A stretch of 64,000 nt of DNA from Obrimoposthia wandeli (lineage: Eukaryota): the NCBI GenBank assembly GCA_977020255.1, contig CDROCS010000122.1, positions 372,001-436,000 of the forward strand, in the 5' to 3' direction. The position numbers were made by a program, and so were the translations under genes. The notes under the pieces were generated by a model that worked only from the letters and a program-made list of their open reading frames with translations, was not told the DNA's origin and ran no database searches. This document shows positions 1 to 64,000 of the stretch, piece by piece. Position 1 is the first letter of the stretch; each line of letters opens with the position of its first letter.

Positions 1-948
1 CAGCGCATTGCTCACACTGGTCGCGACAACATCAACAACGCCAGATCGTAATGCGCCTAACAACGCTAAGGCTTTACTATTTTCAGCAGCCGATACAACC
101 ACTGTCGGTATATGTCGTAGCTCTTCCATACTCAAACCAATCACCCGATCACTCATCATTGTGTCAGCTTGGTTTCCTTGGCTATCAAAAAAATCATAAC
201 CCGCAATATCGCCAACAACACCCTTTCGAATACGTGCTTCTACAATTTCTTGTGGCGTAAACCAACCCAGTTTAACCATGTGACTATTTTCATTCATATC
301 ACCAACACCAACTAAAGCAACATCAGCTCGACGAGCACGGTCTAATGTTTCTTTTACCGTACCATTTTTCATGAAGGCTTCTTTTACTTTAATGTCTTCA
401 ACATAAGCAGGCGCATATAAGGTTTCACTAATACCATCGTATTTCTTCGCCAGTAATCGACAAATATGATCAGCATTAATGGCATTACCAGAACGGTGAG
501 TACCACCGATACCACTCACAAAGCGGCACTTCTTATGAGGTACAACGCCAACATGGCTAGCAATCGAAGCAATATTACGCCCCTGCCCAACCGTTACTAC
601 CATTTCATCGGTTAAAATCGTGGCTAAATAACTAGAAACAAGACTAGCGACTTGTTGTCGTTGCGCTTCATCATCTGGCTGATCAAGTGCAATCAATGCG
701 CGCTTTAGATTGAAACGTTCAATAAGCTGTTGTTCGAGTTTTTCGCTAAAAACAGGGTGGTATTTAACAGTAATTTCAACCACACCTTCTTCACGAGCAC
801 GACGAAGCAAACGACCCACTTTGGCACGTGACATACCAAATTTTTTCGAGATCTCTTCTTGAGTCGCACCGTCTTGATAATAAGCGATAGCAATCTCGGT
901 CAATAAGTCACTATCAACATGTGGGCTGTCATTGGTATTTGCACTCAT
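1..948 (-). CDS. SorC/DeoR-family sugar-binding transcriptional regulator (3' end runs off the window; absent from the ORF track)
   Basis: Manual translation from ATG at 948: MSANTNDSPHVDSDLLTEIAIAYYQDGATQEEISKKFGMSRAKVGRLLRRAREEGVVEI (SorC-type HTH), then a sugar-binding domain (VGQGRNIA, GIGG, ALVGVGDM); the frame is open to position 1. Confidence 0.85.
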   Translation of the reverse strand, partial: MSANTNDSPHVDSDLLTEIAIAYYQDGATQEEISKKFGMSRAKVGRLLRRAREEGVVEITVKYHPVFSEKLEQQLIERFNLKRALIALDQPDDEAQRQQVASLVSSYLATILTDEMVVTVGQGRNIASIASHVGVVPHKKCRFVSGIGGTHRSGNAINADHICRLLAKKYDGISETLYAPAYVEDIKVKEAFMKNGTVKETLDRARRADVALVGVGDMNENSHMVKLGWFTPQEIVEARIRKGVVGDIAGYDFFDSQGNQADTMMSDRVIGLSMEELRHIPTVVVSAAENSKALALLGALRSGVVDVVATSVSNAL

Positions 949-1124
949 CGTACTATTCTTCCTAACTGCTATTTAGCGCATTCATTACCGACAATATTAC
1001 TATATGCGTGCCGTTAAATGGATAGTAAAGCTATGTTTTATCAAGTTGGATAGATAACGGTCATAAATTACGCAGGAAAAATAGATAAGTGAACCGCAAC
1101 TTATTTAGGTTGGTATAAAAAGCC

Positions 1125-1189
1125 CAGACGAAAAAAAGCCCTAATCTTTCCTGCTCCACCTTAAAGAGGGGGCTTCTTCAATAATGGCG
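1125..1189 (-). repeat. Degenerate second copy of the tRNA-Asp 3' end plus rrn terminator
   Basis: cagacg-A-tract-gccctaatcttt...gggcttcttcaataatggcg also occurs at 1223-1273; this copy has about 20 nt in place of agatta. Confidence 0.75.
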
Positions 1190-1229
1190 ACGTTAACGAG
1201 ACTTTCTAATTTTCATTTTCTACAGACGT

Positions 1230-1262
1230 AAAAAAGCCCTAATCTTTAGATTAGGGCTTCTT
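1230..1262 (-). terminator. Rho-independent terminator of the rRNA operon
   Basis: On the minus strand, hairpin aagccctaatct-aa-agattagggctt followed by a T-run, just after tRNA-Asp. Confidence 0.8.
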
Positions 1263-1268
1263 CAATAA

Positions 1269-1345
1269 TGGCGGAGTGGACGGGACTCGAACCCGCGACC
1301 CCCGGCGTGACAGGCCGGTATTCTAACCAACTGAACTACCACTCC
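1269..1345 (-). tRNA. tRNA-Asp(GTC), trailer tRNA of the rrn operon
   Basis: GGAGTGGTAGTTCAG...CCGGCCTGTCACGCCGG...GTTCGAGTCCC...CCGCCA, 77 nt. Confidence 0.97.
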
Positions 1346-1377
1346 GCAGTGTCTATTCAGCATTTAAGCAATAGGGA

Positions 1378-1494
1378 ACTTGGCAATGACCTACTCTCAC
1401 ATGGGGAGACCCCACACTACCATCGGCGCAACTATATTTCACTTCTGAGTTCGGCATGGGATCAGGTGGTTCTATAGTGCTATTGTCGCCAAGT
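1378..1494 (-). rRNA. rrf: 5S rRNA, distal copy (AU-richer variant)
   Basis: Conserved 5S core CCACCTGATCCCATGCCGAACTCAGAAGTGAAA...GATGGTAGTGTGGGGTCTCCCCATGTGAGAGTAGG. Confidence 0.95.
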
Positions 1495-1545
1495 AAATTC
1501 TTTTACACAGTTCACGTTATTAACAACACAAACTTAAAATTGGGC

Positions 1546-1662
1546 GCCTGGCGATGCCCTACTCTCACATGGGGAGACCCCACACTACCATCGGCGCAAC
1601 TGCGTTTCACTTCTGAGTTCGGCATGGGATCAGGTGGAGCCACAGCGCTATGGTCGCCAGAC
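1546..1662 (-). rRNA. rrf: 5S rRNA, proximal copy
   Basis: Same conserved 5S core, about 240 nt downstream of the 23S 3' end. Confidence 0.97.
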
Positions 1663-1689
1663 AAATTCTTTTCTCTCTCTTCCGTTTGC

Positions 1690-1791
1690 TAGAAATACAC
1701 GCTAACCGCATTGCCTGCCTCTCTCATTCAGTTATGTACTTCGTACACGCCTTCACTCGAATCGTTGGCGGCTTTGCTAGCCTGTTTTCTA
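1690..1791. repeat. About 100-bp imperfect palindromic element in the 23S-5S spacer
   Basis: Terminal inverted repeats tagaaatacacgcta / tagcctgttttcta, with inner pairings ccgc/gcgg, attc/gaat and tgtac-ttc-gtaca. Confidence 0.45.
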
Positions 1792-1905
1792 TCTGCACTA
1801 CCCGTGCACAACAGAAAAGAAATAATCTGGGAAAGTTAACTAGTATCTCAATACACTTCATTCAAGTGTTCGTGGAGTCCGTAAAAAACCCCTTGGGTGT
1901 TGTAT

Positions 1906-2040
1906 GGTTAAGCCTCACGGGCAATTAGTACAGGTTAGCTCAATGCCTCGCAGCACTTACACACCCTGCCTATCAACGTCGTAGTCTTCAACAACCCTTT
2001 AGGATACTTATAGTATCAGGGATGACTCATCTCAGGGCTC

Positions 2041-2071
<31 letters not shown>

Positions 2072-2240
2072 GATTCCGAACTTAGCTACCGGGCAATGCT
2101 ACTGGCGTAACAACCCGAACACCAGAGGTTCGTCCACTCCGGTCCTCTCGTACTAGGAGCAGCCCCCTTCAATCATCCAACGCCCACGGCAGATAGGGAC
2201 CGAACTGTCTCACGACGTTCTAAACCCAGCTCGCGTACCA

Positions 2241-2273
<33 letters not shown>

Positions 2274-2275
2274 GA

Positions 2276-2318
<43 letters not shown>

Positions 2319-2347
2319 ACCGCCGTCGATATGAACTCTTGGGCGGT

Positions 2348-2403
<56 letters not shown>

Positions 2404-2524
2404 AGAACCACCGGATCACTATGACCTGCTTTCGCACCTGCTCGAATTGTCATTCTCGCAGTCAAGCGGGCTTATGCCATTGCACTAACCTCACGATGTC
2501 CGACCGTGATTAGCCCACCTTCGT

Positions 2525-2567
<43 letters not shown>

Positions 2568-2823
2568 ACCCACCAGGCACTGTCCGCAACCCCGATAAGG
2601 CCAACGTTAGAACATCAAGCATACAAGGGTGGTATTTCAAGGACGACTCCATACGAACTAGCGCCCGTATTTCATAGTCTCCCACCTATCCTACACATGT
2701 AGGGTCAATGTTCAGTGCCAAGCTGTAGTAAAGGTTCACGGGGTCTTTCCGTCTAGCCGCGGGTACACAGCATCTTCACTGCGATTTCAATTTCACTGAG
2801 TCTCGGGTGGAGACAGCGTGGCC

Positions 2824-2921
<98 letters not shown>

Positions 2922-3707
2922 CAAGAGCTTCGACTTGCGTCTAACCCCATCAATTAACCTTCCGGCACCGGGCAGGCGTCACACCGTATACGTCATCTTT
3001 CGATTTTGCACAGTGCTGTGTTTTTAATAAACAGTTGCAGCCACCTGGTATCTGCGACTCCCAGCAGCTTAGAGAGCAAGTCTCATCACTGTCAGAGCGT
3101 ACCTTCTCCCGAAGTTACGGGTACCATTTTGCCTAGTTCCTTCACCCGAGTTCTCTCAAGCGCCTTGGTATTCTCTACCTGATCACCTGTGTCGGTTTGG
3201 AGTACGATTACTTATAACCTATCGCTTAGAGGCTTTTCCCGGAAGCATGGCATCAATGGCTTCATCACCGTAGTGACTCGACATCAGGTCTCAGCCTTCT
3301 CTACTTAAAGAGGTATTCCCGGATTTGCCTAAGAATACAGCCTACGCCTTTGAACTTGGACAACCGTCGCCAAGCCCACCTAGCCTTCTCCGTCCCCCCC
3401 ATCGCAGTTATAAGCAGTACGGGAATATTAACCTGTTGTCCCTCGACTACGACTTTCGTCCTCGCCTTAGGGTCGACTTACCCTGCCCCGATTAACGTTG
3501 GACAGGAACCCTTGATCTTCCGGCGAGGGAGTTTTTCACTCCCCCTTTATCGTTACTCATGTCAGCATTCGCACTTCTGATACCTCCAGCCAACCTTACG
3601 ATTGACCTTCAACGGCTTACAGAACGCTTCCCTACCCAATATAACAAGTTATATTGCCGCAGCTTCGGTTTATATCTTAGCCCCGTTACATTGTCGGCGC
3701 AGAGACT

Positions 3708-3739
<32 letters not shown>

Positions 3740-4812
3740 TGTATGGCTGCTTCTAAGCCAACATCCTGGTTGTTTCAGAATCTCCACCTCCTTTCCCACT
3801 TAGATATAATTTGGGACCTTAGTTGGTGGTCTGGGCTGTTTCCCTCTTTCACGACGGACGTTAGCACCCGCCGTGTGTCTCCCGGATAGTACTTACTGGT
3901 ATTCGGAGTTTGCAAAGGGTTGGTAAGTCGGGATGACCCCTAGCCTTAACAGTGCTCTACCCCCAGTAGTATTCGTCCGAGGCGCTACCTAAATAGCTTT
4001 CTGGGGAGAACCAGCTATACCCAAGTTTGATTGGCCTTTCACCCCTAGTCACAACTCATCCGCTAATTTTTTCAACATTAGTCGGTTCGGTCCTCCAGTA
4101 AGTGTTACCTCACCTTCAACCTGCCCATGGCTAGATCACTTGGTTTCGGGTCTAATCCTAGCAACTGTACGCCCAGTTAAGACTCGGTTTCCTACGGCTC
4201 CCCTAAACGGTTAACCTTGCTTACTAAAATTAAGTCGCTGACCCATTATACAAAGGTACGCAGTCACCCAACAAGAGACGGAGGCTCCCACTGCTTGTAC
4301 GTATACGGTTTCAGGTTCTATTTCACTCCCCTCACAGGGGTTCTTTTCGCCTTTCCCTCACGGTACTGGTTCACTATCGGTCAGTCAGGAGTATTTAGCC
4401 TTGGAGGATGGTCCCCCCATGTTCAGACAAGATGTCACGTGTCCCGTCCTACTCGTTTTCACGTAAAGTTAGTTTTCATGTACGGGGCTATCACCCTGTA
4501 TCGCTGTACTTTCCAGTACCTTCACCTAACGCTAATGCTGCTTAAGGGCTAATCCGGGTTCGCTCGCCGCTACTGCCGGAATCTCAATTGATTTCTCTTC
4601 CTCGGGGTACTTAGATGTTTCAGTTCCCCCGGTTCGCCTCGTTACGCTATGTATTCACGTAACGATACGTGCTTATGCACGTGGGTTTCCCCATTCGGAA
4701 ATCGTAGACTCAAGTGGCTTTTACTGCCTAATCTACGCTTATCGCAAGTTAATACGTCCTTCATCGCCTCTGACTGCCAAGGCATCCACCGTGTACGCTT
4801 AGTCACTTAACC
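1906..4812 (-). rRNA. rrl: 23S rRNA
   Basis: 5' end GGTTAAGTGACTAAGCG and 3' end GTGAGGCTTAACC, with conserved domain V motifs; about 2.9 kb, leaving no room for a large intervening sequence. Ends approximate. Confidence 0.97.
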
Positions 4813-5012
4813 ATACAACCCCAAGAGGTTTCGTATGGCAACAACCAAGGTTTCTCTGCTTGTTCTTTTACAAGAGCAAGAGAGGTTTGTTTTCGCCGGA
4901 CTCTTACACAAGACACTTGAATGTGTGTTTGTTTTGAGAACTCGTTTTTATCATTCGATAAAAACATTTGTAATTGAATCCTTAGATTCAATTTACTAGT
5001 CAGCTTTCCAGA

Positions 5013-5025
5013 TTGTTAAAGAGCA
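5013..5025 (-). promoter_or_regulatory. Spacer boxA antitermination element
   Basis: TGCTCTTTAACAA on the minus strand upstream of 23S. Confidence 0.85.
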
Positions 5026-5111
5026 TGTGTTTTTTCTATCCCCGTAGAGACAAATATTCCACTTTCTAACCACACTCCACTCTTTTTACGAGTAAGAATG
5101 CATTTAGAAAG

Positions 5112-5187
5112 TGGTGGAGCTATGCGGGATCGAACCGCAGACCTCTTCGCTGCCAGCGAAGCGCTCTCCCAGCTGAGCTATAGCCCC
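5112..5187 (-). tRNA. tRNA-Ala(GGC)
   Basis: GGGGCTATAGCTCAGCTGGGAGAGCG-CTTCG-CTGGCAG-CGAAG...CTCCACCA. Confidence 0.95.
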
Positions 5188-5251
5188 AATATAACTGGGT
5201 GGTACTTATTCTTTTCAACTTAACCTTGCAATCAAGATTTAAGAGAAAGAA

Positions 5252-5327
5252 TGGTGGGCGATACTGGGCTCGAACCAGTGACCCCCTCCTTGTAAGGGAG
5301 GTGCTCTCCCAACTGAGCTAATCGCCC
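5252..5327 (-). tRNA. tRNA-Val(TAC)
   Basis: GGGCGATTAGCTCAG...CTCCC-TTACAAG-GAG...GCCCACCA. Confidence 0.96.
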
Positions 5328-5357
5328 TCCGATATTTTACATCCTCAAAGGAGAAGA

Positions 5358-5433
5358 TGGTGGGTCGTGCAGGATTCGAACCTGCGACCAATTGATTAAA
5401 AGTCAACTGCTCTACCAACTGAGCTAACGACCC
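5358..5433 (-). tRNA. tRNA-Lys(TTT)
   Basis: GGGTCGTTAGCTCAG...TTGAC-TTTTAA-TCAA...ACCCACCA. Confidence 0.96.
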
Positions 5434-5461
5434 ATTGTTACTTTCTTTAATTGAAAGAAAG

Positions 5462-5537
5462 TGGCGTCCCGTAGGGGAGTCGAACCCCTGTTACCGCCGT
5501 GAAAGGGCGGTGTCCTAGGCCTCTAGACGAACGGGAC
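5462..5537 (-). tRNA. tRNA-Glu(TTC)
   Basis: GTCCCGTTCGTCTAGAGG...CCGCC-CTTTCAC-GGCGG...GGGACGCCA. Confidence 0.96.
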
Positions 5538-5634
5538 TTAGTTTTCTGCCAGCGTTGTTGGGCAACGCTAGCGCTCTTTTACATTTCGACCAAGCAATCT
5601 GTGTGGACACTACATCAAACAATAAATCTTTAGG

Positions 5635-5755
5635 TAAGGAGGTGATCCAGCCCCAGGTTCCCCTAGGGCTACCTTGTTACGACTTCACCCCAGTCATGAA
5701 CCACACCGTGGTAAACGCCCTCCCGAAGGTTAAGCTATCTACTTCTGGTGCAGCC

Positions 5756-5809
<54 letters not shown>

Positions 5810-5967
5810 GACATTCTGATTCACGATTACTAGCGATTCCGACTTCACGGAGTCGAGTTGCAGACTCCGATCCGGACTACGACGTACTTTGTGGGATTCG
5901 CTCACCATCGCTGGTTGGCAGCCCTCTGTATACGCCATTGTAGCACGTGTGTAGCCCTACTCGTAAG

Positions 5968-6009
<42 letters not shown>

Positions 6010-6064
6010 TCACCGGTAAGAGTCTTCCCTGGAGTTCCCACCATTACGTGCTGGCAAACAAGGA

Positions 6065-6100
<36 letters not shown>

Positions 6101-6106
6101 TTCACA

Positions 6107-6138
<32 letters not shown>

Positions 6139-6194
6139 CTCAGAGTTCCCGAAGGCACTAAGCTATCTCTAGCGAATTCTCTGGATGTCAAGAG

Positions 6195-6265
<71 letters not shown>

Positions 6266-6360
6266 ATTTGAGTTTTAATCTTGCGACCGTACTCCCCAGG
6301 CGGTCTACTTAACGCGTTAGCTCCGAAAGCCACGGCTCAAGGCCACAACCTTCAAGTAGA

Positions 6361-6420
<60 letters not shown>

Positions 6421-6634
6421 TCTGCGCGTCTGTCCTTGTCCAGGGGCCGCCTTCGCCACCGGTATTCCTTCAGATCTCTACGCATTTCACCGCTACACCT
6501 GAAATTCTACCCCCTCTACAAGACTCTAGTCTGCCAGTTCAAAATGCGGTTCCGAGGTTGAGCCCCGGGCTTTCACATCTTGCTTAACAGACCGCCTGCA
6601 TGCGCTTTACGCCCAGTAATTCCGATTAACGCTC

Positions 6635-6669
<35 letters not shown>

Positions 6670-6807
6670 GTAGCTGCTTCTTCTGTCGCTAACGTCAAGG
6701 CATGCAGCTATTAACTACACACCCTTCCTCACGACTGAAAGTACTTTACAACCCGAAGGCCTTCTTCATACACGCGGCATGGCTGCATCAGGGTTTCCCC
6801 CATTGTG

Positions 6808-6890
<83 letters not shown>

Positions 6891-6899
6891 GGGATCGTT

Positions 6900-6935
<36 letters not shown>

Positions 6936-7178
6936 CCACCTGGGCTAATCTTAGCGCGAGAGGCCCGAAGGTCCCCTGCTTTACTCCGAAGAGGTTATGC
7001 GGTATTAGCTATCGTTTCCAATAGTTATCCCCCACACTAAGGCATATTCCCAGGCATTACTCACCCGTCCGCCGCTCGTCAGCAAAGAAAGCAAGCTTTC
7101 TTTCTGTTACCGCTCGACTTGCATGTGTTAGGCCTGCCGCCAGCGTTCAATCTGAGCCATGATCAAACTCTTCAATTA
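5635..7178 (-). rRNA. rrs: 16S rRNA
   Basis: AATTGAAGAGTTTGATCATGGCTCAG at the 5' end and GGATCACCTCCTTA at the 3' end; several anomalies in conserved regions (see findings). Confidence 0.97.
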
Positions 7179-7359
7179 AAGTTCTGTTGATTCTTTCGAA
7201 TCGGCTCAATGATTTTTACTGATATTCTTGTTTCATCTTCTTGCGAAGAATGAAGCATAAATTGACTGTGTCATCTTGCGATGATTAAGGTCACTCAGTT
7301 CATTGATAAATCTTTCGACTTAAAATTTCACGAGTGCCCACACAGATTGCATGGTCAAA

Positions 7360-7372
7360 TTGTTAAAGAACA
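7360..7372 (-). promoter_or_regulatory. Leader boxA antitermination element
   Basis: TGTTCTTTAACAA followed by the conserved ATCTGTGTGGGCAC leader motif. Confidence 0.8.
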
Positions 7373-7422
7373 TACTGACTAGGTTGCTGGCTAATCGCCG
7401 TGCTCCGTGTCAGTGAGGTCGC

Positions 7423-7450
7423 ATTATAGGGAGATTTTTGCGAGTGACAA
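7423..7450 (-). promoter_or_regulatory. Sigma70 rRNA promoter
   Basis: TTGTCA-16 bp-TATAAT, then the GC-rich discriminator GCGACCTC, with an A/T tract upstream (UP element); typical stringent rrn promoter. Confidence 0.85.
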
Positions 7451-7463
7451 CTCTTTTCTAAAC

Positions 7464-7505
7464 AAAAAAAACCAACCGTTCAAAATTTGAACACGATTGG
7501 TTTTT
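7464..7505 (-). terminator. Probable terminator after the minor pilin operon
   Basis: Imperfect inverted repeat aaaaccaaccgttcaaa/tttgaacacgattggtttt with A/T tails. Confidence 0.55.
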
Positions 7506-7542
7506 GTGGGCTAAATATTGCTCGCAGGCGTAATTTTAAAGG

Positions 7543-7974
7543 CTAATCGAACTCGCTATAACGTGAAACCATCGTTTTTAATTCAACTTTAGATGTATTA
7601 TTCCAACGATCCACCCAATCAACAGTTACATGAATTAACTTTGCCCCAGCAACTCCAGACAACGATAACTTATCTTCAATTACCCATTTACGGTTGAAAG
7701 TGTAACTAGAACCAGAAACTGATGCTGTATCATCATCAGAAATAAATAGAGGTCCATCAAACGATATCGTTCCAATGCCTGCACTTTGCGAGCGGGTCCG
7801 AAAATACTCTAATTTCTCTTCTGCTAGGTATAAAGCATCAATACTGTGAAGTGCATTTTCAGATTTCACTTCCATATAGGTTTGAAGCTTTACTAAACCG
7901 AGCACACCGACAGTAAGAACAACAAAGGAAATCAGCACCTCAATAAGACTAAAACCTTTCGATTTAGAAATCAT
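7543..7974 (-). CDS. pilV: Type IV minor pilin, PilV-like
   Basis: Prepilin motif KSKG/FSLIE followed by a hydrophobic helix; last gene of a fimT-pilW-pilX-pilV cluster next to dnaJ, as in V. cholerae. Confidence 0.75.
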   Translation of the reverse strand: MISKSKGFSLIEVLISFVVLTVGVLGLVKLQTYMEVKSENALHSIDALYLAEEKLEYFRTRSQSAGIGTISFDGPLFISDDDTASVSGSSYTFNRKWVIEDKLSLSGVAGAKLIHVTVDWVDRWNNTSKVELKTMVSRYSEFD

Positions 7975-9205
7975 GCCAAGATCCTTCTACCCATTTAGGT
8001 GTAGAGAAAGGCGATAATAAATCATTTATTAATGTTCCATCATAAGTTAATACACTAGCCATATTAAAATATGATAATTTATTTGGAGTATCAAGAATGA
8101 ATCCTCCAGTAGGAACAAAAGAACCATTCATGAAAAATACAAGACTATCTCTCATCGCTTCTTTTTCGATAGTAGTTAGTGTTAGACCTGAAGGCTTGTA
8201 CATGTCTAAATTTTGAACATATGTATTCATACCAAAGGGCGACTCATAAGACCAAACATTAACGCCTCCTTGAACTGGATTAAAATCAGTAGAAAAATGA
8301 TAAATAATACCTTTGTACGTTGAACTCGTACCATTTACAGAAAGTACCCCATTTTCCACTAATAAAAATACTCCATTAACCGCTTGTGATTTAGCACTTA
8401 AAACGCCCAATCCTGGATGCTTCATAAAACAATTCCCTGTTGCCCATATATAGCGATGGTCATTATCTATTTGAGTTGCTATTTCATTTGCACAATTATT
8501 AGGATCTACAATATTCAACTTTCTAAAGACCCCGCCATCACGGACATCTACCCAATCATTTCGGCTAACCTGGAACGTTTCTTTAAAGACATCTAAATCA
8601 CTTTCAACCTGTATGTCGCTTTTAAATGTCGGAGCATTCTTCGTGTTTGTTACATAATTAGCATTACAGGTCCCTGTTGTTTTAGTCCCCTTATTAGTGA
8701 AAAAACTAGTAGAGTCATCATTTATGTAAAATTTAGTTTTATATCTTAAAATCAAACAAGCCCAAGTACCATCAGGCAATTTGACATTTGAATCCGAGTA
8801 ATATTCATGATCCCCTTTAAAGTACAGATCCGCCGAACTTTTAATTACACCATGACTTCCCCCTCCACCACCTGCAATTGCTTTACTAATACTTTTGAAG
8901 CCAGCCTTTGCTACCATTAAAGATGATGTCCCACTAGAAACAACTGATAGCGAATCCAAATTATAGTCAGACATAGTTAAACAACTTGAAAGATCTGCAT
9001 TTTTATCATTATTGTTTTTTACTACGGAATACCCACACTCTAGCCCCCCCTCTGTCAACCAATGTGCCTGCCTTGCCAACACTTCATTCTGGGTTCGCTT
9101 AATCTGGTAAAAGGTATTTTTATAAGATGCTAATGAAAACAATAACGACACCACTAATAACATGGTCGTTATTAATAAAGTCGCCATTCCTTTTTGACTC
9201 TTCAT
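7964..9205 (-). CDS. pilX: Type IV minor pilin, PilX-like, with long C-terminal domain
   Basis: QKG/MATLL prepilin lacking Glu5, as is typical of PilX; QARWLAE-like motif ARQAHWLTEGGLE. Confidence 0.7.
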   Translation of the reverse strand: MKSQKGMATLLITTMLLVVSLLFSLASYKNTFYQIKRTQNEVLARQAHWLTEGGLECGYSVVKNNNDKNADLSSCLTMSDYNLDSLSVVSSGTSSLMVAKAGFKSISKAIAGGGGGSHGVIKSSADLYFKGDHEYYSDSNVKLPDGTWACLILRYKTKFYINDDSTSFFTNKGTKTTGTCNANYVTNTKNAPTFKSDIQVESDLDVFKETFQVSRNDWVDVRDGGVFRKLNIVDPNNCANEIATQIDNDHRYIWATGNCFMKHPGLGVLSAKSQAVNGVFLLVENGVLSVNGTSSTYKGIIYHFSTDFNPVQGGVNVWSYESPFGMNTYVQNLDMYKPSGLTLTTIEKEAMRDSLVFFMNGSFVPTGGFILDTPNKLSYFNMASVLTYDGTLINDLLSPFSTPKWVEGSWHDF

Positions 9206-9840
9206 TAATTCCAGTTCCTTGTTTTAATTTGTGTTGATACCGTTTTTGTATAACTCGTATTATTTAATGTCGCTGACAAGCTAATTTTGACAATTGAAGA
9301 CGTTGCCGATGATGTCGATAAAACAGTTGGCTCCACCTTAAATTCAGTAACGTTTATGTAATCTTGATCCATCAATGAAAAAGCGGTTCCGGGTCCACAG
9401 CTTGCATCACTCAGTGCTACACCACCTACTGACTTTGTAACCGTATCAACGCACATTTGAATTACATTTGGTGAGCCCGACTTCAATCGAAACTTCACAA
9501 TTCGCCACTTAGCATTTTCATCTTCATACACATAACTAATTGAATCATTGACGGAACCAACAACAATAGTCGAAGAAGCACCAGATAAGGTCAAAGATCC
9601 TGAATTATCCGAGTTATAACCTGCTCGTTGTATGTCGCTTTTCATGATTCTTATTGCATCATTTACATCTTGGGCTAGCATAAGCTGCTTTGTTCGCTCA
9701 GCAGCCATATTATGCCCGCTTAGAAAAACGCTGCCTACTGACGCTAAAATAATGAGCCCTAAGCTTGACGCTATCAGTAATTCAATTAACGACGCGCCCC
9801 GTTGAAAACGAACAAGATTAACCACACGATTTATAGCCAT
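9205..9840 (-). CDS. pilW: Type IV minor pilin, PilW-like
   Basis: QRG/ASLIE prepilin motif and DIQRAGY motif; start placed at ATG 9840 rather than the ORF-track start. Confidence 0.75.
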   Translation of the reverse strand: MAINRVVNLVRFQRGASLIELLIASSLGLIILASVGSVFLSGHNMAAERTKQLMLAQDVNDAIRIMKSDIQRAGYNSDNSGSLTLSGASSTIVVGSVNDSISYVYEDENAKWRIVKFRLKSGSPNVIQMCVDTVTKSVGGVALSDASCGPGTAFSLMDQDYINVTEFKVEPTVLSTSSATSSIVKISLSATLNNTSYTKTVSTQIKTRNWN

Positions 9841-10405
9841 AATAATCCCCTGTTGCACCACACGTTCTTACGCGACCAGTTAACTGATTAATCATAACTT
9901 TGACATCTTGGCTTGAATCTATATATAACCAGTAACTTCCTGCGTTGCTTGATGTGGCTCGAATAGGGTCAATCGTATAGCTAACAAAATTAGTTGATGC
10001 TTTTATCGATACTCTCTTGAAATCTTGACCATCAATGAGTGCAATCGCTGCATTTCTTGCAGAAGCTCGATCTATAACAACAGCTGCTTTCAACGTCACA
10101 GCAAGCACCCACTCGCCGTCATTTTTATAAAAAGTTTCGTTGCCGATATCACGTTTAAAATGCACTTCCAACTCTTCATTACGCATCACAGCTTCTGACT
10201 TCGCTTGAACCAACAACCACTCAATCTCGGTAGCTAACCGCTTCACTTTATTCGATTCGATTAAAGAGCTAAACGAAGGAGCTGCCGCAGAAACTAAAAT
10301 AGCGACGATTGCGAGAGTCATAATCAGTTCTAGCAGCGTAAAGCCAAGAACCTTCCAGCTATTAAAATGTATATGGTGTAATGATTGAACCATTTCGCGA
10401 GCCAT
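9818..10405 (-). CDS. fimT: Type IV minor pilin, FimT/GspH-like
   Basis: VLG/FTLLE prepilin motif, AKSEAVMRN and GRVRTC motifs; start codon uncertain (ATG 10405 chosen). Confidence 0.7.
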   Translation of the reverse strand: MAREMVQSLHHIHFNSWKVLGFTLLELIMTLAIVAILVSAAAPSFSSLIESNKVKRLATEIEWLLVQAKSEAVMRNEELEVHFKRDIGNETFYKNDGEWVLAVTLKAAVVIDRASARNAAIALIDGQDFKRVSIKASTNFVSYTIDPIRATSSNAGSYWLYIDSSQDVKVMINQLTGRVRTCGATGDYYGYKSCG

Positions 10406-10539
10406 TACCCAGTTCCCTTTATAAACATGTCGACAGTGCAAGTTCAACTTGATTCATATCGTATCACCAGAGCAAAATACCCCAGATTATAAAGAGATAA
10501 TTATCGAGTGAATTCGAATATTAGAGGAAGGAGTAGTCA

Positions 10540-10920
10540 ATGAATGAACAAAAAGGCGTGACACTGATCGAGTTACTTGTCGTTGTAGCAATTATTGGCC
10601 TATTAACTGCTATTGCTTACCCTTCTTATCAATCACATGTTTTGAAGAGTTATCGCAATCAAGCGATGGGGGATTTGGTGATGATTCAATTAGAAATTGA
10701 AAGTAATCGAACAAGTGGTACCGCTTACCCAAGTTCAATATTGCCCACTCTCTGTACTGCATGTGACAATAGTGGGGAACGGTATGACTATACAATTACA
10801 AAAACGACAACCTCATACACTTTAACTGCAACAAAAACTCCATTACAAGCCCCTGATTCTTGTGGCCATCTGACGTTAAAAAGTACGGGCGAGACAACAC
10901 CGCCGAACTGTTGGAAGTAG
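10540..10920 (+). CDS. pilE: Type IV minor pilin, PilE-like
   Basis: QKG/VTLIE prepilin motif, IAYPSYQ and D-x-CG-x-L motifs; strong SD GGAG; divergent from fimT. Confidence 0.8.
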   Translation: MNEQKGVTLIELLVVVAIIGLLTAIAYPSYQSHVLKSYRNQAMGDLVMIQLEIESNRTSGTAYPSSILPTLCTACDNSGERYDYTITKTTTSYTLTATKTPLQAPDSCGHLTLKSTGETTPPNCWK

Positions 10921-10946
10921 TATTACAATCTAATATGGCTGAAAAT

Positions 10947-10973
10947 AAAAAAGCCAGCTTGCGCTGGCTTCTT
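10947..10973. terminator. Bidirectional terminator between pilE and dnaJ
   Basis: aaaaaagccagc-ttgc-gctggcttctt between convergent genes. Confidence 0.75.
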
Positions 10974-10999
10974 AAATTCATTTAACTCAGCAATTAATA

Positions 11000-12142
11000 T
11001 TAGCCCGTTAAATCATCAAAAAATTTCTTCACACCATTGAAGAAACCTTCAGACTTTGGCTTATGCTTACTTGCTGCATTTCCCCCAAAGCTTTCTTCTA
11101 GCTCTTTAAGTAGCTCTTTTTGATGAGTACTTAAATTAATAGGGGTTTCAACAACGAGCTTACAAATCAAATCGCCAACCGCACCGCCGCGTACAGACTT
11201 AACGCCTTTACCACGCATACGGAACATACGTCCGGTTTGTGTTTCTGATGGTACTTTTAGATTTACGCGACCATTCAAAGTTGGTACTTCTACTTCACCA
11301 CCAACGGCAGCCATCGTAAAGCTAACAGGTACTTCGCAATATAGGTTGTTGCCATCACGTTCAAAAATTGAATGCTCTGCAACATGTACCTGTACATACA
11401 AATCACCAGCTGGTGCACCAAACTCGCCTGCTTCACCTTCGCCAGAAAGACGAATACGATCACCCGTATCAACACCCGCTGGGATCTTAACAGACAATGT
11501 TTTGGTTTTTTCAACTCGACCTTGACCATGACATGAATTACATGGGTCTTTAATGATCTTGCCGCGACCGTGACAATGTGGACAAGCTTGCTGTACAGCA
11601 AAGAAGCCTTGACGCATTTGTACTTGGCCTTGACCATGACAAGTGCCACACGTTGTTGCTGATGAACCTTTCTTGGCACCAGAACCGTCACACGAATCAC
11701 AACCAACCAATGTTGGTACACGGATTTCTTTAGAACAGCCGCGAACAGCTTCTTCTAATGTCAGTTCCATGTTGTAGCGAAGATCGGAACCGCGTTGAGC
11801 ACGCGACTGTTGACGTCGACCACCGCCGCCGCCACCGAAAATATCGCCAAATACATCACCGAAGATGTCACCGAAATCAGCGCCGCCGCCACCACCGTAG
11901 CCACCGCCGCCGCCACCTTGTTCAAAAGCTGCATGACCGTATTGATCGTATGCTGCTTTCTTTTGAGGATCGGTCAGAATTTCATACGCAGTTTTGACTT
12001 CTTTAAATTTATCAGAAGCATCTGCTTCCTGATTACGATCAGGGTGAAATTTCATTGCAAGGCGTTTATAAGCCTTTTTAATGTCACGTTCTCCGGCGTC
12101 TCGACCAACACCAAGAACTTCATAAAAATCGCGTTTTGACAT
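11000..12142 (-). CDS. dnaJ: Chaperone DnaJ
   Basis: J-domain with HPD, G/F region and four CxxCxGxG zinc-finger repeats. Confidence 0.98.
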
Positions 12143-12230
12143 ACTTAACTGTCACCTGCTTTAAATACAGCTACGGGCGATAGAGTAACCCCTAACGCCC
12201 GTTCGAAAATAAGATTATGAATTAACTATC

Positions 12231-14150
12231 TTATTTTTTTTCGTCTTTTACTTCTTCGAACTCAGCATCAACAACGTTGTCGTCTTGCTTTGCTTCTTGC
12301 TCGCCTTCACCGCTTGGTGCTTGCTGAGCTTGAGCTTTCTGTTGAGCGATTTCCATCAGCTTCTGAGAAGCAGCAACTAGCGCTTGAACTTTCGCGTCGA
12401 TTGCTTCTTTATCTTCAGATTTACGTGCTTCTTCTAATTCAGAAACAGCCGCTTCGATTTTCTCTTTGTCTTCAGCTGGTAGTGCTTCGCCAGCTTCTTC
12501 AACTTGCTTACGAGTGCCGTGAATTAGCTGATCAGCTTGGTTACGAGCCGTTACTAACTCTTCGAACTTCTTGTCCGATTCTTTGTTAGCTTCAGCTTCT
12601 TGAACCATTTTCTCGATATCTTCGTCGGTTAGGCCGCTTGAAGATTGAATCGTAATCTTTTGCTCTTTACCTGTGCTCTTATCTTTAGCAGATACGTGCA
12701 AGATACCATCAGCATCTAGGTCAAATACTACTTCGATTTGTGGCATACCACGAGCAGCAGCTTGAATACCTTCAAGGTTAAACTGACCTAGTGATTTGTT
12801 GTAGCTAGATTGCTTACGCTCACCCTGAAGAACGTGGATAGTTACCGCGCTCTGGTTGTCTTCTGCAGTAGAGAAAACTTGGTTCGCTTTCGTTGGAATC
12901 GTTGTGTTCTTCTCGATCAGTTTAGTCATAACACCACCCATGGTTTCGATACCAAGAGATAGTGGTGTTACGTCAAGAAGAAGTACATCTTTCACGTCAC
13001 CCGCAAGAACACCAGCTTGAACCGCCGCGCCTACAGCAACAGCTTCATCAGGGTTTACGTCTTTACGTGCTTCTTTACCAAAGAACTCAGCAACTTTTGC
13101 TTGAACCATAGGCATACGAGTTTGACCACCAACAACGATTACGTCAGTGATTTCGCTTACCGATAGACCAGCATCAGAAAGAGCAACTTTTAGAGGCTCA
13201 AGAGTACGCTGTACAAGATCTTCAACTAGAGACTCAAGCTTTGCACGAGTCACTTTGATGTTCATGTGCTTAGGACCAGTTGCATCTGCAGTGATGTAAG
13301 GAAGATTCACATCAGTTTGTTGTGCAGAAGAAAGCTCAATTTTCGCTTTCTCAGCAGCTTCTTTAAGACGCTGCATTGCAAGAGGATCGTTGCGAAGATC
13401 CATGCCTTGGTCTTTTTTGAATTCTTCAACTAAGTAGTTGATCATGCGGTTATCGAAATCTTCACCACCAAGGTGTGTATCACCGTTAGTTGAAAGTACT
13501 TCGAACGTCTTCTCGCCTTCTACTTCATCAATTTCGATGATAGAGATATCGAATGTACCACCACCAAGGTCGTAAACTGCGATAGTGCGATCGCCGCCTT
13601 TCTTATCAAGACCGTAAGCAAGTGCTGCTGCTGTTGGTTCGTTGATAATACGCTTAACTTCTAGACCTGCGATACGACCAGCATCTTTCGTTGCTTGACG
13701 CTGAGCATCGTTAAAGTATGCAGGAACAGTAATAACTGCGCCTGTTACTTCTTCGCCTAGGAAGTCTTCAGCTGTTTTCTTCATTTTCTTAAGAATTTCA
13801 GCAGATACTTGAGGAGCAGCCATTTTTTGGCCTTTCGCTTCTACCCATGCATCGCCGTTGTCCGCTTTAACGATTTTGAAAGGCATGATTTTAAGGTCAC
13901 GCTGAACTTCTTCATCTTCAAAGCGACGACCGATTAGACGCTTAATTGCGTATAATGTGTTCTCTGGGTTCGTTATCGCTTGGCGCTTAGCTGGTTGACC
14001 AACTAGCGTTTCACCATCTTGGGTGTAAGCAACAACAGATGCCGTAGTACGTTCACCTTCCGCATTTTCAATTACGCGCGGTTTGTCGCCATCAAGTACT
14101 GCTACACAAGAGTTAGTTGTACCCAAGTCAATACCAATAATTCTACCCAT
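12231..14150 (-). CDS. dnaK: Chaperone DnaK (Hsp70)
   Basis: [18 protein letters not shown] and DLGGGTFD motifs; C-terminal DAEFEEV. Confidence 0.99.
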
Positions 14151-14257
14151 CAGGCTTTCTCTCCGAAATTCATTTAATTTTACAAGCGCGTCCGAAATGA
14201 ACGTCGCTATATGGGGTATACCCAGACAAAATATGTTTACGATGTCGTATGATTACT

Positions 14258-14285
14258 AAATAAGGCCAATCATCCCCATTTCAAG
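14258..14285 (-). promoter_or_regulatory. Sigma32 heat-shock promoter of dnaK
   Basis: CTTGAAA-13 bp-CCTTATTT (consensus CTTGAAA-N13/14-CCCCATNT). Confidence 0.65.
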
Positions 14286-14316
14286 GGGCAACACCTAAAA
14301 AATATCAAAATAAAAT

Positions 14317-14342
14317 AAAAAACCCACCGTAGTGGGTCTTTT
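14317..14342 (-). terminator. Terminator after grpE
   Basis: Hairpin acccac/gtggg with a T-run on the minus strand. Confidence 0.55.
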
Positions 14343-14358
14343 TAAAGCATTTATACAA

Positions 14359-14979
14359 TTATGCTTGCATATCTACACTGCCAGCAGCAGCTTTAGATAC
14401 CATTACCATTGCAGGACGAATAATACGGCCATTTAGCTCATAACCTTTCTGCATAACAAGCATGACAGTATTTGGTTCATGCTCTGCACTTTCCTGAATA
14501 GACATTGCTTGATGGAATTCAGGGTTAAATGCTTCACCTACAGGGTTGTGCTGCTTCAGGCCGAATTTCTCAACAGTTGCCATCATTGTCTTAAGCGTTA
14601 GTTCAACACCTTCAATCATTGACTTCAATGCTTCGTCATTCTTATCGGCCATCTCGATAGCACGCTCAAGATTATCGATAACAGGCAATAACTCTTCGGT
14701 AAATTTATTCAATGCAAATTTACGTGCTTTATCGATTTCTACTTCTGAACGTCGGCGAACATTTTCACCTTCAGCGCGAGCACGAAGTACATTATCGTGC
14801 GCTTCTTTTACTTTTGCATCACTCGTAAGTAAAGCTGCTTCTAATTCAGCAATACGTGCGATTTGCATTTCTTCAGCAGTAACTTCTACAAATTCTTCCT
14901 CAGCAGAAACAGTCTCAGCCGCTTCTACAGTCTCTTGCTGCAGCTGTTCATCCTGTAGTTTTTTGTCTTCATTGTTCAT
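14359..14979 (-). CDS. grpE: Nucleotide exchange factor GrpE
   Basis: [33 protein letters not shown] and GRIIRPAMV motifs. Confidence 0.97.
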
Positions 14980-15084
14980 GCTTTTACTTCTCCGCCAAGA
15001 TACTGATGTATTTTAAATACAATTGTTCACAAATTTGAGTCGATAAACCAGTATTATCTGCTCAAAAAAACATTCATGTGCCTA

Positions 15085-15112
15085 TTATGGGGATGAACTT
15101 CAATGATTCAAG
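15085..15112 (-). promoter_or_regulatory. Sigma32 heat-shock promoter of grpE
   Basis: CTTGAA-14 bp-CCCCATAA, near consensus. Confidence 0.8.
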
Positions 15113-15191
15113 CAGAGTTCGCTAACAAAGCGCGACAAGTCTCTAAACCTAAGGCTATACTGGCTTCACTATCATTTGTCGGATCAAGGAC

Positions 15192-16073
15192 ATGAAGCGC
15201 ATTTTTCAAACAATCGCGTTAATTGGTAAGCCAAGAAACCCAGATGCTCTGCAAACTCACAAAACCCTCTTTGACTGGTTAACAAGCAAAGGTTACGACG
15301 TGTTAGTCGATCATCGATTAGCGAACGACCTTGATGTGCCTCATGACTGTTTGTGCGATTTGCTTACTATTGGTGATAAAGCGAACCTCGCGATTGTCGT
15401 CGGTGGCGATGGCAACATGTTAGGCGCGGCGCGCGTGCTATCGCGTTTCGACATCGCTGTGATTGGTGTTAACCGTGGTAATTTAGGTTTTCTGACCGAT
15501 CTTGCTCCAGAAAGCTTCAAAGAAGAACTAACCCGCGTATTAGAGGGTGAGTTTGTAACAGAACGTCGCTTTTTATTAGAAGCAGAAGTACATCGTCACG
15601 GACAAATAAAAAGCCGGAACGCCGCATTAAACGAAGCTGTATTACACCCAGATAAGATCGCTCACATGATCGAATTTGAAGTGTATATCGATGATAACTT
15701 CGCCTTCTCTCAACGTTCTGATGGTTTGATCATTGCAACCCCGACAGGCTCAACGGCCTATTCGCTGTCTGGTGGTGGTCCTATTCTGTCACCAAGTTTA
15801 AATGCGATTGCCTTAGTGCCGATGTTTCCACATACACTATCAAGTCGTCCTTTAGTGGTCGATGGTAATAGTTGTATCAAATTATTGGTGTCGCCAGACA
15901 ACGGCAGTACATTAGAAGTGAGTTGTGATGGGCAAGTTTCACTGCCTGTGAGCCCAGGGGATGAAGTGCATATCTATCAAAGCCCTGAGCAATTACAGCT
16001 TATCCACCCTAAGAATTATAACTACTACGGTGTACTCCGCGCCAAACTGAATTGGTCAAGTAAACTGTTTTAA
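15192..16073 (+). CDS. nadK: NAD kinase
   Basis: [15 protein letters not shown] and [14 protein letters not shown] motifs; conserved grpE-nadK-recN synteny. Confidence 0.97.
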
Positions 16074-16099
16074 TCACAACTCTGTTTTCTGAAAGCATA

Positions 16100-16128
16100 A
16101 AGCCAGCATCTTATTGCTGGTTTTTTAT
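16100..16128 (+). terminator. Terminator after nadK
   Basis: aagccagca-tcttat-tgctggttt followed by a T-run. Confidence 0.7.
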
Positions 16129-16192
16129 TACCTGAAATTCATCGACTTACCCTGCATGCTTTTTTCATCAAATATTTCCATACAGTACTTTA

Positions 16193-16230
16193 CTGTACGT
16201 CGATACAGTATATACTGTATGAAAACACAG
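16193..16230. promoter_or_regulatory. Two tandem LexA (SOS) boxes upstream of recN
   Basis: CTGTACGTCGATACAG (16193-16208) and CTGTATGAAAACACAG (16215-16230) both fit CTG-N10-CAG. Confidence 0.85.
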
Positions 16231-16254
16231 GTGTTGATTTAAACAGGTGAACAC

Positions 16255-17922
16255 ATGCTTTCTCATATGACTATCTCCAATTTTGCTATTGTCAAAAACC
16301 TAGAATTTGAACTCAAGTCAGGAATGACCACCATTACTGGCGAAACCGGTGCAGGTAAATCGATCGCGATTGATGCGCTTGGTCTCTGCCTTGGCGATCG
16401 CGCTGAAGCGTCTATGGTTCGCCCTAATGAAGATAAAGCAGAACTTTCTGCCACATTCTCATTAAAAAATAACCAAGCAGCGCGTCGCTGGCTCGAAGAC
16501 AATGAATTGGTCGATGGTGAAGAATGTATTCTTCGCCGAGTGATAACAAAAGAAGGTCGTTCACGTGGGTTTATTAACGGCAGCCCTGTTCCGGCTTCTC
16601 AGCAGAAATCATTAGGGCAATTGTTGATCAATATTCACGGTCAACATGCACATCAACAGCTAATGCGTCCTGACTATCAACAGCAAATGTTGGATCAATA
16701 TGCTGGCCATCATCTATTGATGGATAAAACCCGTCAGGCTTATCAAAACTGGCGTCAGACGAATAATGAATTAAAGCGCCTAACTCAAAATCGTGAAAGA
16801 AATGAAGCACAAAAACAGCTTATTCAATACCAAGTAAAAGAACTGCATGATTTAGCACTTGGCGAAGATGAATACAGCGAGATAGAAGAAGAACATAGAC
16901 GCTTATCAAATAGCGGTGAACTTGCACTTTCGAGCCAAACTGCCCTGTCGATTTTATATGACAACGATGATGGCAATGCCTTACAGCTGCTTCAAATGGC
17001 AAGCCAGCAAGTCGTATCATTAGGTGAGTTCGATAATAGCTTGAGTGCTATTCCACAAATGCTGGAAGATGCCATTATCCAAGTTCAGGAAGCTAGCCAA
17101 GAGCTACGGGGCTATTTAGATAATCTGGATATGGACCCTCAACGTTTAGTCTATCTAGAAGAGCGCATTGCTAAAATTTTATCGTTGGCACGTAAGCATT
17201 ACGTTATGCCCAACGAACTGTTCCAGAAATACCAAGATCTACTCAAAGAGCTAGAACAACTTGATTGTAGCGATGAGCGACTGGAAGAGCTTGCAGAGCT
17301 TGTTGAAAATAAGCGTCAGGTATTTTTAGCAACAGCAGAAAAACTCAGTAAAAGTCGTCAGCGTTATGCCAAAGAGCTTGATAAAAAGATCTCTTGCAGC
17401 ATGCATGAACTCAGCATGGAACATGGCATCTTTAAAATTGACGTACAGAATGATGCAGAAGGCATGTTAAGCCCACTAGGCTTCGACACCATCACCTTCT
17501 TAGTATCGACCAACCCAGGTCAGCCGCTGCAACCCTTAGGCAAAGTCGCATCTGGCGGTGAGTTATCGCGTATATCGTTAGCCATTCAAGTGATAACAGC
17601 CCAAAAAATAGAAACACCCAGCCTTATATTCGATGAAGTCGATGTCGGTATTAGTGGCCCAACAGCCGCAATTGTCGGAAAAATGCTGCGTACTTTAGGT
17701 AATTCAACCCAAGTCATGTGTGTAACACACTTACCGCAAGTTGCAGGTTGTGGCCACCAGCAGATGTTTGTCGCCAAGAAAAGTACCAAAGGGCAAACAG
17801 AAACAAGCATGTGCCCTTTAAATGACGACGCACGTGTTGCCGAGCTAGCAAGATTACTGGGCGGAAGTGAGATTACCGACCGTACGCTAGCGAATGCGAA
17901 AGAATTACTGATTGCAGCATAA
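16255..17922 (+). CDS. recN: DNA repair protein RecN
   Basis: GETGAGKS Walker A, ASGGELSR signature and FDEVD Walker B motifs. Confidence 0.97.
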
Positions 17923-18124
17923 ATATTGATATAAATTAGCATTATGTTCTGATTAATGAGACATATCGCTAATCATTTTGGCTAAGATGAAATAAACTGA
18001 AGTAGAAATGCAACTATAGGGGCTGACAGCAGTCTCAATTAGAGTTTTTTCTTTACCACTTTTTTTACTTCTGCTTTGACCTTGTTTATCATCGCAGCAG
18101 TTAAAGCTAAAAAGCCAGGATGCT

Positions 18125-18481
18125 ATGAGTTGGAAAAATATCGCCGCACTAACACTAGCGTTAAGCTTACTTAGTGGTTGCTCAGTAATTGAGAAATTGG
18201 TTTACCGTATTGATATCAACCAAGGTAACTACCTTGAGCAATCTGATATTGATACGCTTCGAATGGGCATGAACAAAGAACAAGTACGTTATGTACTAGG
18301 TTCACCAATGCTTGTAGAGCCAAGCTACCCTGATACTTGGTATTACGTGTATTACCAACAACCAGGCCATGAAGACAGCGTACAAAAGAATTTGATTTTG
18401 GCGTTTGATGCTCAGAACAAGTTGACTGGAATGAAAGGTGATTATCAGCCTGGTCCAAACTTCTTAACTGCCATCAATTAA
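18125..18481 (+). CDS. bamE: Outer-membrane assembly lipoprotein BamE (SmpA)
   Basis: Lipobox LSGC, YRIDINQGN and GMNKEQVRYVLGSP motifs. Confidence 0.93.
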   Translation: MSWKNIAALTLALSLLSGCSVIEKLVYRIDINQGNYLEQSDIDTLRMGMNKEQVRYVLGSPMLVEPSYPDTWYYVYYQQPGHEDSVQKNLILAFDAQNKLTGMKGDYQPGPNFLTAIN

Positions 18482-18484
18482 TGA

Positions 18485-18511
18485 AAAAGCTCGCATTGGC
18501 GAGCTTTTTCT
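18485..18511. terminator. Bidirectional terminator between bamE and ratB
   Basis: aaaagctcgc-attg-gcgagcttttt. Confidence 0.8.
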
Positions 18512-18553
18512 TTTCTGCTTCAAGAGCGACAAACAAACCACGTGGCTACCGTT

Positions 18554-18880
18554 TTACTTCGCCTCAGATTTTGCTTTTAATGCTTCTTTTTTTGCCTGTT
18601 CAGCACGCTTGCGACGGATCTCTTTCGGATCGGCAAGTAAAGGTCGATAAATTTCTATCCTATCGCCATCACGTACCGTCGCATTGAGTTTTACATTACG
18701 ACTGTACACACCGATCTTATTTTTCTTCAAATCGATCTCTGGGAACATCGCCAATATACCGGATTGCTCTATGATCTCTTGAACATCCGTTTCTGAATTA
18801 ATCGCCAGCTTGATCACTCGCTGATTATTAGGCAGAGCATATACAACCTCTACATGAATCAACTTATCATTAGAACTCAT
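18554..18880 (-). CDS. ratB: RnfH/RatB ubiquitin-like protein
   Basis: [10 protein letters not shown] and [22 protein letters not shown] motifs; start ATG 18880 overlaps the ratA stop. Confidence 0.88.
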
Positions 18881-19304
18881 AAATTTCTTTTGCTCGCTTG
18901 GTAAAGGCACTTACCATATTGCTCGTCAAATCGCGGAACACTTTACCAAATGCCGCATCTACCAATCCGTTTGTAAATTCAAAATCCAAATTCAGCTCAA
19001 TTTTACACGCAGTTGCATCAAGCTCGATGAATTTCCAGCCACCCACTAACTTCTGAAATGGGCCATCAACCAGCTGCATGTCGATGGTATTAAAATCAAT
19101 AAGCTGATTACGAGTCACAAAGGTTTTACGAATACCGCCTTTAGACACATCGACAGAAGCCATCATATGCGCATCAGAGCGTTCAATAATTTTAGTTCCT
19201 GAACATCCCGGTAAAAATGCAGGGTAAGATTCAACATCATTAACAAGTTCAAACATTTGCTGGGCACTAAACGGTACAAGTGCAGAGCGACTGATCTGAG
19301 GCAT
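18870..19304 (-). CDS. ratA: RatA/PasT/Coq10 START-domain protein
   Basis: [18 protein letters not shown] and [15 protein letters not shown] motifs; divergent from smpB. Confidence 0.92.
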
Positions 19305-19535
19305 AGTTTCTCCTTTAGCTTCACAGACCCCTCACACATAGATTTTAAAACGATAAAATCAAAATCTATGAGAAGAAGTGGCTCAATGATACCATTAGTC
19401 GGTAAACAGCCAAAATCAGAGCGAATACAGTTAAACTTTCAACAACATAACAACGTAGAAACCTGTATTACACTCTACTCGACCAAACTGATGAACATCT
19501 GTTTTGGGAATAGCAACATAAAGAATGGATACCCC

Positions 19536-20012
19536 ATGGCTAAGAAACCGAATAAGTCAGATAACACCATTGCTAAAAACCGTACCGCCAGACACGAATT
19601 TGCCATCCAAGATGATTATGAAGCCGGGCTTCAACTACAAGGCTGGGAAGTAAAAGCCATTCGTAACGGTAAAGTAAACATTGCTGAAAGCTATGTGTTT
19701 CTACGTGATGGTGAAGCATTTATTTCAGGTGTAACAATCACACCGCTGAATGCCGCCTCAACCCACGTTGTGGCCGATCCAACGCGTACTCGTAAACTAT
19801 TATTGAATCGCAAAGAAATCGATAAGCTAATGGGTGCGGTAAACCGTGAAGGTCAAACTATCGTTGCATTATCTATGTACTGGAAGGCATCTTGGGTTAA
19901 ACTAAAGATAGGTACAGCACGTGGTAAAAAGCTGCATGATAAGCGCGCAGATTCTAAGAGCCGAGACTGGGATCGTGATAAGCAGCGAATCATGAAACAC
20001 AGCACACGATAG
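19536..20012 (+). CDS. smpB: SsrA-binding protein SmpB
   Basis: [19 protein letters not shown] and [10 protein letters not shown] motifs; true start ATG 19536, and the ORF-track extension to 19257 is spurious. Confidence 0.97.
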
Positions 20013-20071
20013 TAAGAAAAACGTAAACTGATGGATTTTCATACACATCCACCACGTTAATCGTAATTTCG

Positions 20072-20099
20072 TTGACGTGAAAGATTTATATGCTACTAT
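20072..20099 (+). promoter_or_regulatory. Sigma70 promoter of ssrA
   Basis: TTGACG-16 bp-TACTAT, ending 19 nt upstream of the mature 5' end. Confidence 0.65.
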
Positions 20100-20117
20100 C
20101 CATCTTGTTACACCTCT

Positions 20118-20485
20118 GGGGCTGATTCAGGATTCGACAGGATCAAGAAAGCTTGTGGAGCATGCCGTGGGGCGGTTGGCCACGTAAAAAGCCGCAAAAA
20201 AATAGTCGCAAACGACGAAAACTTCGCACTAGCAGCTTAATAACCTGCTAGCGCACTTCTACCCTAGCTTCCGCTTGTAAGACGGGGATTCATAGAAGTT
20301 CAAACCCAAACGAGATAGCGAGGGAACCTTTGACTAGAGAGGTGAACCGCGAAATAGAATTCTGGTATGTATTTACATGGCGTGTCTGTTCGCAGTGTAC
20401 TTACGAGAATAAAGATAGACTAAGCATGTAGCGCCTATGGTTGGATTGCTCTTGGACGCGGGTTCAAATCCCGCCAGCTCCACCA
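20118..20485 (+). ncRNA. ssrA: tmRNA
   Basis: GGGGCTGATTCAGGATTCGAC start; tag frame 20208-20240 encodes ANDENFALAA*; ends GGTTCAAATCCCGCCAGCTCCACCA. Confidence 0.97.
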
Positions 20486-20495
20486 ATCGATTGGA

Positions 20496-20523
20496 AAAGG
20501 ACACCCTCGGGTGTCCTTTTTTG
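20496..20523 (+). terminator. Terminator after ssrA
   Basis: aaaaggacacc-ctcg-ggtgtcctttttt. Confidence 0.85.
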
Positions 20524-20611
20524 TATCTATCGTATAGTGAAATCATCTTAGAATCCTACTCTAGTGAGCTATACCAACCAAGTACACTGCCTATCTATCG
20601 ACCTCAAGACC

Positions 20612-22324
20612 TCACCACTCTCCCACCAACAACCTGCTTTTGACTCCTCGCACCTGTAACCCCATAGCTTCAAATACAAGTTCAAAGTCTTGGCATTGCG
20701 GTGGGATATTTGGCAAGGTTAAAGCGGCTTCAGAAAAGAAACGTGTTTGTAATGATTCATCTTGCCCCCAAGCGAGATCCCACCAATCCAAAATACGAAC
20801 TTTTGAGGCTTGTAGGCGATAAGCTGTAGGCAATTTGTCGCTCTTTTTTAGGTTCTCGTTAGCTGTTGTTGGTAGCAAATTCCATTTGTCATTATTGGGC
20901 CAATAAGCAAAAGGGAGGCAATGATCTATGTGATATTCATCTTTGAGCTTACGACCACTCCATACACTGTGTATATCTACACTTTGCTGGCGTAACTGTT
21001 CAACCCGCTTACGTATATCTCTCGTGTCGTGATCTTTATCTATCCACACTAAGCAATCATGGTAGGTTTGCAGCGTAATGTTACGCTGACGATTTAGCTC
21101 AAATCGCTGCATTTCCAGTATCCATTGGTTCACAACCAGTGGCTCGATCCATGAGTTATATAGGCGGAAGCACTCCCACAAACTTTCATCTAATACAAAA
21201 CTGCCAAAGCTGCTTAAAAACTCACTATCGATAACTAACGAATCCAAAGATTTACGCTTTACCGTGGGAGGAATAATCTCAAACAATCGATTGTTTTTGT
21301 CACCTTGATATATGAAGGTAACAGGGCCGCTCTTTATCGTCGTCAAGGTATGAGTAAACGTTTTTTGTAGTGCTTTTGCTTCTTTCCCCAGAAACATAGC
21401 ACCTATGGTTAAATCATCTGCCACTAAATGCTTTAGTTGATTCCAGCCATCGTCCTTCACAAACCCCAGCCCTTTACTGCTATTTGCACTTTGCTGAATG
21501 CCTTCAACACCATCAATATTAATATCAATTAAGCGCTTAAACTGGCGTATCCAATAAAGGGCGACCAAGCCAGCAGAAATAGTAACTTTACCATCGCTAC
21601 GATCTATAACAGCACCAGCATGGGCATCAGCCACACGTAATAAGGTTCTAAGTAACGCCAATTTATACGTTGCGACTTTACTGTCGTTCACAATAATGTG
21701 CCGTACTCGCTTGAGATCGCCAGATCCGTCATCGGGCAAACTCATTACAACGGTTTGCCAATGCACATCATCGCGGTGAAGTGAGTCATCGCTACTACTG
21801 ATATGCCTAACCAACAAAGCGCTGTTTTTAGCGAACTGCTCTAATTCTTCGACCGACACACCATAATTTTGGCGTGAATCTTTAAATTCACCGTGACGGA
21901 GAGTGATAACAAGTCTGCCATTCGAGGCTAACAAGTTGGAGAGTTTACGAAAGGCGCGCTCTCTGAGACTCGGGGCAAGATGCATCCAAACCGCGCTTAC
22001 CAATATAAGGTCAAAACGCATTCCAAGATTTTCAGTTTTGCTTAATGCGGGCAGTGCATCATCTAACCAAGTGACAGCGGCCCCTGTATACGCACTACCA
22101 ACTTTACGAAAAGAGTCACAAGGTTCAAGTGCTATGACTTCACAGCCTTGTTCAGCCATCCACTTCGTATCACGCCCGCTGCCAGCACCAACATCGAGCA
22201 CTCTGTCACCGTTATGCGGCCAGAATGCCTTCCAGTTTTGATGCACCGTTTCAAATTCTAGGGAATTGTATTGATCACAGAGCATTGTCGTATTTTGGTC
22301 GTAAAAAGAGGCAGTCGCTGACAT
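20612..22324 (-). CDS. Class I SAM methyltransferase fused to a C-terminal HNH endonuclease
   Basis: Motif I VLDVGAGSGRD and FDLILVSAVWMHL; central KVATYKLALLR domain; HNH HIDHCLPF...NDKWNLLPT...ENLKKSD. Confidence 0.85.
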   Translation of the reverse strand: MSATASFYDQNTTMLCDQYNSLEFETVHQNWKAFWPHNGDRVLDVGAGSGRDTKWMAEQGCEVIALEPCDSFRKVGSAYTGAAVTWLDDALPALSKTENLGMRFDLILVSAVWMHLAPSLRERAFRKLSNLLASNGRLVITLRHGEFKDSRQNYGVSVEELEQFAKNSALLVRHISSSDDSLHRDDVHWQTVVMSLPDDGSGDLKRVRHIIVNDSKVATYKLALLRTLLRVADAHAGAVIDRSDGKVTISAGLVALYWIRQFKRLIDINIDGVEGIQQSANSSKGLGFVKDDGWNQLKHLVADDLTIGAMFLGKEAKALQKTFTHTLTTIKSGPVTFIYQGDKNNRLFEIIPPTVKRKSLDSLVIDSEFLSSFGSFVLDESLWECFRLYNSWIEPLVVNQWILEMQRFELNRQRNITLQTYHDCLVWIDKDHDTRDIRKRVEQLRQQSVDIHSVWSGRKLKDEYHIDHCLPFAYWPNNDKWNLLPTTANENLKKSDKLPTAYRLQASKVRILDWWDLAWGQDESLQTRFFSEAALTLPNIPPQCQDFELVFEAMGLQVRGVKSRLLVGEW

Positions 22325-22383
22325 GAGGAAGACTTATTAATTAAACTAATTTCATCATAAATGGGATGACATATGATTTCTAT

Positions 22384-24450
22384 TTAAACCATTGTGCCTG
22401 TAGGTAATTTTTGCTTAAGCAAATTAATGTCTAGCGGCTTTTGTAAAAATGCGATATCCGTAAATGTTTTAACCTTCTGGATTTCATCTTCAGTATGAGC
22501 AGATAAAATAAAATAATGCTGTTGGCGGTAGCCCTTAGCTTTCATCGATTCAATCAGCGTGAAGCCATCGGTTTCTGCTAGCATGTAGTCCATTAAAATG
22601 ATTAGCTCATCATATACCGCACCATCCTTATGCGTAATGCGATGATCACTCAGTGCTGTCATTGCAGAGAAAACCTCACGTTCATTTTCTGCGGTGGTAA
22701 CGTCAAAGCCTTCGTCTTCAAGCATCGCCTTACATACTTCTAAGTTAAAGCGATTATCATCCACCAGCAATACGCGCCCTTGGTGTTTAGTTACCGTACT
22801 TTGTGGTTTATGTGTTTGCTTAATTAACTGAGCAGCATGTACTTGCAACGGCCTATCATGTTGCTGCGCGGGTGCCTCGTTACTTTGTGGTACAAGAACG
22901 CGAATATTTTCTTCAATTTCCGAACAAACGCGGTATGGGAAATGAAATATTACTAAGGTTCCTTTTCCTTTTCGGCTGCGGATTTTGATTGCGCCACCCA
23001 CACTTTCGATCACTGTTTTACACGTATATAAGCCGATACCAACGCCTGATTTTAACGCTGTTGGCGAACTGTCGTCAGTGGTAAATGGCTTACTTAACGC
23101 TTGCTGAGATGCCACTGACATTCCCTTGCCAAAGTCTCTTACTGCCACGCGAATGAAGCCATCCACTTGCGAACTCAGCGCGGTATTATGCCTACTAGCA
23201 ACGTCTTTAATCGCCTTAACTTTAACATCTAAAATAACAATATCGCCGCTACTGTATTTAAAGGCGTTATTAACAAGGTTGGTGGTCAATTGAAAAAACT
23301 TGGTTGTGTCTAACAGAATGTGAGGTGGCGTCGCATCCCTAAGGTTTAGCATCAGCTGTTTTTTATGAGTGCTACCGAATGCTCGGTAATAATCATCAAT
23401 TTTATACAAGTACTCAATCAAATCGACCTTCTCATAATAGAGCGTCAAGCTACCTGAAGATGCTTTGGTATAAGTGAGGGTATTTTGCGCGACACTGTTC
23501 AGCAGGTTCGCCGACCAGATGATTTTCTCTACCGTATTTTGCCTGTGTGCATCATCGCAAGCCATATTGTTGAGCATGTTGGCATAACCCAATACGGCAT
23601 TAATGGGCGTTCTGATTTCATGATTAAGAGTAGACAGTAGGGCAAATTTTGAATTTGTTTCAATGCGCTGTTTATTTATATTGATCCGATGTTGCACCAG
23701 AATAAAAAATAAGACCGACAAACTAAGACCAAGCAACGTAATCACTAAAATGAGTAAGCTTATACCTAATAACTCTCTCTTCGTCGGTACATAATCAACA
23801 GTTAAGTTAAGGCTAGTACCATATTCAGGCAGGTCGACAAACTGTTTAGTATGAAAACCAAATATATCGGTCCAGTATTGCTCTTTATTACACCCATGAT
23901 TAGATAGTGTTTGATTACTGAATGTAACGCGAACACACACACCACTATACTGCTCTATACGCTGCTGGATCTCTTGGTGAGACACTGCGTAAACGATATA
24001 GGGTACTTTAGGTTCATCTATTTTCATCACTATTGATGAAAAATTATCAATTAAGAAGGTGATATTGCCGTTCTCATCGATTTCAGCTTTGCCTTTTTCT
24101 ATCGCAGATTTAAATCTAGAATCAGATATAAGTACTGGCGTTAAGGCCGGACTAAGCGTGAAAGCAACCGCCGATTTAATTTTTAATAAATTTTTGGAGA
24201 ACTGTGAAAACTCCACTTCAGATATGTAATCAGAAGCGTTAAAGAATGCGCGTAGTGCATCCGTAATAATGCGGTGCTGAATCAGTGTATCTCTTGAGGA
24301 ATCTAATACAATATCAGACTTATATTGATATTGTTTATCTAAGTCATTTTGGAAATAATTCCATAATGCGGTATTAATCAACGTCGTGACAACGAAGCCC
24401 ATCAACAGCACAATGCAAGCAATACGGCTAAATCTCACTTTCAATGTCAT
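22384..24450 (-). CDS. Hybrid sensor histidine kinase (CHASE-like periplasmic domain, HisKA, HATPase, REC)
   Basis: Two TM helices; LRAFFNASDYISEVEFSQF is CHASE-like; H-box NHEIRTP, N-box NLVNNAFKY, G1 DFGKGM, G2 GVGIGL; REC domain VLLVDDN...MDY...KP. Confidence 0.9.
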   Translation of the reverse strand: MTLKVRFSRIACIVLLMGFVVTTLINTALWNYFQNDLDKQYQYKSDIVLDSSRDTLIQHRIITDALRAFFNASDYISEVEFSQFSKNLLKIKSAVAFTLSPALTPVLISDSRFKSAIEKGKAEIDENGNITFLIDNFSSIVMKIDEPKVPYIVYAVSHQEIQQRIEQYSGVCVRVTFSNQTLSNHGCNKEQYWTDIFGFHTKQFVDLPEYGTSLNLTVDYVPTKRELLGISLLILVITLLGLSLSVLFFILVQHRININKQRIETNSKFALLSTLNHEIRTPINAVLGYANMLNNMACDDAHRQNTVEKIIWSANLLNSVAQNTLTYTKASSGSLTLYYEKVDLIEYLYKIDDYYRAFGSTHKKQLMLNLRDATPPHILLDTTKFFQLTTNLVNNAFKYSSGDIVILDVKVKAIKDVASRHNTALSSQVDGFIRVAVRDFGKGMSVASQQALSKPFTTDDSSPTALKSGVGIGLYTCKTVIESVGGAIKIRSRKGKGTLVIFHFPYRVCSEIEENIRVLVPQSNEAPAQQHDRPLQVHAAQLIKQTHKPQSTVTKHQGRVLLVDDNRFNLEVCKAMLEDEGFDVTTAENEREVFSAMTALSDHRITHKDGAVYDELIILMDYMLAETDGFTLIESMKAKGYRQQHYFILSAHTEDEIQKVKTFTDIAFLQKPLDINLLKQKLPTGTMV

Positions 24451-24736
24451 TTAGTAGTTGTTGTAAAGTAAGGGTATTAGCAACCAATTCACTCTTGGTA
24501 TCTTTTGTTAACGTAATCATGTCGTTTTCAACATTCAGGTAACGACAAATCCCTTTGAATTTATGCTGCAAAGCCGCAACCTCATCACGTTGAGTACTGT
24601 CTAACATCGTTATTTGAGTTAACAGCATATCAAGCTCTTCTGTTAACACGTTATACAGGCGTCGTTTATTCTCTTCAGAGTAATCATTAAAGAACGACAT
24701 TACTTTTATATGAATACATTGACTAATGGGTAGCAT
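24428..24736 (-). CDS. Stand-alone Hpt phosphotransfer protein
   Basis: About 100 aa helical protein with the Hpt motif LQHKFKG; SD AGGTGAGG precedes ATG 24736, which overlaps the EAL gene end. Confidence 0.75.
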   Translation of the reverse strand: MLPISQCIHIKVMSFFNDYSEENKRRLYNVLTEELDMLLTQITMLDSTQRDEVAALQHKFKGICRYLNVENDMITLTKDTKSELVANTLTLQQLLNDIESEI

Positions 24737-25943
24737 TTTTAGCCTCACCTTGATGATTATAATCATTTATCCATGTCATTAAATAACGTCCTTCTATTGG
24801 TGGGCTAAAGTAATACCCTTGCGCAGTATGGCAACCTAATAGCTGTAATCGATTCAGTACACCTAGTGTTTCTACCCCTTCGGCAACCACTTTAACGTTG
24901 AGCTTTTTCGCTAAAGCAATGGTCGATTCAACAATGGCTTGGTGCTGAAGATTGGAGTCGAGATCTGAAACAAAGTCTTTGTCTATTTTGATTTCGTCAA
25001 ACGGAATGCTGTCAAGTCTATCGAAGGTGGAGTAACTTTTACCAAAATCATCAAGCGAGATAGGAATATCATTAATGATCAATTTAGCAATAGCCTGCAA
25101 AGAACGCTCTTGATTAATGGTGTGTTGTGACTCTGTTAGCTCCAACATCAGCTGAATATCACTCGCTGCTAAATGTTTTGCAATCAAGTGATTAATGAGT
25201 TCTTCTGACAAAAGGTCGCTAGCGCTAATATTAATAGACAAGCCGTACTGTTTTAAAGCCGGAAAGAGTTGCCAATGAGAAATAGCCTGATCAACGACCA
25301 ACCGAGTAAATTGACAATTAAGCCCAGCTTGCTCGATCAAAGGGATAAATTTATCAGGATAGATAAAACCATCGCCTTGAATCGTTAACCGCGATAGCAC
25401 TTCAAAACCGATGAGTTTGTTAGATTTGATATCGACCTTAGGTTGATAACAGAGAAATAAATTATCTTCATTGAGCAAAGAAGCAATATTGGCGCTGTTA
25501 CAGTTGGCTTGCTCCGCTTTAGATTCCGGCACCTCTTGGGCTGTAAATTGATTATTATTCAATAAATTGAGCACTTCGTTAGCATTTAATGGCTTTTGAA
25601 ATACGCCAACAAGGTTAAGGTTAAAGCTGTTCGTGATATTACCGATCAGATCTAAGGTTCGTTGATCAGACGAGCTAACGATAACTAAAGGGATATTTTT
25701 ACTTTTGGTTGTTGCCATATAATTGATGATCGCAAGGCCATCACCATTTTCCATTTTAAGATCGGTGATAATGAGATCAAATTCAGGTTCAGTGTTTAAT
25801 GCCGATTGTTCAAGTAACGTGATGGCTGAATTACCGCAATCTGCCTCAAAAAAGATAAAGTTTTGTAACGGATCCTTACCTACCAATTCACTTTTAATTA
25901 TTTCCCTAATAAACGTTTGGTCGTCAACAATCAATATTTTCAC
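24723..25943 (-). CDS. Response regulator REC-EAL c-di-GMP phosphodiesterase
   Basis: REC domain (ILIVDD, ITD, KP) plus EAL motifs EVLSR, NIS, ELTE, DDFG, EIKID, EGVE and QGYYFS, all present. Confidence 0.92.
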   Translation of the reverse strand: MKILIVDDQTFIREIIKSELVGKDPLQNFIFFEADCGNSAITLLEQSALNTEPEFDLIITDLKMENGDGLAIINYMATTKSKNIPLVIVSSSDQRTLDLIGNITNSFNLNLVGVFQKPLNANEVLNLLNNNQFTAQEVPESKAEQANCNSANIASLLNEDNLFLCYQPKVDIKSNKLIGFEVLSRLTIQGDGFIYPDKFIPLIEQAGLNCQFTRLVVDQAISHWQLFPALKQYGLSINISASDLLSEELINHLIAKHLAASDIQLMLELTESQHTINQERSLQAIAKLIINDIPISLDDFGKSYSTFDRLDSIPFDEIKIDKDFVSDLDSNLQHQAIVESTIALAKKLNVKVVAEGVETLGVLNRLQLLGCHTAQGYYFSPPIEGRYLMTWINDYNHQGEAKNATH

Positions 25944-25948
25944 GGTGG

Positions 25949-26914
25949 TTATCCCTTACTTTTGATATTGAGAAAGTCTACTAGCTGTTTTGGCGATATC
26001 ACGGCAAGTTTCAGTAGAAAACGGTTCGCCATCAATTCAGAGCGACTTAGCAAGAAAGAGTGTATCGCAACCGTTTTGTCTTCTAGCTGTATGGTTCGCA
26101 CCTTAAAGGCATCTAATTTTGCTGCATTAAGCTTTTTGATGAACCCTTCATCACACACACTAAAACAAAGATAGCGTAAATTTTTTTGGTTTACGAAATG
26201 ATTAATGTAGGTAGACATAATGCTGTTCTCTAACTCGGTCGTTGCACCTGCTGACGACAGCACTAACATCGTATCGGGCCGTTTTTTAGGGCTTCGAGTA
26301 ACGATCTCGTTTAAATCGCTTTTGATGTTCACCAATTCCAATACATATTGAGAAGACGTTTCGATATAGAGAGCATGCCCAACGATCTGATCATTGAATG
26401 CATTGGCGATATGGATTTTTAAATCCTTAAGCCCATCAAACTCCGCTAGAGGTAATTTTAGGACAAGGCTTGGGTTATTTTCATAACGCAGAATCATTTT
26501 TAGCATGATGTAAAAACTGTCGTCATTAATATCAATAACTTGGATGTCGTAATTATCATTGGTGTAATAGGGATGAGAGGATTTGAACCGACTCTGGTTC
26601 GGAATTGAAACTAATGTACAACACTCCTCCAAAAATTGAGGATCATGGCGATAAATACTGGTCAGCTCATTATCATACAGCTCAACAATTTCAGCTTGTT
26701 TTGCCAATGATGGAATATTAATGCTCCGCTCCCAGCGGCTCACGGTTATGGTATCGAGATTGTAAAATAAGCTACTATGTTGACGTAAATACAAACAAAG
26801 CTGTTCTTGAGATAATTTGTTATTTTGGCGTAGATGTTTCAAAAACATCGCAAAGACATTATGTTTCTTTTTTTTTGAATAAGAGCAACTTGTCGGTGTC
26901 ATAACACTTTCCAT
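25949..26914 (-). CDS. XRE-family HTH regulator with uncharacterised C-terminal domain
   Basis: LKHLRQNNKLSQEQL...TVSRWERSINIPS HTH followed by about 240 aa of unassigned sequence. Confidence 0.75.
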   Translation of the reverse strand: MESVMTPTSCSYSKKKKHNVFAMFLKHLRQNNKLSQEQLCLYLRQHSSLFYNLDTITVSRWERSINIPSLAKQAEIVELYDNELTSIYRHDPQFLEECCTLVSIPNQSRFKSSHPYYTNDNYDIQVIDINDDSFYIMLKMILRYENNPSLVLKLPLAEFDGLKDLKIHIANAFNDQIVGHALYIETSSQYVLELVNIKSDLNEIVTRSPKKRPDTMLVLSSAGATTELENSIMSTYINHFVNQKNLRYLCFSVCDEGFIKKLNAAKLDAFKVRTIQLEDKTVAIHSFLLSRSELMANRFLLKLAVISPKQLVDFLNIKSKG

Positions 26915-27249
26915 TTGTCTTGCTTAATTCTTTTAATAATCCCATATACTGTTCTCTATCGATACCATCGATACGCTTTGCGTATAACTATGTATACATA
27001 ATCAACATTCGTTCAGGAATTTCATTAAATACTGGCCTGTTGTTTGTTCGCTTGCACAACATCACAGACCATAATTTATTCATTAACTATCGTATTAGTA
27101 TAATATGCTATGAAACTTAGCAACATTGGCAACACTAAAGCCAAAACCTCTACCGTATGCCTAGCTCATATAAAGAGACAGCGGCATCTCATACCCCTGC
27201 GCAATGTAAAGCCCCAAGATAGTCTTCGCAGCAGATAACGCGTGTGAGC

Positions 27250-27756
27250 TCATGAGTAAGGTACAAAAAAGCCATCAGGCACTTCATTACGACTCAGGCG
27301 ACGAATAATATCTTCATGTTGTGGATACATTGCCATTAATTTTTCTTGGTTAAACAGCTCAAAATCATTAAAGGTAAACCCAGGTGACACCATGCACCCC
27401 ACTAAAGAGAATCCCGGTTGATTCATTGCTGAACCAAAAATACATCCTTTAGGCACCAGAAATTGCGGTCGTTCACCTGCAGCAATATTGAGACCCAGTT
27501 GCGCCGTCGTCAACTCACCTTGTTCAGAGATCATATAGATGGTTAGCGATTCTCCCGCATGGAAGTACCACATTTCGTCGGCGGTTAAGCGGTGGAAATG
27601 TGAAACCTCACCAGTACGAAGCAGAAAATAGATGCTGCTCCATAGTGAACGAGTCTGATCGAAATTGCTCTGTGAGCTATAAGAGGAGCGATAGTATCCC
27701 CCTTCAATATGCTGTTCGAGTTCTAATAGTTGAATGAATTCATCGGCTGTTTGCAT
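27250..27756 (-). CDS. DUF985 (Cupin_5) protein
   Basis: HIEGGYYR, SIYFLL, SHFHRLTADEMWYFHAG and SLVGCMVSPGF motifs. Confidence 0.9.
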   Translation of the reverse strand: MQTADEFIQLLELEQHIEGGYYRSSYSSQSNFDQTRSLWSSIYFLLRTGEVSHFHRLTADEMWYFHAGESLTIYMISEQGELTTAQLGLNIAAGERPQFLVPKGCIFGSAMNQPGFSLVGCMVSPGFTFNDFELFNQEKLMAMYPQHEDIIRRLSRNEVPDGFFVPYS

Positions 27757-27837
27757 AAGTTATATTTATTCTCATCTATCTACGGTCATTCGGCGAGAGT
27801 TAAAATGCCTAATAAAGACATTAATATAATACCAATA

Positions 27838-27864
27838 AAAAAACCCGACCTATGATCGGGTTTT
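27838..27864 (-). terminator. Terminator after the bactofilin gene
   Basis: aaaacccga-cctatga-tcgggtttt with a longer T-run on the minus strand. Confidence 0.7.
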
Positions 27865-27896
27865 ACTGTTTACTGCGCTTACACAATTAATTCGTA

Positions 27897-28343
27897 TTAT
27901 TTAGCTGCGTTGGCGACTTTTTTGGGCTTTTCGTTTTTATTAACAGCCTTGTCTTCTTTTTGTTGGCTGTTAATCACAGTGACTGTTTCTTCACTGGTTG
28001 GCTGCGTCTCACCAAGGAAACTACCCCCACGCTCGATACTTAAATCATCACAATGAATTGTACCGCTCGCCTTACCGTCTTGCAGTATTTCGATGGTATT
28101 CGCGTAACACGTGCCATCATGCATACCGTTAATCACGATATGGTTGGCGATAATTTCACCTTTCACCCGCCCTTTATTACTGATCACGAGCGTTTGGTCG
28201 GTACGAATCTTACCTTCGACATAGCCATCAATTTGAATATTACACGTTAGTTCGATATTTCCTCTGATGGAACAACCTTGTGCAATGATAGTTGAAGATG
28301 CCTGCTGGCTTGAGCTTGTAGGATTTTTACTAAAGAGTCCCAT
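27897..28343 (-). CDS. Bactofilin (polymer-forming cytoskeletal protein, CcmA-like)
   Basis: TIIAQGCSIRGNI...IQIDGYVEGKI...G.V.GEI beta-helix repeats and LSIERGGSFLG; SD AAGGAG. Confidence 0.92.
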   Translation of the reverse strand: MGLFSKNPTSSSQQASSTIIAQGCSIRGNIELTCNIQIDGYVEGKIRTDQTLVISNKGRVKGEIIANHIVINGMHDGTCYANTIEILQDGKASGTIHCDDLSIERGGSFLGETQPTSEETVTVINSQQKEDKAVNKNEKPKKVANAAK

Positions 28344-29197
28344 CTGATACTCCTTTCATGGTCAAATAGTACTTCAAAATCGGCCGAGTTCCAGTCCATA
28401 AACGACTTTGGATTTAAGGCTCGGCCAAGAAAACGAACTTCATAATGCAAATGAGGTCCAGTGGATATGCCACTATTGCCAGTTTGGGCAATAATGTCGC
28501 CTTTGCGGATAAAATCACCGCTTTTGACATTAAATGAGTGCAAATGTGCATACAAGGTCATAAAACCATAGGCATGGTTTATTTTAAGCAAATTACCGTA
28601 GCCTTTTTTGCTTGGGCGTACTAATTCAACAACACCATCAGCCGGAGCGCGTACCGGTGTGCCTGTTTTCGCTGCGAGATCGATCCCAAGGTGGCGACGT
28701 TCCTTTCCTTTTATCGGATGAATGCGACTACCAAAGCCAGAAGACATTCGTCGGTACTCAATCGGGCTACCATTTGGAATAAGCTGTAACATAGACAGGC
28801 GCACAGCGGAGTTAACCGCGGCAGTATCTAACCGATTATTGAGCGGTAATTCAATTTCCGATTCTATACCAAGTACGTGTTCAAGTTCCCCCACCCGCCC
28901 GGTGACCTGTTCAAGTTCATCGTTTCGTTCTGCTAAATCTTGCTCTAGTGTATGGCGGAACCTTTCTAGCTGTTCGATTTCTGATGTTAACTGCTTTGAA
29001 TGGACATTTAATTGTTGCTGGCTCTGCCGAGATTGATCGACCTCGCCAACAAGGTAATTGATAATGATTGCGGTAACAATAACGGAGACCGCAACAAAGG
29101 TTGAGGCTGCAACCAAGTTACGTTTAAATAATTTACCCAGATGAAAGTGCCGCGAACCATGGATATTGGATATTGATATAATGAGTTGATCTTTCAT
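28247..29197 (-). CDS. M23-family peptidase with N-terminal TM and coiled coil
   Basis: HLGID (HxxxD) and GPHLH (HxH) zinc motifs; overlaps the bactofilin start by 97 nt. Confidence 0.92.
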   Translation of the reverse strand: MKDQLIISISNIHGSRHFHLGKLFKRNLVAASTFVAVSVIVTAIIINYLVGEVDQSRQSQQQLNVHSKQLTSEIEQLERFRHTLEQDLAERNDELEQVTGRVGELEHVLGIESEIELPLNNRLDTAAVNSAVRLSMLQLIPNGSPIEYRRMSSGFGSRIHPIKGKERRHLGIDLAAKTGTPVRAPADGVVELVRPSKKGYGNLLKINHAYGFMTLYAHLHSFNVKSGDFIRKGDIIAQTGNSGISTGPHLHYEVRFLGRALNPKSFMDWNSADFEVLFDHERSIRWDSLVKILQAQASRHLQLSLHKVVPSEEISN

Positions 29198-29374
29198 TGT
29201 TATACATAATTAAAGATTCCTATTAGTCAAAGCGACCAGTTGACCAGCAGCTAAAGGGATTGTTGTAAATTTCTCAGATTATTCCGATATTGATATTAAT
29301 CTTACTCGTTTTGATAGAGTTCATACTGATTGGCACCAGTAAAAAAACCTCTTAGCCGATTAATACGACTACGA

Positions 29375-29727
29375 GGTTTATTACAAATCAACGGCACTTT
29401 TCTCGGTGGTTTTTCGACTGCGGCAACCAAGTGCATCGTAATCAAATAATTTGGACTGATAACGCTGTAGTTGATCGTTTGTCGATTCACTCTCTTCAAA
29501 ATCAGGGTTACCAAGATGCGGGTTACCAAAGCTATCAAACAGGTAATTTGTCGTGGTATTGTTTTGGTGATGAGCTTGCAGCTGGTTTAGCGCATCGTAG
29601 CTAAACTGCTGGCGGCCTAAGGTGTTATCTTGTATTGCGATAAGTTGGCTGGCTGAATCGTAGTGGTATTGTCGGCTATAGCGACTATCGTGCTCACTTG
29701 TTCATTTTTGTTGTTGTAAACGGCCAT
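29375..29727 (-). pseudogene. Rhs core relic with no toxin
   Basis: Near-identical to the main rhs at about 34116-34559, but has TGG>TGA at 29702-29704, a 120-bp deletion at the atcgtaatca repeat, and ends in VDL**. Confidence 0.85.
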
Positions 29728-29777
29728 ACGGTATATTTACTTGCTTCCCAATTGTTACAAAATTCAGTCCATTAAAT

Positions 29778-30449
29778 TTACATATACGACTTTATTTTCA
29801 CTCTTAACGATTCACGCTTTATATATGGAAAGAGACCTGCCATAAAAGGCGATACTTGATCATGATGCTTTAAGATCATGACAGTAGCTGATAGTGCTTT
29901 TTCTGCGGATCCTTTCTTTTCAGTTAAAATGATACCTCTTAGGAACTCAATATCCTGATTTTCACCAACAATACTTAAAGCACTAATTGCTGACGATACT
30001 ATCTCTGCATCTTTGCTATCCAAGTACCTCAATGTGTACTCTCGAAGTTCAGCATTCGATATTTCATCGTAGCCAAACCATTTAGCTTGCCCAAGTAAAT
30101 AAACTAAGTTTAATTTAATTAGAGGCATATCTAATGTAATATTCTTATTTTTATTTATCCACATTTCATAAAAAACACTGAGTGATTCTTTTTTGTTTTC
30201 TTTACTCCCCCAGTAAAAATTTAGTTTGTTATTAAAATCATATATTAATTTCGAGCAAGCACCTTGTTCATAAAACTGTGATGTGTCTTTATATTGAGAG
30301 CAAAAAACCAAGTCAGGAACATTTACAAATAACTCATGAGACCCTTCCTTTGCGTACGAAGCTAATGATAAAAAAAAGGCCATACTAAGACTGAAGCTGG
30401 CATGCAGCTTACCATGTGATGCTAATTTTTTATTCACTTGCTTCACCAC
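29778..30449 (-). CDS. Hypothetical exported protein with HEAT-like C-terminus; probable orphan immunity protein
   Basis: AT-rich gene with a signal-peptide-like segment ending ASYA, helical repeats (IVSSAISALSIVG), and a position within the rhs orphan array; start uncertain. Confidence 0.55.
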   Translation of the reverse strand: MVKQVNKKLASHGKLHASFSLSMAFFLSLASYAKEGSHELFVNVPDLVFCSQYKDTSQFYEQGACSKLIYDFNNKLNFYWGSKENKKESLSVFYEMWINKNKNITLDMPLIKLNLVYLLGQAKWFGYDEISNAELREYTLRYLDSKDAEIVSSAISALSIVGENQDIEFLRGIILTEKKGSAEKALSATVMILKHHDQVSPFMAGLFPYIKRESLRVKIKSYM

Positions 30450-30487
30450 CCCCTTTTTTTATTATAAATAGTGTATCCCCTAGAATC

Positions 30488-30841
30488 CTAGCCACCTTTA
30501 TATTTAGCATGATTTATTGATGTCATAAATATTACCAACCCAGGAAGAAGGGCTAATAATTTAATAATAGGATGTTCATAATTTAAAAATAAGAAAAGAG
30601 AAATACAAAAAAGAAAAAGAGTTTTAAATGCAAATTTCCGCTCAGTGGTTAGCAACCTAATTATATGCTTTTGAGGTAAGCCTAAGATAGCGGCCAGACC
30701 AAAGAATATTATAATGACATAATGTTCAAAGTTTTGCTTAGCAATCAGGTCAATCAAACCAAGAAGGCATACATACCCTAACCCCCATGAACCTCCTTTT
30801 ATTTCAGGAGCAATAATTCTATTAGAGTCCTTGTCACTCAC
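30488..30841 (-). CDS. Small multi-pass membrane protein; probable immunity to the orphan Rhs toxin
   Basis: 117 aa with about four hydrophobic segments; start overlaps the orphan toxin stop; very AT-rich. Confidence 0.65.
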   Translation of the reverse strand: MSDKDSNRIIAPEIKGGSWGLGYVCLLGLIDLIAKQNFEHYVIIIFFGLAAILGLPQKHIIRLLTTERKFAFKTLFLFCISLFLFLNYEHPIIKLLALLPGLVIFMTSINHAKYKGG

Positions 30842-32229
30842 TATTTTTATCCTCTTTTACTGTTGTTTCATTACTCGCAGCTTCTCTGAACAAAAAAGAG
30901 CTTATTTGACCATATGCGTCAAACCCAAGTCTCGTTGGCATTTCATATTTTAAAGGTAAAGCACTCACAGCTTTTCCGCCTAAATAATATGAAGTCCCTG
31001 AATTAACAACACCAGCCGTAGCAGCTTCATTAATATCATCTCCCGCTGTTACATCTAAATAAACACTCGCTCCACCTAAAGATAAGCTAGACAGTTCTAA
31101 TGCTGTAGCTAAAGGAGTAAGCCCACTAATTAAAGCAATTGATGCTCCATGGCTAGAGTAAGTACTTAATTCTGATGTAACCATAACATAGTCAGCTTCT
31201 TGTAAATCTTTCGTATGGGTGTCGATATGATCTCTTAAACCTCCTCCCACATCGACAGAATCAAAGATATCAAGCCCTCGCTTAATTTTCTCCCACCAAT
31301 TTAATGAGCTATATGGTTTCTTCAATTCTATCTTCCCCTTCTTTACAGCTCAACCCCAATGGATCGATCCACTGGATTGGGTTTGGCGCATAGCGGTAGT
31401 GGTTTATTCCGCCTAATAAGCCTATTGGGGCTTGGTGAATAAACTGCCCGATACTTGGGTCGTAATAGCGAAAGCGGTTGTAGTGTAAACCCGATTCTTG
31501 ATCGTGATATTGCCCTTGGAAGCGCAGTGGGTTATGAATAATATCAACGCTAATAACCGCGCAACCCAACGCGTTGTAGGTGGCTTGCCATACAACGCCG
31601 CCTTCACTGTCGGTTACTGTGTGCGGTGTACCAAGGTGATCGGTGTGATAATAATAAAGTGTGCCATTATCAATCAAGGCTAAAGGGGTAAAATCATCAG
31701 GTGCATAAATATACCAACTGTACTGCCCTTGGCTATGCTCACCAATAAGTTGATCACCATCCCACAAGAAATCGACGGTATGCTGCTCGGTGGTTTTTCG
31801 GCTACGGCGACCGAGGGCATCGTAATCATAATGGCTATACCGACCATTATGGCTTAACTGCGTTAGTTACCAAGGCGCGGGTTACCAAAGCTGTCAAACT
31901 GATAATTTGTTGTTGTGTTGTTTTGGTGATGCGCTTGCAGCTGGTTTAGCGCATCGTAGCTAAACTGCTGGCGGCCTAAGGCGTTATCTTGTATCGCGAT
32001 AAGCTGGCTGGCTGAATCGTAGTGGTATTGTCGGCGATGGCTATTATCGTGTTCACTTATCCATTTTTGTTGTTGTAAACGGCCATGGCTATCGAAATTA
32101 CATTGCTGGGTAATACCATTCGCTTGGTGGCGTTTAAGCTCTCGGCCTAGCTTGTCTCTTTGAACCTTGAGTACATCGGCACCATTGAGTGTGATGGCAC
32201 TCAGTTGTTGCTGGCTACCGTATTGGTAA
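30834..32229 (-). pseudogene. Orphan Rhs module: core fragment plus frameshifted C-terminal toxin
   Basis: 31345-32229 matches the main rhs at about 33673-34702 with a 145-bp deletion; after DPLGL the frame stops at 31309 while the toxin frame (ORF 30834-31325) continues one base offset. Confidence 0.85.
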
Positions 32230-32434
32230 AATTTATGGCTGTTAAAGCTTTGCTCGAATGTGTGTTTTCAAGGCGATAACGCCCTTCATCACTGCGCATA
32301 GTCGTGGTTAGGTTATTCTCTTTATCATATTCATCGTTAAGCCATCTGCAAAGGTTTCAGATAACAAACGTTCTGAGGTATGAAAACTGCGTTTGAAGTC
32401 GAATAAAGATCATCTCTTGATCGTTAATTTTGGT

Positions 32435-32770
32435 TTACTCGTTATTTAAACGTTCAATTTCATCAAATAACGCTTGATCCCATTCAAACTCCATATTGAA
32501 TTTACCTGTAGGTTCCAGTGTGAATTTGGCTCTATTCCATTTATTTTCTGAATTTTCAGTAGTGGTAGAATGAAGTTCTTTAAATAGTTTAAATAAGTTA
32601 TAACCACCGTTTAGATCAAGTAATTTCCCCTTAGTATTAATATATGTCACATCGAATTCGGCTGCATCTTCAAGAAATTCCACTTCGATTTTGCATTCTT
32701 TCCAGTTTTCATTTAGCTGACTGATTAGATGTTCAGCAATCCCCATGTATATTTCGTCAATAGTTTTCAA
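32435..32770 (-). CDS. DUF600/YezG-like immunity protein for the Rhs nuclease toxin
   Basis: Immediately after the rhs stop; IY..IAEHL...W...I and KWNRAKFTLEPTGKFNMEFEW match the DUF600 pattern. Confidence 0.8.
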   Translation of the reverse strand: MKTIDEIYMGIAEHLISQLNENWKECKIEVEFLEDAAEFDVTYINTKGKLLDLNGGYNLFKLFKELHSTTTENSENKWNRAKFTLEPTGKFNMEFEWDQALFDEIERLNNE

Positions 32771-32775
32771 TTGTT

Positions 32776-35700
32776 TTAACCCCCAGTTTGGTTTAATAGT
32801 GTGACCGATTTCTTTTTACCATCTATAAAGTATGTAACATCAAATGCTTCGGCTCTTTTTGAAGTACCATCATAAATGGCATTGATTTCAACTTCTACTT
32901 TTTTAGGTGGATCGCCTTTTAATGCTTTAGCCCATTTATTTTCCATACGCTTCCATGCGCCTTTATTTAAATTGCTATCCATTGCTGCATAATTTATTTG
33001 CTCACCCGGCCCTTTAAAGATTGAAGCAATTAAGTGCCCACCTTCATCTTCGGTTAAACCATCTTTGATACCGTGTGACTTCCCTGCTTTCGCTTGCTGA
33101 TAAGTGTTCCTATCTACTTTGGATAGATCAAGTTCTCCAGTCACTGATTTTACACGGCCTAAATCATCCGTTTTATAAGTGTAATTATCTACTTTATAAG
33201 TCGCATTCGGTTGAAGATCTTTATTCAGTGTTTTATTCCACCCGCCTTTTTTACCCGGATCAAGTTTAATCACAGGTTCTAAATCTTTGTATGTAGGTGT
33301 CACATTCCCTTTAACTAACGACCTCGGGTTAACCACCATCCCGATCGCTGCCATATTACTACCCATACCCTCCCAGTTACGACACTCCCAATTAACGACA
33401 GTATTTGCCTTCAGCTCTTGAGCTGCATCCAATGTATCGTTGATTCTTGCATCGGTTCTATCAACCGCATGGGTTGTAAAACCAAACGGGCGAGTCGCTA
33501 TATCAATGGGATAATATGCCGCATCAACCGTCGTGGATAATGCATCCCATGCGACAGTAAGCGGATCTGCATATATTGCTTCAGCCGTTCCTGTTACCGT
33601 ATCCCCAAAGTACTTAGTTACCCCTCCAACTAAGTAAGCTGAATTCAAGAGAAAATTATCTCCCCCCTCCTTACAACTCAACCCCAACGGATCGATCCAC
33701 TGAATTGGGTTTGGCGCATAACAGTAGTGGTTTATTCCGCCTAATAACCCTATTGGGTCTTGGTGAATAAACTGGCCGATACTTGGGTCGTAATAACGGA
33801 AGCGGTTGTAGTGTAAACCCGATTCTTGATCGTGATATTGCCCTTGGAAGCGCAGTGGGTTATGAATAATATCAACGCTAATAAACGCACAACCCAATGC
33901 GTCGTAGGTGGCTTGCCATACAACGCCGCCTTCACTGTCGGTTACTGTGTGCGGTGTGCCAAGGTGATCGGTGTGATAGTAATAAAGAGCACCATTATCA
34001 ATCAGGGCTAAAGGGGTAAAATCATTCGGTGCGTAAATATACCAACGGTACTGCCCTTGGCTATGCTCACCAATAAGCTGGTCGCCATCCCACAGGAAAT
34101 CGACGGTATGCTGTTCGGTGGTTTTTCGACTGCGGCGACCGAGGGCATCGTAATCATAATGGCTATACCGACCATTATGGCTTAACTGCGTTAGCTGGTT
34201 AAACCCATTGAATTGGCGATGTTGCGTTGAATCTTCATCACGAACCGTCGCTTGATTACCGCATTTATCGTAATCAAATATTTTTGACTGGTAGCGCTGT
34301 AGTCGATCGTTGGTCGATTCACTTTCTTCAAAATCAGGGTTACCAAGGCTCGGGTTACCAAAGCTGTCAAACTTATAATTTGTCGTGGTGTTGTTTTGGT
34401 GATGAGCTTGCAGTTGGTTTAGCGCATCGTAGCTAAACTGCTGGCGGCCTAAGGCGTTATCTTGTATTGCGATAAGCTGGCTGGCTGAATCATAGTGGTA
34501 TTGTCGGCGATGACTATTATCGTGTTCACTTGTCCATTTTTGTTGTTGTAAACGGCCATGGCTATCAAAATCACACTGTTGAGTTATACCATTCGCTTGG
34601 TGACGCTTAAGCTCTCGGCCTAGCTTGTCTCTTTGAACCTTGAATACATCGGCACCATTGAGTGTGATGGCGATCAACTGTTGCTGGCTATCGTATTGGT
34701 AACCTAGGGATTGACCATCAGGTAGAATTAATTGCGTACGGTTACCTTGCTCGTCATACGCATACTGAAGCTGCCATGCATCTTGCCACGTGGTGCTAAG
34801 TTGCTTACTGCCTTGCCACTCAAAACGTAACTTTCTTGCCGTGGTGTTGGCATTCAATAACCGCCCTATAACATCATAATCATACAGTTGGCTATCGCGC
34901 GCACCGCTTTCAGCGATGGTTTGCTTTTCTGTTATCCGCCCAGCGGTATCTCGTACTATATGAACCGTACGATCGCCTTCACGAACAGCAATTAATTGGC
35001 TATTCGCATCGTAAGCATAATGTTGATCTCGACCATCAAAACCAATGGTACGTGATACTCGCTCTTCTGCATCCCACTCTAATTGATAGTTACAGCCGTC
35101 ACTGCGCGTAATACCGGTAAGGTTACGTTCTTGGTCATATTGATATGCGACATAACTGCCATCTGGCTGTATGATCTTCTCTGGCTGAGAGAGCCCACCC
35201 CAAACAATTTGGCTAATACGGCCGATAGGATCGGTATGGCTAATCAGCCGGCCTGCATCATCATACGTATAAGACTGTTCAACCGCGGGCGTTTCATGAT
35301 CAGGATGATAGTGGCGAGTCTGCGCGATATTGCCGGCACTATCTCGCTGATATTCGATGATTGAGCCATCGGGATTGGCGACGCCATTTATCTCGCCATA
35401 GGCGTCATAACTATAGCGTGTTACGGCGTGATTTTGTTTAAACGCTGTCAGCAGCCCTTCTGCGTTCCACCAATAGCTATAACACTGGCCATCTGCGGCT
35501 ACGTGCTGAATTAATCGACCTTGATGGTCATATTCATAGTGGTCTTCAGTGCCTTCAGGATGCCGAGTTTCAAGCAACAACCCTAGGCTATTAAACCGGT
35601 GGGTGGTGATATGCCCAAGGGGTGAACATTGCTCGGTTAATTGACCAAAGCGGTTATAACAATATCGCGTTATCGCACCGTCTGGCGCATGTAATGCACA

Positions 35701-37155
35701 TAACAGCCCCTGAGCGTTATAGTCATAACGCGTTACTCTGCCATTGGGATCGATACCTGCTATTTTCAGACCTAGCTGATTATATTCATATCGCCAAGCC
35801 GCTCCCGCTGGGCTGATTTTTTTGACCAATAAGCCTTGTTCATTATGGTAGTAATGCCATTGATGCCCTCGGCTATCGGTGCTGATGGTCGAACTCGCGC
35901 TGTTATCATAATCAAACTGATACTGATAACAGTGATTATCGCCCCACTGCGCCCGACATTTTGCCATGCTACCGCCACCTAACCATTCAAAATAATGGCT
36001 GAAACCAGATGCTCGCTGGCGACAGGTAAGCAAGTGATCGTCGCGATATTGATAGTGTTCGGTCTGTTTATTTCGGTTTGTTGCCGCAACAAGCTGCCCG
36101 TCGGCATTATAGTGATAAGAGGCGATGACGTTAACGAGGCTGTCATCTTCTTTACTCGGCATTTCGACCGCGATTAAATGACCACTCGCATCATAGCGGA
36201 GTAGTAAACGCAGAAAGCCATTCGTTTCAATACCTATCATTCTTCCTGCGGAGGAATAACGAAAACCATATTGCGTCGTTTGATCGATTCGGAGTTTATC
36301 TAAGCGCCAGCCCTCGTAACGCCATGAAAATCTTAACTGCCTACCATCAGATAAACGTAATAAATAATAGCCTTTAGGATGATGGTATAAACTCGCCCCT
36401 GCGCGTAATTGATAACTCACCGCCCCTTTTGCAATAACATCGAAATAGAGGATGCAGCCTTCATTATCAATGAACCGCCATGTTTCTGGCTGATCTTCTG
36501 GTTCAAGTAAGACTAATTCATATTGATATTGGCTTCGCCAGCCATAGCCCATGCCTACGTCGAACTGACATTGGCCGGAGCGATACATTCTTCCCCATGT
36601 TATGAGCTGTGCGCCAGATAAAGAAGCATCGTCAATAGTCAGGATCTCTTCTCCTGAAACCATCGACACGGGATCACCACAAAATTCAGTTTCTTTAATC
36701 GCGACAGCGGGCGTATCAACGCGGATTTGATCTTCGTTTGGGGTTATCGGTGCTTCTGCTCCCCCTTTGGGCAATGCTGTTCCAGATGAAACAATTGGCG
36801 GTACACTGGGTAATTCGGTGTGGATGATTACGGGCTTGGTTTCAGGAATAGCGCGGCAATGCAGTATGCCTCGTTGCAAGGCTGTGCCTAAAAATTGAAG
36901 TACTTCGCTTTTATGTGACTCGGGTTGTAAACGGGCACGACTTGAAAGTCGAGAATCCACCAAATCGACAACCGCTAAGAGATCACGACTGGCTATGCCA
37001 ATGTACAAATGCTCGAACATCTTCACCAGATTATAAGCGTGTGTTGTGTGGTTAAACGTTTGCACGCCTTCACTACTCGCACTCAGTTTTTCATTCGTAA
37101 ACTGATAGACTAACCCATCATTCGCTTTCAGTTTAACGCTACGACTTACCCCCAT
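32776..37155 (-). CDS. PAAR-less Rhs effector with Endonuclease_NS_2 C-terminal toxin
   Basis: CGDPVSMVSGEE (DUF6531), YD repeats, NPLRFQGQY...RYYDP...QDPIG...DPLGL core end, then a nuclease domain with DEGGHLIASIFKG...NLN. Confidence 0.93.
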   Translation of the reverse strand: MGVSRSVKLKANDGLVYQFTNEKLSASSEGVQTFNHTTHAYNLVKMFEHLYIGIASRDLLAVVDLVDSRLSSRARLQPESHKSEVLQFLGTALQRGILHCRAIPETKPVIIHTELPSVPPIVSSGTALPKGGAEAPITPNEDQIRVDTPAVAIKETEFCGDPVSMVSGEEILTIDDASLSGAQLITWGRMYRSGQCQFDVGMGYGWRSQYQYELVLLEPEDQPETWRFIDNEGCILYFDVIAKGAVSYQLRAGASLYHHPKGYYLLRLSDGRQLRFSWRYEGWRLDKLRIDQTTQYGFRYSSAGRMIGIETNGFLRLLLRYDASGHLIAVEMPSKEDDSLVNVIASYHYNADGQLVAATNRNKQTEHYQYRDDHLLTCRQRASGFSHYFEWLGGGSMAKCRAQWGDNHCYQYQFDYDNSASSTISTDSRGHQWHYYHNEQGLLVKKISPAGAAWRYEYNQLGLKIAGIDPNGRVTRYDYNAQGLLCALHAPDGAITRYCYNRFGQLTEQCSPLGHITTHRFNSLGLLLETRHPEGTEDHYEYDHQGRLIQHVAADGQCYSYWWNAEGLLTAFKQNHAVTRYSYDAYGEINGVANPDGSIIEYQRDSAGNIAQTRHYHPDHETPAVEQSYTYDDAGRLISHTDPIGRISQIVWGGLSQPEKIIQPDGSYVAYQYDQERNLTGITRSDGCNYQLEWDAEERVSRTIGFDGRDQHYAYDANSQLIAVREGDRTVHIVRDTAGRITEKQTIAESGARDSQLYDYDVIGRLLNANTTARKLRFEWQGSKQLSTTWQDAWQLQYAYDEQGNRTQLILPDGQSLGYQYDSQQQLIAITLNGADVFKVQRDKLGRELKRHQANGITQQCDFDSHGRLQQQKWTSEHDNSHRRQYHYDSASQLIAIQDNALGRQQFSYDALNQLQAHHQNNTTTNYKFDSFGNPSLGNPDFEESESTNDRLQRYQSKIFDYDKCGNQATVRDEDSTQHRQFNGFNQLTQLSHNGRYSHYDYDALGRRSRKTTEQHTVDFLWDGDQLIGEHSQGQYRWYIYAPNDFTPLALIDNGALYYYHTDHLGTPHTVTDSEGGVVWQATYDALGCAFISVDIIHNPLRFQGQYHDQESGLHYNRFRYYDPSIGQFIHQDPIGLLGGINHYCYAPNPIQWIDPLGLSCKEGGDNFLLNSAYLVGGVTKYFGDTVTGTAEAIYADPLTVAWDALSTTVDAAYYPIDIATRPFGFTTHAVDRTDARINDTLDAAQELKANTVVNWECRNWEGMGSNMAAIGMVVNPRSLVKGNVTPTYKDLEPVIKLDPGKKGGWNKTLNKDLQPNATYKVDNYTYKTDDLGRVKSVTGELDLSKVDRNTYQQAKAGKSHGIKDGLTEDEGGHLIASIFKGPGEQINYAAMDSNLNKGAWKRMENKWAKALKGDPPKKVEVEINAIYDGTSKRAEAFDVTYFIDGKKKSVTLLNQTGG

Positions 37156-38117
37156 AATGCGTTATCACTCTGCTTTTCATGCCAACCAAACATTGCAGCA
37201 CTTCGATATAACCCATCGGCAATATCTAAATGAAAAACACCCTCGGTGATGCTAACAAGTTTCTGCTGATACATCTTTTGTGTATGCAGTACATTCAGCA
37301 AGCCACTGGTGCAACCTACATCGCCAATACGAATACCATTAAAGAAACATTGCAAATTAATTGAGAATTTTTCAGCGAGTATCTGCATGCCTTGTACCCA
37401 CTCATTCGTCATTGGAATCGAATTGTTGGTCGGTAACTGCATCGCCTGAATAGGCAACCCACATTGTTGGATGTATTGATGAAATAGATTTGAAACCGCA
37501 GATCCTGTTGCATTCGCTTCTGCTTGGGCCGCATAGCTCTGCCAATGTGTTACTAATCCTGTGCTAGCCTGAGTCACTCGAACAATGGCAGCACTGTCAC
37601 AGGCTACAACCGAAACATCATTAAATGCTTTTTTGGGGAAATCGACCTCTGCCTGCTTACTACAAAATCGACTATTGGCATCAATAGCAATCACTAATAC
37701 ACTGGTAAATGTGCCCTTATAAAGGAGTGCCTCTATACGCTTTAGCGCTAATAAAAAAGCGGCTCGTCCATAGGGGTATAAATACAAGTTATCATGCTCA
37801 GATAAGGCCGGTAATACATCACAATAATGAGAAAATACATGTGATGAAGAATGCACATGGTCTGCTGAAAAAGCAGGAAGCAGAACAACCATAGGCACTT
37901 GCTGCCAATCCTTAGGAAGCTTGACGACAACATCTTTAAATAATTGTTGAACTCGCTCTGAATAGCTATCACTAAAACGGTTGTACCGAGCAAGTGCTCG
38001 ACCAGTAAAAGCGGGAGATTCGATCCATATCGGATCCAATGGTTCATCACTTAATAAACATTTTCTCAGATCGACGTCACCAGCATGCAATGCTAAAGAT
38101 TCAAAAAACAATGGCAT
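37146..38117 (-). CDS. Ketosynthase/thiolase-fold T6SS accessory protein (PRK06147-like), putative adaptor
   Basis: YPYGRAAFLLAL, VIAID, DSAA and IGDVGCTSG motifs; tightly packed between PAAR and rhs. Confidence 0.6.
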   Translation of the reverse strand: MPLFFESLALHAGDVDLRKCLLSDEPLDPIWIESPAFTGRALARYNRFSDSYSERVQQLFKDVVVKLPKDWQQVPMVVLLPAFSADHVHSSSHVFSHYCDVLPALSEHDNLYLYPYGRAAFLLALKRIEALLYKGTFTSVLVIAIDANSRFCSKQAEVDFPKKAFNDVSVVACDSAAIVRVTQASTGLVTHWQSYAAQAEANATGSAVSNLFHQYIQQCGLPIQAMQLPTNNSIPMTNEWVQGMQILAEKFSINLQCFFNGIRIGDVGCTSGLLNVLHTQKMYQQKLVSITEGVFHLDIADGLYRSAAMFGWHEKQSDNALWG

Positions 38118-38123
38118 AATCAA

Positions 38124-38414
38124 TTAACCAATTAATACATTGGCAATTCCTGCCACTATTTTTCCACCGTGTGATGAGCTATCACCCATGCGTGCTGCAG
38201 GTTTGCCATTGATAAAGACACTGCCCGAACCGGCAGATACACTATCAGGGGGGCCACCATAACAGACCATTTGATCACCTTGTTTCGCGGCAGGTAAACC
38301 TCCGATAAATACGTTACCTGAGCCCGCAACAATCGGCCCACCGCAATGCGGTGTTTTACCTGAATATTGAGGGCATACATGATGCGAACTAAGTACCGCT
38401 GCTGGCTTACCCAT
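38124..38414 (-). CDS. Stand-alone PAAR spike-tip protein
   Basis: Three PAAR motifs (KPAAV, LPAAK, KPAAR) with His/Cys zinc ligands; 96 aa with no extension. Confidence 0.93.
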   Translation of the reverse strand: MGKPAAVLSSHHVCPQYSGKTPHCGGPIVAGSGNVFIGGLPAAKQGDQMVCYGGPPDSVSAGSGSVFINGKPAARMGDSSSHGGKIVAGIANVLIG

Positions 38415-38452
38415 AGCACATTCCTGAATATAATTTTGCCGTGCATTCCAAA

Positions 38453-40309
38453 TTAGTTAAGCGCAATGTTCCCAGCTTTAAGGGTAATTGCCTGACCATT
38501 AATATTTATATTTGACCCTCTAATACTAATGTCACCACCACTTGACATAGTGATTGATGCCGAGCCCGTTTTTAAAACAATTTCTTGGCCGGCTTCAATC
38601 ACTATTTTCTGACCCGCCTTACAGATTTGATCATTTTTCACATCAATATTTTGATTATTATTCACGACAATATTTTGGTTATTTTCAACCGTAATAGTGC
38701 GATCATTTTTTACTGATAATTGATGATTATTTTCAACTACTTCAAGGTGATCATTTTCAACAATAACGCAATGATCTTTTTCTGCATGAAACGCTAGTTT
38801 TTCACTGCCTTTAGTATCATCAAATCGTATTTCACTATAGTTGCTCCCCCTGCCATCAAGAGAACGGGTTTTAATACCACTAATAGCACCTTGGCTATAT
38901 GGCGGTACCTGACTCGCATTGTAAAGAGAACCACAAATAATCGGCTGTTCTGGATCGCCATTAATAAAGTCGATGAGAACTTCCTGACCAACTCTAGGGG
39001 TAAAGAAACTGCCCCAACCTGCACCTGCCCATACTTGAGCAACTCGAATCCAACATGAACTAAATTCATTATTTTGACCATCACGATCCCAGTGAAACTT
39101 CACTTTCACGCGGCCAAGCTGATCAAGGTAAACTTCTTCCCCCTCTTTGCCTGATACCGTCGCCGTCTGCACACCATACACCTTGGGTTTTGTCACAATA
39201 TTGTGGGGACGATACGCAACAGTATTGGGTACACAGCTAAATTGGTTATGAATAATTTGGTGAGTATTTTTGAGAGCCCCTGTTTGAGACTGTATAGATA
39301 CATGTAGATGTAATTGCGTAACAACATAACTTTTGCCAATTTGAGCAGGATCTTCGTGATCAACAAAAGTAAATGTTTTACCTGCAGAAAATGAACGACA
39401 GTTACTAGAACCACTACATGCAAAAGTATCGCGCTGTAATGCTTCTAGAATATTACCTGCACTAAAATTGACTCTGGGATTAAAACCCGACTCTCCTTGA
39501 TATTGATAAAGCTCACTTTCAGGCGGGTTGATACCTTGAGCATAATGACTATGCATCGCAGAAGGCGGGTTCATTGGGTTCTGTAAATCAAAACCAGATA
39601 TAGCGCTTTGTCCTGCTGACAACTGTAGCCCTGTCGTCCAATGGTGAACATGAGGATCATTACATGATCCCGTCACATGACGAACATTCCCATCTTCACA
39701 TTCCACATAAGCATCAACGGAGTCAGCTATAATTAGCTGGTGGTTATCTTGGCTGTGTTCAAAGAAGAAAAATACCCCTTCATCCTGAAGAAGACGAAGT
39801 ACAAAATCTAAATCAGATTCATGATACTGAACTTTATAACCATATATTGGATAGGTTTTACTTCTATCATCCCTAAATGAAATACCATGACGTCCAAGCA
39901 CATCACCTAAAATTTCTTCTACGTTTTTATCTTGATAAATTTTATAATGACATTTAAAACTAGCCAAATAAAATTCGGGTCTGATCGTTAAAATATAATC
40001 TTGGTAAAGCTCACTCTCTGCTTTATCTGGCATTCGGCTGCCGACACAGTCAACCTGTGCAACAATGCCATTAAAATAACGCGTTAATAGCTGCTTTCCA
40101 ATATTATATTTAAGTGCGATAGATACATTAGAACCAATCAACCCTTCACGATTAATGGATATTCCATTCGCAAAAGCCTGAGCTTTTAATGAAAACAAAC
40201 CTGACATTTCTTCATTATAATCAAAGCCCGTCAGGATTAATGCATCTTTCCCTAAGGGCGTTGATAATATGATACAGTTATTATCTTGTGTCGCGTCTTT
40301 CATTTTCAC
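38453..40309 (-). CDS. vgrG: T6SS spike VgrG (TssI) with no evolved toxin domain
   Basis: VQYHESDLDFVLRLLQDEG, GRVKVKFHWD and SCWIRVAQ...PRVGQEV motifs, followed by gp5-like beta repeats. Confidence 0.96.
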   Translation of the reverse strand: MKMKDATQDNNCIILSTPLGKDALILTGFDYNEEMSGLFSLKAQAFANGISINREGLIGSNVSIALKYNIGKQLLTRYFNGIVAQVDCVGSRMPDKAESELYQDYILTIRPEFYLASFKCHYKIYQDKNVEEILGDVLGRHGISFRDDRSKTYPIYGYKVQYHESDLDFVLRLLQDEGVFFFFEHSQDNHQLIIADSVDAYVECEDGNVRHVTGSCNDPHVHHWTTGLQLSAGQSAISGFDLQNPMNPPSAMHSHYAQGINPPESELYQYQGESGFNPRVNFSAGNILEALQRDTFACSGSSNCRSFSAGKTFTFVDHEDPAQIGKSYVVTQLHLHVSIQSQTGALKNTHQIIHNQFSCVPNTVAYRPHNIVTKPKVYGVQTATVSGKEGEEVYLDQLGRVKVKFHWDRDGQNNEFSSCWIRVAQVWAGAGWGSFFTPRVGQEVLIDFINGDPEQPIICGSLYNASQVPPYSQGAISGIKTRSLDGRGSNYSEIRFDDTKGSEKLAFHAEKDHCVIVENDHLEVVENNHQLSVKNDRTITVENNQNIVVNNNQNIDVKNDQICKAGQKIVIEAGQEIVLKTGSASITMSSGGDISIRGSNININGQAITLKAGNIALN

Positions 40310-40327
40310 TCATTACTTTAATTAATT

Positions 40328-40351
40328 AAAAGGGGCAGTTCCCTACCCCTT
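40328..40351 (-). terminator. Possible terminator between hcp and vgrG
   Basis: aagggg...cccctt hairpin with a T-run on the minus strand. Confidence 0.5.
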
Positions 40352-40361
40352 AGATAATTGT

Positions 40362-40841
40362 TTATTTTTTCTGACCAGTAACGCCGCTATAACCCCAAAC
40401 AACTTTAGGTTCAAGGTTATTATCATCATCGGTAGGTGTTACCGTCATTACCATTTCAGTGTAAGAAATGGTAATAGTTTCAGTTGGACGATCATCATTA
40501 ACAACGACGTTAAAATTAGCAATCATTGCATCTGTTAGTTCAAGCTTAAGAATTTCTTCAACTTTATCACCTTGTCTGGTCACATAAAACTGAATATCTG
40601 TTCCTTTACCAATGGTTGCTTCTTTAAATAAATACGTTGAAGCTTTGTCTTGAAGCTTAGTGATGGTCATATCATGAAGACGTGTAGAACTCGCTTCACG
40701 ATCTTGTGCAGTACCTGTGAATGAAGTAATTTCACGACCGACTCCCCAATCAACAGAGAGCAGTGTAATCATCCCTTCATAATCTTTAGCTGTAGTTTCA
40801 CCCTTAATATCACCATATTTCAGGTAAGTATTAGCTTGCAT
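40362..40841 (-). CDS. hcp: T6SS tube protein Hcp (TssD)
   Basis: 159 aa with IKGE, ITK..DKAS and E.I.I.Y motifs; located between clpV and vgrG. Confidence 0.93.
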   Translation of the reverse strand: MQANTYLKYGDIKGETTAKDYEGMITLLSVDWGVGREITSFTGTAQDREASSTRLHDMTITKLQDKASTYLFKEATIGKGTDIQFYVTRQGDKVEEILKLELTDAMIANFNVVVNDDRPTETITISYTEMVMTVTPTDDDNNLEPKVVWGYSGVTGQKK

Positions 40842-41072
40842 GCAAATCTCCTGTTAGCATTAATTGATACATATGTTTTATTTGGATATATAAATTTCAC
40901 TCACTCGTATTGACAAGAATATTTCCAAATAGACTTGTTAGTAATACGATGTGAATTAACAATACGGTTTAGATTAATAACGTGCACATAATTACACAAT
41001 GATATTAATGGGCAATTTCATCATTACCTTTATTGCAATCACTTCACAGTATTTAATGATAGAAATTACATA

Positions 41073-43661
41073 TCATTTCATTTTTACGTCAAAGGTATCA
41101 TTTATAACGTCAATATTAATTTCATTGATTAATTTATTACTTGATAATCGATCTAATATCTTCGTTGATAGAATAGGCAGTAATTTTTTTTGTATGTTTT
41201 GTTGAATAACCCTAGCACCAGCACTTTCATCACTGGATAACCCTATAAGGTAATTAACCACATCGTCAGTATAAATACATTCAGCCTTATAATTATTTTT
41301 AAAACGCTGACAAATCCGCTCTATCTGTAACTTGGCAATTTTTGTCAATGAATCAAAATCTAACGGCACATAAGGAATAACATTAATGCGCCCTAAAAAA
41401 GCAGGTTTGAATACTTTCAGCAAATCATCCTGTAATGCCTCTCTTAATCCTTCTATCGTTGGTGCTATTTCAGGATCTTCAAAAAGCTGCATAGTCAGCT
41501 CGGTACCAACATTTGAAGTCAATATAATAATGGTGTTCTTAAAGTCAATATCGCGCCCTTCCCCATCTTTAATGGTTCCTTTATCAAACACTTGATAAAA
41601 GATATCTTGAACACCAGGATGGGCTTTTTCTATTTCATCTAGCAATACAACGCTATAAGGTTTACGACGTACAGCCTCTGTAAGCACCCCTCCTTCTCCA
41701 AATCCTATATAACCAGGGGGAGAACCGAGTAATAAAGACACTTTATGCTCTTCTTTATATTCCGACATGTTTATTGTCGTAATATGCGCTTCGCTACCAT
41801 AAACTTGCTCAGCCAACGCCAAAGCAGATTCAGTTTTACCGACACCACTTGGTCCAGATAATAAAAACACACCATTGGGTTTATTTTCATCATTCAAATT
41901 AGCCCGTGAAATTTTGACCACTTCAGCAAGGTGATTCAATGCGTGATCTTGACCAATCACTCTTTTTTTCAAATGCTTATCAAGTGCCAATACCTGCTGA
42001 ATCTCATCCGTTTGCATTCTTCCTAATGGGATCCCAGTCCAATCTGAAACAACCTCTGCGATAAGGTTTTCATCGACTTCAAAAAACACCATGGGTTCAT
42101 TATTCGCTGATAACTGTTGTTTAATCTCAACCAGTTCTGCTTGTTCATCAATCGGTTCGATAGACTCAAGCACTGTCGACGATAATGCTTTTGCTCTGTT
42201 TATTAACACACATTCTTGTTGCCAAAGTGTTTGGTAGGCCTGCAAATCAGTCGCGGTTATATCGAGTTCGCACCGCAAGTTATGGAGCCGCTCTTGATGA
42301 TCCCCCCCTGTTTTTTGTTCCTTTTCAAGTTGGACCATTTCAACTTCTAACTGCTGCTGATATTTTTTCAAGGCTTCAATTTTAGCGGGATCTGTCGCTT
42401 GACTCATCGCCACACGAGCACAGGCAGTGTCTAACAAACCCACCGCTTTATCAGGAAGTTGTCGTCCGCTGATGTAGCGATGTGAAAGCCTTACCGCTGC
42501 TTGTAGTGCTTGATCGGTAATCGTGACCTGATGGTGTGCTTCCATAACAGGCAGTAAACCTCGCAGCATGACAACGGCTAAGTCTTCACTCGGCTCTTCC
42601 ACTTTAACAACCTGAAATCGCCGAGCAAGTGCCGCATCTTTTTCAAAATATTTTTTATATTCAGCCCATGTTGTGGCGGCAATAGTACGTAATTCTCCAC
42701 GCGCTAAAGCTGGCTTTAAAATATTGGCGGCATCACTTTGCCCTGCTTGCCCGCCACTACCCACCATCGCATGTGCTTCATCTATAAAAATGATAATTGG
42801 CACGGGTGCGTTTTTTACTTCACTTACTACAGACTTTAAACGATTCTCAAATTCACCTTTAACCCCTGCTCCTGCTTGCAATAACGCAAGATCAAGCGAG
42901 CGGATAACGACACCCTGCAAACTTTCAGGTACGTCATTCGCGGCAACTCGAAGGGCTAACCCTTCAACAACAGCCGTTTTACCCACCCCTGCTTCACCTG
43001 TTAAAATAGGATTATTCTGACGACGACGAGACAAAATATCGATCATCTGACGAATTTCATCATCGCGCCCCACAATAGGATCAATCTCACCGTTTCGAGC
43101 TTGCTCTGTTAAATCAATGGTAAACTGAGACAACGCTGGTGTTTGACTTCCCACAGATAAATGTTGATCTTGAGCCACAGCGTTACTTTTTTGTTTAGCC
43201 ACTAATTCTGGCCAAACATGAAGAAGCTGAGCAGGCGAGATTTTCGCGAGCTCTTTACTATAGAAGCCGACAATAGAAGATAAGCTGTCATCTGCCAGCA
43301 TGGTATATAACAGGTGCACTGCATCTATACTGTTGTCATTAAATTCAATGGTCGTGGCTAGCCAAGCTTGGCGCAATAAATTCACCGTATGTACCGCAAG
43401 CCCTGGCGCATCATCACATCCTGTTGGAAGGCGTTCTAATTTCACCATCAAATCTTGTTTTAATTGGGCATCATTGATGCCAAAACAACGACTAACAGCA
43501 ACGTAATCGCTAGACTGAGCGTCAACGATACTGATAAGCCAATGAAGAATTTCTACGCTTGAATGACTGCGTGAATTGGCAAGCGCAGCACTCAATTCCA
43601 GTGTCCTTTTTGCCTCTGGTGTTAATTTGTTCACCAAAGACGTCAATGTCATTGTCGACAT
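41073..43661 (-). CDS. clpV: T6SS AAA+ ATPase ClpV (TssH)
   Basis: Walker A motifs GEAGVGKT and GPSGVGKT, FIDEAH and LLDEIEKAH; Clp N-domain. Confidence 0.96.
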   Translation of the reverse strand: MSTMTLTSLVNKLTPEAKRTLELSAALANSRSHSSVEILHWLISIVDAQSSDYVAVSRCFGINDAQLKQDLMVKLERLPTGCDDAPGLAVHTVNLLRQAWLATTIEFNDNSIDAVHLLYTMLADDSLSSIVGFYSKELAKISPAQLLHVWPELVAKQKSNAVAQDQHLSVGSQTPALSQFTIDLTEQARNGEIDPIVGRDDEIRQMIDILSRRRQNNPILTGEAGVGKTAVVEGLALRVAANDVPESLQGVVIRSLDLALLQAGAGVKGEFENRLKSVVSEVKNAPVPIIIFIDEAHAMVGSGGQAGQSDAANILKPALARGELRTIAATTWAEYKKYFEKDAALARRFQVVKVEEPSEDLAVVMLRGLLPVMEAHHQVTITDQALQAAVRLSHRYISGRQLPDKAVGLLDTACARVAMSQATDPAKIEALKKYQQQLEVEMVQLEKEQKTGGDHQERLHNLRCELDITATDLQAYQTLWQQECVLINRAKALSSTVLESIEPIDEQAELVEIKQQLSANNEPMVFFEVDENLIAEVVSDWTGIPLGRMQTDEIQQVLALDKHLKKRVIGQDHALNHLAEVVKISRANLNDENKPNGVFLLSGPSGVGKTESALALAEQVYGSEAHITTINMSEYKEEHKVSLLLGSPPGYIGFGEGGVLTEAVRRKPYSVVLLDEIEKAHPGVQDIFYQVFDKGTIKDGEGRDIDFKNTIIILTSNVGTELTMQLFEDPEIAPTIEGLREALQDDLLKVFKPAFLGRINVIPYVPLDFDSLTKIAKLQIERICQRFKNNYKAECIYTDDVVNYLIGLSSDESAGARVIQQNIQKKLLPILSTKILDRLSSNKLINEINIDVINDTFDVKMK

Positions 43662-43681
43662 AATCCATCCTAAAACTGATA

Positions 43682-44650
43682 TTAATTTAGCGAGATACTC
43701 ACTGACTTAAAAGCGAGCGATGACCGAATACCCAGCATGGCACTTCGACCTAACTGGGTGGTGTTCCGTTTTAATGTTGCGGTAGGTAAATCCATATAAG
43801 ACGTTTGCACCTGCCAATCGATGGCCGTAGCACTTGAGACAAAATGCTGGGTGATATGCTGGATCGCCTGAAGCAACGCTCCTTTCTGTGTCAGCCGACG
43901 CGTTAACTCTACATCGGCGGCATGAATAACGATTTTAATCGCCGCATTTACATCCCAAACTCGTTTCCCTAACACTGTTGAATGGCCTAGCTTCGCATGC
44001 TGACCTTCGGGTATTAACGAAGAACTTAACGCGGTTTGCTCGCTATCTTTTAACGGCATCCAACGCCCTTCAAATTCTTTAACGGAGACTGAACACCCCA
44101 ATTTATGAGATAAAATAGCTTCCAACGATGATCGATTACGGACGGTCTTTGCTAGCAATCCTCCCCAATAAATATCATTGTCGTACCGTGCCCCCGTTAG
44201 CGATTTCAGCACCTCGTGCATATCACTATGCTTACCCCATAAATAATTCTGGTGCTGAATAGCATATTGATATTTTTCCCATGACTTGTAGTAAAGCGAG
44301 ATGATGCGATGGTTAAATAGATCGAGAAAATCTTTGAACGCATAGTCTTTCTTCTTTATGCGCTGCAAAACGAGTTCAGTGTAATGACGCGGCAAAACAC
44401 CAGCAGGGCCAGTTAACCCAAGAGAACTCACCTCTAATGCAATCTTCTCGTTTTGCTGCTGAGTCACTTTTACTTCACTGGCAGAAAAGCCTAGATGCTG
44501 TGAAGATTGAAACCGAATTTTCTCATTATCTATAAGTGCATCCGTACCGATTTCTAACGTTTGCCCCGTTTGCATCAAATAACGTTCAATCGCAAAGACG
44601 ACCTCATACAAATCATGGTTATTAAGCTGATCTACATTTAATGGTGGCAT
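43682..44650 (-). CDS. tssG: T6SS baseplate TssG
   Basis: GLTGPAGVLPRHYTE and DFLDLFNHR motifs; ATG 44650 overlaps the tssF stop (TGATG). Confidence 0.92.
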   Translation of the reverse strand: MPPLNVDQLNNHDLYEVVFAIERYLMQTGQTLEIGTDALIDNEKIRFQSSQHLGFSASEVKVTQQQNEKIALEVSSLGLTGPAGVLPRHYTELVLQRIKKKDYAFKDFLDLFNHRIISLYYKSWEKYQYAIQHQNYLWGKHSDMHEVLKSLTGARYDNDIYWGGLLAKTVRNRSSLEAILSHKLGCSVSVKEFEGRWMPLKDSEQTALSSSLIPEGQHAKLGHSTVLGKRVWDVNAAIKIVIHAADVELTRRLTQKGALLQAIQHITQHFVSSATAIDWQVQTSYMDLPTATLKRNTTQLGRSAMLGIRSSLAFKSVSISLN

Positions 44651-46479
44651 CACAATAATACCTGCCCACCAGCCGCAGCAGGCCATTCATAAAAAGGTTG
44701 CTCTTGTCCTTTAAGCCAAACTCGTAACCGCGTAAAACTGTTTACCGCAGCATACTGAGCAAAAAAATGCGCAATAACATGACTAAACAGAAAGATAGTT
44801 GGCTCTTGAACATCACTGGCAGTAAAGGTCAGATCAATATCTGAACCATGGCAAAATCCGACTCGCCCTTTTTGATTAACCCTTGCCGTTGCAGGGCTGA
44901 TCTTAAGACCAACAATGGCGTCAATTAGCACTTTCGTTTGTGGCGAGGCTTTAAAATCATAAAGCCTAAGGGTTTCTTTCAATGTAGAGAGGCTATCACC
45001 GCTGGTGAATGTATTAAGCGTGATCAGTTTAGATAACTGCCAGCGCGTACTATCATGCAATCGCGGGCGTACAGGTTCTGTTGGTGCAAATAAACAACGA
45101 ACGCCTTCAAACACATCGCCATGTTTTGCCAAAAAGACTTTGGGTTGACCACCACCAAAGGGTAACCGTGCTGCCAAATTACGATTACTGCATAAGGTCT
45201 CTATTTTTAAACTCCAGCGATCATTATTACTTGGCTCAAACCCCTTGGTGTTGCGATCAACAATGGATATATAGGTCTCTCTTCCTGGTTCATCAAAGCC
45301 CCCGGCCCAATTAACATCTTCGCGACGAATACTCCAAAACAATTCACTTCCCGTAGGGTAGATCGGATGCTCACTACCATAAAAAGGCGCAACATCGAGC
45401 TCTGTATTATTCCAGTTATAAGCTTTTACTCGCTCAATACTAATAATTTCGTTTGCCTCTGACTGATTATACGATGGTGTGATCGGATACTCATAAGCCA
45501 CATTATCTAACGCTATCGGCTCTACTTGCTTTTCAAACAAGTTAATAATAGGGGTGCAGCCCAATAGAATATTATCTTTGGTCAGCTGTTTGGGCATCAC
45601 ATCTGATGGCTCATCAAAGTAGATGTAAATATCAGCCTGATCACTATCACCAAACCAAGATGAATCAAGCTGATTTAACTCAATAAAAAGAAATTTCTCT
45701 GGCAATAAAAAATATTCAACCAACAAACGATAACCTGAAAAGCTTTGTTTAGAATACGGAATAACCGCTTGATCATCGTCAAACCCCGTTGCTTGAAGGT
45801 GTTTCGCTGATAAATATTTAATCGCTTGTTCATTCCCTTTGGGAACAATGGCAATGCCGACCGCAGACCGCAGTAAAAATTGATATAATTGATAGCTGAT
45901 ATGAGGTAAACCATTCAAATAAAAACGAATAGAATTAAAATCAAAACCTGACAGCACATGCTGCTTATCAGCCCCAGTCACTGTAAGCTTTAAAACCGAG
46001 CAAGCCGTTTTCGGAAACTTGGCTTCTGGTGCATGAAACGGCGCATTTTCAAACGTCGCCGCACTGAAATCAAAAGGCCATAACAAGGTTTGATAACATG
46101 TTTGAAACTGGCAACGTTTAAAGTGATTCGCCACTAACTCAACCGATTCCGACTTATCAATCGTAAAACCAACATTGATATTGTCTTTCGCGCTTAATTT
46201 AATCACGCTCATGGGGGGAAGGGTGGCATGGTAGTCTGGATAGAGCTGACCAATAAGTGCTTCCGTCAACTGAGGGTAATTATCATCTAAATTTCGTCGA
46301 ATTTGAGCCGTTAATAAGGAGAATGCTTCGATCAAACGAGAGGCGTGGGGATCTTCAACTTGATCTTCACTTAACCGTAATCTACCCGCAATCTTTGGGT
46401 GCTTCTCTGCATATTCAGCCCCTATTCGACGCATATAAGCCAGTTCGCGATTATAATACTTTAGTAAATCATCGCTCAT
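44650..46479 (-). CDS. tssF: T6SS baseplate TssF
   Basis: LLKYYNRELAYMR, DPHASRLIEAF and LLGCTPIINLF motifs. Confidence 0.95.
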   Translation of the reverse strand: MSDDLLKYYNRELAYMRRIGAEYAEKHPKIAGRLRLSEDQVEDPHASRLIEAFSLLTAQIRRNLDDNYPQLTEALIGQLYPDYHATLPPMSVIKLSAKDNINVGFTIDKSESVELVANHFKRCQFQTCYQTLLWPFDFSAATFENAPFHAPEAKFPKTACSVLKLTVTGADKQHVLSGFDFNSIRFYLNGLPHISYQLYQFLLRSAVGIAIVPKGNEQAIKYLSAKHLQATGFDDDQAVIPYSKQSFSGYRLLVEYFLLPEKFLFIELNQLDSSWFGDSDQADIYIYFDEPSDVMPKQLTKDNILLGCTPIINLFEKQVEPIALDNVAYEYPITPSYNQSEANEIISIERVKAYNWNNTELDVAPFYGSEHPIYPTGSELFWSIRREDVNWAGGFDEPGRETYISIVDRNTKGFEPSNNDRWSLKIETLCSNRNLAARLPFGGGQPKVFLAKHGDVFEGVRCLFAPTEPVRPRLHDSTRWQLSKLITLNTFTSGDSLSTLKETLRLYDFKASPQTKVLIDAIVGLKISPATARVNQKGRVGFCHGSDIDLTFTASDVQEPTIFLFSHVIAHFFAQYAAVNSFTRLRVWLKGQEQPFYEWPAAAGGQVLL

Positions 46480-46480
46480 G

Positions 46481-46948
46481 TTAAGACTCCTCTACTTTAA
46501 TACCAAGACTGATAGGCTCAACTTCTGAGTCAAAAACGATCTCTTCTTCAGCTGAACCCACTCGAAATATTGCTTGAATACGTAAGCGCAGAATCCGATC
46601 TTCTGGTGCACCTTCACCTATTACCGACACACATACAGAATCAAAACGAGGCTCAAAACGCCTGATTGTTTCTTCAACAAGATTGCAGAGATGCACCTGC
46701 CCCTCGGTACGACTGAAAGGTAAAGCCGAAAAATCAGGTAAACCATAATTTAGTACCGACACATTAAGCTCACTATAATGTTTGGGCCATAGGTGCCAAC
46801 ACACTCTCGAATTCAATAAATTCTCAAGATCTCGCCTAACACTCTTTTTTAACGCCTTAAGGGTATAGGGGTGAGGTTGCTCAACAGAACTTTCTGGAGA
46901 TTCATCAATAAGGTTATCGAGCAAAGATGGTTTTAACGGTAAATACAT
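46481..46948 (-). CDS. tssE: T6SS baseplate TssE (gp25-like)
   Basis: SVRRDLENLLNSR, SVLNYGLPD and IRRFEPR motifs. Confidence 0.92.
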   Translation of the reverse strand: MYLPLKPSLLDNLIDESPESSVEQPHPYTLKALKKSVRRDLENLLNSRVCWHLWPKHYSELNVSVLNYGLPDFSALPFSRTEGQVHLCNLVEETIRRFEPRFDSVCVSVIGEGAPEDRILRLRIQAIFRVGSAEEEIVFDSEVEPISLGIKVEES

Positions 46949-46970
46949 TTAGCAATCACATTGTAAAGAT

Positions 46971-47765
46971 TCAATTTACAGCTGCGCCTTCAATTAATTC
47001 ACATTGCATTACAGCCATCGCCTCTTCACCGACCAGCCACATTTTTTGCCCCTGACCAATAACAACAGGAGTCGATGATATTTCTCTCCAATCTGTTTCT
47101 TTCCCTAGTTTCTCTGCATCAGTTAAACTCGTCAGGTAAGTCATTGGGATAAACGCATCTCCACTTGGCCCATCAATGACGTCAATATCAACTTTACGCC
47201 ACGTCATTTCGACTAATGAAGAGATTGGCATGAATTGAAGACGATGGATGGAAGAAAACGGCAAAAGATAGTATTGTCCATCGGTGCCAAACACTTCGAT
47301 ATAACCCGCTAATAAATCATCAAGATCACGACAATCTTCATAGGCAACCCCATTAACAGTTAAAGGTGCAGGTTTACGCTTGGCGTCTAATTGCTCTGCA
47401 TGGTGAGTAACTTGATCTATCAACCCTTGATTACGGGCGAATATCAATTCGACAAAATGTTGGAATGAATCAGGGTCACCAACTAATAGTTTTGCCGTGG
47501 CATTGCCATTAAAAAAATCGACCCTTGCTTGAGCTGCATGAATAAGCTGACGTAAATTATTACCACCAACCAAATATTCTGGACACTGCTTTATTAATAA
47601 CGACAACTGCTGATCTGCACGTTCTAGTTGACCATCGATGCACAGTAATTCAATAAAGTCACTGCGTATATCGCTATTAGTTGGTGTGGCTTTTAACTGC
47701 TGAATATAATCTGAAATAATATCAGAAACACTTTCACTTTGAAGACGGCTATTAACATTTAACAT
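46971..47765 (-). CDS. tagJ: T6SS accessory TagJ (ImpE/SciE)
   Basis: LIELLCIDGQLERADQQL, RDLDD, YYLLPF and LGKETDW motifs. Confidence 0.85.
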   Translation of the reverse strand: MLNVNSRLQSESVSDIISDYIQQLKATPTNSDIRSDFIELLCIDGQLERADQQLSLLIKQCPEYLVGGNNLRQLIHAAQARVDFFNGNATAKLLVGDPDSFQHFVELIFARNQGLIDQVTHHAEQLDAKRKPAPLTVNGVAYEDCRDLDDLLAGYIEVFGTDGQYYLLPFSSIHRLQFMPISSLVEMTWRKVDIDVIDGPSGDAFIPMTYLTSLTDAEKLGKETDWREISSTPVVIGQGQKMWLVGEEAMAVMQCELIEGAAVN

Positions 47766-47769
47766 TTAA

Positions 47770-49311
47770 TTATCCATTACGATTTAATATTGGTGACAAT
47801 TCGGTTATTAATCTTATGTTTGATATCATCTGATCCAGTTGAAAATGTGGCCGCAAATGAACCACAGAATAATAGTGGCCTGATTTCCCAACTGTTTCTT
47901 TTACCTGAATTCTGGCCTCGCTCAATGGAAATCTTGCTCTTATCTCATCAGATACTTCTTCGGTCGATGTGGTATATGAATGCAACCATCGCTGAAAGTA
48001 ATTTTCTATTTGTTCTGCACTCTCAAAACTACCGATGCGATCTCGCCCCATAACTTTTATATAATGAGCAAATCTTGATACACACAATATATATTGAAGC
48101 ATCGACGCTAAACGTGCATTTATTGTATCTGAATTCGATGTGTATTTTTTAGGTTCATTCACTGACGCATTACTATAAAACGATAAGAATTCAGTTTCTG
48201 AAACAGATGCTACGGGTATGAAACCATTATCTGCTAATTGTTTTTCAAGCTTATCACCGACTTGTAAATTAACTGACATCTTATTTTTTGTTAATCGACG
48301 AGTAACGCAAAAATGACTCTGAGGTACCTTTACAACCAAACCTTGTCGATACTTGCCAGACTGTATGCCTCGTATATGCGAAAACCAGCCAGACTCACAG
48401 TAGGCCCGTATTGTGACTGCGGCAAAACTATATGCCGCATTCCCCCAAAGGTAGTCTATATCTGTAAACTGATTAGATTCTTTAAATAAGAAACATTCTC
48501 GCCGTGAACCATCCGGTTCATAAGGTGAGCGCAAAAGAATATCGGGTAAAGTAATACCTAAAAACTTAGCATCTTCCATCTTTCTTAAATTTTGCCAATT
48601 AATATATTCTAGCTGCTCAAAATGACTATCAATATTATTAATCGATGCTAATTCAGAAAAAGCATCAACGCCTAAAAAGCTAGGATCAGCCGAAGTAATA
48701 AATGGTGCAAACGCAGCCGCAGCCGTTTGCATCACTATTCTTAAGGTGTCAATATCATTTGTAGTGATGTTTTTCTGAACTTGGTGTGTGATTTTATAAT
48801 CACCAATTAACAAACCAAAAGGTTCACCACCTGCAATATTAAATTCATTGTTATAAATAATCCGAAAAAACTCACCTTGATCAAAATCGATGGCCTTTGC
48901 ACAATCACGACTTAATTCCTGCCACGTTAGATGAAGTAATTTTATTTTACACTTCTGGTCTGTATCATATTCATGTTCTTGCTCAGCTAAATACTTTAAC
49001 CCTAACCAACTGGCTTCTAATTTTTTAAATGAAGCATGGTGTAAAATTTCATTAACCTGACTATTTACCTTTTCATCAATAGACGAAATTGCAGATAATA
49101 TTAAAGATATCAATTCACTCTTATTGGTATTTTTAATATTGACTACATCATGAATATCAAGCCACATTTTAAGAGCAAGATCTTCATCATCAGTATCAAG
49201 AAAGCTATCCACTAATTGACTTTCAGCATAACAATTATACCGTTCAGAAAGTGCCAGTTTGCTATGTGTTAAATCTTGTTCTGATATAAAAGAGAGTGTA
49301 TTTATTGACAC
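47770..49311 (-). CDS. tssC: Second, divergent T6SS sheath large subunit TssC
   Basis: ILHHASFKKLEASW, GGEPFG, YLWGNA and SRFAHYIKVMGRDRIGS motifs; GTG start. Confidence 0.88.
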   Translation of the reverse strand: MSINTLSFISEQDLTHSKLALSERYNCYAESQLVDSFLDTDDEDLALKMWLDIHDVVNIKNTNKSELISLILSAISSIDEKVNSQVNEILHHASFKKLEASWLGLKYLAEQEHEYDTDQKCKIKLLHLTWQELSRDCAKAIDFDQGEFFRIIYNNEFNIAGGEPFGLLIGDYKITHQVQKNITTNDIDTLRIVMQTAAAAFAPFITSADPSFLGVDAFSELASINNIDSHFEQLEYINWQNLRKMEDAKFLGITLPDILLRSPYEPDGSRRECFLFKESNQFTDIDYLWGNAAYSFAAVTIRAYCESGWFSHIRGIQSGKYRQGLVVKVPQSHFCVTRRLTKNKMSVNLQVGDKLEKQLADNGFIPVASVSETEFLSFYSNASVNEPKKYTSNSDTINARLASMLQYILCVSRFAHYIKVMGRDRIGSFESAEQIENYFQRWLHSYTTSTEEVSDEIRARFPLSEARIQVKETVGKSGHYYSVVHLRPHFQLDQMISNIRLITELSPILNRNG

Positions 49312-49371
49312 GTTATTTCCTTATATTAAAAAAATCAAAGCTGATAAAGTATCAACTTTGATTCGTTCTAT

Positions 49372-50862
49372 TTAACTAATTTCAGGTATTTTTGCGACAA
49401 GACGCAATGAAGTGGTCAGCTCTTCCATTTGTAACCAAGGACGTAACCAAGCAACCGCATGATAAGCACCTGGCTGGCCAGGAATTTCTTGTACTTTTAC
49501 TTTTGCGTCAGCCAGTGGATATTTCGCGCGAATTTCTTGCCCTGCATCTTCAGTTGCATTGACATAAGATAAAATCCAACGGTTTAACCAGCGTTCCACA
49601 TCATCCGCTTCCATGAAACTACCAATTTTGTCACGTGCCATTACTTTCAAATAATGGGCAAAACGTGATGTTGCCATCATATACGGTAAACGCGCCGAAA
49701 TTTCTGCATTTGCCGATGCTTCTGGCGTGTCATATTTAGTTGGCTTTTGACATGTTTGGCCGCCAAAGAACACTGCATAGTTAGTATTTTTATAATGACA
49801 TAACGGTAAAAAACCCAGTCTACCTAGTTCCGACTCACGGCGATCGGTAATGCCAATTTCAGTCGGACATTTCAAATCTGGGTCACCATCGTCACTCATA
49901 AATACATGAGCCGGTAGGTTATCAACTTTGCCTCCTCCTTCAGCCCCGCGAATCGCAGTACAAAAGCCGTATTTAGCGAACGCAGCCGTCATCTTCGCGC
50001 CCATCACATACGAGGCATTCATCCAACAATAATCATCATGCTTGGCGTTAACGGCTAAACCACTTTCATCATCAATCATAAACTCTTCGTAGCGGAATTC
50101 TTCAATTGGCAACGTCGTTTGGCCATAAGGTAAACGCGACAATACTCGTGGCATTGTTAAGGTGACAAAACGTGAGTCAGGGCTTTCACGGAATGAACGC
50201 CATTGTGTATATTCAAGCGACTCAAACACTTTATCTAAATCTCTTGGTTTGCTTAACTCTTCCCACTCATCAAAACCAAATAGTTCAGGTGAAGCCGCAG
50301 ATAAGAAGGGAGAAAAACCAGCCGCTGCAACATTTGACATTAAGCCGAGCATTTCAATATCTTCCGGATGATTAGTAAACTCATAATCACCAATTAATGC
50401 ACCGTATGGTTCTCCACCTGGTGTACCAAATTCAGCCTCATAAACCTTTTTAAAAATCTGGCTTTGATCAAATTCAACGGCCTTACTTAAATCTTTATGT
50501 AGCTCTTTTTTACTCAGACTCAACATCCGAATTTTCAATGTTTGTCCAGTATCCGAGTTCATTGCAAGATAGTGCAGCCCACGCCAACTGCCTTCAAGTT
50601 TCTGAAACTCAGGTTGGTGCATGATCTCGGCAAGTTGTGATGAAATCGCATCATCAATCCCATTAATGGCATCATTAAAGGTCACTGTTAGGTTTTTATT
50701 CCAAGTCACCGTTCCCTTTAGCGCTTCTTCCGTTAACGTACGTAACAATTCTTCAGCACGAGAACTATCTGTTTGCTTAGTGGCAACAATGGCTTGATCA
50801 AGAAAAGATCGACGGGTTTCTGCTGTTGCAGGATCGAGTAATACCTCTGTTTGTGCGTTCAT
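49372..50862 (-). CDS. tssC: T6SS sheath large subunit TssC (VipB)
   Basis: [22 protein letters not shown] and [17 protein letters not shown] motifs. Confidence 0.96.
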
Positions 50863-51395
50863 TAGGCGCCTTCTCCTTCAGGCTGCTTCTCTGGATTGTC
50901 ATTACCTACATTTAATTCGTTAGCGAATTGAGACAAGTTATCCGTATTGTTCAATACTTTTTCCAATACATTTTCAAGATCTTCTGAACGATCAATTTTT
51001 GTCATTAAATCGCGCAGCTTAGTACGCGTTTCAAGCAGCTTTTTCAGCGGCTCAATTTGATTAACTATGGCCGCAGGTTCGAAATCTTGCATTGAATTAA
51101 ATGCCAAAGAAATACCCAATTCAGTGCCATCATTCATTAACTTATTATCAACTTTAAAGTTTAAACGAGGGCTCATACGCTTAAGAACATCGTCGAAATT
51201 ATCACGATCAATTTGTATAAATCGACGATCTTTTAATGGCTTCAATGCTTCGGTATTTTGACCCGCAAAGTCCCCCATTACACCCACGACGAAGGCCAAT
51301 TCTTTTTTGACCGTTAGCCCTTCAGTTTCCACATCATAAGTAATGTGAACACGCGGTTTTCGTACCCGAGACAACTTCTTGTGGATACTTTCCAT
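50862..51395 (-). CDS. tssB: T6SS sheath small subunit TssB (VipA)
   Basis: [23 protein letters not shown] and DFEPAAIV motifs; start ATG 51395 after SD GGGAG. Confidence 0.95.
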
Positions 51396-51430
51396 ATTAA
51401 TCTCCCTTATCAATAGCTGTTGTCATAGAT

Positions 51431-52564
51431 TTATGATGCGGTGTCATTTTCAGAAGAAATGCCAACCAACCTGAAATAACCTTTTCTCGCTGAGCCATCA
51501 TCAATCAGCTCAGCCAATAAATCGGGTAATGCTAAATCGCTCCATCTCACCACCTGATCAATGGCATACGACATCGGTGAATGAGGCTCTGTTTTGCGAA
51601 AAAAGACTGATATATGTTTCAATTGAACAATCGCTTCTTGCCGTGTTTTAAATTGACGTGCTGCGAATTTTTCACTTTGTGAATCAGTATTTTTGTCATC
51701 AAACTCACCATCATTCGATACATCACCAACCTCTTCAGGTACACCCTGAAGCAACTTATCGGCGGCAATATGCTGTACCGATTCCAGCGCCGATTGCAGT
51801 CGTTTTGAAATATGTGAGGTGGGTAATGACAGCCCTGTCGCTTGATCCATCGACACGACTAAAGCTTCATAAGCAGAAATACTGTTTTCAATATCTTCGA
51901 CTAATCCACGATAAAACGATGGCGAAGAATGCTTAACCGCTTCCACCACACGTTTAATATCAATAGAGCCTTGGTCTATACGATGGCGCTTTTTATTATC
52001 ATCAAAGCGCTCAAGTTCACAGGCTTGCTCGTACTCCCATAAGGCATAGGCTTGATCGCCATCAAACTCGGTAATCGGGATACAAGCAATCGGCATGAGT
52101 AATGTGCCTTCACCTTCAATCCCATTAAGGCCAATTAGCGGAGCAACCCGAGTTTCAACACCGTCTTCATCGGGTAGTGGGTATAAAGAATCCCAGAATT
52201 CATCAATCAATAGCTTTGCCACTGCAAAACCATAACTCAGTCCGGCGTAACCATGATTTCGTACCAGTGCTTCAATGAACCATGCGGTGTATTCAAGATC
52301 TTTCGATTGCGTTGTTAATATTTCAGGTACTTGGTCTAATAAAGGCTGCCATTGACTCGCAAAACTCAATAAAGGATCACCTTCAATTAAGGCATTACGC
52401 TCTTCTGTACGAACGTTATTGCGCACATTTTTTAGCAAATAATATAAAGACGATGGAGACGCATCTCGCCTTGGATCCTCTCCGCTTGGCTTTTCATCAT
52501 TAATCGCCGTCAATAATGCAGAGAAGTCGATCATTTCAGACTGTTCAAGTGGTTGTATTGCCAT
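51431..52564 (-). CDS. tssA: T6SS TssA (short ImpA_N type)
   Basis: ImpA_N motifs SKDLEYTAW and FWDSLYP, plus C-terminal FFRKTEPHSP...W. Confidence 0.9.
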   Translation of the reverse strand: MAIQPLEQSEMIDFSALLTAINDEKPSGEDPRRDASPSSLYYLLKNVRNNVRTEERNALIEGDPLLSFASQWQPLLDQVPEILTTQSKDLEYTAWFIEALVRNHGYAGLSYGFAVAKLLIDEFWDSLYPLPDEDGVETRVAPLIGLNGIEGEGTLLMPIACIPITEFDGDQAYALWEYEQACELERFDDNKKRHRIDQGSIDIKRVVEAVKHSSPSFYRGLVEDIENSISAYEALVVSMDQATGLSLPTSHISKRLQSALESVQHIAADKLLQGVPEEVGDVSNDGEFDDKNTDSQSEKFAARQFKTRQEAIVQLKHISVFFRKTEPHSPMSYAIDQVVRWSDLALPDLLAELIDDGSARKGYFRLVGISSENDTAS

Positions 52565-53388
52565 TATTCACTCCCTCGAATTGCACGCTGATGAGTAAAA
52601 ACAGGAACCGTCGCATCCAAATATTGATGGCTAGTCTGCGCCGCAATTAATTGCTGTTGCGATGCCTTCACCACCACGCACGTTACATTGTCTGACGCAC
52701 CACGCACTAAGGCTGAATGCATTAAAGCCAAACCCACATCATTAACACTTTGTGCTTGAAAACAAGCATTCATATCTTGAAGCGTCAACTCTTTTGATAA
52801 GCCATCTGAACACAGTAAAAACTGATCATTCGGTAGAATGGAACCAGATAGCTGATCGATCATCAAATGGCGATCGACCCCTACAGCACGGGTGATAACA
52901 TTGGCCATTGGATGATCTTCCGCATCTTTTGCTCCAATTAACCCTTGTTCAACCATCTCCATCACTTGGCTATGATCTTTTGATTTTTGTATCAACACCT
53001 GATCGCGGTATAGGTAAAAGCGACTATCGCCTACCCATAAACAATGGAAATTGCCATTTTCAATCAGCAACACAATGGCTGTCGTACCTATTGTCGATTC
53101 TGATAAGTCATGCTGCCCGTATTGAAAGATACGCTCATTCGCGTCTAATAACGCTTCACGAATACGGTCAGGATTAATGTACTCTTTACCGAGACGGGCG
53201 ACTGTTTGCTCAACAGTATCAACCAAAATACGACTGGCAATATCACCACCTTCATGGCCTCCCATCCCATCGGCAACAACCCACACGCCTTCTTTTTGCA
53301 ATGCTAAATACGCATCTTCGTTATACGTTCGCACTTTGCCTGGGTGTGTTTGAGAGAAGGAAAAGAAGCTCCAATTAGTATGTTTCAT
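52564..53388 (-). CDS. pppA: PP2C-type Ser/Thr phosphatase PppA (TagG)
   Basis: THPGKVRTYNED, VADGMGGH, VGDSR, LCSDGL and DNVT motifs; start placed at the TAATG overlap with tagF. Confidence 0.92.
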   Translation of the reverse strand: MKHTNWSFFSFSQTHPGKVRTYNEDAYLALQKEGVWVVADGMGGHEGGDIASRILVDTVEQTVARLGKEYINPDRIREALLDANERIFQYGQHDLSESTIGTTAIVLLIENGNFHCLWVGDSRFYLYRDQVLIQKSKDHSQVMEMVEQGLIGAKDAEDHPMANVITRAVGVDRHLMIDQLSGSILPNDQFLLCSDGLSKELTLQDMNACFQAQSVNDVGLALMHSALVRGASDNVTCVVVKASQQQLIAAQTSHQYLDATVPVFTHQRAIRGSE

Positions 53389-54074
53389 TACCATCCCCAT
53401 TTATTCCAACGACCGTCTAATAACGCTGAAAATTGACTGACTAAAGGTAACCCGCGTGTAACGAGACTGCATTCCGGCACATGTTCTGAGCCGTTCGTCC
53501 ACCACAAACAGTAACGACCATAACGTTGCTGATAGGCATGATGAAGTAACTGATTAACGTCAACAGGATTGACAATAATACTGTGTTCATTACTTTCATT
53601 GATCACCTGCAACGGTGAAGAATCATGACCAATTGACTGATACCAACTCGCTTGTTGGGATTCAATCACCCATTCAGCTAAATCAATTTCATCATCCAGC
53701 ACATTTAAAATATGACTTTCAGCTTGTTCGCTCCAAGACCGGTTTTCCCAATACAAAATCGGAGGATGTTGAACAGCCACCGCGATGGAAAAATAAAACT
53801 TCCGTCCAACACTATCGATACTTGGCATGAGGCTACCGATTATCGCTCGCTCTCCACAAACATGCGGTGATAAAGCAAAGTGCCAAATAGGGCTTGTCAT
53901 GTAATAATCAGACCACGACTCTTCTAGCTGTTCACGGCTTACTGCTAACCCAGCTTGCAGCCATTCACTCCAGTTCGTAACAAAATCAGTCGGCAGTTGA
54001 TCTTGTATAAAGTCACCCCGTTGAGGCACTTTACCAAAGTAGCCAACCCCGGTTGCTATAGTGTCACTGGACAT
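53388..54074 (-). CDS. tagF: T6SS post-translational repressor TagF (ImpM)
   Basis: GYFGKVPQRGDF, PSIDSVGRKFYF and LWWT motifs. Confidence 0.9.
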   Translation of the reverse strand: MSSDTIATGVGYFGKVPQRGDFIQDQLPTDFVTNWSEWLQAGLAVSREQLEESWSDYYMTSPIWHFALSPHVCGERAIIGSLMPSIDSVGRKFYFSIAVAVQHPPILYWENRSWSEQAESHILNVLDDEIDLAEWVIESQQASWYQSIGHDSSPLQVINESNEHSIIVNPVDVNQLLHHAYQQRYGRYCLWWTNGSEHVPECSLVTRGLPLVSQFSALLDGRWNKWGW

Positions 54075-57000
54075 GAAAATCGCTCCATTTCTCGAGACCA
54101 AAATGGATTAATTGCACTGTTAGGAATCAACTCCAACTGCGCTTTATTCCCTTTTAAATCAACCATCAAAACATTGTCTTTACGAGATTTTGGTCTCGCT
54201 TTTAATGACTTATCTAATAGCCTAAATAAACCCCAACTACCACCATACGTTTCTGTTATCACATGGCCTGTTTGCGGAGGAGTAAATACAACTCGAGTTT
54301 GCCCTGCATTTGGCCAGTGCAATGTTTTTGCACGCGTTGGGCCGTGTTGATAAGTCACGGCCTGTTTACCCACTTCGAGCTTGAAATGGCTGATATGTTG
54401 ATCAAGATAGATAGGCTTAATCCCAAAACTCACACTCGCTTTTTTGCTGCCCGCATCAAAGAAGGCTTTACGGATCTTTTCAGCACGCGCAAACACTCGA
54501 AGACTTTCGTCATTGAGTCCAATCGATTTATCAAAACGCCATCGACGCTTAGACTTATCAACAAACGGGGCTAAATACTGATTAAAAAAGGCATCTAACG
54601 TTCCGTCATAACCAAAGAAACGTTCAAAGTCTTTCAACGGTAAGTCTTTAGTCGATTTAGGATCGAATGGGTATTTTCCAGCAATTAGCGATTGATACTC
54701 TTTAAGTACCGTTGATTGCCAAATATCATTGACATGAACCTGGGAGCCTTTCTTAGCAAGCTTGGTGGTTTGTGACGAAATATTACTAAGCCAATTAGAG
54801 AATGGATAAGGCAAATTAGCGCGTGCCGATTTCATCGCTGAGCCGATAGTCTGCTTTGAGTTTTCACCCAATAAACTGTTATAAGCAATTCGCTCATTAT
54901 TACCAGAGCTGGTTAAGTCAGCTAAATAATTATTCAGTTTGACGAACGATGTATGTATATCTTCTAACTGCCCTTCTGAAACAGTAAGTAGCTCATCAAA
55001 AGCTGATTCAACTTCTTTGCCGGGCAAGGTAATTTTAGTGTCACCAATATCCGATGGCAGGTATCGACTAATACGATGTTTTTGATTATTTAAAGCGACG
55101 TTAGCAACACTCGCTGTAACCTTACTGGCAACTTTAACTTTTTCACTAATTTGCACCTCACTTAATTTTAACTGCTTTTGAGCGGCTATAATTAAGCTTT
55201 CGACAGGGCGTTCAGGCCCCGCTAGAATTTTGGCTTGTGCCAACCCTTGTTCAGCAGATTGATAAGGTTTCAACTGCAAATCATTAAGTAGTTGCGTCCA
55301 TTCATAAATGTAATCACGGTAATACTTAAACCTTACATCACGCACAACCTGATCAGACATATTATCTTGCAAGACTAAATTATCACCGTAGACCCAACGA
55401 TCTTCCATTAAGCGTTTAACCATTCGGTTAATTTCGAGCTGAAAAACACCATGAAAGCCGTTATAGGTATATAAGCCTGGAATACCCATACTCAGTGGCT
55501 TACCACTCTTACGCTCAAAGATACTCACACTCTGAGATCCAAGCACATCGGTTAGTCTAAATGATGGTATGTGGCTATCTATAAACTCGAGCTTCAAACG
55601 CTGGTATGCACGTTCAGATAAGGGCATTGCCGTTAACACTGTACGAGCACTTTCAACTACCGTATCGCTTTGAGAAACGCTCAATACTCCATCATGCTGT
55701 AAATTTGTACTGTGTTCTAATAATGCAGTACGTAACTCCAGATTAATTTCACCAGGGTATTCGCGTTCAAAATAAGCGGCAAACCAACTATTCACTTGCG
55801 TAGCATCATAATGCTGAGGATTAAATAGCATCAGATATGTTTTAAGCGTTTCGTACAAATACTCACGATGCTGCTTATTCTCTTTCATCTCTTCTTCAAG
55901 ACCTGAAACGAGGAACTGAGCAAAAACACTTTGTAATGCTTGATGATAAGCAGACACTGCGGGCTGGCCGAGTTTCTCTCCTTGGTATAAACCAAAATGC
56001 TTTATCCCAGCTTCATTTAACATGTGCTGATTAAACCCAGCAGGTAAGTTCTGTAAAACATTCAAGGCATCGACAAGGCTTACAACATCATGCTCTGGCG
56101 TTAAATATTCACCCACTACCGCATGATATTTGTCGATAAATATTCCGGCTTCATCGACCAATGATTTATTCCATTGATAGCTTCGACTCCAGATAAAAAC
56201 CATCACCAAAATAACAGCGCAACTTGCCACTATCACTGAACGATTAAACCAACGATTTTGCTTTTGGTGCACACGATTAACTGTACCCAACAACTGTTCT
56301 TTGATGATGACATCTTCAAAGAGATTTTTAATGAAAAAGCCTTTCGCTTCTCCGCCAGCTTGCCGAAGTGGTACTTGGCTTAACCCTAAGCCTCCTGCTG
56401 TTTCCTTCATTACCCGATCAATTGGCACACCTTCTTGAGTCGCACTGGCAATAAATACACCGCGTAACATAGGAGGCTCTTCAAACGCATTTGCCGAAAA
56501 AATCTCTTTCAGAAAATCATCAGCAGCAGCTTGAAGTAGACGTAACTGCTTTGGAAATTCATAGATCAACGTTCTTTTATCAATATCACGTTCATTGCTC
56601 AGTCTATGATTCATTTTCTCAAGCAACCCCGTCAATAAATGATGGAACTCCTTATTGAACAAGCTCACGACGCCTTGCTCGGAATCTAATGTGCCTTCTG
56701 GAAAAGTAATACCCCAAATTTGCTCACGGGCTGGGCGATCTAAATCCGCAAAAAACTCATTAAAGCCCGCGACTAAATCTGCTTTAGTCAAAATCACATA
56801 AACAGGAAATTGCATTCCAAGCTGATTTTTTAATTCAAGAATTCTTTGCTTAATAGCCCTGGCATGAAGATTTCTTTCAGTACGTGTTTGCGTAAGTAAA
56901 TTAGTTAAACTCACCGTGATAACCGCACCATTAATCGGGCGACGGGTACGGTGCTTTTTTAATAAGCCAAGAAAACCTAACCACGCACGGGAATCTTGTT

Positions 57001-57601
57001 CGTTATTACTATCTTGCGTGGTATAACGACCTGCGGTATCTATCAGCACAGCTTTATTCGTGAACCACCAATCACAATACCGAGTTCCACCAATCCCCGC
57101 TAAAGGGTCGTTCCCTAAACTCTCTTGCAATGGAAACTCTAGCCCCGAATTTTGTAAAGCGGTCGTTTTACCTGTGCCCGGAGGTCCAATTAAAATATAC
57201 CAAGGTAAATGGTAAATATTACGCCCACGTTTACCTGACGTTTTATGTAATACATCCAACGCCTGCACTATACGATCACGTAGGGTTTCTATTTCTTTTT
57301 GAGAGGCTTCATCTACTGGTTTAGCCTCATCACCATTAAGCAACGTTTTGACTGTTTGTTCATTTTGCTTTTTATTTTTTGCTTGATGGAATACATTATA
57401 AAGCCCCCAAAGTACCGCCAATATAAGCAACACCGTCAGGCGAGAAACTTGGCTATTTAAAGGTTCGACCCCCGCAATTGCGACCAATGGGCCACCAAAC
57501 CAAATTAACAGTGATAGGGCGATGAGTCCCAACAGTGTAATAACCCACTTTTGCCTAAACATATCAACTAAACCACCGACTAAACGCTTAATAAATTGCA
57601 T
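54056..57601 (-). CDS. tssM: T6SS membrane complex TssM (IcmF)
   Basis: Three N-terminal TMs, LPWYILIGPPGTGKT, DTAGRY and PINGAV motifs. Confidence 0.96.
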   Translation of the reverse strand: MQFIKRLVGGLVDMFRQKWVITLLGLIALSLLIWFGGPLVAIAGVEPLNSQVSRLTVLLILAVLWGLYNVFHQAKNKKQNEQTVKTLLNGDEAKPVDEASQKEIETLRDRIVQALDVLHKTSGKRGRNIYHLPWYILIGPPGTGKTTALQNSGLEFPLQESLGNDPLAGIGGTRYCDWWFTNKAVLIDTAGRYTTQDSNNEQDSRAWLGFLGLLKKHRTRRPINGAVITVSLTNLLTQTRTERNLHARAIKQRILELKNQLGMQFPVYVILTKADLVAGFNEFFADLDRPAREQIWGITFPEGTLDSEQGVVSLFNKEFHHLLTGLLEKMNHRLSNERDIDKRTLIYEFPKQLRLLQAAADDFLKEIFSANAFEEPPMLRGVFIASATQEGVPIDRVMKETAGGLGLSQVPLRQAGGEAKGFFIKNLFEDVIIKEQLLGTVNRVHQKQNRWFNRSVIVASCAVILVMVFIWSRSYQWNKSLVDEAGIFIDKYHAVVGEYLTPEHDVVSLVDALNVLQNLPAGFNQHMLNEAGIKHFGLYQGEKLGQPAVSAYHQALQSVFAQFLVSGLEEEMKENKQHREYLYETLKTYLMLFNPQHYDATQVNSWFAAYFEREYPGEINLELRTALLEHSTNLQHDGVLSVSQSDTVVESARTVLTAMPLSERAYQRLKLEFIDSHIPSFRLTDVLGSQSVSIFERKSGKPLSMGIPGLYTYNGFHGVFQLEINRMVKRLMEDRWVYGDNLVLQDNMSDQVVRDVRFKYYRDYIYEWTQLLNDLQLKPYQSAEQGLAQAKILAGPERPVESLIIAAQKQLKLSEVQISEKVKVASKVTASVANVALNNQKHRISRYLPSDIGDTKITLPGKEVESAFDELLTVSEGQLEDIHTSFVKLNNYLADLTSSGNNERIAYNSLLGENSKQTIGSAMKSARANLPYPFSNWLSNISSQTTKLAKKGSQVHVNDIWQSTVLKEYQSLIAGKYPFDPKSTKDLPLKDFERFFGYDGTLDAFFNQYLAPFVDKSKRRWRFDKSIGLNDESLRVFARAEKIRKAFFDAGSKKASVSFGIKPIYLDQHISHFKLEVGKQAVTYQHGPTRAKTLHWPNAGQTRVVFTPPQTGHVITETYGGSWGLFRLLDKSLKARPKSRKDNVLMVDLKGNKAQLELIPNSAINPFWSREMERFSCPVTL

Positions 57602-58920
57602 TACTTTTCAGCCCTTCGTTGTTGATATAAAAGATCAATTTCAACGCGTCGATTACTTGCTCGATTCGCTTTGCTCGTATTTGGATTACGTGGATTCGCA
57701 TCACCCTGACCTTCAGGCCATAAACGGCCTCGAAGCTCAGTACCCATCGCGAGTACGTTAGCAACAGCCGTCGCTCTAGCTAACGACAGATGCCAATTAG
57801 AGGGGTATTTACTGGTAAATATTGGCTTATCATCAGTGTGACCCACGATCATTATTCGACCATTTGTCGATTCAAGCGTATGGGCAATTTTAGACAATAT
57901 AGGAGCTATAGAAGCTTTAATTTCATTGCTACCAGAGGAAAACAACTCATTGGAATTCAAAACAATACGAACCCGATCCGCGAGTTCTTCAAATTCAAGT
58001 AAACCTCGTTCAACCTCAGTCTGTAATAACTGCTGTAGTTTTAAGGCCGCTGGATCTCTGTGATATTCCAAATTTGAAGATTCAACAACCATGGGTACAA
58101 GTGTGCTCAGAGACTGAAAAGCTTCATTGGAGTAAAGATTAATACGGTAGTTAAAGCCCATATAAACGGCTAATAATAACAAACCAAAAAGTGATGATGT
58201 TACCCATAAAGGGATGCCAGCATGGGTTTCACTACCCGCTAATACGTTGTCTTGCCACCTCGGGGATAACGCTTCATCATGTGATCCCTTCACAAGGGTT
58301 AAGGCTTCAAAAATTTGGCAGTGATAATTTTGCAGTTTTTCTTCACCACGCTCAGCAATACGTAGTTTTCCTGTAAAACCCAATGCTAAGCATAGGTATT
58401 GTAATTCAAGCAGTTGATAGGATTGGTGGGGACTAGAAAGAGCCTCATCTAACAATGTATAGAAATATTCTCCACCCCATGTTTCTTTATGAAATACCGA
58501 AAGTAAACTCTCTGAACGCCAGACTGAATGCTCCCCCCAAGGGGTGTTCAAAATCGTTTCATCAAGTAATGTACACAGACAATATCTCGCGGCTTCTATA
58601 TCACTAACCGATACAGCTAATCCACGAAGGTTATTTTCATAATCACGTATCTTTTCTATACATGCTTGACGAAGAAAGCCCACATCACTGTGATCAGCCG
58701 TACATCGAATTTGCCCAACCAACGATAGTAAACTACTGGCGAGATCAACCAATGGATTTTCACCTAACGAAGGTAGACGTTTCGAATAAAGGTTTTTATT
58801 GACCTGCATAACCAATACAGTCTGATTTAAATCAGGCTGCACCCTGGAATGACTTTCTGGTGAAGCAACCTTCGCTTTTCGCTTTCCTGGTTGCGGCTTC
58901 AGAACGGTTTCGTCTGACAT
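57601..58920 (-). CDS. tssL: T6SS TssL (DotU) fused to an OmpA peptidoglycan-binding domain
   Basis: ARYCLCTLLDE, WGGEYFY and TM segment, then GHTD...NWHLSLARA...NRRVEI. Confidence 0.95.
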   Translation of the reverse strand: MSDETVLKPQPGKRKAKVASPESHSRVQPDLNQTVLVMQVNKNLYSKRLPSLGENPLVDLASSLLSLVGQIRCTADHSDVGFLRQACIEKIRDYENNLRGLAVSVSDIEAARYCLCTLLDETILNTPWGEHSVWRSESLLSVFHKETWGGEYFYTLLDEALSSPHQSYQLLELQYLCLALGFTGKLRIAERGEEKLQNYHCQIFEALTLVKGSHDEALSPRWQDNVLAGSETHAGIPLWVTSSLFGLLLLAVYMGFNYRINLYSNEAFQSLSTLVPMVVESSNLEYHRDPAALKLQQLLQTEVERGLLEFEELADRVRIVLNSNELFSSGSNEIKASIAPILSKIAHTLESTNGRIMIVGHTDDKPIFTSKYPSNWHLSLARATAVANVLAMGTELRGRLWPEGQGDANPRNPNTSKANRASNRRVEIDLLYQQRRAEK

Positions 58921-58946
58921 GTAACAGATACCTATCTAAGTGGAAT

Positions 58947-60272
58947 TTATTGGTTAACACACCAACATTGCATGCTAAGCGATGGATAATTACCCGAGAG
59001 GTGGATAGCAATCCCACCACTTGCACTCAAACGCCCCCAATAATCATTACTTTTATCTAATTGGAAATAGTGGAAACCGGCATGATAAGGAACCTGCCTT
59101 GGCGCTACTGGTAATGCGTCAACGGCGATGCCTTGGAGTTGGTTGTTCACCAAATCACGGATATGCTCAACAGGGCCTATTTTCACCTGAGTAGGAAAAC
59201 GACGACGAAGCTCTTCAGGTTCAATATCTGCTTTAATCGCCAAAACAAACTGACTACGCGTAAGTAACGCCTTGTCTGATACTGACGCAACTCGAATACC
59301 GAACTTAGTCGTTTCAATTGGGATTTGAACGGCGGTTTGCTCAAGTACCGTACTTAAGCACTGATTAAGTACGACAGATAAACGTCCAAATACCTCTGTT
59401 AAGCCCAGATGAGAATACACAGGAAGTTCGGAAGGGCGCTTACGGCTATTAGAATACGTGGACAATTCACCAGCCATGCCATAAAGCACCCGACATATTG
59501 ATTCCGGGTGCGTACCTTCAATCGACACTAAATGTTTTAGGATCGGCTCATAACGATTCAGCATTTGCAGCATAAGAAAATCTGCGATTGACGTTGCATT
59601 CCCTTGGGACTGATTCAACCTGCTTGCCAGTGTATCCGCACGAAGTTTCACCTTACCGATCATATCTGACAGTAATTGTTTTATATTGGGATTATTCTGT
59701 GCATTTAATGTTGGCGGTATAAAAGAAGTATCAAGGATTACCTTACCTTCTTCTGTTACCTCAATAATACGGGCAATTGGAACCGTGTAATAACCATTCA
59801 ATTGCTCACTATCTAGTTTTAACTCAATAGACAATGCAGCCAGTTGAAGAATTTCCTCATCCATACCTCCACTATTATCTATTACATTAAAGTCTTGAAA
59901 AAAATATCGAGTAACTTGGCTATCTTCTTGTATTGAGATATTAGTCGCATAAGGTTTATCTATTGGCACAGCAATAACGACAATTTTATTTCTGACAGAT
60001 TTACCAATAGCAAGGGGGACCGGTAGCCTATCTCTTTTAGGAGAAAAAACTAATTGACAGTCTGGCATCACGGCTTTTATATCACTTACAGATATTAAGC
60101 TTTGAGATAACAATGCATTGTCAATTGATAAATGAGAAATACCCCAAGGGTAAGGAGTGACATTATTTATAACCTCTGAATATTCATTTAATAAATATCG
60201 CTCTTGTTGTTGGAAATGCTGAGGGCGTAAGAACATCCCTTCAGACCAAGCAACGCGTCCCCAGTTACTCAT
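58947..60272 (-). CDS. tssK: T6SS baseplate TssK
   Basis: RVAWSEGMFLRPQHFQQQER and LPVAPRQVPYH motifs. Confidence 0.95.
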   Translation of the reverse strand: MSNWGRVAWSEGMFLRPQHFQQQERYLLNEYSEVINNVTPYPWGISHLSIDNALLSQSLISVSDIKAVMPDCQLVFSPKRDRLPVPLAIGKSVRNKIVVIAVPIDKPYATNISIQEDSQVTRYFFQDFNVIDNSGGMDEEILQLAALSIELKLDSEQLNGYYTVPIARIIEVTEEGKVILDTSFIPPTLNAQNNPNIKQLLSDMIGKVKLRADTLASRLNQSQGNATSIADFLMLQMLNRYEPILKHLVSIEGTHPESICRVLYGMAGELSTYSNSRKRPSELPVYSHLGLTEVFGRLSVVLNQCLSTVLEQTAVQIPIETTKFGIRVASVSDKALLTRSQFVLAIKADIEPEELRRRFPTQVKIGPVEHIRDLVNNQLQGIAVDALPVAPRQVPYHAGFHYFQLDKSNDYWGRLSASGGIAIHLSGNYPSLSMQCWCVNQ

Positions 60273-60426
60273 GATTAACCTTATAAAAAAACCAAACTAC
60301 AACTAACAAAGTACATTGCTAGTATAAAACAAGACAAAAAAAACAGATTCAATCAATATTAATGATATGAGTAAAAGAAGTGAAGCCGATATCAATACTA
60401 ATACGGTTCACGTCTCATAATTTAAA

Positions 60427-60894
60427 TTACGGTTCCTTCACATGTACCGATAATTCATCAACCATCAGATTATGTGTATTATATCCTTTATGGTCTAACT
60501 CTATTATTTCTCGCCATTTTGAATTTTCAAGATCTCGATAAGCAACAACTACCCCTACATATTTACTTCCTGATGACATTTTTAAATCATATTTAAAATC
60601 CTCACCAGGAGATAACGACAATTCATCTTTAGAAAGTAAGTCTGGGCCGAATATTTTATCGGACTCATCATAAATCATAAAAAAATCTTGGCTTTCAAAG
60701 ATCGTTTTAGATTGCAATTCATAAACTTTAACAACAACTGGCGATGCTCGACCATTCAAGTCAGGGTTAACTTTATTACTCACCTCAAATTCTAACGTTG
60801 TATAAGGGTCAACAACAAGATTTGCAACACTGCAGCCGAATAGCAATACAGACATAAAAGAAAAAACGATTACCATTTTAATAAATTGAAGCAT
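60427..60894 (-). CDS. tssJ: T6SS lipoprotein TssJ
   Basis: Lipobox LFGC, NPDLNGRASPVVVKVYEL and GVVVAYRD motifs. Confidence 0.93.
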   Translation of the reverse strand: MLQFIKMVIVFSFMSVLLFGCSVANLVVDPYTTLEFEVSNKVNPDLNGRASPVVVKVYELQSKTIFESQDFFMIYDESDKIFGPDLLSKDELSLSPGEDFKYDLKMSSGSKYVGVVVAYRDLENSKWREIIELDHKGYNTHNLMVDELSVHVKEP

Positions 60895-60896
60895 TT

Positions 60897-62210
60897 TTAT
60901 TTCTCCCTTATACCTTTTAAACTAGCTTCATAGTGTTTAATGAAATCATCTAAATAAAATGGTTTCTCTTGTTTTAACTCATTTTCTAACTCATAAAATA
61001 ATGATTCATAACATTGCCAATAATTCGCTTTTTTCTTTAACGAGTACCAACGCTCAAACAAACCTTCATCTGTTTCATTCGTTGTGATTCCGTCGGGATT
61101 CAATGCTTGCATTACACCTTTAACTGCACCATGAACACCTGAAATCATTGCTTTTTCATGCTTGTCTATATCAGAAAAGGCTTCTTGAATTGCACGCTGT
61201 GAAGATAAGAAACTACTTGATTTTCGGTGATATAAATTATGAATTGCATCTTCAAAATTCGCTGAAAATTTAAGGGGATTGTTTTCTTGTCGCTTAAATG
61301 ACGTGTGCAACAACCTATTAGACTGTTTAAAGTCAGCACGTTTTTGCAACGTATCCATCAACCCTGTAAGCAGTAAATGAACACTTTCACCCATTTCAAA
61401 CCACCACACTTCTGTTTGTTCAGTTGGTAACATTGTTGGGCTGATTTTCATACCTCGTAAAAAAGCAGATAATGCACCATCTTCATCAATATCAATATGA
61501 TGAACAACCTTTTCTTCATGTGATTTTTCTTTTTTTTGAACGGGCTCAGATAATACGCTCACATCATCAAATTGTTCCGGTTCGATTTGTTTTCCTGATG
61601 AACGAATTTCATCGGCATTATTATTAAATACGTTCCCCCAGTCCTCTGGAATGCTCTCATCAAATGACTCAGAACGGGGTTCCTCATTTTCATTTTTTGG
61701 TACAGAAAAACTATCTTCTATATCACCAATGAAAACTTCATTTTCTATGCTTATTTTTTTATCTTTATGACTTGAAAATTTATCAGCCAATTCTTTTGAT
61801 GGAATACCAAGTTCTTTATCAGAACCTGTAATTTTTGTATCTTCAACATTATCGGATAACTGTTCTTTCGTTTCATTCGAATATAGCTGAACTTCAATCT
61901 CATAATCACCAAAGGTAATCAAATCACCAACAGATAAAACATGACTGCCTTCATTACCAAGAGGTTCAACATTGCGATTTATAAAAACCCCATTTGTTGA
62001 TATATCTTTTATGATTATTTCTCCAGATCTTTTTTCAATCAAAGCATGACGGCCAGAAATAACTCGATCAGGATCAGGTAAACACCACTGACACAACTCA
62101 GAACGCCCAATATAATAAGGGTTACTTTCAGTGATTTTTATTAACGGCAGTACAACATCTAATCCAGAAGTATAACGATGATAACTTATAACTGAAAGGT
62201 TAAAACTCAT
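60897..62210 (-). CDS. tagH: T6SS FHA-domain protein Fha (TagH)
   Basis: FHA motifs IGR, SGRHA and DISTNGVF; C-terminal NNPLK; start ATG 62210 (ORF track extends to 62234). Confidence 0.92.
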   Translation of the reverse strand: MSFNLSVISYHRYTSGLDVVLPLIKITESNPYYIGRSELCQWCLPDPDRVISGRHALIEKRSGEIIIKDISTNGVFINRNVEPLGNEGSHVLSVGDLITFGDYEIEVQLYSNETKEQLSDNVEDTKITGSDKELGIPSKELADKFSSHKDKKISIENEVFIGDIEDSFSVPKNENEEPRSESFDESIPEDWGNVFNNNADEIRSSGKQIEPEQFDDVSVLSEPVQKKEKSHEEKVVHHIDIDEDGALSAFLRGMKISPTMLPTEQTEVWWFEMGESVHLLLTGLMDTLQKRADFKQSNRLLHTSFKRQENNPLKFSANFEDAIHNLYHRKSSSFLSSQRAIQEAFSDIDKHEKAMISGVHGAVKGVMQALNPDGITTNETDEGLFERWYSLKKKANYWQCYESLFYELENELKQEKPFYLDDFIKHYEASLKGIREK

Positions 62211-62473
62211 AATATTACTCACTTCTTTAAGCACTTAAAACTTAAAAATAAACACCATAATTGAAATTATTTACACATTAAAACAACCAAATTTTTCAGC
62301 AATATAAATTATCGGGGTTTTAAAACATTTGAGAGTCACGGTTTGTTTTTACATATATCAATTACATTACTTTCAATAATTATAGGAGCGAACACAAAAT
62401 ACAATAAAAACACTATTGCACAAGATCCTTTTGAATATATTATTCTTTTTCAACTACTATTGGAGAAACTCTC

Positions 62474-64000
62474 ATGGAAAAACAACCTCAGGAAAATAAT
62501 AACCAACCTCAACATTCAAAATCCCATGAGATATCAAACCAAGAAGATGATAATAACAAAACAATTATTAACACATCAAAAGCATCTGCGCCAAAGAGTA
62601 CCAAAGGTAACGATAACGGTTCAGATGACATAAATAGTGATCTTTTAAATACAGTAATAAAAGGCAGGTATCGTATTGAATCACGTATTGGCCATGGTGG
62701 TATGTGTGATGTTTATCGTGCAACTGATTTATTACTTGAGGCAGCTGGCGCATCAAGTCCTTTCGTCGCAATTAAAGCGCTACAAAATGAGTTCATTAAT
62801 CAACCGGAAGCAGCAAAGGTATTGATAAATGAAGCTCAAACAACTCAGAGATTAAGCCACCCCAATATCATCCGTGTTTATGACTTTGGCATTGATAAAA
62901 AAATATACTATTTAGTCATGGAATACCTTGATGGTGAAACCTTAGATGTTGTGATTCAACGCTCTCGCCCCCATGGTTTACCCTACAAACGTGCCATTCC
63001 GTTACTCGACCAAATGTTATCTGCATTAAAATATGCTCACCAAAACGGTATTGTTCATGCTGATTTAAAACCAAGCAACATCATGCTAACTCGAGATGGT
63101 GAAATTAAAATTTTTGATTTTGGTGTTGCTAAAAAGTTAGGTGAAAATAACGATCAATACGCTGCAATACAAGAAGAAACACTATCGGAACTCGGTGGTT
63201 ATACCCCTAATTACGCCTCAATTAATCTGTTAGAGGGTAACGTCCCTGAGATTAAGGATGATATTTTTGCATTTAGCTGCATTAGTTATGAGCTCTGTTC
63301 AAGTAAGCATCCTTTTAATCGCAAACCTGCTGATGTAGCCCAAAAGGAAAAAATTCAACCAATAAAACCAAAGCATTTAAATTCATCTAAATGGCGTATT
63401 ATTCAACAAGGGCTATCATTATCCGCGAAAGAGCGTATCGGTGATGCTGCTTTAATCAGCTCCCAATTACATCGCAAATACAAATCAACAGCCATTATGA
63501 TCACGGCTATTTTGAGCTTAAACTCTGTGGTCGGGTATGTATTGTATCAACAAAAAGAAGCCATCTTAGAGCTAACAACCGACAATCGAAATTTGCACCA
63601 ACACATTGAAGAAAGAGCAAAACTCGCAAATCTCAGTGCACGTGAAATCATTAAACAGCTCCCTGAATTATCAATTGATGCCCCCATTATTGCCAGCGGT
63701 CTACTCAAAAGTAAGCAACGTGACGTTATTGCATTATACGAACACAATATTGACCTTATCTTTAATACACGAGAGAACTATTACCCAAATTATTACGTAA
63801 TAGAAGCTGAATTAGCCGAAGTGAGTAAACTCTACCCTGACTCACATGCTATCAATGTACTGAGCACCGACATTTCAACCAGCTGGCAATCAACTATCGA
63901 TATTTTATCCAATCAGCTCAATACCACTCTAGAAAAGGCACATTATCAAGTATCTGCCGATAGTAATATCTATGAGCTATTAACTAACCTTAAAAATTTA
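62474..64000 (+). CDS. ppkA: T6SS Ser/Thr kinase PpkA (TagE); 3' end runs off the window; absent from the ORF track
   Basis: Manual translation from ATG 62474 (SD GGAG): GHGGMCDVY, VAIK, HPNIIRVYD, HADLKPSN, DFG and GGYTPNYAS; divergent from fha. Confidence 0.88.
   Translation, partial: MEKQPQENNNQPQHSKSHEISNQEDDNNKTIINTSKASAPKSTKGNDNGSDDINSDLLNTVIKGRYRIESRIGHGGMCDVYRATDLLLEAAGASSPFVAIKALQNEFINQPEAAKVLINEAQTTQRLSHPNIIRVYDFGIDKKIYYLVMEYLDGETLDVVIQRSRPHGLPYKRAIPLLDQMLSALKYAHQNGIVHADLKPSNIMLTRDGEIKIFDFGVAKKLGENNDQYAAIQEETLSELGGYTPNYASINLLEGNVPEIKDDIFAFSCISYELCSSKHPFNRKPADVAQKEKIQPIKPKHLNSSKWRIIQQGLSLSAKERIGDAALISSQLHRKYKSTAIMITAILSLNSVVGYVLYQQKEAILELTTDNRNLHQHIEERAKLANLSAREIIKQLPELSIDAPIIASGLLKSKQRDVIALYEHNIDLIFNTRENYYPNYYVIEAELAEVSKLYPDSHAINVLSTDISTSWQSTIDILSNQLNTTLEKAHYQVSADSNIYELLTNLKNL

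What the first reader, a model, noticed from the sequence alone, without database searches (positions are those of the whole stretch)
20612..22324. Single-gene methyltransferase-HNH nuclease fusion at the ssrA hotspot: candidate defence system
The N-terminal domain is a class I SAM methyltransferase without the NPPY/DPPY or PC catalytic motifs of DNA methyltransferases, so it resembles small-molecule or protein methyltransferases. It is fused to a central domain beginning K-x-ATYKLALL and an apparently intact C-terminal HNH nuclease. This is not a standard restriction-modification architecture. The methyltransferase fold could act as a SAM-level or modified-nucleotide sensor (for example, for phage SAM-degrading enzymes) or as a self-control switch for the nuclease. 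It is the first gene after ssrA, where defence cargo accumulates. I know of no experimental characterisation of this fusion.
Basis: partly seen in the sequence, partly recalled or inferred. Interest (0 to 1): 0.72.

Follow-up and report, generated by a model that had tools for sequence, protein, structure and literature searches.

The report
Methyltransferase fused to phosphorothioate-reader-like HNH nuclease
This Photobacterium gene fuses a SAM methyltransferase to a DNA-reading domain and an HNH nuclease, and its relatives tie that methyltransferase to enzymes that cut sulfur-modified (phosphorothioate) DNA, pointing to a large untested family of defence nucleases.

Summary
The 570-aa ORF (20612-22324, minus strand) is real and intact. 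It has a class I SAM methyltransferase (residues 1-198), a middle domain unknown to Pfam, and a Cas9-like HNH with all catalytic residues. It is not a DNA methyltransferase.

New here: the middle domain folds like the winged-helix sulfur-binding domains (SBD) of phosphorothioate (PT)-dependent type IV enzymes (Z 6-7, middling). The closest free-standing relatives of the methyltransferase (50-73% identity) are translationally coupled to canonical SBD-HNH nucleases in 38 of 301 Vibrionaceae genomes. Others pair with a two-gene version of this architecture, and one sits in a dnd-type locus.

The fusion occurs in about 29% of Vibrionaceae species, decays often, has no constant partner, and lies among defence genes. 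Carriers of either form tend to lack dndC (7/133 vs 31/168).

Best reading: a single-polypeptide, modification-dependent defence nuclease of the PT-reader type with a coupled methyltransferase of unknown substrate.

Caveats: no sequence-level homology to SBD was found, and the essential cavity proline is arginine in this clade. No paper describing this coupling was found. The scan had noted this stretch before only as the same first-reader note.

The parts
20612..22324 (-). Whole ORF of 570 aa plus stop codon: methyltransferase, SBD-like reader and HNH nuclease in one polypeptide
   Evidence: The ORF is listed. More than 3000 full-length homologs exist. The full-length AlphaFold2 model has pLDDT 91.9 and pTM 0.75.
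21731..22324 (-). Residues 1-198: class I SAM-dependent methyltransferase of the small-molecule type
   Evidence: Pfam Methyltransf_23/11/25/12 score above their cut-offs. Foldseek top hits are 3e23, UbiG, cg3271 and TPMT. SAM-binding motifs are conserved and no DNA-methyltransferase motif IV is present.
22169..22201 (-). Motif I (residues 42-52, VLDVGAGSGRD), the SAM-binding loop
   Evidence: G46 is invariant in 60 of 60 members, G50 in 58 of 60, and D44 in 52 of 60.
21026..21730 (-). Residues 199-433: linker plus winged-helix, sulfur-binding-domain-like DNA reader, with an insertion of roughly 65 residues relative to canonical SBDs
   Evidence: There is no Pfam hit. The AlphaFold2 model of residues 200-570 has pLDDT 94.6. 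VIA-align gives 7ccd Z 7.1, 5zmn 6.3, 5zmm 6.2, 8h0l 6.2 and 5zmo 6.0, mixed with Cdc6/ORC/RepA winged helices. hhalign against a shallow SBD profile is negative.
21650..21670 (-). T219-Y220-K221-L-A-L-L motif at the start of the recognition helix; candidate equivalent of the SBD H-[K/R] dipeptide
   Evidence: K221 is present in 75 of 75 representatives and Y220 in 73 of 75, with H in the other 2. Canonical SBDs read SPHKvcMLLAVMDLI. The correspondence is inferred from position and pattern, not from a superposition.
21533..21541 (-). F262-K263-R264: the position where most of the family has [Y/F]-x-P. The SBD cavity Pro is Arg here.
   Evidence: Position 264 is P in 48 of 75 representatives, R in 12 of 75 (the whole Vibrionaceae clade, including this window), and another residue in 15 of 75. 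The essential role of Pro in SBDs comes from PMC6224610.
20615..21025 (-). Residues 434-570: HNH (beta-beta-alpha-metal) nuclease of the Cas9-like HNH_4 type plus a C-terminal helical extension
   Evidence: Pfam HNH_4. Cas9 HNH matches at Z 7.5 and Foldseek E 5.6e-3.
20852..20926 (-). HNH catalytic core, D467-H468 ... N482 ... N491
   Evidence: D467, H468 and N482 are present in 75 of 75 representatives and N491 in 74 of 75.
20118..20485 (+). ssrA (tmRNA), convergent neighbour and integration hotspot in relatives
   Evidence: ARAGORN. In homologous loci ssrA lies at variable distance from the gene.
22354..22382 (-). Weak sigma-70-like promoter match in the 59-bp gap upstream of the ORF (consensus match only)
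   Evidence: 9 of 12 positions match, and the number of such sites in the region is no higher than in shuffles.

Best explanation
The gene encodes a stand-alone defence nuclease of the modification-dependent (type IV-like) kind. It belongs to a large, uncharacterised family in which one particular clade of SAM methyltransferase is coupled, by fusion or by an overlapping operon, to a winged-helix reader-HNH nuclease.

Proposed working:
- The SBD-like middle domain docks on DNA that carries a backbone mark. That mark would be phosphorothioate in the canonical sister systems. In this Vibrionaceae clade it is either phosphorothioate or a related feature, because the sulfur-cavity proline is replaced by arginine.
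- The Cas9-type HNH domain cuts nearby.
- The N-terminal domain binds SAM and most likely catalyses an accessory methyl transfer connected with the recognised mark or the target DNA. Possible roles are acting on the nucleophilic PT sulfur or on PT-containing breakdown products, or gating the nuclease. Classical base methylation for self-protection is unlikely.

Shown: the domain architecture, intact catalytic and SAM-binding residues, the recurrent gene coupling, patchy distribution with decay, the defence-island context, and a negative association with dndC.

Inferred: DNA-mark recognition by the middle domain, nuclease activity, the defence role, and any substrate of the methyltransferase.
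For: (1) Architecture and conservation.

(2) Fold: the middle domain matches four independent SBD structures over 122-137 residues at Z 6.0-7.1. The HNH part matches Cas9 HNH at Z 7.5.

(3) Canonical partners: free methyltransferases 50-73% identical to residues 1-196 are followed, at 36 bp or less or with overlap, by a canonical SBD-HNH. That partner matches 8h0l at E 2.7e-25, 6yex at 2.9e-29 and NF045808 at E 2e-18. This holds for 38 of 59 SBD-HNH genes and 38 of 46 free methyltransferases in 301 genomes. In 4 more genomes the canonical SBD-HNH lies 76-177 bp upstream of the fused gene.

(4) Two-gene version of this architecture: a free methyltransferase is followed by a 366-aa homolog of the middle+HNH_4 part (BLASTP 3e-8, with the same ATYKxALL motif).

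(5) A related methyltransferase lies in a dnd-type locus next to DGQHR_dnd_1, TusA and dndD.

(6) Avoidance of PT writers: either form co-occurs with dndC in 7 of 133 genomes, against 31 of 168 without either form (p = 0.0007). For the fused form alone the figures are 6 of 88 against 32 of 213 (p = 0.057). The window's own genome has no dndC above the cut-off.

(7) Accessory and defence context: about 88 of 301 species carry the fusion, and about 10 carry decayed copies. There is no constant neighbour. Neighbours include a type I REase, DrmA, ZorE, PtuA, DpdF, BrxH, a type IV enzyme, PDC-S07/S41/S68/S69, dGTPase and NERD-UvrD. Distant homologs sit beside NERD, AbiEii, a Bub system and Eco57I, and the fusion occurs on plasmids.
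Against: - No sequence-level homology between the middle domain and canonical SBDs was found. hhalign probability is below 1%, though the SBD profile was shallow (Neff 1.5). NF045808 does not hit the window protein.
- Fold Z scores of 6-7 are in the range where generic winged helices (Cdc6/ORC, RepA) score similarly.
- The proline that is essential for sulfur binding in SBDs is Arg in this protein.
- dndC avoidance for the fused form alone is only marginal, is not phylogenetically corrected, and 6 genomes carry both.
- A type IV enzyme does not need a methyltransferase, so the role of that domain is unexplained.
- No expression or phenotype data exist. RNA libraries covered essentially only ssrA.
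Confidence: 0.55

Rival explanations
1. Restriction-modification logic in one polypeptide. The methyltransferase puts an unconventional methyl mark on host DNA, on a base or the backbone. The reader-HNH part cuts DNA that lacks the mark.
For: The methyltransferase comes first and the nuclease second, with overlapping stop and start codons in the split operons, as in many R-M operons. SAM-binding residues are conserved. There is precedent for McrA-like HNH enzymes that are inhibited by neighbouring methylases (PMC12409345).
Against: - The methyltransferase has no target-recognition domain and no DNA-methyltransferase motif IV. Its nearest structures are small-molecule enzymes.
- The same methyltransferase clade pairs with canonical SBD-HNH enzymes, a class shown experimentally to cut PT-modified, not unmodified, DNA (PMC6224610, PMC7461809).
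- Carriers avoid dndC.
Confidence: 0.15
2. SAM-sensing guard. The methyltransferase fold only senses SAM or SAH (or a modified nucleotide) and releases the HNH nuclease when phage SAM-degrading enzymes lower SAM, giving abortive infection.
For: The SAM pocket is conserved. The gene is stand-alone in defence islands. A variant with a LexA-like S24 domain shows that the family can carry switch domains.
Against: Nothing tested here speaks for sensing rather than catalysis. Residues after strand 4 (W113-M114-H115), where class I enzymes bind substrates, are conserved in 52-55 of 60 members. The specific, repeated coupling to PT readers and to a dnd-type locus is not predicted by a generic SAM sensor.
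Confidence: 0.12
3. Not defence. The protein is a housekeeping or repair/detoxification enzyme, for example one that processes sulfur-containing nucleic-acid damage, or a conserved chromosomal flank gene of ssrA.
For: Sequence conservation is high (72% mean column identity in Vibrionaceae). In the P. profundum group the gene is fixed while islands insert between it and ssrA. TehB/TPMT-type weak similarities suggest detoxifying enzymes.
Against: The gene is found in only about 29% of sampled species and has several pseudogenised copies. Neighbourhoods are variable and lie next to different tRNA or tmRNA genes. Identities are incongruent with taxonomy: the Vibrio splendidus group is at 74-75% while many Photobacterium are at 61-69%. 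It is carried on plasmids and has defence neighbours.
Confidence: 0.08
4. A selfish addiction or homing module. The HNH nuclease is a toxin or homing endonuclease, and the methyltransferase is its antidote.
For: The nuclease is tightly coupled with a second activity. The gene is mobile and patchy, sits at tRNA and tmRNA hotspots and on plasmids.
Against: No flanking repeats or intein/intron context were seen, and no att repeat is present. The gene is not inserted within other genes, and an SBD-like reader is not typical of homing enzymes.
Confidence: 0.05

Closest known systems
SBD-HNH phosphorothioate-dependent type IV restriction endonucleases (SprMcrA, EcoWI, ScoMcrA; SBD structures 7ccd, 5zmo, 8h0l)
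   Same: The domain order is the same: a winged-helix reader N-terminal to an HNH nuclease. The fold matches over 122-137 residues at Z 6-7. A Lys-containing dipeptide opens the recognition helix, and an aromatic-x-Pro motif follows about 43 residues later in most of the family. Carriers avoid dndC genomes. The sibling methyltransferase is coupled to canonical members.
   Different: - No detectable sequence homology.
- The dipeptide is Tyr-Lys instead of His-Lys/Arg.
- The cavity Pro is Arg in this clade.
- There is an insertion of roughly 65 residues.
- The HNH is of the Cas9-like HNH_4 type, not HNH_2.
- An N-terminal SAM methyltransferase is present, which the published SBD census does not list (PMC10602919).
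Two-gene methyltransferase + SBD-HNH operons of Vibrionaceae (found here; e.g. L082 4989-6745)
   Same: The methyltransferase clade is the same (50-73% identity to residues 1-196). The logic is the same, with the methyltransferase upstream of a reader-HNH nuclease.
   Different: These are two genes. The nuclease is a canonical SBD with HK and NP cavity residues plus a VcaM4I-like HNH_2. To my knowledge from the searched library these operons are also undescribed.
Type IIG/IIL single-chain restriction-modification enzymes (MmeI, Eco57I type)
   Same: One polypeptide carries both a SAM methyltransferase and a nuclease.
   Different: Those carry gamma-class N6-adenine DNA methyltransferases with NPPY motifs, target-recognition domains and PD-(D/E)XK nucleases. 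This protein has neither motif IV nor a target-recognition domain, and its nuclease is an HNH.
MADS (methylation-associated defence system) Mad2
   Same: PADLOC mad2 matches at E 7.9e-15 over the class I methyltransferase fold.
   Different: Only profile positions 289-426 of 492 match. MADS is a multi-gene system, whereas this gene has no constant neighbour in 80 loci.
TehB / TPMT / UbiG-type small-molecule methyltransferases
   Same: The fold and SAM-binding motifs are shared. TehB and TPMT give weak, sub-threshold hits in every member tested, and TPMT appears among the structural neighbours.
   Different: All scores are far below the family cut-offs. No substrate can be inferred. None of those enzymes is fused to DNA-binding or nuclease domains.

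Membership tests
HNH (beta-beta-alpha-metal) nucleases, Cas9-like HNH_4 | Pfam HNH_4 above the gathering score, plus the catalytic D-H ... N ... N residues | tested here: met
   HNH_4 scores 26.2 bits against a cut-off of 22. D467, H468 and N482 are invariant and N491 is present in 74 of 75. The fold matches Cas9 HNH at Z 7.5.
Class I SAM-dependent methyltransferases | Rossmann-like fold with motif I (GxGxG) and an acidic residue after strand 2 that binds the ribose | tested here: met
   Methyltransf_23 scores 39.3 bits against a cut-off of 27. G46, G48, G50 and E67 are conserved. Foldseek matches 3e23 with TM 0.79 normalised to the target.
DNA methyltransferases (N6A/N4C/C5) | Catalytic motif IV, [DNS]PP[YFW] or PCQ, after strand 4, plus a target-recognition domain | tested here: not met
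   None of 60 members has [DNS]PP[YFW]. The 'PC' at residues 68-69 is at the wrong position and is not conserved. No DNA methyltransferase appears among the top structural neighbours.
Sulfur-binding domain (SBD) of PT-dependent restriction enzymes | SBD fold (extended winged helix) | tested here: inconclusive
   Four SBD entries match at Z 6.0-7.1 over 122-137 residues. Generic winged helices score Z 5-6.6, and the tool warns that Z below 8 can reflect a common arrangement.
Sulfur-binding domain (SBD) of PT-dependent restriction enzymes | Cavity residues H-[K/R] ... x-P. The Pro is essential; P165N abolishes binding (PMC6224610). | tested here: not met
   The window protein has Y220-K221 and F262-K263-R264, so the Lys is kept, His is replaced by Tyr and Pro by Arg. 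Pro is present in 48 of 75 family representatives. The correspondence is by position and pattern, not by superposition.
Sulfur-binding domain (SBD) of PT-dependent restriction enzymes | Detectable sequence homology to characterised SBDs | tested here: not met
   hhalign probability is below 1% against a shallow profile. BLASTP finds nothing. NF045808 is not among the NCBIfam hits.
Sulfur-binding domain (SBD) of PT-dependent restriction enzymes | Binds Rp-phosphorothioate DNA | not testable with these tools
   This needs EMSA or fluorescence polarisation with PT oligonucleotides.
Type IV (modification-dependent) restriction | No cognate protective DNA methylase, and incompatibility with the targeted modification in the same genome | tested here: inconclusive
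   No DNA methyltransferase is present. dndC co-occurs with the fused form in 6 of 88 genomes against 32 of 213 (p = 0.057), and with either form in 7 of 133 against 31 of 168 (p = 0.0007). The test is uncorrected for phylogeny.
Anti-phage defence genes (guilt by association) | Accessory distribution and enrichment next to known defence genes | tested here: met
   About 29% of species carry the gene, and decayed copies occur. The nearest neighbours include at least a dozen distinct defence proteins among 102 non-redundant ones. Distant loci show the same. No formal background control was run.
MADS system | Multi-gene mad1-mad8 locus and a full-length Mad2 match | tested here: not met
   Only a partial methyltransferase-fold match is found. 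No conserved partner genes are present.

The most novel reading that the evidence does not exclude
The methyltransferase domain is a DNA-phosphorothioate S-methyltransferase, or it methylates PT-containing breakdown products. That would be the first enzyme known to act chemically on the PT sulfur. Guided by the fused reader, it would convert PT into a labile S-methyl triester that marks, breaks or erases the modification while the HNH cuts. The methyltransferase + SBD-HNH operons and this fusion would then define a new PT-targeting immune mechanism.
Probability: 0.15. Interest if true: 0.92.

Novelty: new variant of a known kind. Interest (0 to 1): 0.72.

Why it matters
Phosphorothioate-dependent restriction enzymes are understood as simple reader-nuclease fusions that need no partner. 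This analysis shows that in Vibrionaceae most canonical SBD-HNH genes (42 of 59) sit beside one particular SAM methyltransferase.

The same methyltransferase is also fused to a divergent reader-HNH in a very large family. That family has 963 clusters at 50% identity, occurs in about 29% of Vibrionaceae species, and is found on plasmids of Alpha- and Gammaproteobacteria. Databases call it only 'class I SAM-dependent methyltransferase'.

This gives a concrete, testable question about what SAM chemistry does in PT-directed immunity. It adds a missing component to defence-system catalogues. It also offers new reader domains, some with Arg in place of the sulfur-cavity Pro, for PT or backbone-modification biotechnology.

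Tried and rejected
- **Core flank gene.** My first working idea was that the gene is a vertically inherited core flank gene of ssrA. I rejected it because the gene is present in only about 88 of 301 species, has decayed copies, has neighbours that differ between clades and lie next to ssrA, tRNA-Ser(GGA) or tRNA-Arg(TCT), and shows identities incongruent with taxonomy.
- **Relatives of the window's genome.** The genome search around the window's own genome failed because the window lies in a 1.35-Gb host assembly with no relatives. I solved this through handles of fetched loci.
- **Profile against PDB.** The A2 profile search was swamped by methyltransferase columns and said nothing about the middle domain.
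- **Foldseek.** Against PDB it saw only the HNH for the C-terminal model.
- **hhalign.** The middle domain against canonical SBD was negative.
- **Stand-alone forms.** The 'stand-alone' middle+HNH representatives from metagenomes start at contig edges in 2 of 3 look-ups and are not reliable. Genuine two-gene forms came from genomes instead.
- **ESM Atlas.** The feature search returned only unnamed clusters.
- **Named families.** MADS membership and DNA-methyltransferase membership were rejected.
- **Azospirillum upstream HNH gene.** It has no PDB sequence match, so a tandem SBD-HNH could not be shown there.
- **Expression.** RNA libraries cover essentially only tmRNA. A few short, low-depth, 5-8% divergent contigs over the gene in one sediment metatranscriptome are not proof of transcription.
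- **Phyletic names.** Names for distant representatives were not available.
Full report
**1.
The window contains an intact 570-codon ORF on the minus strand at 20612-22324. ssrA lies at 20118-20485 on the plus strand. Its 3' end is 127 bp from the ORF's stop codon, and a hairpin with a T-run lies at about 20499-20522. Upstream, 59 bp separate the ORF from a hybrid histidine-kinase gene on the same strand; only a weak promoter-like match lies in that gap.

Pfam finds class I methyltransferase families over residues 36-160 and HNH_4 over 460-499, both above their gathering scores. It finds nothing for residues 200-450. NCBIfam gives only far sub-threshold small-molecule methyltransferase hits (CpaM, daptide, UbiG, TehB, TPMT) and Cas9 HNH. 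PADLOC gives a partial match of the methyltransferase fold to Mad2 and weak Cas9 HNH hits. PHROGs gives nothing specific.

None of 60 family members has a [DNS]PP[YFW] motif. The lone 'PC' at residues 68-69 is unconserved. The SAM-binding residues (D44, G46, G48, G50, E67, D89, D105) and W113-M114-H115 after strand 4 are conserved down to 23% identity. The HNH residues D467, H468 and N482 are invariant in 75 diverse representatives, and N491 is present in 74 of them. So is K221 of the 'TYKLALL' motif.

**2. What kind of gene is it?**
The word search returned more than 3000 full-length homologs. All are named only 'class I SAM-dependent methyltransferase' or similar. The genome of the window is a Photobacterium of the profundum group; the gene is 95-96% identical to those of P. 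frigidiphilum, P. indicum and P. profundum.

In those sister genomes the upstream flank is the same. The gap to ssrA is 0.4 kb, 5.6 kb or more than 10 kb. In P. profundum that gap holds a NUDIX PDC-S07 protein, a PLD-helicase-DUF3427 type IV enzyme and PDC-S41. Variable cargo therefore inserts between ssrA and this gene. The window has no integrase and no repeat of the ssrA end.

On a wider scale the gene is itself accessory:
- Of 301 sampled Vibrionaceae species genomes, about 88 have a full-length copy and about 10 have split or stop-containing remnants.
- The neighbours differ between clades. A tRNA-Ser(GGA) or tRNA-Arg(TCT) gene often lies just upstream instead of ssrA downstream.
- No gene is a constant partner.
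- Identities do not follow taxonomy. The Vibrio splendidus group is at 74-75% and many Photobacterium are at 61-69%.
- The fusion also occurs at 34-41% identity on plasmids of Pseudoalteromonas, Roseomonas, Sphingobium, Azospirillum and Sinorhizobium. Neighbours there include IS elements, toxin-antitoxin genes, dGTPase and a NERD protein.

Among 102 non-redundant nearest neighbours of the 80 loci, PADLOC recognises a type I REase, DrmA, ZorE, PtuA, DpdF, BrxH, PsyrT, PbeA-like proteins, a type IV enzyme, PDC-S41/S68/S69 and NERD-UvrD helicases. A distant four-domain relative sits between NERD, AbiEii, a Bub/ThiF system and an Eco57I-type enzyme. This is the signature of a defence gene, although I ran no formal background control.

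**3. The middle domain.**
An exhaustive search with residues 200-570 found 963 clusters at E <= 1e-3. Most are 560-595 aa long with the match starting near residue 200, which is the same fusion.

An AlphaFold2 model of residues 200-570 is very confident (pLDDT 94.6, pTM 0.91). Foldseek recognised only the HNH. The Foldseek-independent search placed sulfur-binding domains of PT-dependent restriction enzymes among the best matches for model residues 1-229:
- SprMcrA 7ccd: Z 7.1, 130 residues aligned
- ScoMcrA 5zmn, 5zmm, 5zmo: Z 6.0-6.3
- Hga 8h0l: Z 6.2

Generic winged-helix domains of Cdc6/ORC and RepA score Z 5-6.6 in the same list, and Cas9 HNH scores Z 7.5 for the C-terminal part. These Z values are middling, so the fold match alone is only a lead.

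The literature defines SBDs by a cavity formed by an H-[K/R] dipeptide and, about 48-50 residues later, an x-P motif whose proline is essential (PMC6224610, PMC10602919). Another view is that the SBD is simply a winged helix-turn-helix (PMC10853773).

In this family the pattern T-Y-K-L-A-L-L parallels the canonical P-H-K-x-x-M-L-L. Forty-three residues later, 48 of 75 representatives have [Y/F]-x-P. The whole Vibrionaceae clade, including this window, has Arg at that position. A profile-profile comparison with the (shallow) canonical SBD alignment was negative.

The middle domain is therefore SBD-like by fold, order and pattern. It is not a demonstrated SBD homolog, and this particular protein fails the proline criterion.

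**4. The decisive evidence is genomic.**
About 46 of the 301 genomes have a separate ORF of roughly 205 aa that is 45-73% identical to residues 1-196.

In all six such loci that I fetched first, this free methyltransferase is followed immediately by a 375-389-aa protein. The N-terminus of that protein matches the crystallised Hga SBD at E 2.7e-25, including the HK and NP cavity residues. Its C-terminus matches the VcaM4I HNH at E 2.9e-29. NCBIfam's 'phosphorothioated DNA-binding restriction endonuclease' model also hits it, below threshold.

Counting over the same 301 genomes:
- 59 genomes have a full-length canonical SBD-HNH.
- 38 of these lie within 36 bp of the free methyltransferase.
- 4 more lie 76-177 bp upstream of the fused gene.
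- 38 of 46 free methyltransferases have this partner.

Two free methyltransferases paired with canonical SBD-HNH are 70-73% identical to the fused domain. Nuclease modules have therefore been exchanged behind a conserved methyltransferase.

Three of the remaining free methyltransferases are followed by a 366-380-aa protein. It is a distant homolog of the middle+HNH_4 part of the window protein (BLASTP 3e-8, 'ATYKFALL', HNH_4). This is the two-gene version of the window's architecture.

On a Rhizobium plasmid, a relative of the methyltransferase (38% identity) overlaps a DGQHR_dnd_1 gene. It lies beside TusA, an FtsK-like translocase and dndD.

This methyltransferase clade is thus tied to phosphorothioate biology in three independent arrangements.

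**5. Co-occurrence with PT writers.**
dndC scores above its curated cut-off in 38 of the 301 genomes.
- With the fused gene it co-occurs in 6 of 88 genomes, against 32 of 213 without it (Fisher p = 0.057).
- With the split system it co-occurs in 1 of 46 (p = 0.016).
- With either form it co-occurs in 7 of 133, against 31 of 168 (p = 0.0007).

The test is not corrected for phylogeny. The window's own genome has no dndC above the cut-off. Avoidance of PT writers is what is expected of enzymes that attack PT-DNA. It is not expected of systems such as SspE that rely on host PT.

**6. The methyltransferase.**
The full-length model is confident (pLDDT 91.9, pTM 0.75). Its nearest solved structures are small-molecule methyltransferases: RPA2492, UbiG, cg3271, toxoflavin N-methyltransferase, PMT and TPMT. 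No DNA methyltransferase is among them.

Weak TehB and TPMT similarities recur in every member tested. They are far below the family cut-offs and do not identify a substrate.

Conservation of the SAM site and of residues after strand 4 argues for function. A type IV enzyme needs no protective methylase, so the role of this domain is the open question. My preferred inference is an accessory methyl transfer connected with the recognised mark, such as the nucleophilic PT sulfur or PT-containing fragments, or else gating of the nuclease. Classical self-protection and pure SAM sensing are rivals. None of these is tested.

**7. Comparison with what is known.**
The closest known enzymes are the SBD-HNH PT-dependent type IV endonucleases. 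This protein works like them in architecture and probably in logic. It fails membership on sequence homology and on the cavity proline, it carries a different HNH subfamily, and it adds a methyltransferase.

The published census of SBD partner domains lists HNH, SRA, kinase, PD-(D/E)XK and unknown domains, but no methyltransferase. Neither the NEB screen nor the Aravind-lab reappraisal mentions one. Six literature searches found no description of the fusion or of the methyltransferase + SBD-HNH operon. The library does not hold subscription-only papers, so absence is not proof.

**8. Expression.**
Public RNA libraries that share words with the region cover essentially only tmRNA. One sediment metatranscriptome has a few short, low-depth contigs, 5-8% divergent, over the gene body. 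This is at most a hint that close homologs are transcribed.

**9. Verdict.**
The gene is a new variant of a known kind: a reader-HNH modification-dependent nuclease of the phosphorothioate-reader type, permanently coupled to a SAM methyltransferase. The family is large, uncharacterised and readily testable.

Noticed in passing
L100:8001-10283 (protein P0244, metagenomic): This is a four-domain variant of the family, with a methyltransferase, an SBD-like domain, HNH_4 and a C-terminal LexA/UmuD-like Peptidase_S24 domain. It sits in an island with NERD, AbiEii, BubE-ThiF-Multi_ubiq and an Eco57I-type enzyme. The S24 domain suggests a DNA-damage (RecA*)-triggered self-cleavage switch in that branch.
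   Followed up: partly
L091:2334-4576 (Rhizobium phaseoli plasmid pRphaN831b): A DGQHR_dnd_1 gene (TIGR04172, 464 bits) overlaps by 4 nt a 339-aa protein. The C-terminal half of that protein is a methyltransferase of the same clade (38% identity). TusA, an FtsK-like translocase, dndD and a small 'DNA modification system-associated' protein lie next to it. The N-terminal 150 residues of the 339-aa protein are unassigned.
   Followed up: partly
L003:11882-17200 (P. profundum ATCC BAA-1252): The slot between the methyltransferase-HNH gene and ssrA is empty in the window. In this strain it holds a NUDIX PDC-S07 protein, a 948-aa PLD-helicase-DUF3427 type IV enzyme and PDC-S41, without an integrase. 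It is an integrase-less defence hotspot.
   Followed up: partly
G036:C22:48414-51308 and the same arrangement in G055, G045, G067 (Aliivibrio-type loci, cf. L056, L065): A canonical SBD-HNH gene lies 76-177 bp upstream of the fused methyltransferase-SBD-like-HNH gene on the same strand. These are two different reader-nucleases sharing one methyltransferase domain.
   Followed up: partly
window 22384-26914 (minus strand): A hybrid histidine kinase (688 aa), a 112-aa ORF, a response regulator with an EAL domain (406 aa) and an XRE-like 321-aa protein lie directly upstream on the same strand. This block is conserved only in the P. profundum group (L001-L003) and is absent next to the gene elsewhere.
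   Followed up: no
L005-L018, L024, L034, L069 (Vibrio splendidus-group loci), about 11760-15570: In this clade the gene is always followed by DUF429, Peptidase_M15_4 and a 626-652-aa protein with a C-terminal Zn_protease (PF05618) domain. An integrase/AlpA island or ssrA then comes next. None of the three hits PADLOC, and their function there is unknown.
   Followed up: partly
window 20832-22320, run X9 (marine sediment metatranscriptome): Four short contigs of 150-174 nt, at depth 2-6 and 5-8% divergent, lie on the gene body in an RNA library that otherwise holds only tmRNA from this region. They could be low-level transcripts of a close homolog or DNA carry-over.
   Followed up: no

What the first reader, a model, noticed from the sequence alone, without database searches (positions are those of the whole stretch)
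37146..38414. Ketosynthase-fold protein between a stand-alone PAAR and a PAAR-less Rhs: candidate new effector-loading module
PAAR stop (38124), this gene (ATG 38117) and the rhs start (10-nt overlap) are tightly coupled. The protein carries condensing-enzyme-fold motifs (GRAA where the catalytic Cys loop would be, and GDVGCTSG), like the PRK06147 family. That family is normally described alongside DUF2169 and DUF4150-type PAAR effectors. No DUF2169, EagR/DUF1795 or DUF4123 adaptor is recognisable in this cluster. The simplest model is that a catalytically dead fatty-acid-synthase fold has been repurposed as the sole chaperone docking a PAAR-less Rhs onto a canonical PAAR tip.
Basis: partly seen in the sequence, partly recalled or inferred. 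Interest (0 to 1): 0.72.

Follow-up and report, generated by a model that had tools for sequence, protein, structure and literature searches.

The report
Dead ketosynthase-fold accessory for T6SS Rhs
A small protein with the shape of a fatty-acid-building enzyme but without its catalytic residues sits between the spike-tip gene and a large Rhs toxin gene of a Photobacterium type VI secretion system; it is a divergent, unnamed relative of an already proposed "thiolase-like" secretion helper and most likely helps load the toxin onto the spike.

Summary
On the minus strand, PAAR (38414-38124), gene X (ATG 38117 to 37146, 323 aa) and an Rhs gene (ATG 37155, 10-nt overlap) are tightly packed behind Hcp and VgrG, at the end of a complete T6SS cluster of a Photobacterium profundum/frigidiphilum-type genome.

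X belongs to a small unnamed family: 62 clusters among 1.84 billion representatives, with no Pfam or NCBIfam model. The family is remotely homologous (hhalign 96.6%) to a protein in the PRK06147/TvpD slot of a VgrG-DUF6484-DUF2169-X'-PAAR-like effector cluster.

Its context differs from that slot. X is followed in 9 of 9 loci by a PAAR-less Rhs with an unnamed ~105-aa N-domain and a disordered linker. A canonical PAAR is nearby in 7 of 9 loci. DUF2169 was never seen beside it.

Most relatives outside Photobacterium carry a second unnamed partner (Y) that this window lacks.

Thiolase-like T6SS helpers are already proposed in the literature, so this is a new variant of a known kind. The loading mechanism is inferred, not shown.

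The parts
40362..40841 (-). Hcp (TssD), 159 aa
   Evidence: PF05638 E 4e-31
38453..40309 (-). VgrG (TssI), 618 aa. It has no C-terminal effector domain, only a ~35-aa tail after the gp5 trimer domain.
   Evidence: TIGR03361 E 1e-168; Phage_GPD, Phage_base_V and Gp5_trimer_C
38124..38414 (-). Stand-alone canonical PAAR, 96 aa
   Evidence: PF05488 E 6.4e-25. Tox-PAAR-like (DUF4150) reaches only 18.8 bits, below its 31-bit cutoff.
37146..38117 (-). X: 323-aa pseudo-ketosynthase (thiolase fold, catalytic triad absent). A divergent TvpD/PRK06147-like T6SS accessory protein.
36841..37155 (-). Rhs N-terminal domain (aa 1-105): a small alpha/beta domain with no name and no PDB fold match. It is the candidate docking or chaperone-binding module.
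36682..36840 (-). Rhs disordered linker rich in Pro, Ser, Thr and Ala (aa ~106-158)
   Evidence: pLDDT below 50; low-complexity and variable in length in all 9 homologous Rhs proteins.
32776..36681 (-). Rhs cage (DUF6531 plug, RHS/YD repeats, RHS core) and C-terminal Endonuclea_NS_2 toxin (aa 1316-1445 = 32821-33210)
   Evidence: Pfam: RHS_repeat E 4e-62, DUF6531 E 5e-14, RHS E 1.5e-12, Endonuclea_NS_2 E 1e-37
32435..32770 (-). Cognate immunity protein, YezG-like, 111 aa
   Evidence: PF04634 E 4e-9

Best explanation
X is a catalytically dead ketosynthase-fold protein that serves the type VI secretion system as an effector-specific accessory (chaperone/adaptor) for the Rhs toxin encoded directly downstream.

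Shown:
- X has the thiolase/ketosynthase fold and lacks the Cys-His-His/Asn triad. Arg118 replaces the nucleophile, and Asp266 sits in the C-terminal Gly loop, where the family has Asp or Glu.
- X belongs to a small unnamed family that is remotely homologous to the 'thiolase-like' PRK06147/TvpD slot protein of DUF2169-type spike clusters.
- Across relatives, X is invariably followed, usually with overlapping or abutting reading frames, by a PAAR-less Rhs. That Rhs begins with a ~105-aa folded domain and a disordered linker.

Inferred:
- X binds this N-terminal domain, the linker or both, and keeps the 160-kDa Rhs competent for loading.
- X helps attach the Rhs to the VgrG-PAAR spike before firing and stays behind in the producer, as Tap/Tec (DUF4123), Eag (DUF1795) and TvpA/TvpD proteins are thought to do.
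- In the Photobacterium branch X does this alone. In most other branches it acts together with a second unnamed protein, Y.
For: Fold.

Loss of catalytic residues, family-wide: with the FabH register (FabH Cys aligns with R118).

Homology to the TvpD-slot protein: P0068/P0072 lies in L007 as VgrG-DUF6484-DUF2169-P0072-Tox-PAAR-like/GHH2. The family profile hits it at E 8e-7. hhalign gives 96.6%, E 6e-10, over 232 columns, with shared 'P[YH]GR' and 'IG[DE]xGA' motifs.

Synteny: X is followed by a DUF6531-first Rhs in the window, L001, L002, L004/5, L006, L008, L009, L010 and L011. Hcp-VgrG-PAAR lies upstream in most.

Coupling: a 6-nt PAAR-X spacer and a 10-nt X-Rhs overlap.

Divergence: X (46% identity) and the Rhs N-domain (49%) are the fastest-diverging parts between the window and P. 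jeanii. VgrG is 73%, ClpV 75% and the Rhs core 59%. This fits a co-evolving specificity pair.

No other known adaptor is present in the cluster.

Literature: PRK06147 is a candidate adaptor (PMC7714669). In P. mirabilis, transposon hits in every gene of a thiolase-like-containing cluster abolish killing (cited in PMC11883445). TvpD is predicted to be a co-chaperone (bioRxiv 10.64898/2026.02.23.707444).
Against: - No interaction, secretion or killing data exist for this family. All functional statements rest on gene order and on analogy.
- In the characterised relatives, the thiolase-like protein is predicted to shield a DUF4150/PIPY PAAR-like domain together with DUF2169. It is not predicted to bind an Rhs N-domain, and here neither DUF4150 nor DUF2169 is present.
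- The divergence-rate argument rests on a single species pair.
- Complex prediction could not be run with the tools on hand.
- The link to PRK06147 rests on one protein cluster (P0068) and on profile methods, not on the CDD model itself.
Confidence: 0.6

Rival explanations
1. X is a PAAR co-chaperone in the strict TvpD sense. It shields the stand-alone PAAR (not the Rhs) in a pre-complex until the PAAR is placed on VgrG. The Rhs would be recruited independently through its own N-domain.
For: X is remotely homologous to the TvpD-slot protein. TvpD is modelled as covering the PAAR-like domain of Tse7 (bioRxiv 10.64898/2026.02.23.707444). A canonical ~96-aa PAAR lies just upstream of X or of Y-X in 7 of 9 informative loci, with a 6-nt spacer in the window.
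Against: P. jeanii (L001) and L012 keep VgrG-(Y)-X but have no PAAR in the locus, and L001 also keeps the Rhs. Canonical PAAR proteins bind VgrG without a chaperone, unlike DUF4150/PIPY domains (PMC11883445). The PAAR here is PF05488, not DUF4150.
Confidence: 0.17
2. X is a general structural or assembly factor of this T6SS, like the Acinetobacter pseudo-ketoacyl synthase TsmK that stabilises the membrane complex. It would not be an effector-specific helper.
For: TsmK shows that a dead ketosynthase fold can be co-opted for T6SS assembly (PMC10564176). X lies in the main T6SS cluster.
Against: TsmK is tied to TssJ-less Acinetobacter systems and is encoded among membrane-complex genes. This cluster has TssJ, TssL and TssM. 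X always travels with the Rhs at the variable VgrG end of the cluster. Sequence homology to TsmK could not be tested because no TsmK sequence was on hand.
Confidence: 0.07
3. X is an active condensing or acyl-transfer enzyme that modifies the Rhs, the PAAR or a lipid. For example, it might acylate the spike or make a small molecule.
For: X has the thiolase fold. A few family members have Cys at position 118 or 119 (2 and 6 of 52).
Against: The nucleophile position is Arg, Ser or Ala in most members. Both His/Asn positions are replaced family-wide: P229 in one, and Asp or Glu at 266 in the other. No ACP, acyltransferase or CoA-ligase gene is present in any of the loci. Pfam ketosynthase models do not reach threshold (best ACP_syn_III E 0.012).
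Confidence: 0.03

Closest known systems
PRK06147 / 'thiolase-like' T6SS accessory, TvpD (P. aeruginosa PA0098; the P. mirabilis pef cluster homologue)
   Same: Both have the ketosynthase/thiolase fold. Both are about 300-380 aa. Both are encoded in the variable VgrG-distal part of T6SS clusters, immediately upstream of the effector gene. X shares the 'P-[YH]-G-R' motif at the lost-cysteine position and the 'G-[DE]-x-G-A' loop with the one TvpD-slot protein compared, P0068. The family profile matches that protein remotely but significantly.
   Different: No DUF2169 (TvpA) or DUF6484 (TvpC-like) partner is present. The PAAR is canonical PF05488 and stand-alone, not a DUF4150/PIPY domain fused to the effector. 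The effector is a PAAR-less Rhs with an unnamed N-domain. Pairwise sequence identity is in the noise (BLASTP E 1e-4 over 40 residues). Many relatives have a different unnamed partner, Y, instead of DUF2169.
TsmK (AsaB), the Acinetobacter pseudo-ketoacyl synthase of the T6SS membrane complex (PMC10564176)
   Same: It is a ketosynthase fold co-opted by a T6SS, with loss of catalytic residues.
   Different: TsmK is a membrane-complex assembly factor of TssJ-less systems and is encoded among the core genes. X is encoded between PAAR and Rhs in a TssJ-containing system. Sequence relatedness was not tested.
DUF4123 adaptors (Tap-1/TEC) and the TecT/co-TecT chaperone pair with PAAR4-TseT (cited in PMC11883445 and PMC11925235; the TecT/co-TecT details are from my own knowledge)
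   Same: By analogy only, these are dedicated cytoplasmic helpers encoded just upstream of a PAAR-less effector that load it onto VgrG or PAAR. The two-protein version (PAAR-Y-X-Rhs) resembles the order PAAR4, chaperone, co-chaperone, effector.
   Different: The fold and sequence are unrelated. There is no Pfam DUF4123 or DUF2875 hit in the cluster.
FabH/KAS III, OleA, and PKS ketosynthases and chain-length factors
   Different: There is no Cys-His-His/Asn triad. X is shorter than KAS I/II-type domains (323 aa against about 410). Sequence identity is 7-16%. There is no fatty-acid or polyketide gene context.

Membership tests
Thiolase-like / ketosynthase fold superfamily | Duplicated alpha-beta-alpha-beta-alpha core that superposes on condensing enzymes | tested here: met
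   [not shown]
Thiolase-like / ketosynthase fold superfamily | Catalytic Cys at the N-terminus of the active-site helix, plus His-His or His-Asn | tested here: not met
   R118 aligns with the FabH Cys. Position 118 is R/S/A in 45/52 members and Cys in 2/52. The loops equivalent to 'EAHGTG' and 'GHxxGAAG' read 'LPxNG' and 'G[ED]LGAxxG', with no His or Asn. The register was inferred from the profile alignment and helix boundaries, not from a residue-level structural superposition.
PRK06147 / TvpD thiolase-like T6SS accessory | Significant match to the CDD PRK06147 (cl30694) model or InterPro IPR040771 | not testable with these tools
   Neither model is in the libraries on hand. Pfam and NCBIfam give no family hit above threshold.
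PRK06147 / TvpD thiolase-like T6SS accessory | Homology to a protein occupying the slot between DUF2169 and a PAAR-like effector | tested here: met
   P0072/P0068 in L007 lies as VgrG-DUF6484-DUF2169-P0072-Tox-PAAR-like/GHH2. The A2 profile hits it at E 8e-7. hhalign gives 96.6%, E 6e-10, 232 columns. Only one such cluster was tested.
PRK06147 / TvpD thiolase-like T6SS accessory | Adjacent DUF2169 (TvpA) partner (74% of PRK06147 genes; defining for Tvp class II) | tested here: not met
   There is no PF09937 hit in the Pfam-scanned ORFs of >=110 aa between 25949 and 62234, nor in L004, L008, L009, L010 or L012. The unnamed partner Y is not DUF2169-like. The rest of the genome was not searchable.
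PRK06147 / TvpD thiolase-like T6SS accessory | Cognate effector carries a DUF4150/PIPY PAAR-like domain | tested here: not met
   The Rhs has no PAAR or PAAR-like domain, and its N-domain is alpha/beta with no PAAR fold. The separate PAAR is PF05488; Tox-PAAR-like is below its cutoff.
TsmK (Acinetobacter pseudo-ketoacyl synthase) | Encoded among the membrane-complex genes of a TssJ-less T6SS and co-occurring with GS-linker TssM | tested here: not met
   TssJ (PF12790, E 3e-37) is present, and X lies between PAAR and Rhs. Sequence homology to TsmK was not tested.
Named T6SS adaptors DUF4123, DUF1795 (Eag) and DUF2169 | Pfam domain match | tested here: not met
   X and 51 relatives were scanned against Pfam at E <= 0.1, and none of these domains was hit.

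The most novel reading that the evidence does not exclude
The X family is a self-standing adaptor class, distinct from the DUF2169-dependent TvpD. On this reading, a pseudo-ketosynthase recognises a previously unnamed ~105-aa N-terminal 'loading' domain on PAAR-less Rhs toxins and bridges it to a canonical VgrG-PAAR spike. It would act alone in Photobacterium and with the unnamed partner Y elsewhere. That would define both a new adaptor and a new effector marker domain, which could be used to find cargo.
Probability: 0.35. Interest if true: 0.6.

Novelty: new variant of a known kind. Interest (0 to 1): 0.5.

Why it matters
How PAAR-less Rhs toxins are attached to the T6SS spike is known for only a few adaptor families. 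Thiolase-like accessory proteins have been flagged since 2020 but never characterised biochemically. So far they have been discussed almost only as companions of DUF2169 and PIPY-type tips.

This locus shows a divergent branch of that fold working in a different setting, with a canonical PAAR, no DUF2169 and an Rhs cargo. In Photobacterium it occurs in a minimal form: one helper, one PAAR, one VgrG, one Rhs. That makes it a clean system for asking what the dead ketosynthase fold actually binds.

The work also points to two unnamed conserved pieces that could serve as search handles for new cargo: the Rhs N-domain and the partner protein Y. None of this changes the general picture of T6SS loading. 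It extends a known theme.

Tried and rejected
- Direct sequence routes for X were uninformative. These were Pfam and NCBIfam, phmmer against the PDB and the word-seeded protein search (2 hits). Only the exhaustive profile search and the fold gave answers.
- I tested whether Y, the partner seen in relatives, is a hidden DUF2169 or a second thiolase-fold subunit (a KS/CLF-like heterodimer). hhalign rejected both, at 0.06% and 1%. Y has no PDB sequence match.
- I tested whether the HEAT_2-like 223-aa ORF (29778-30449) is the counterpart of the HEAT/armadillo protein that ends PA0095-PA0101-type clusters. It is not conserved in P. jeanii, where the equivalent position holds a GAD-like/Tdi1 immunity protein. 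I rejected it as part of the module.
- A wider locus survey failed. The family alignments have no stretch conserved enough for the search for related loci, and the genome scan with the three Photobacterium sequences returned only P. jeanii.
- No RNA runs hold the locus, so expression and co-transcription were not examined and read laying was not used.
- The supplementary tables of PMC7714669 are not held. I could not check whether Photobacterium proteins were already counted as PRK06147 homologues.
Full report
**1. What is in the sequence**

All genes discussed lie on the minus strand. The window carries a complete type VI secretion cluster running from about 62234 down to 40362. It contains Fha, TssJ, TssK, TssL (with an OmpA domain), TssM, TagF, a PP2C phosphatase, TssA, TssB, two TssC paralogues, TagJ/ImpE, TssE, TssF, TssG, ClpV and Hcp.

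The cluster continues with these genes:
- VgrG, 40309-38453 (TIGR03361, E 1e-168).
- A 96-aa canonical PAAR, 38414-38124 (PF05488, E 6e-25).
- Gene X.
- A 1459-aa Rhs, 37155-32776.
- A YezG-like immunity gene, 32770-32435.

The PAAR stop TAA ends at 38124. The X ATG is at 38117, six bases later; the TTG at 38123 listed by the ORF finder is not used, because homologues start MPLFF. The X stop TAA is at 37148-37146, and the Rhs ATG at 37155 lies inside ATGGGGGTAA, a 10-nt overlap.

The closest database proteins are hypothetical proteins of Photobacterium frigidiphilum (95% identity) and, in the same 90% cluster, P. profundum SS9 PBPRA0677.

**2. What X is**

Sequence libraries do not name X. Pfam gives only a sub-threshold ACP_syn_III hit (E 0.021, 15 bits against a 24-bit cutoff), and NCBIfam gives nothing relevant.

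An exhaustive profile search of 1.84 billion representative proteins found only 62 clusters at E <= 1e-3, nearly all between 280 and 390 aa. X therefore belongs to a small family. None of 52 members scanned reaches a Pfam threshold.

With a 52-sequence alignment, AlphaFold2 gives a confident model (mean pLDDT 91.9, pTM 0.91). Two structure searches agree on the fold:
- Foldseek against the PDB returns only thiolase-fold condensing enzymes at the top (FabH, OleA, PqsD, AbyA1, a KS/chain-length factor) at E about 1e-11 and probability 1.00.

The fold claim is therefore solid.

**3. X is a pseudoenzyme**

The family profile aligns weakly but consistently with FabH around the active-site helix. 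In that register, and counting from the conserved helix end (FabH C112...KSG against X R118...YKG), the FabH cysteine corresponds to Arg118 in 'YPYGRAA'.

Across 52 family members:
- G117 is invariant.
- Position 118 is Arg in 28, Ser in 11, Ala in 6 and Cys in only 2.
- Position 119 is Cys in 6.
- The other histidine loop reads 'LP-x-N-G'.

No triad residue is conserved. Instead the family conserves W240, D146, E/D174, Q296, Y304 and W312.

The residue equivalences come from profile alignment and helix boundaries. No residue-level structural superposition was available to me.

**4. Relation to the known 'thiolase-like' T6SS proteins**

The literature already knows a thiolase-like T6SS accessory:
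- PRK06147 was proposed as a fourth adaptor class from gene neighbourhoods. There were 407 homologues, 74% of them next to DUF2169. [quoted passage not shown]
- It is the 'thiolase-like' gene of DUF2169 synteny type A. In P. mirabilis, transposon insertions in every gene of that cluster abolish killing (PMC11883445).
- A 2026 preprint names P. aeruginosa PA0098 TvpD. It predicts that TvpD and the DUF2169 protein TvpA form a groove protecting the PAAR-like domain of Tse7 (bioRxiv 10.64898/2026.02.23.707444).

I could not score X against the CDD model. However, the profile of the X family detects a protein cluster (P0068/P0072, E 8e-7) that IMG-oxoacyl-ACP synthase. On contig L007 that protein sits exactly in the TvpD slot: VgrG, DUF6484, DUF2169, P0072, then a Tox-PAAR-like/Tox-GHH2 effector. 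hhalign between the X family and P0068 gives 96.6% probability, E 6e-10, over 232 columns. The two share 'P-H-G-R' at the lost-cysteine position and 'IGESGA' at the C-terminal loop.

X is therefore a remote relative of TvpD/PRK06147-type proteins, not an independent recruitment of the fold. A second T6SS pseudo-ketosynthase, Acinetobacter TsmK, acts in membrane-complex assembly of TssJ-less systems (PMC10564176). Its context does not fit this cluster.

**5. The context differs from the known one**

I recovered neighbourhoods for twelve relatives.

- **Rhs downstream.** In every case where the downstream gene is visible (9 of 9: window, L001, L002, L004/5, L006, L008, L009, L010, L011), X is directly followed by an Rhs protein. 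Each Rhs starts with a divergent ~105-aa domain, then a 40-60-aa Ser/Thr/Pro/Ala-rich linker, then the 'GDPVSMxSGEEIL' start of DUF6531. None has a PAAR domain. Their toxin domains vary: Endonuclea_NS_2 here, Ntox46 and TNT elsewhere.
- **PAAR upstream.** A canonical 95-98-aa PAAR lies upstream in 7 of 9 informative loci. It is missing from the locus in P. jeanii (VgrG, a 110-bp gap, X, Rhs; no PAAR motif in 21 kb) and in L012 (VgrG, a 350-aa protein, X').
- **Named adaptors.** None of the loci with recorded Pfam hits has DUF2169, DUF6484, DUF4123 or DUF1795.
- **Partner Y.** Most relatives outside Photobacterium have a second unnamed protein, Y (347-467 aa), between PAAR and X, with overlapping stop and start codons (L002, L004/5, L008, L009, L010). 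Y has no Pfam or PDB match. It is neither DUF2169-like nor thiolase-like by hhalign. The window, L006 and the P0004 contig lack Y.

**6. The Rhs N-terminus**

Between the window and P. jeanii, X (46% identity) and this N-domain (49%) are the most diverged parts of the locus. VgrG is 73% identical, ClpV 75%, the Rhs cage 59% and the toxin end 86%. That is what a specificity pair would show, but it is a single comparison.

**7. Most likely mechanism**

Shown: the fold, the loss of catalysis, remote TvpD homology, and invariant linkage to a PAAR-less Rhs with a conserved N-terminal layout.

Inferred: X is a cytoplasmic chaperone/adaptor that binds the Rhs N-domain, the linker or both. It presents the Rhs to the VgrG-PAAR spike and is not secreted. 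I put about 0.6 on this.

The main rival (about 0.17) is that X keeps the ancestral TvpD role and handles the PAAR rather than the Rhs. The PAAR-free loci argue against it, as does the published observation that canonical PAARs need no chaperone (PMC11883445). A TsmK-like general assembly role (0.07) and a true enzymatic role (0.03) are unlikely.

**8. Novelty and verdict**

The idea that a dead fatty-acid-synthase fold serves T6SS loading is not new.

What appears undescribed in the literature I could search is this particular branch:
- it has no family model;
- it is uncoupled from DUF2169 and PIPY;
- it is coupled to a canonical PAAR and to PAAR-less Rhs proteins bearing an unnamed N-domain;
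- it often has an unnamed partner Y;
- in Photobacterium it is reduced to a single helper.

I classify it as a new variant of a known kind, of moderate interest and readily testable in P. profundum SS9.

**Limits**
- No complex prediction was possible.
- No RNA data hold the locus.
- The survey covers a dozen loci.
- The PRK06147 link rests on one bridging protein cluster.
- The rest of the source genome could not be searched for a distant DUF2169 or Y gene.

Noticed in passing
L004:6760-8001, L002:2887-4290, L008:8925-10016, L009:7059-8102, L010:2-1099: An unnamed protein family 'Y' (347-467 aa) is translationally coupled upstream of X in most relatives outside Photobacterium. It has no Pfam or PDB sequence match and is neither DUF2169-like nor thiolase-like. 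It is probably a co-chaperone. It is absent from the window.
   Followed up: partly
[not shown]
   Followed up: partly
L001 (Photobacterium jeanii) 8035-15364; L012 2105-6137: The orthologous P. jeanii locus has VgrG, X and Rhs but no PAAR gene anywhere in 21 kb. L012 likewise goes VgrG, a 350-aa protein, then X'. The PAAR is therefore dispensable as a neighbour.
   Followed up: partly
window 47770-49311 and 49372-50862 (-): Two tandem full-length TssC/VipB sheath paralogues (513 and 496 aa) lie in one T6SS cluster.
   Followed up: no
window 29778-31767 (-): Downstream of the immunity gene lie an orphan Rhs-core fragment (152 aa, PF03527), then 163-aa and 117-aa ORFs without any family, and a 223-aa ORF with a sub-threshold HEAT_2 hit. 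This is probably a displaced toxin tip with immunity genes. The HEAT-like ORF is not conserved in P. jeanii.
   Followed up: partly
window 32776-33700 vs L001 14400-15364: The Rhs C-terminal region (linker plus Endonuclea_NS_2 toxin) is 86% identical between the window and P. jeanii, whereas the cage is only 59% identical. This suggests recent exchange or strong constraint on the toxin end.
   Followed up: no
L004:5930-6283: An unnamed 117-aa ORF lies between VgrG and PAAR in the L004/L005 relatives, with no Pfam hit. Whether it is a short TvpC-like (DUF6484-type) piece was not tested.
   Followed up: no
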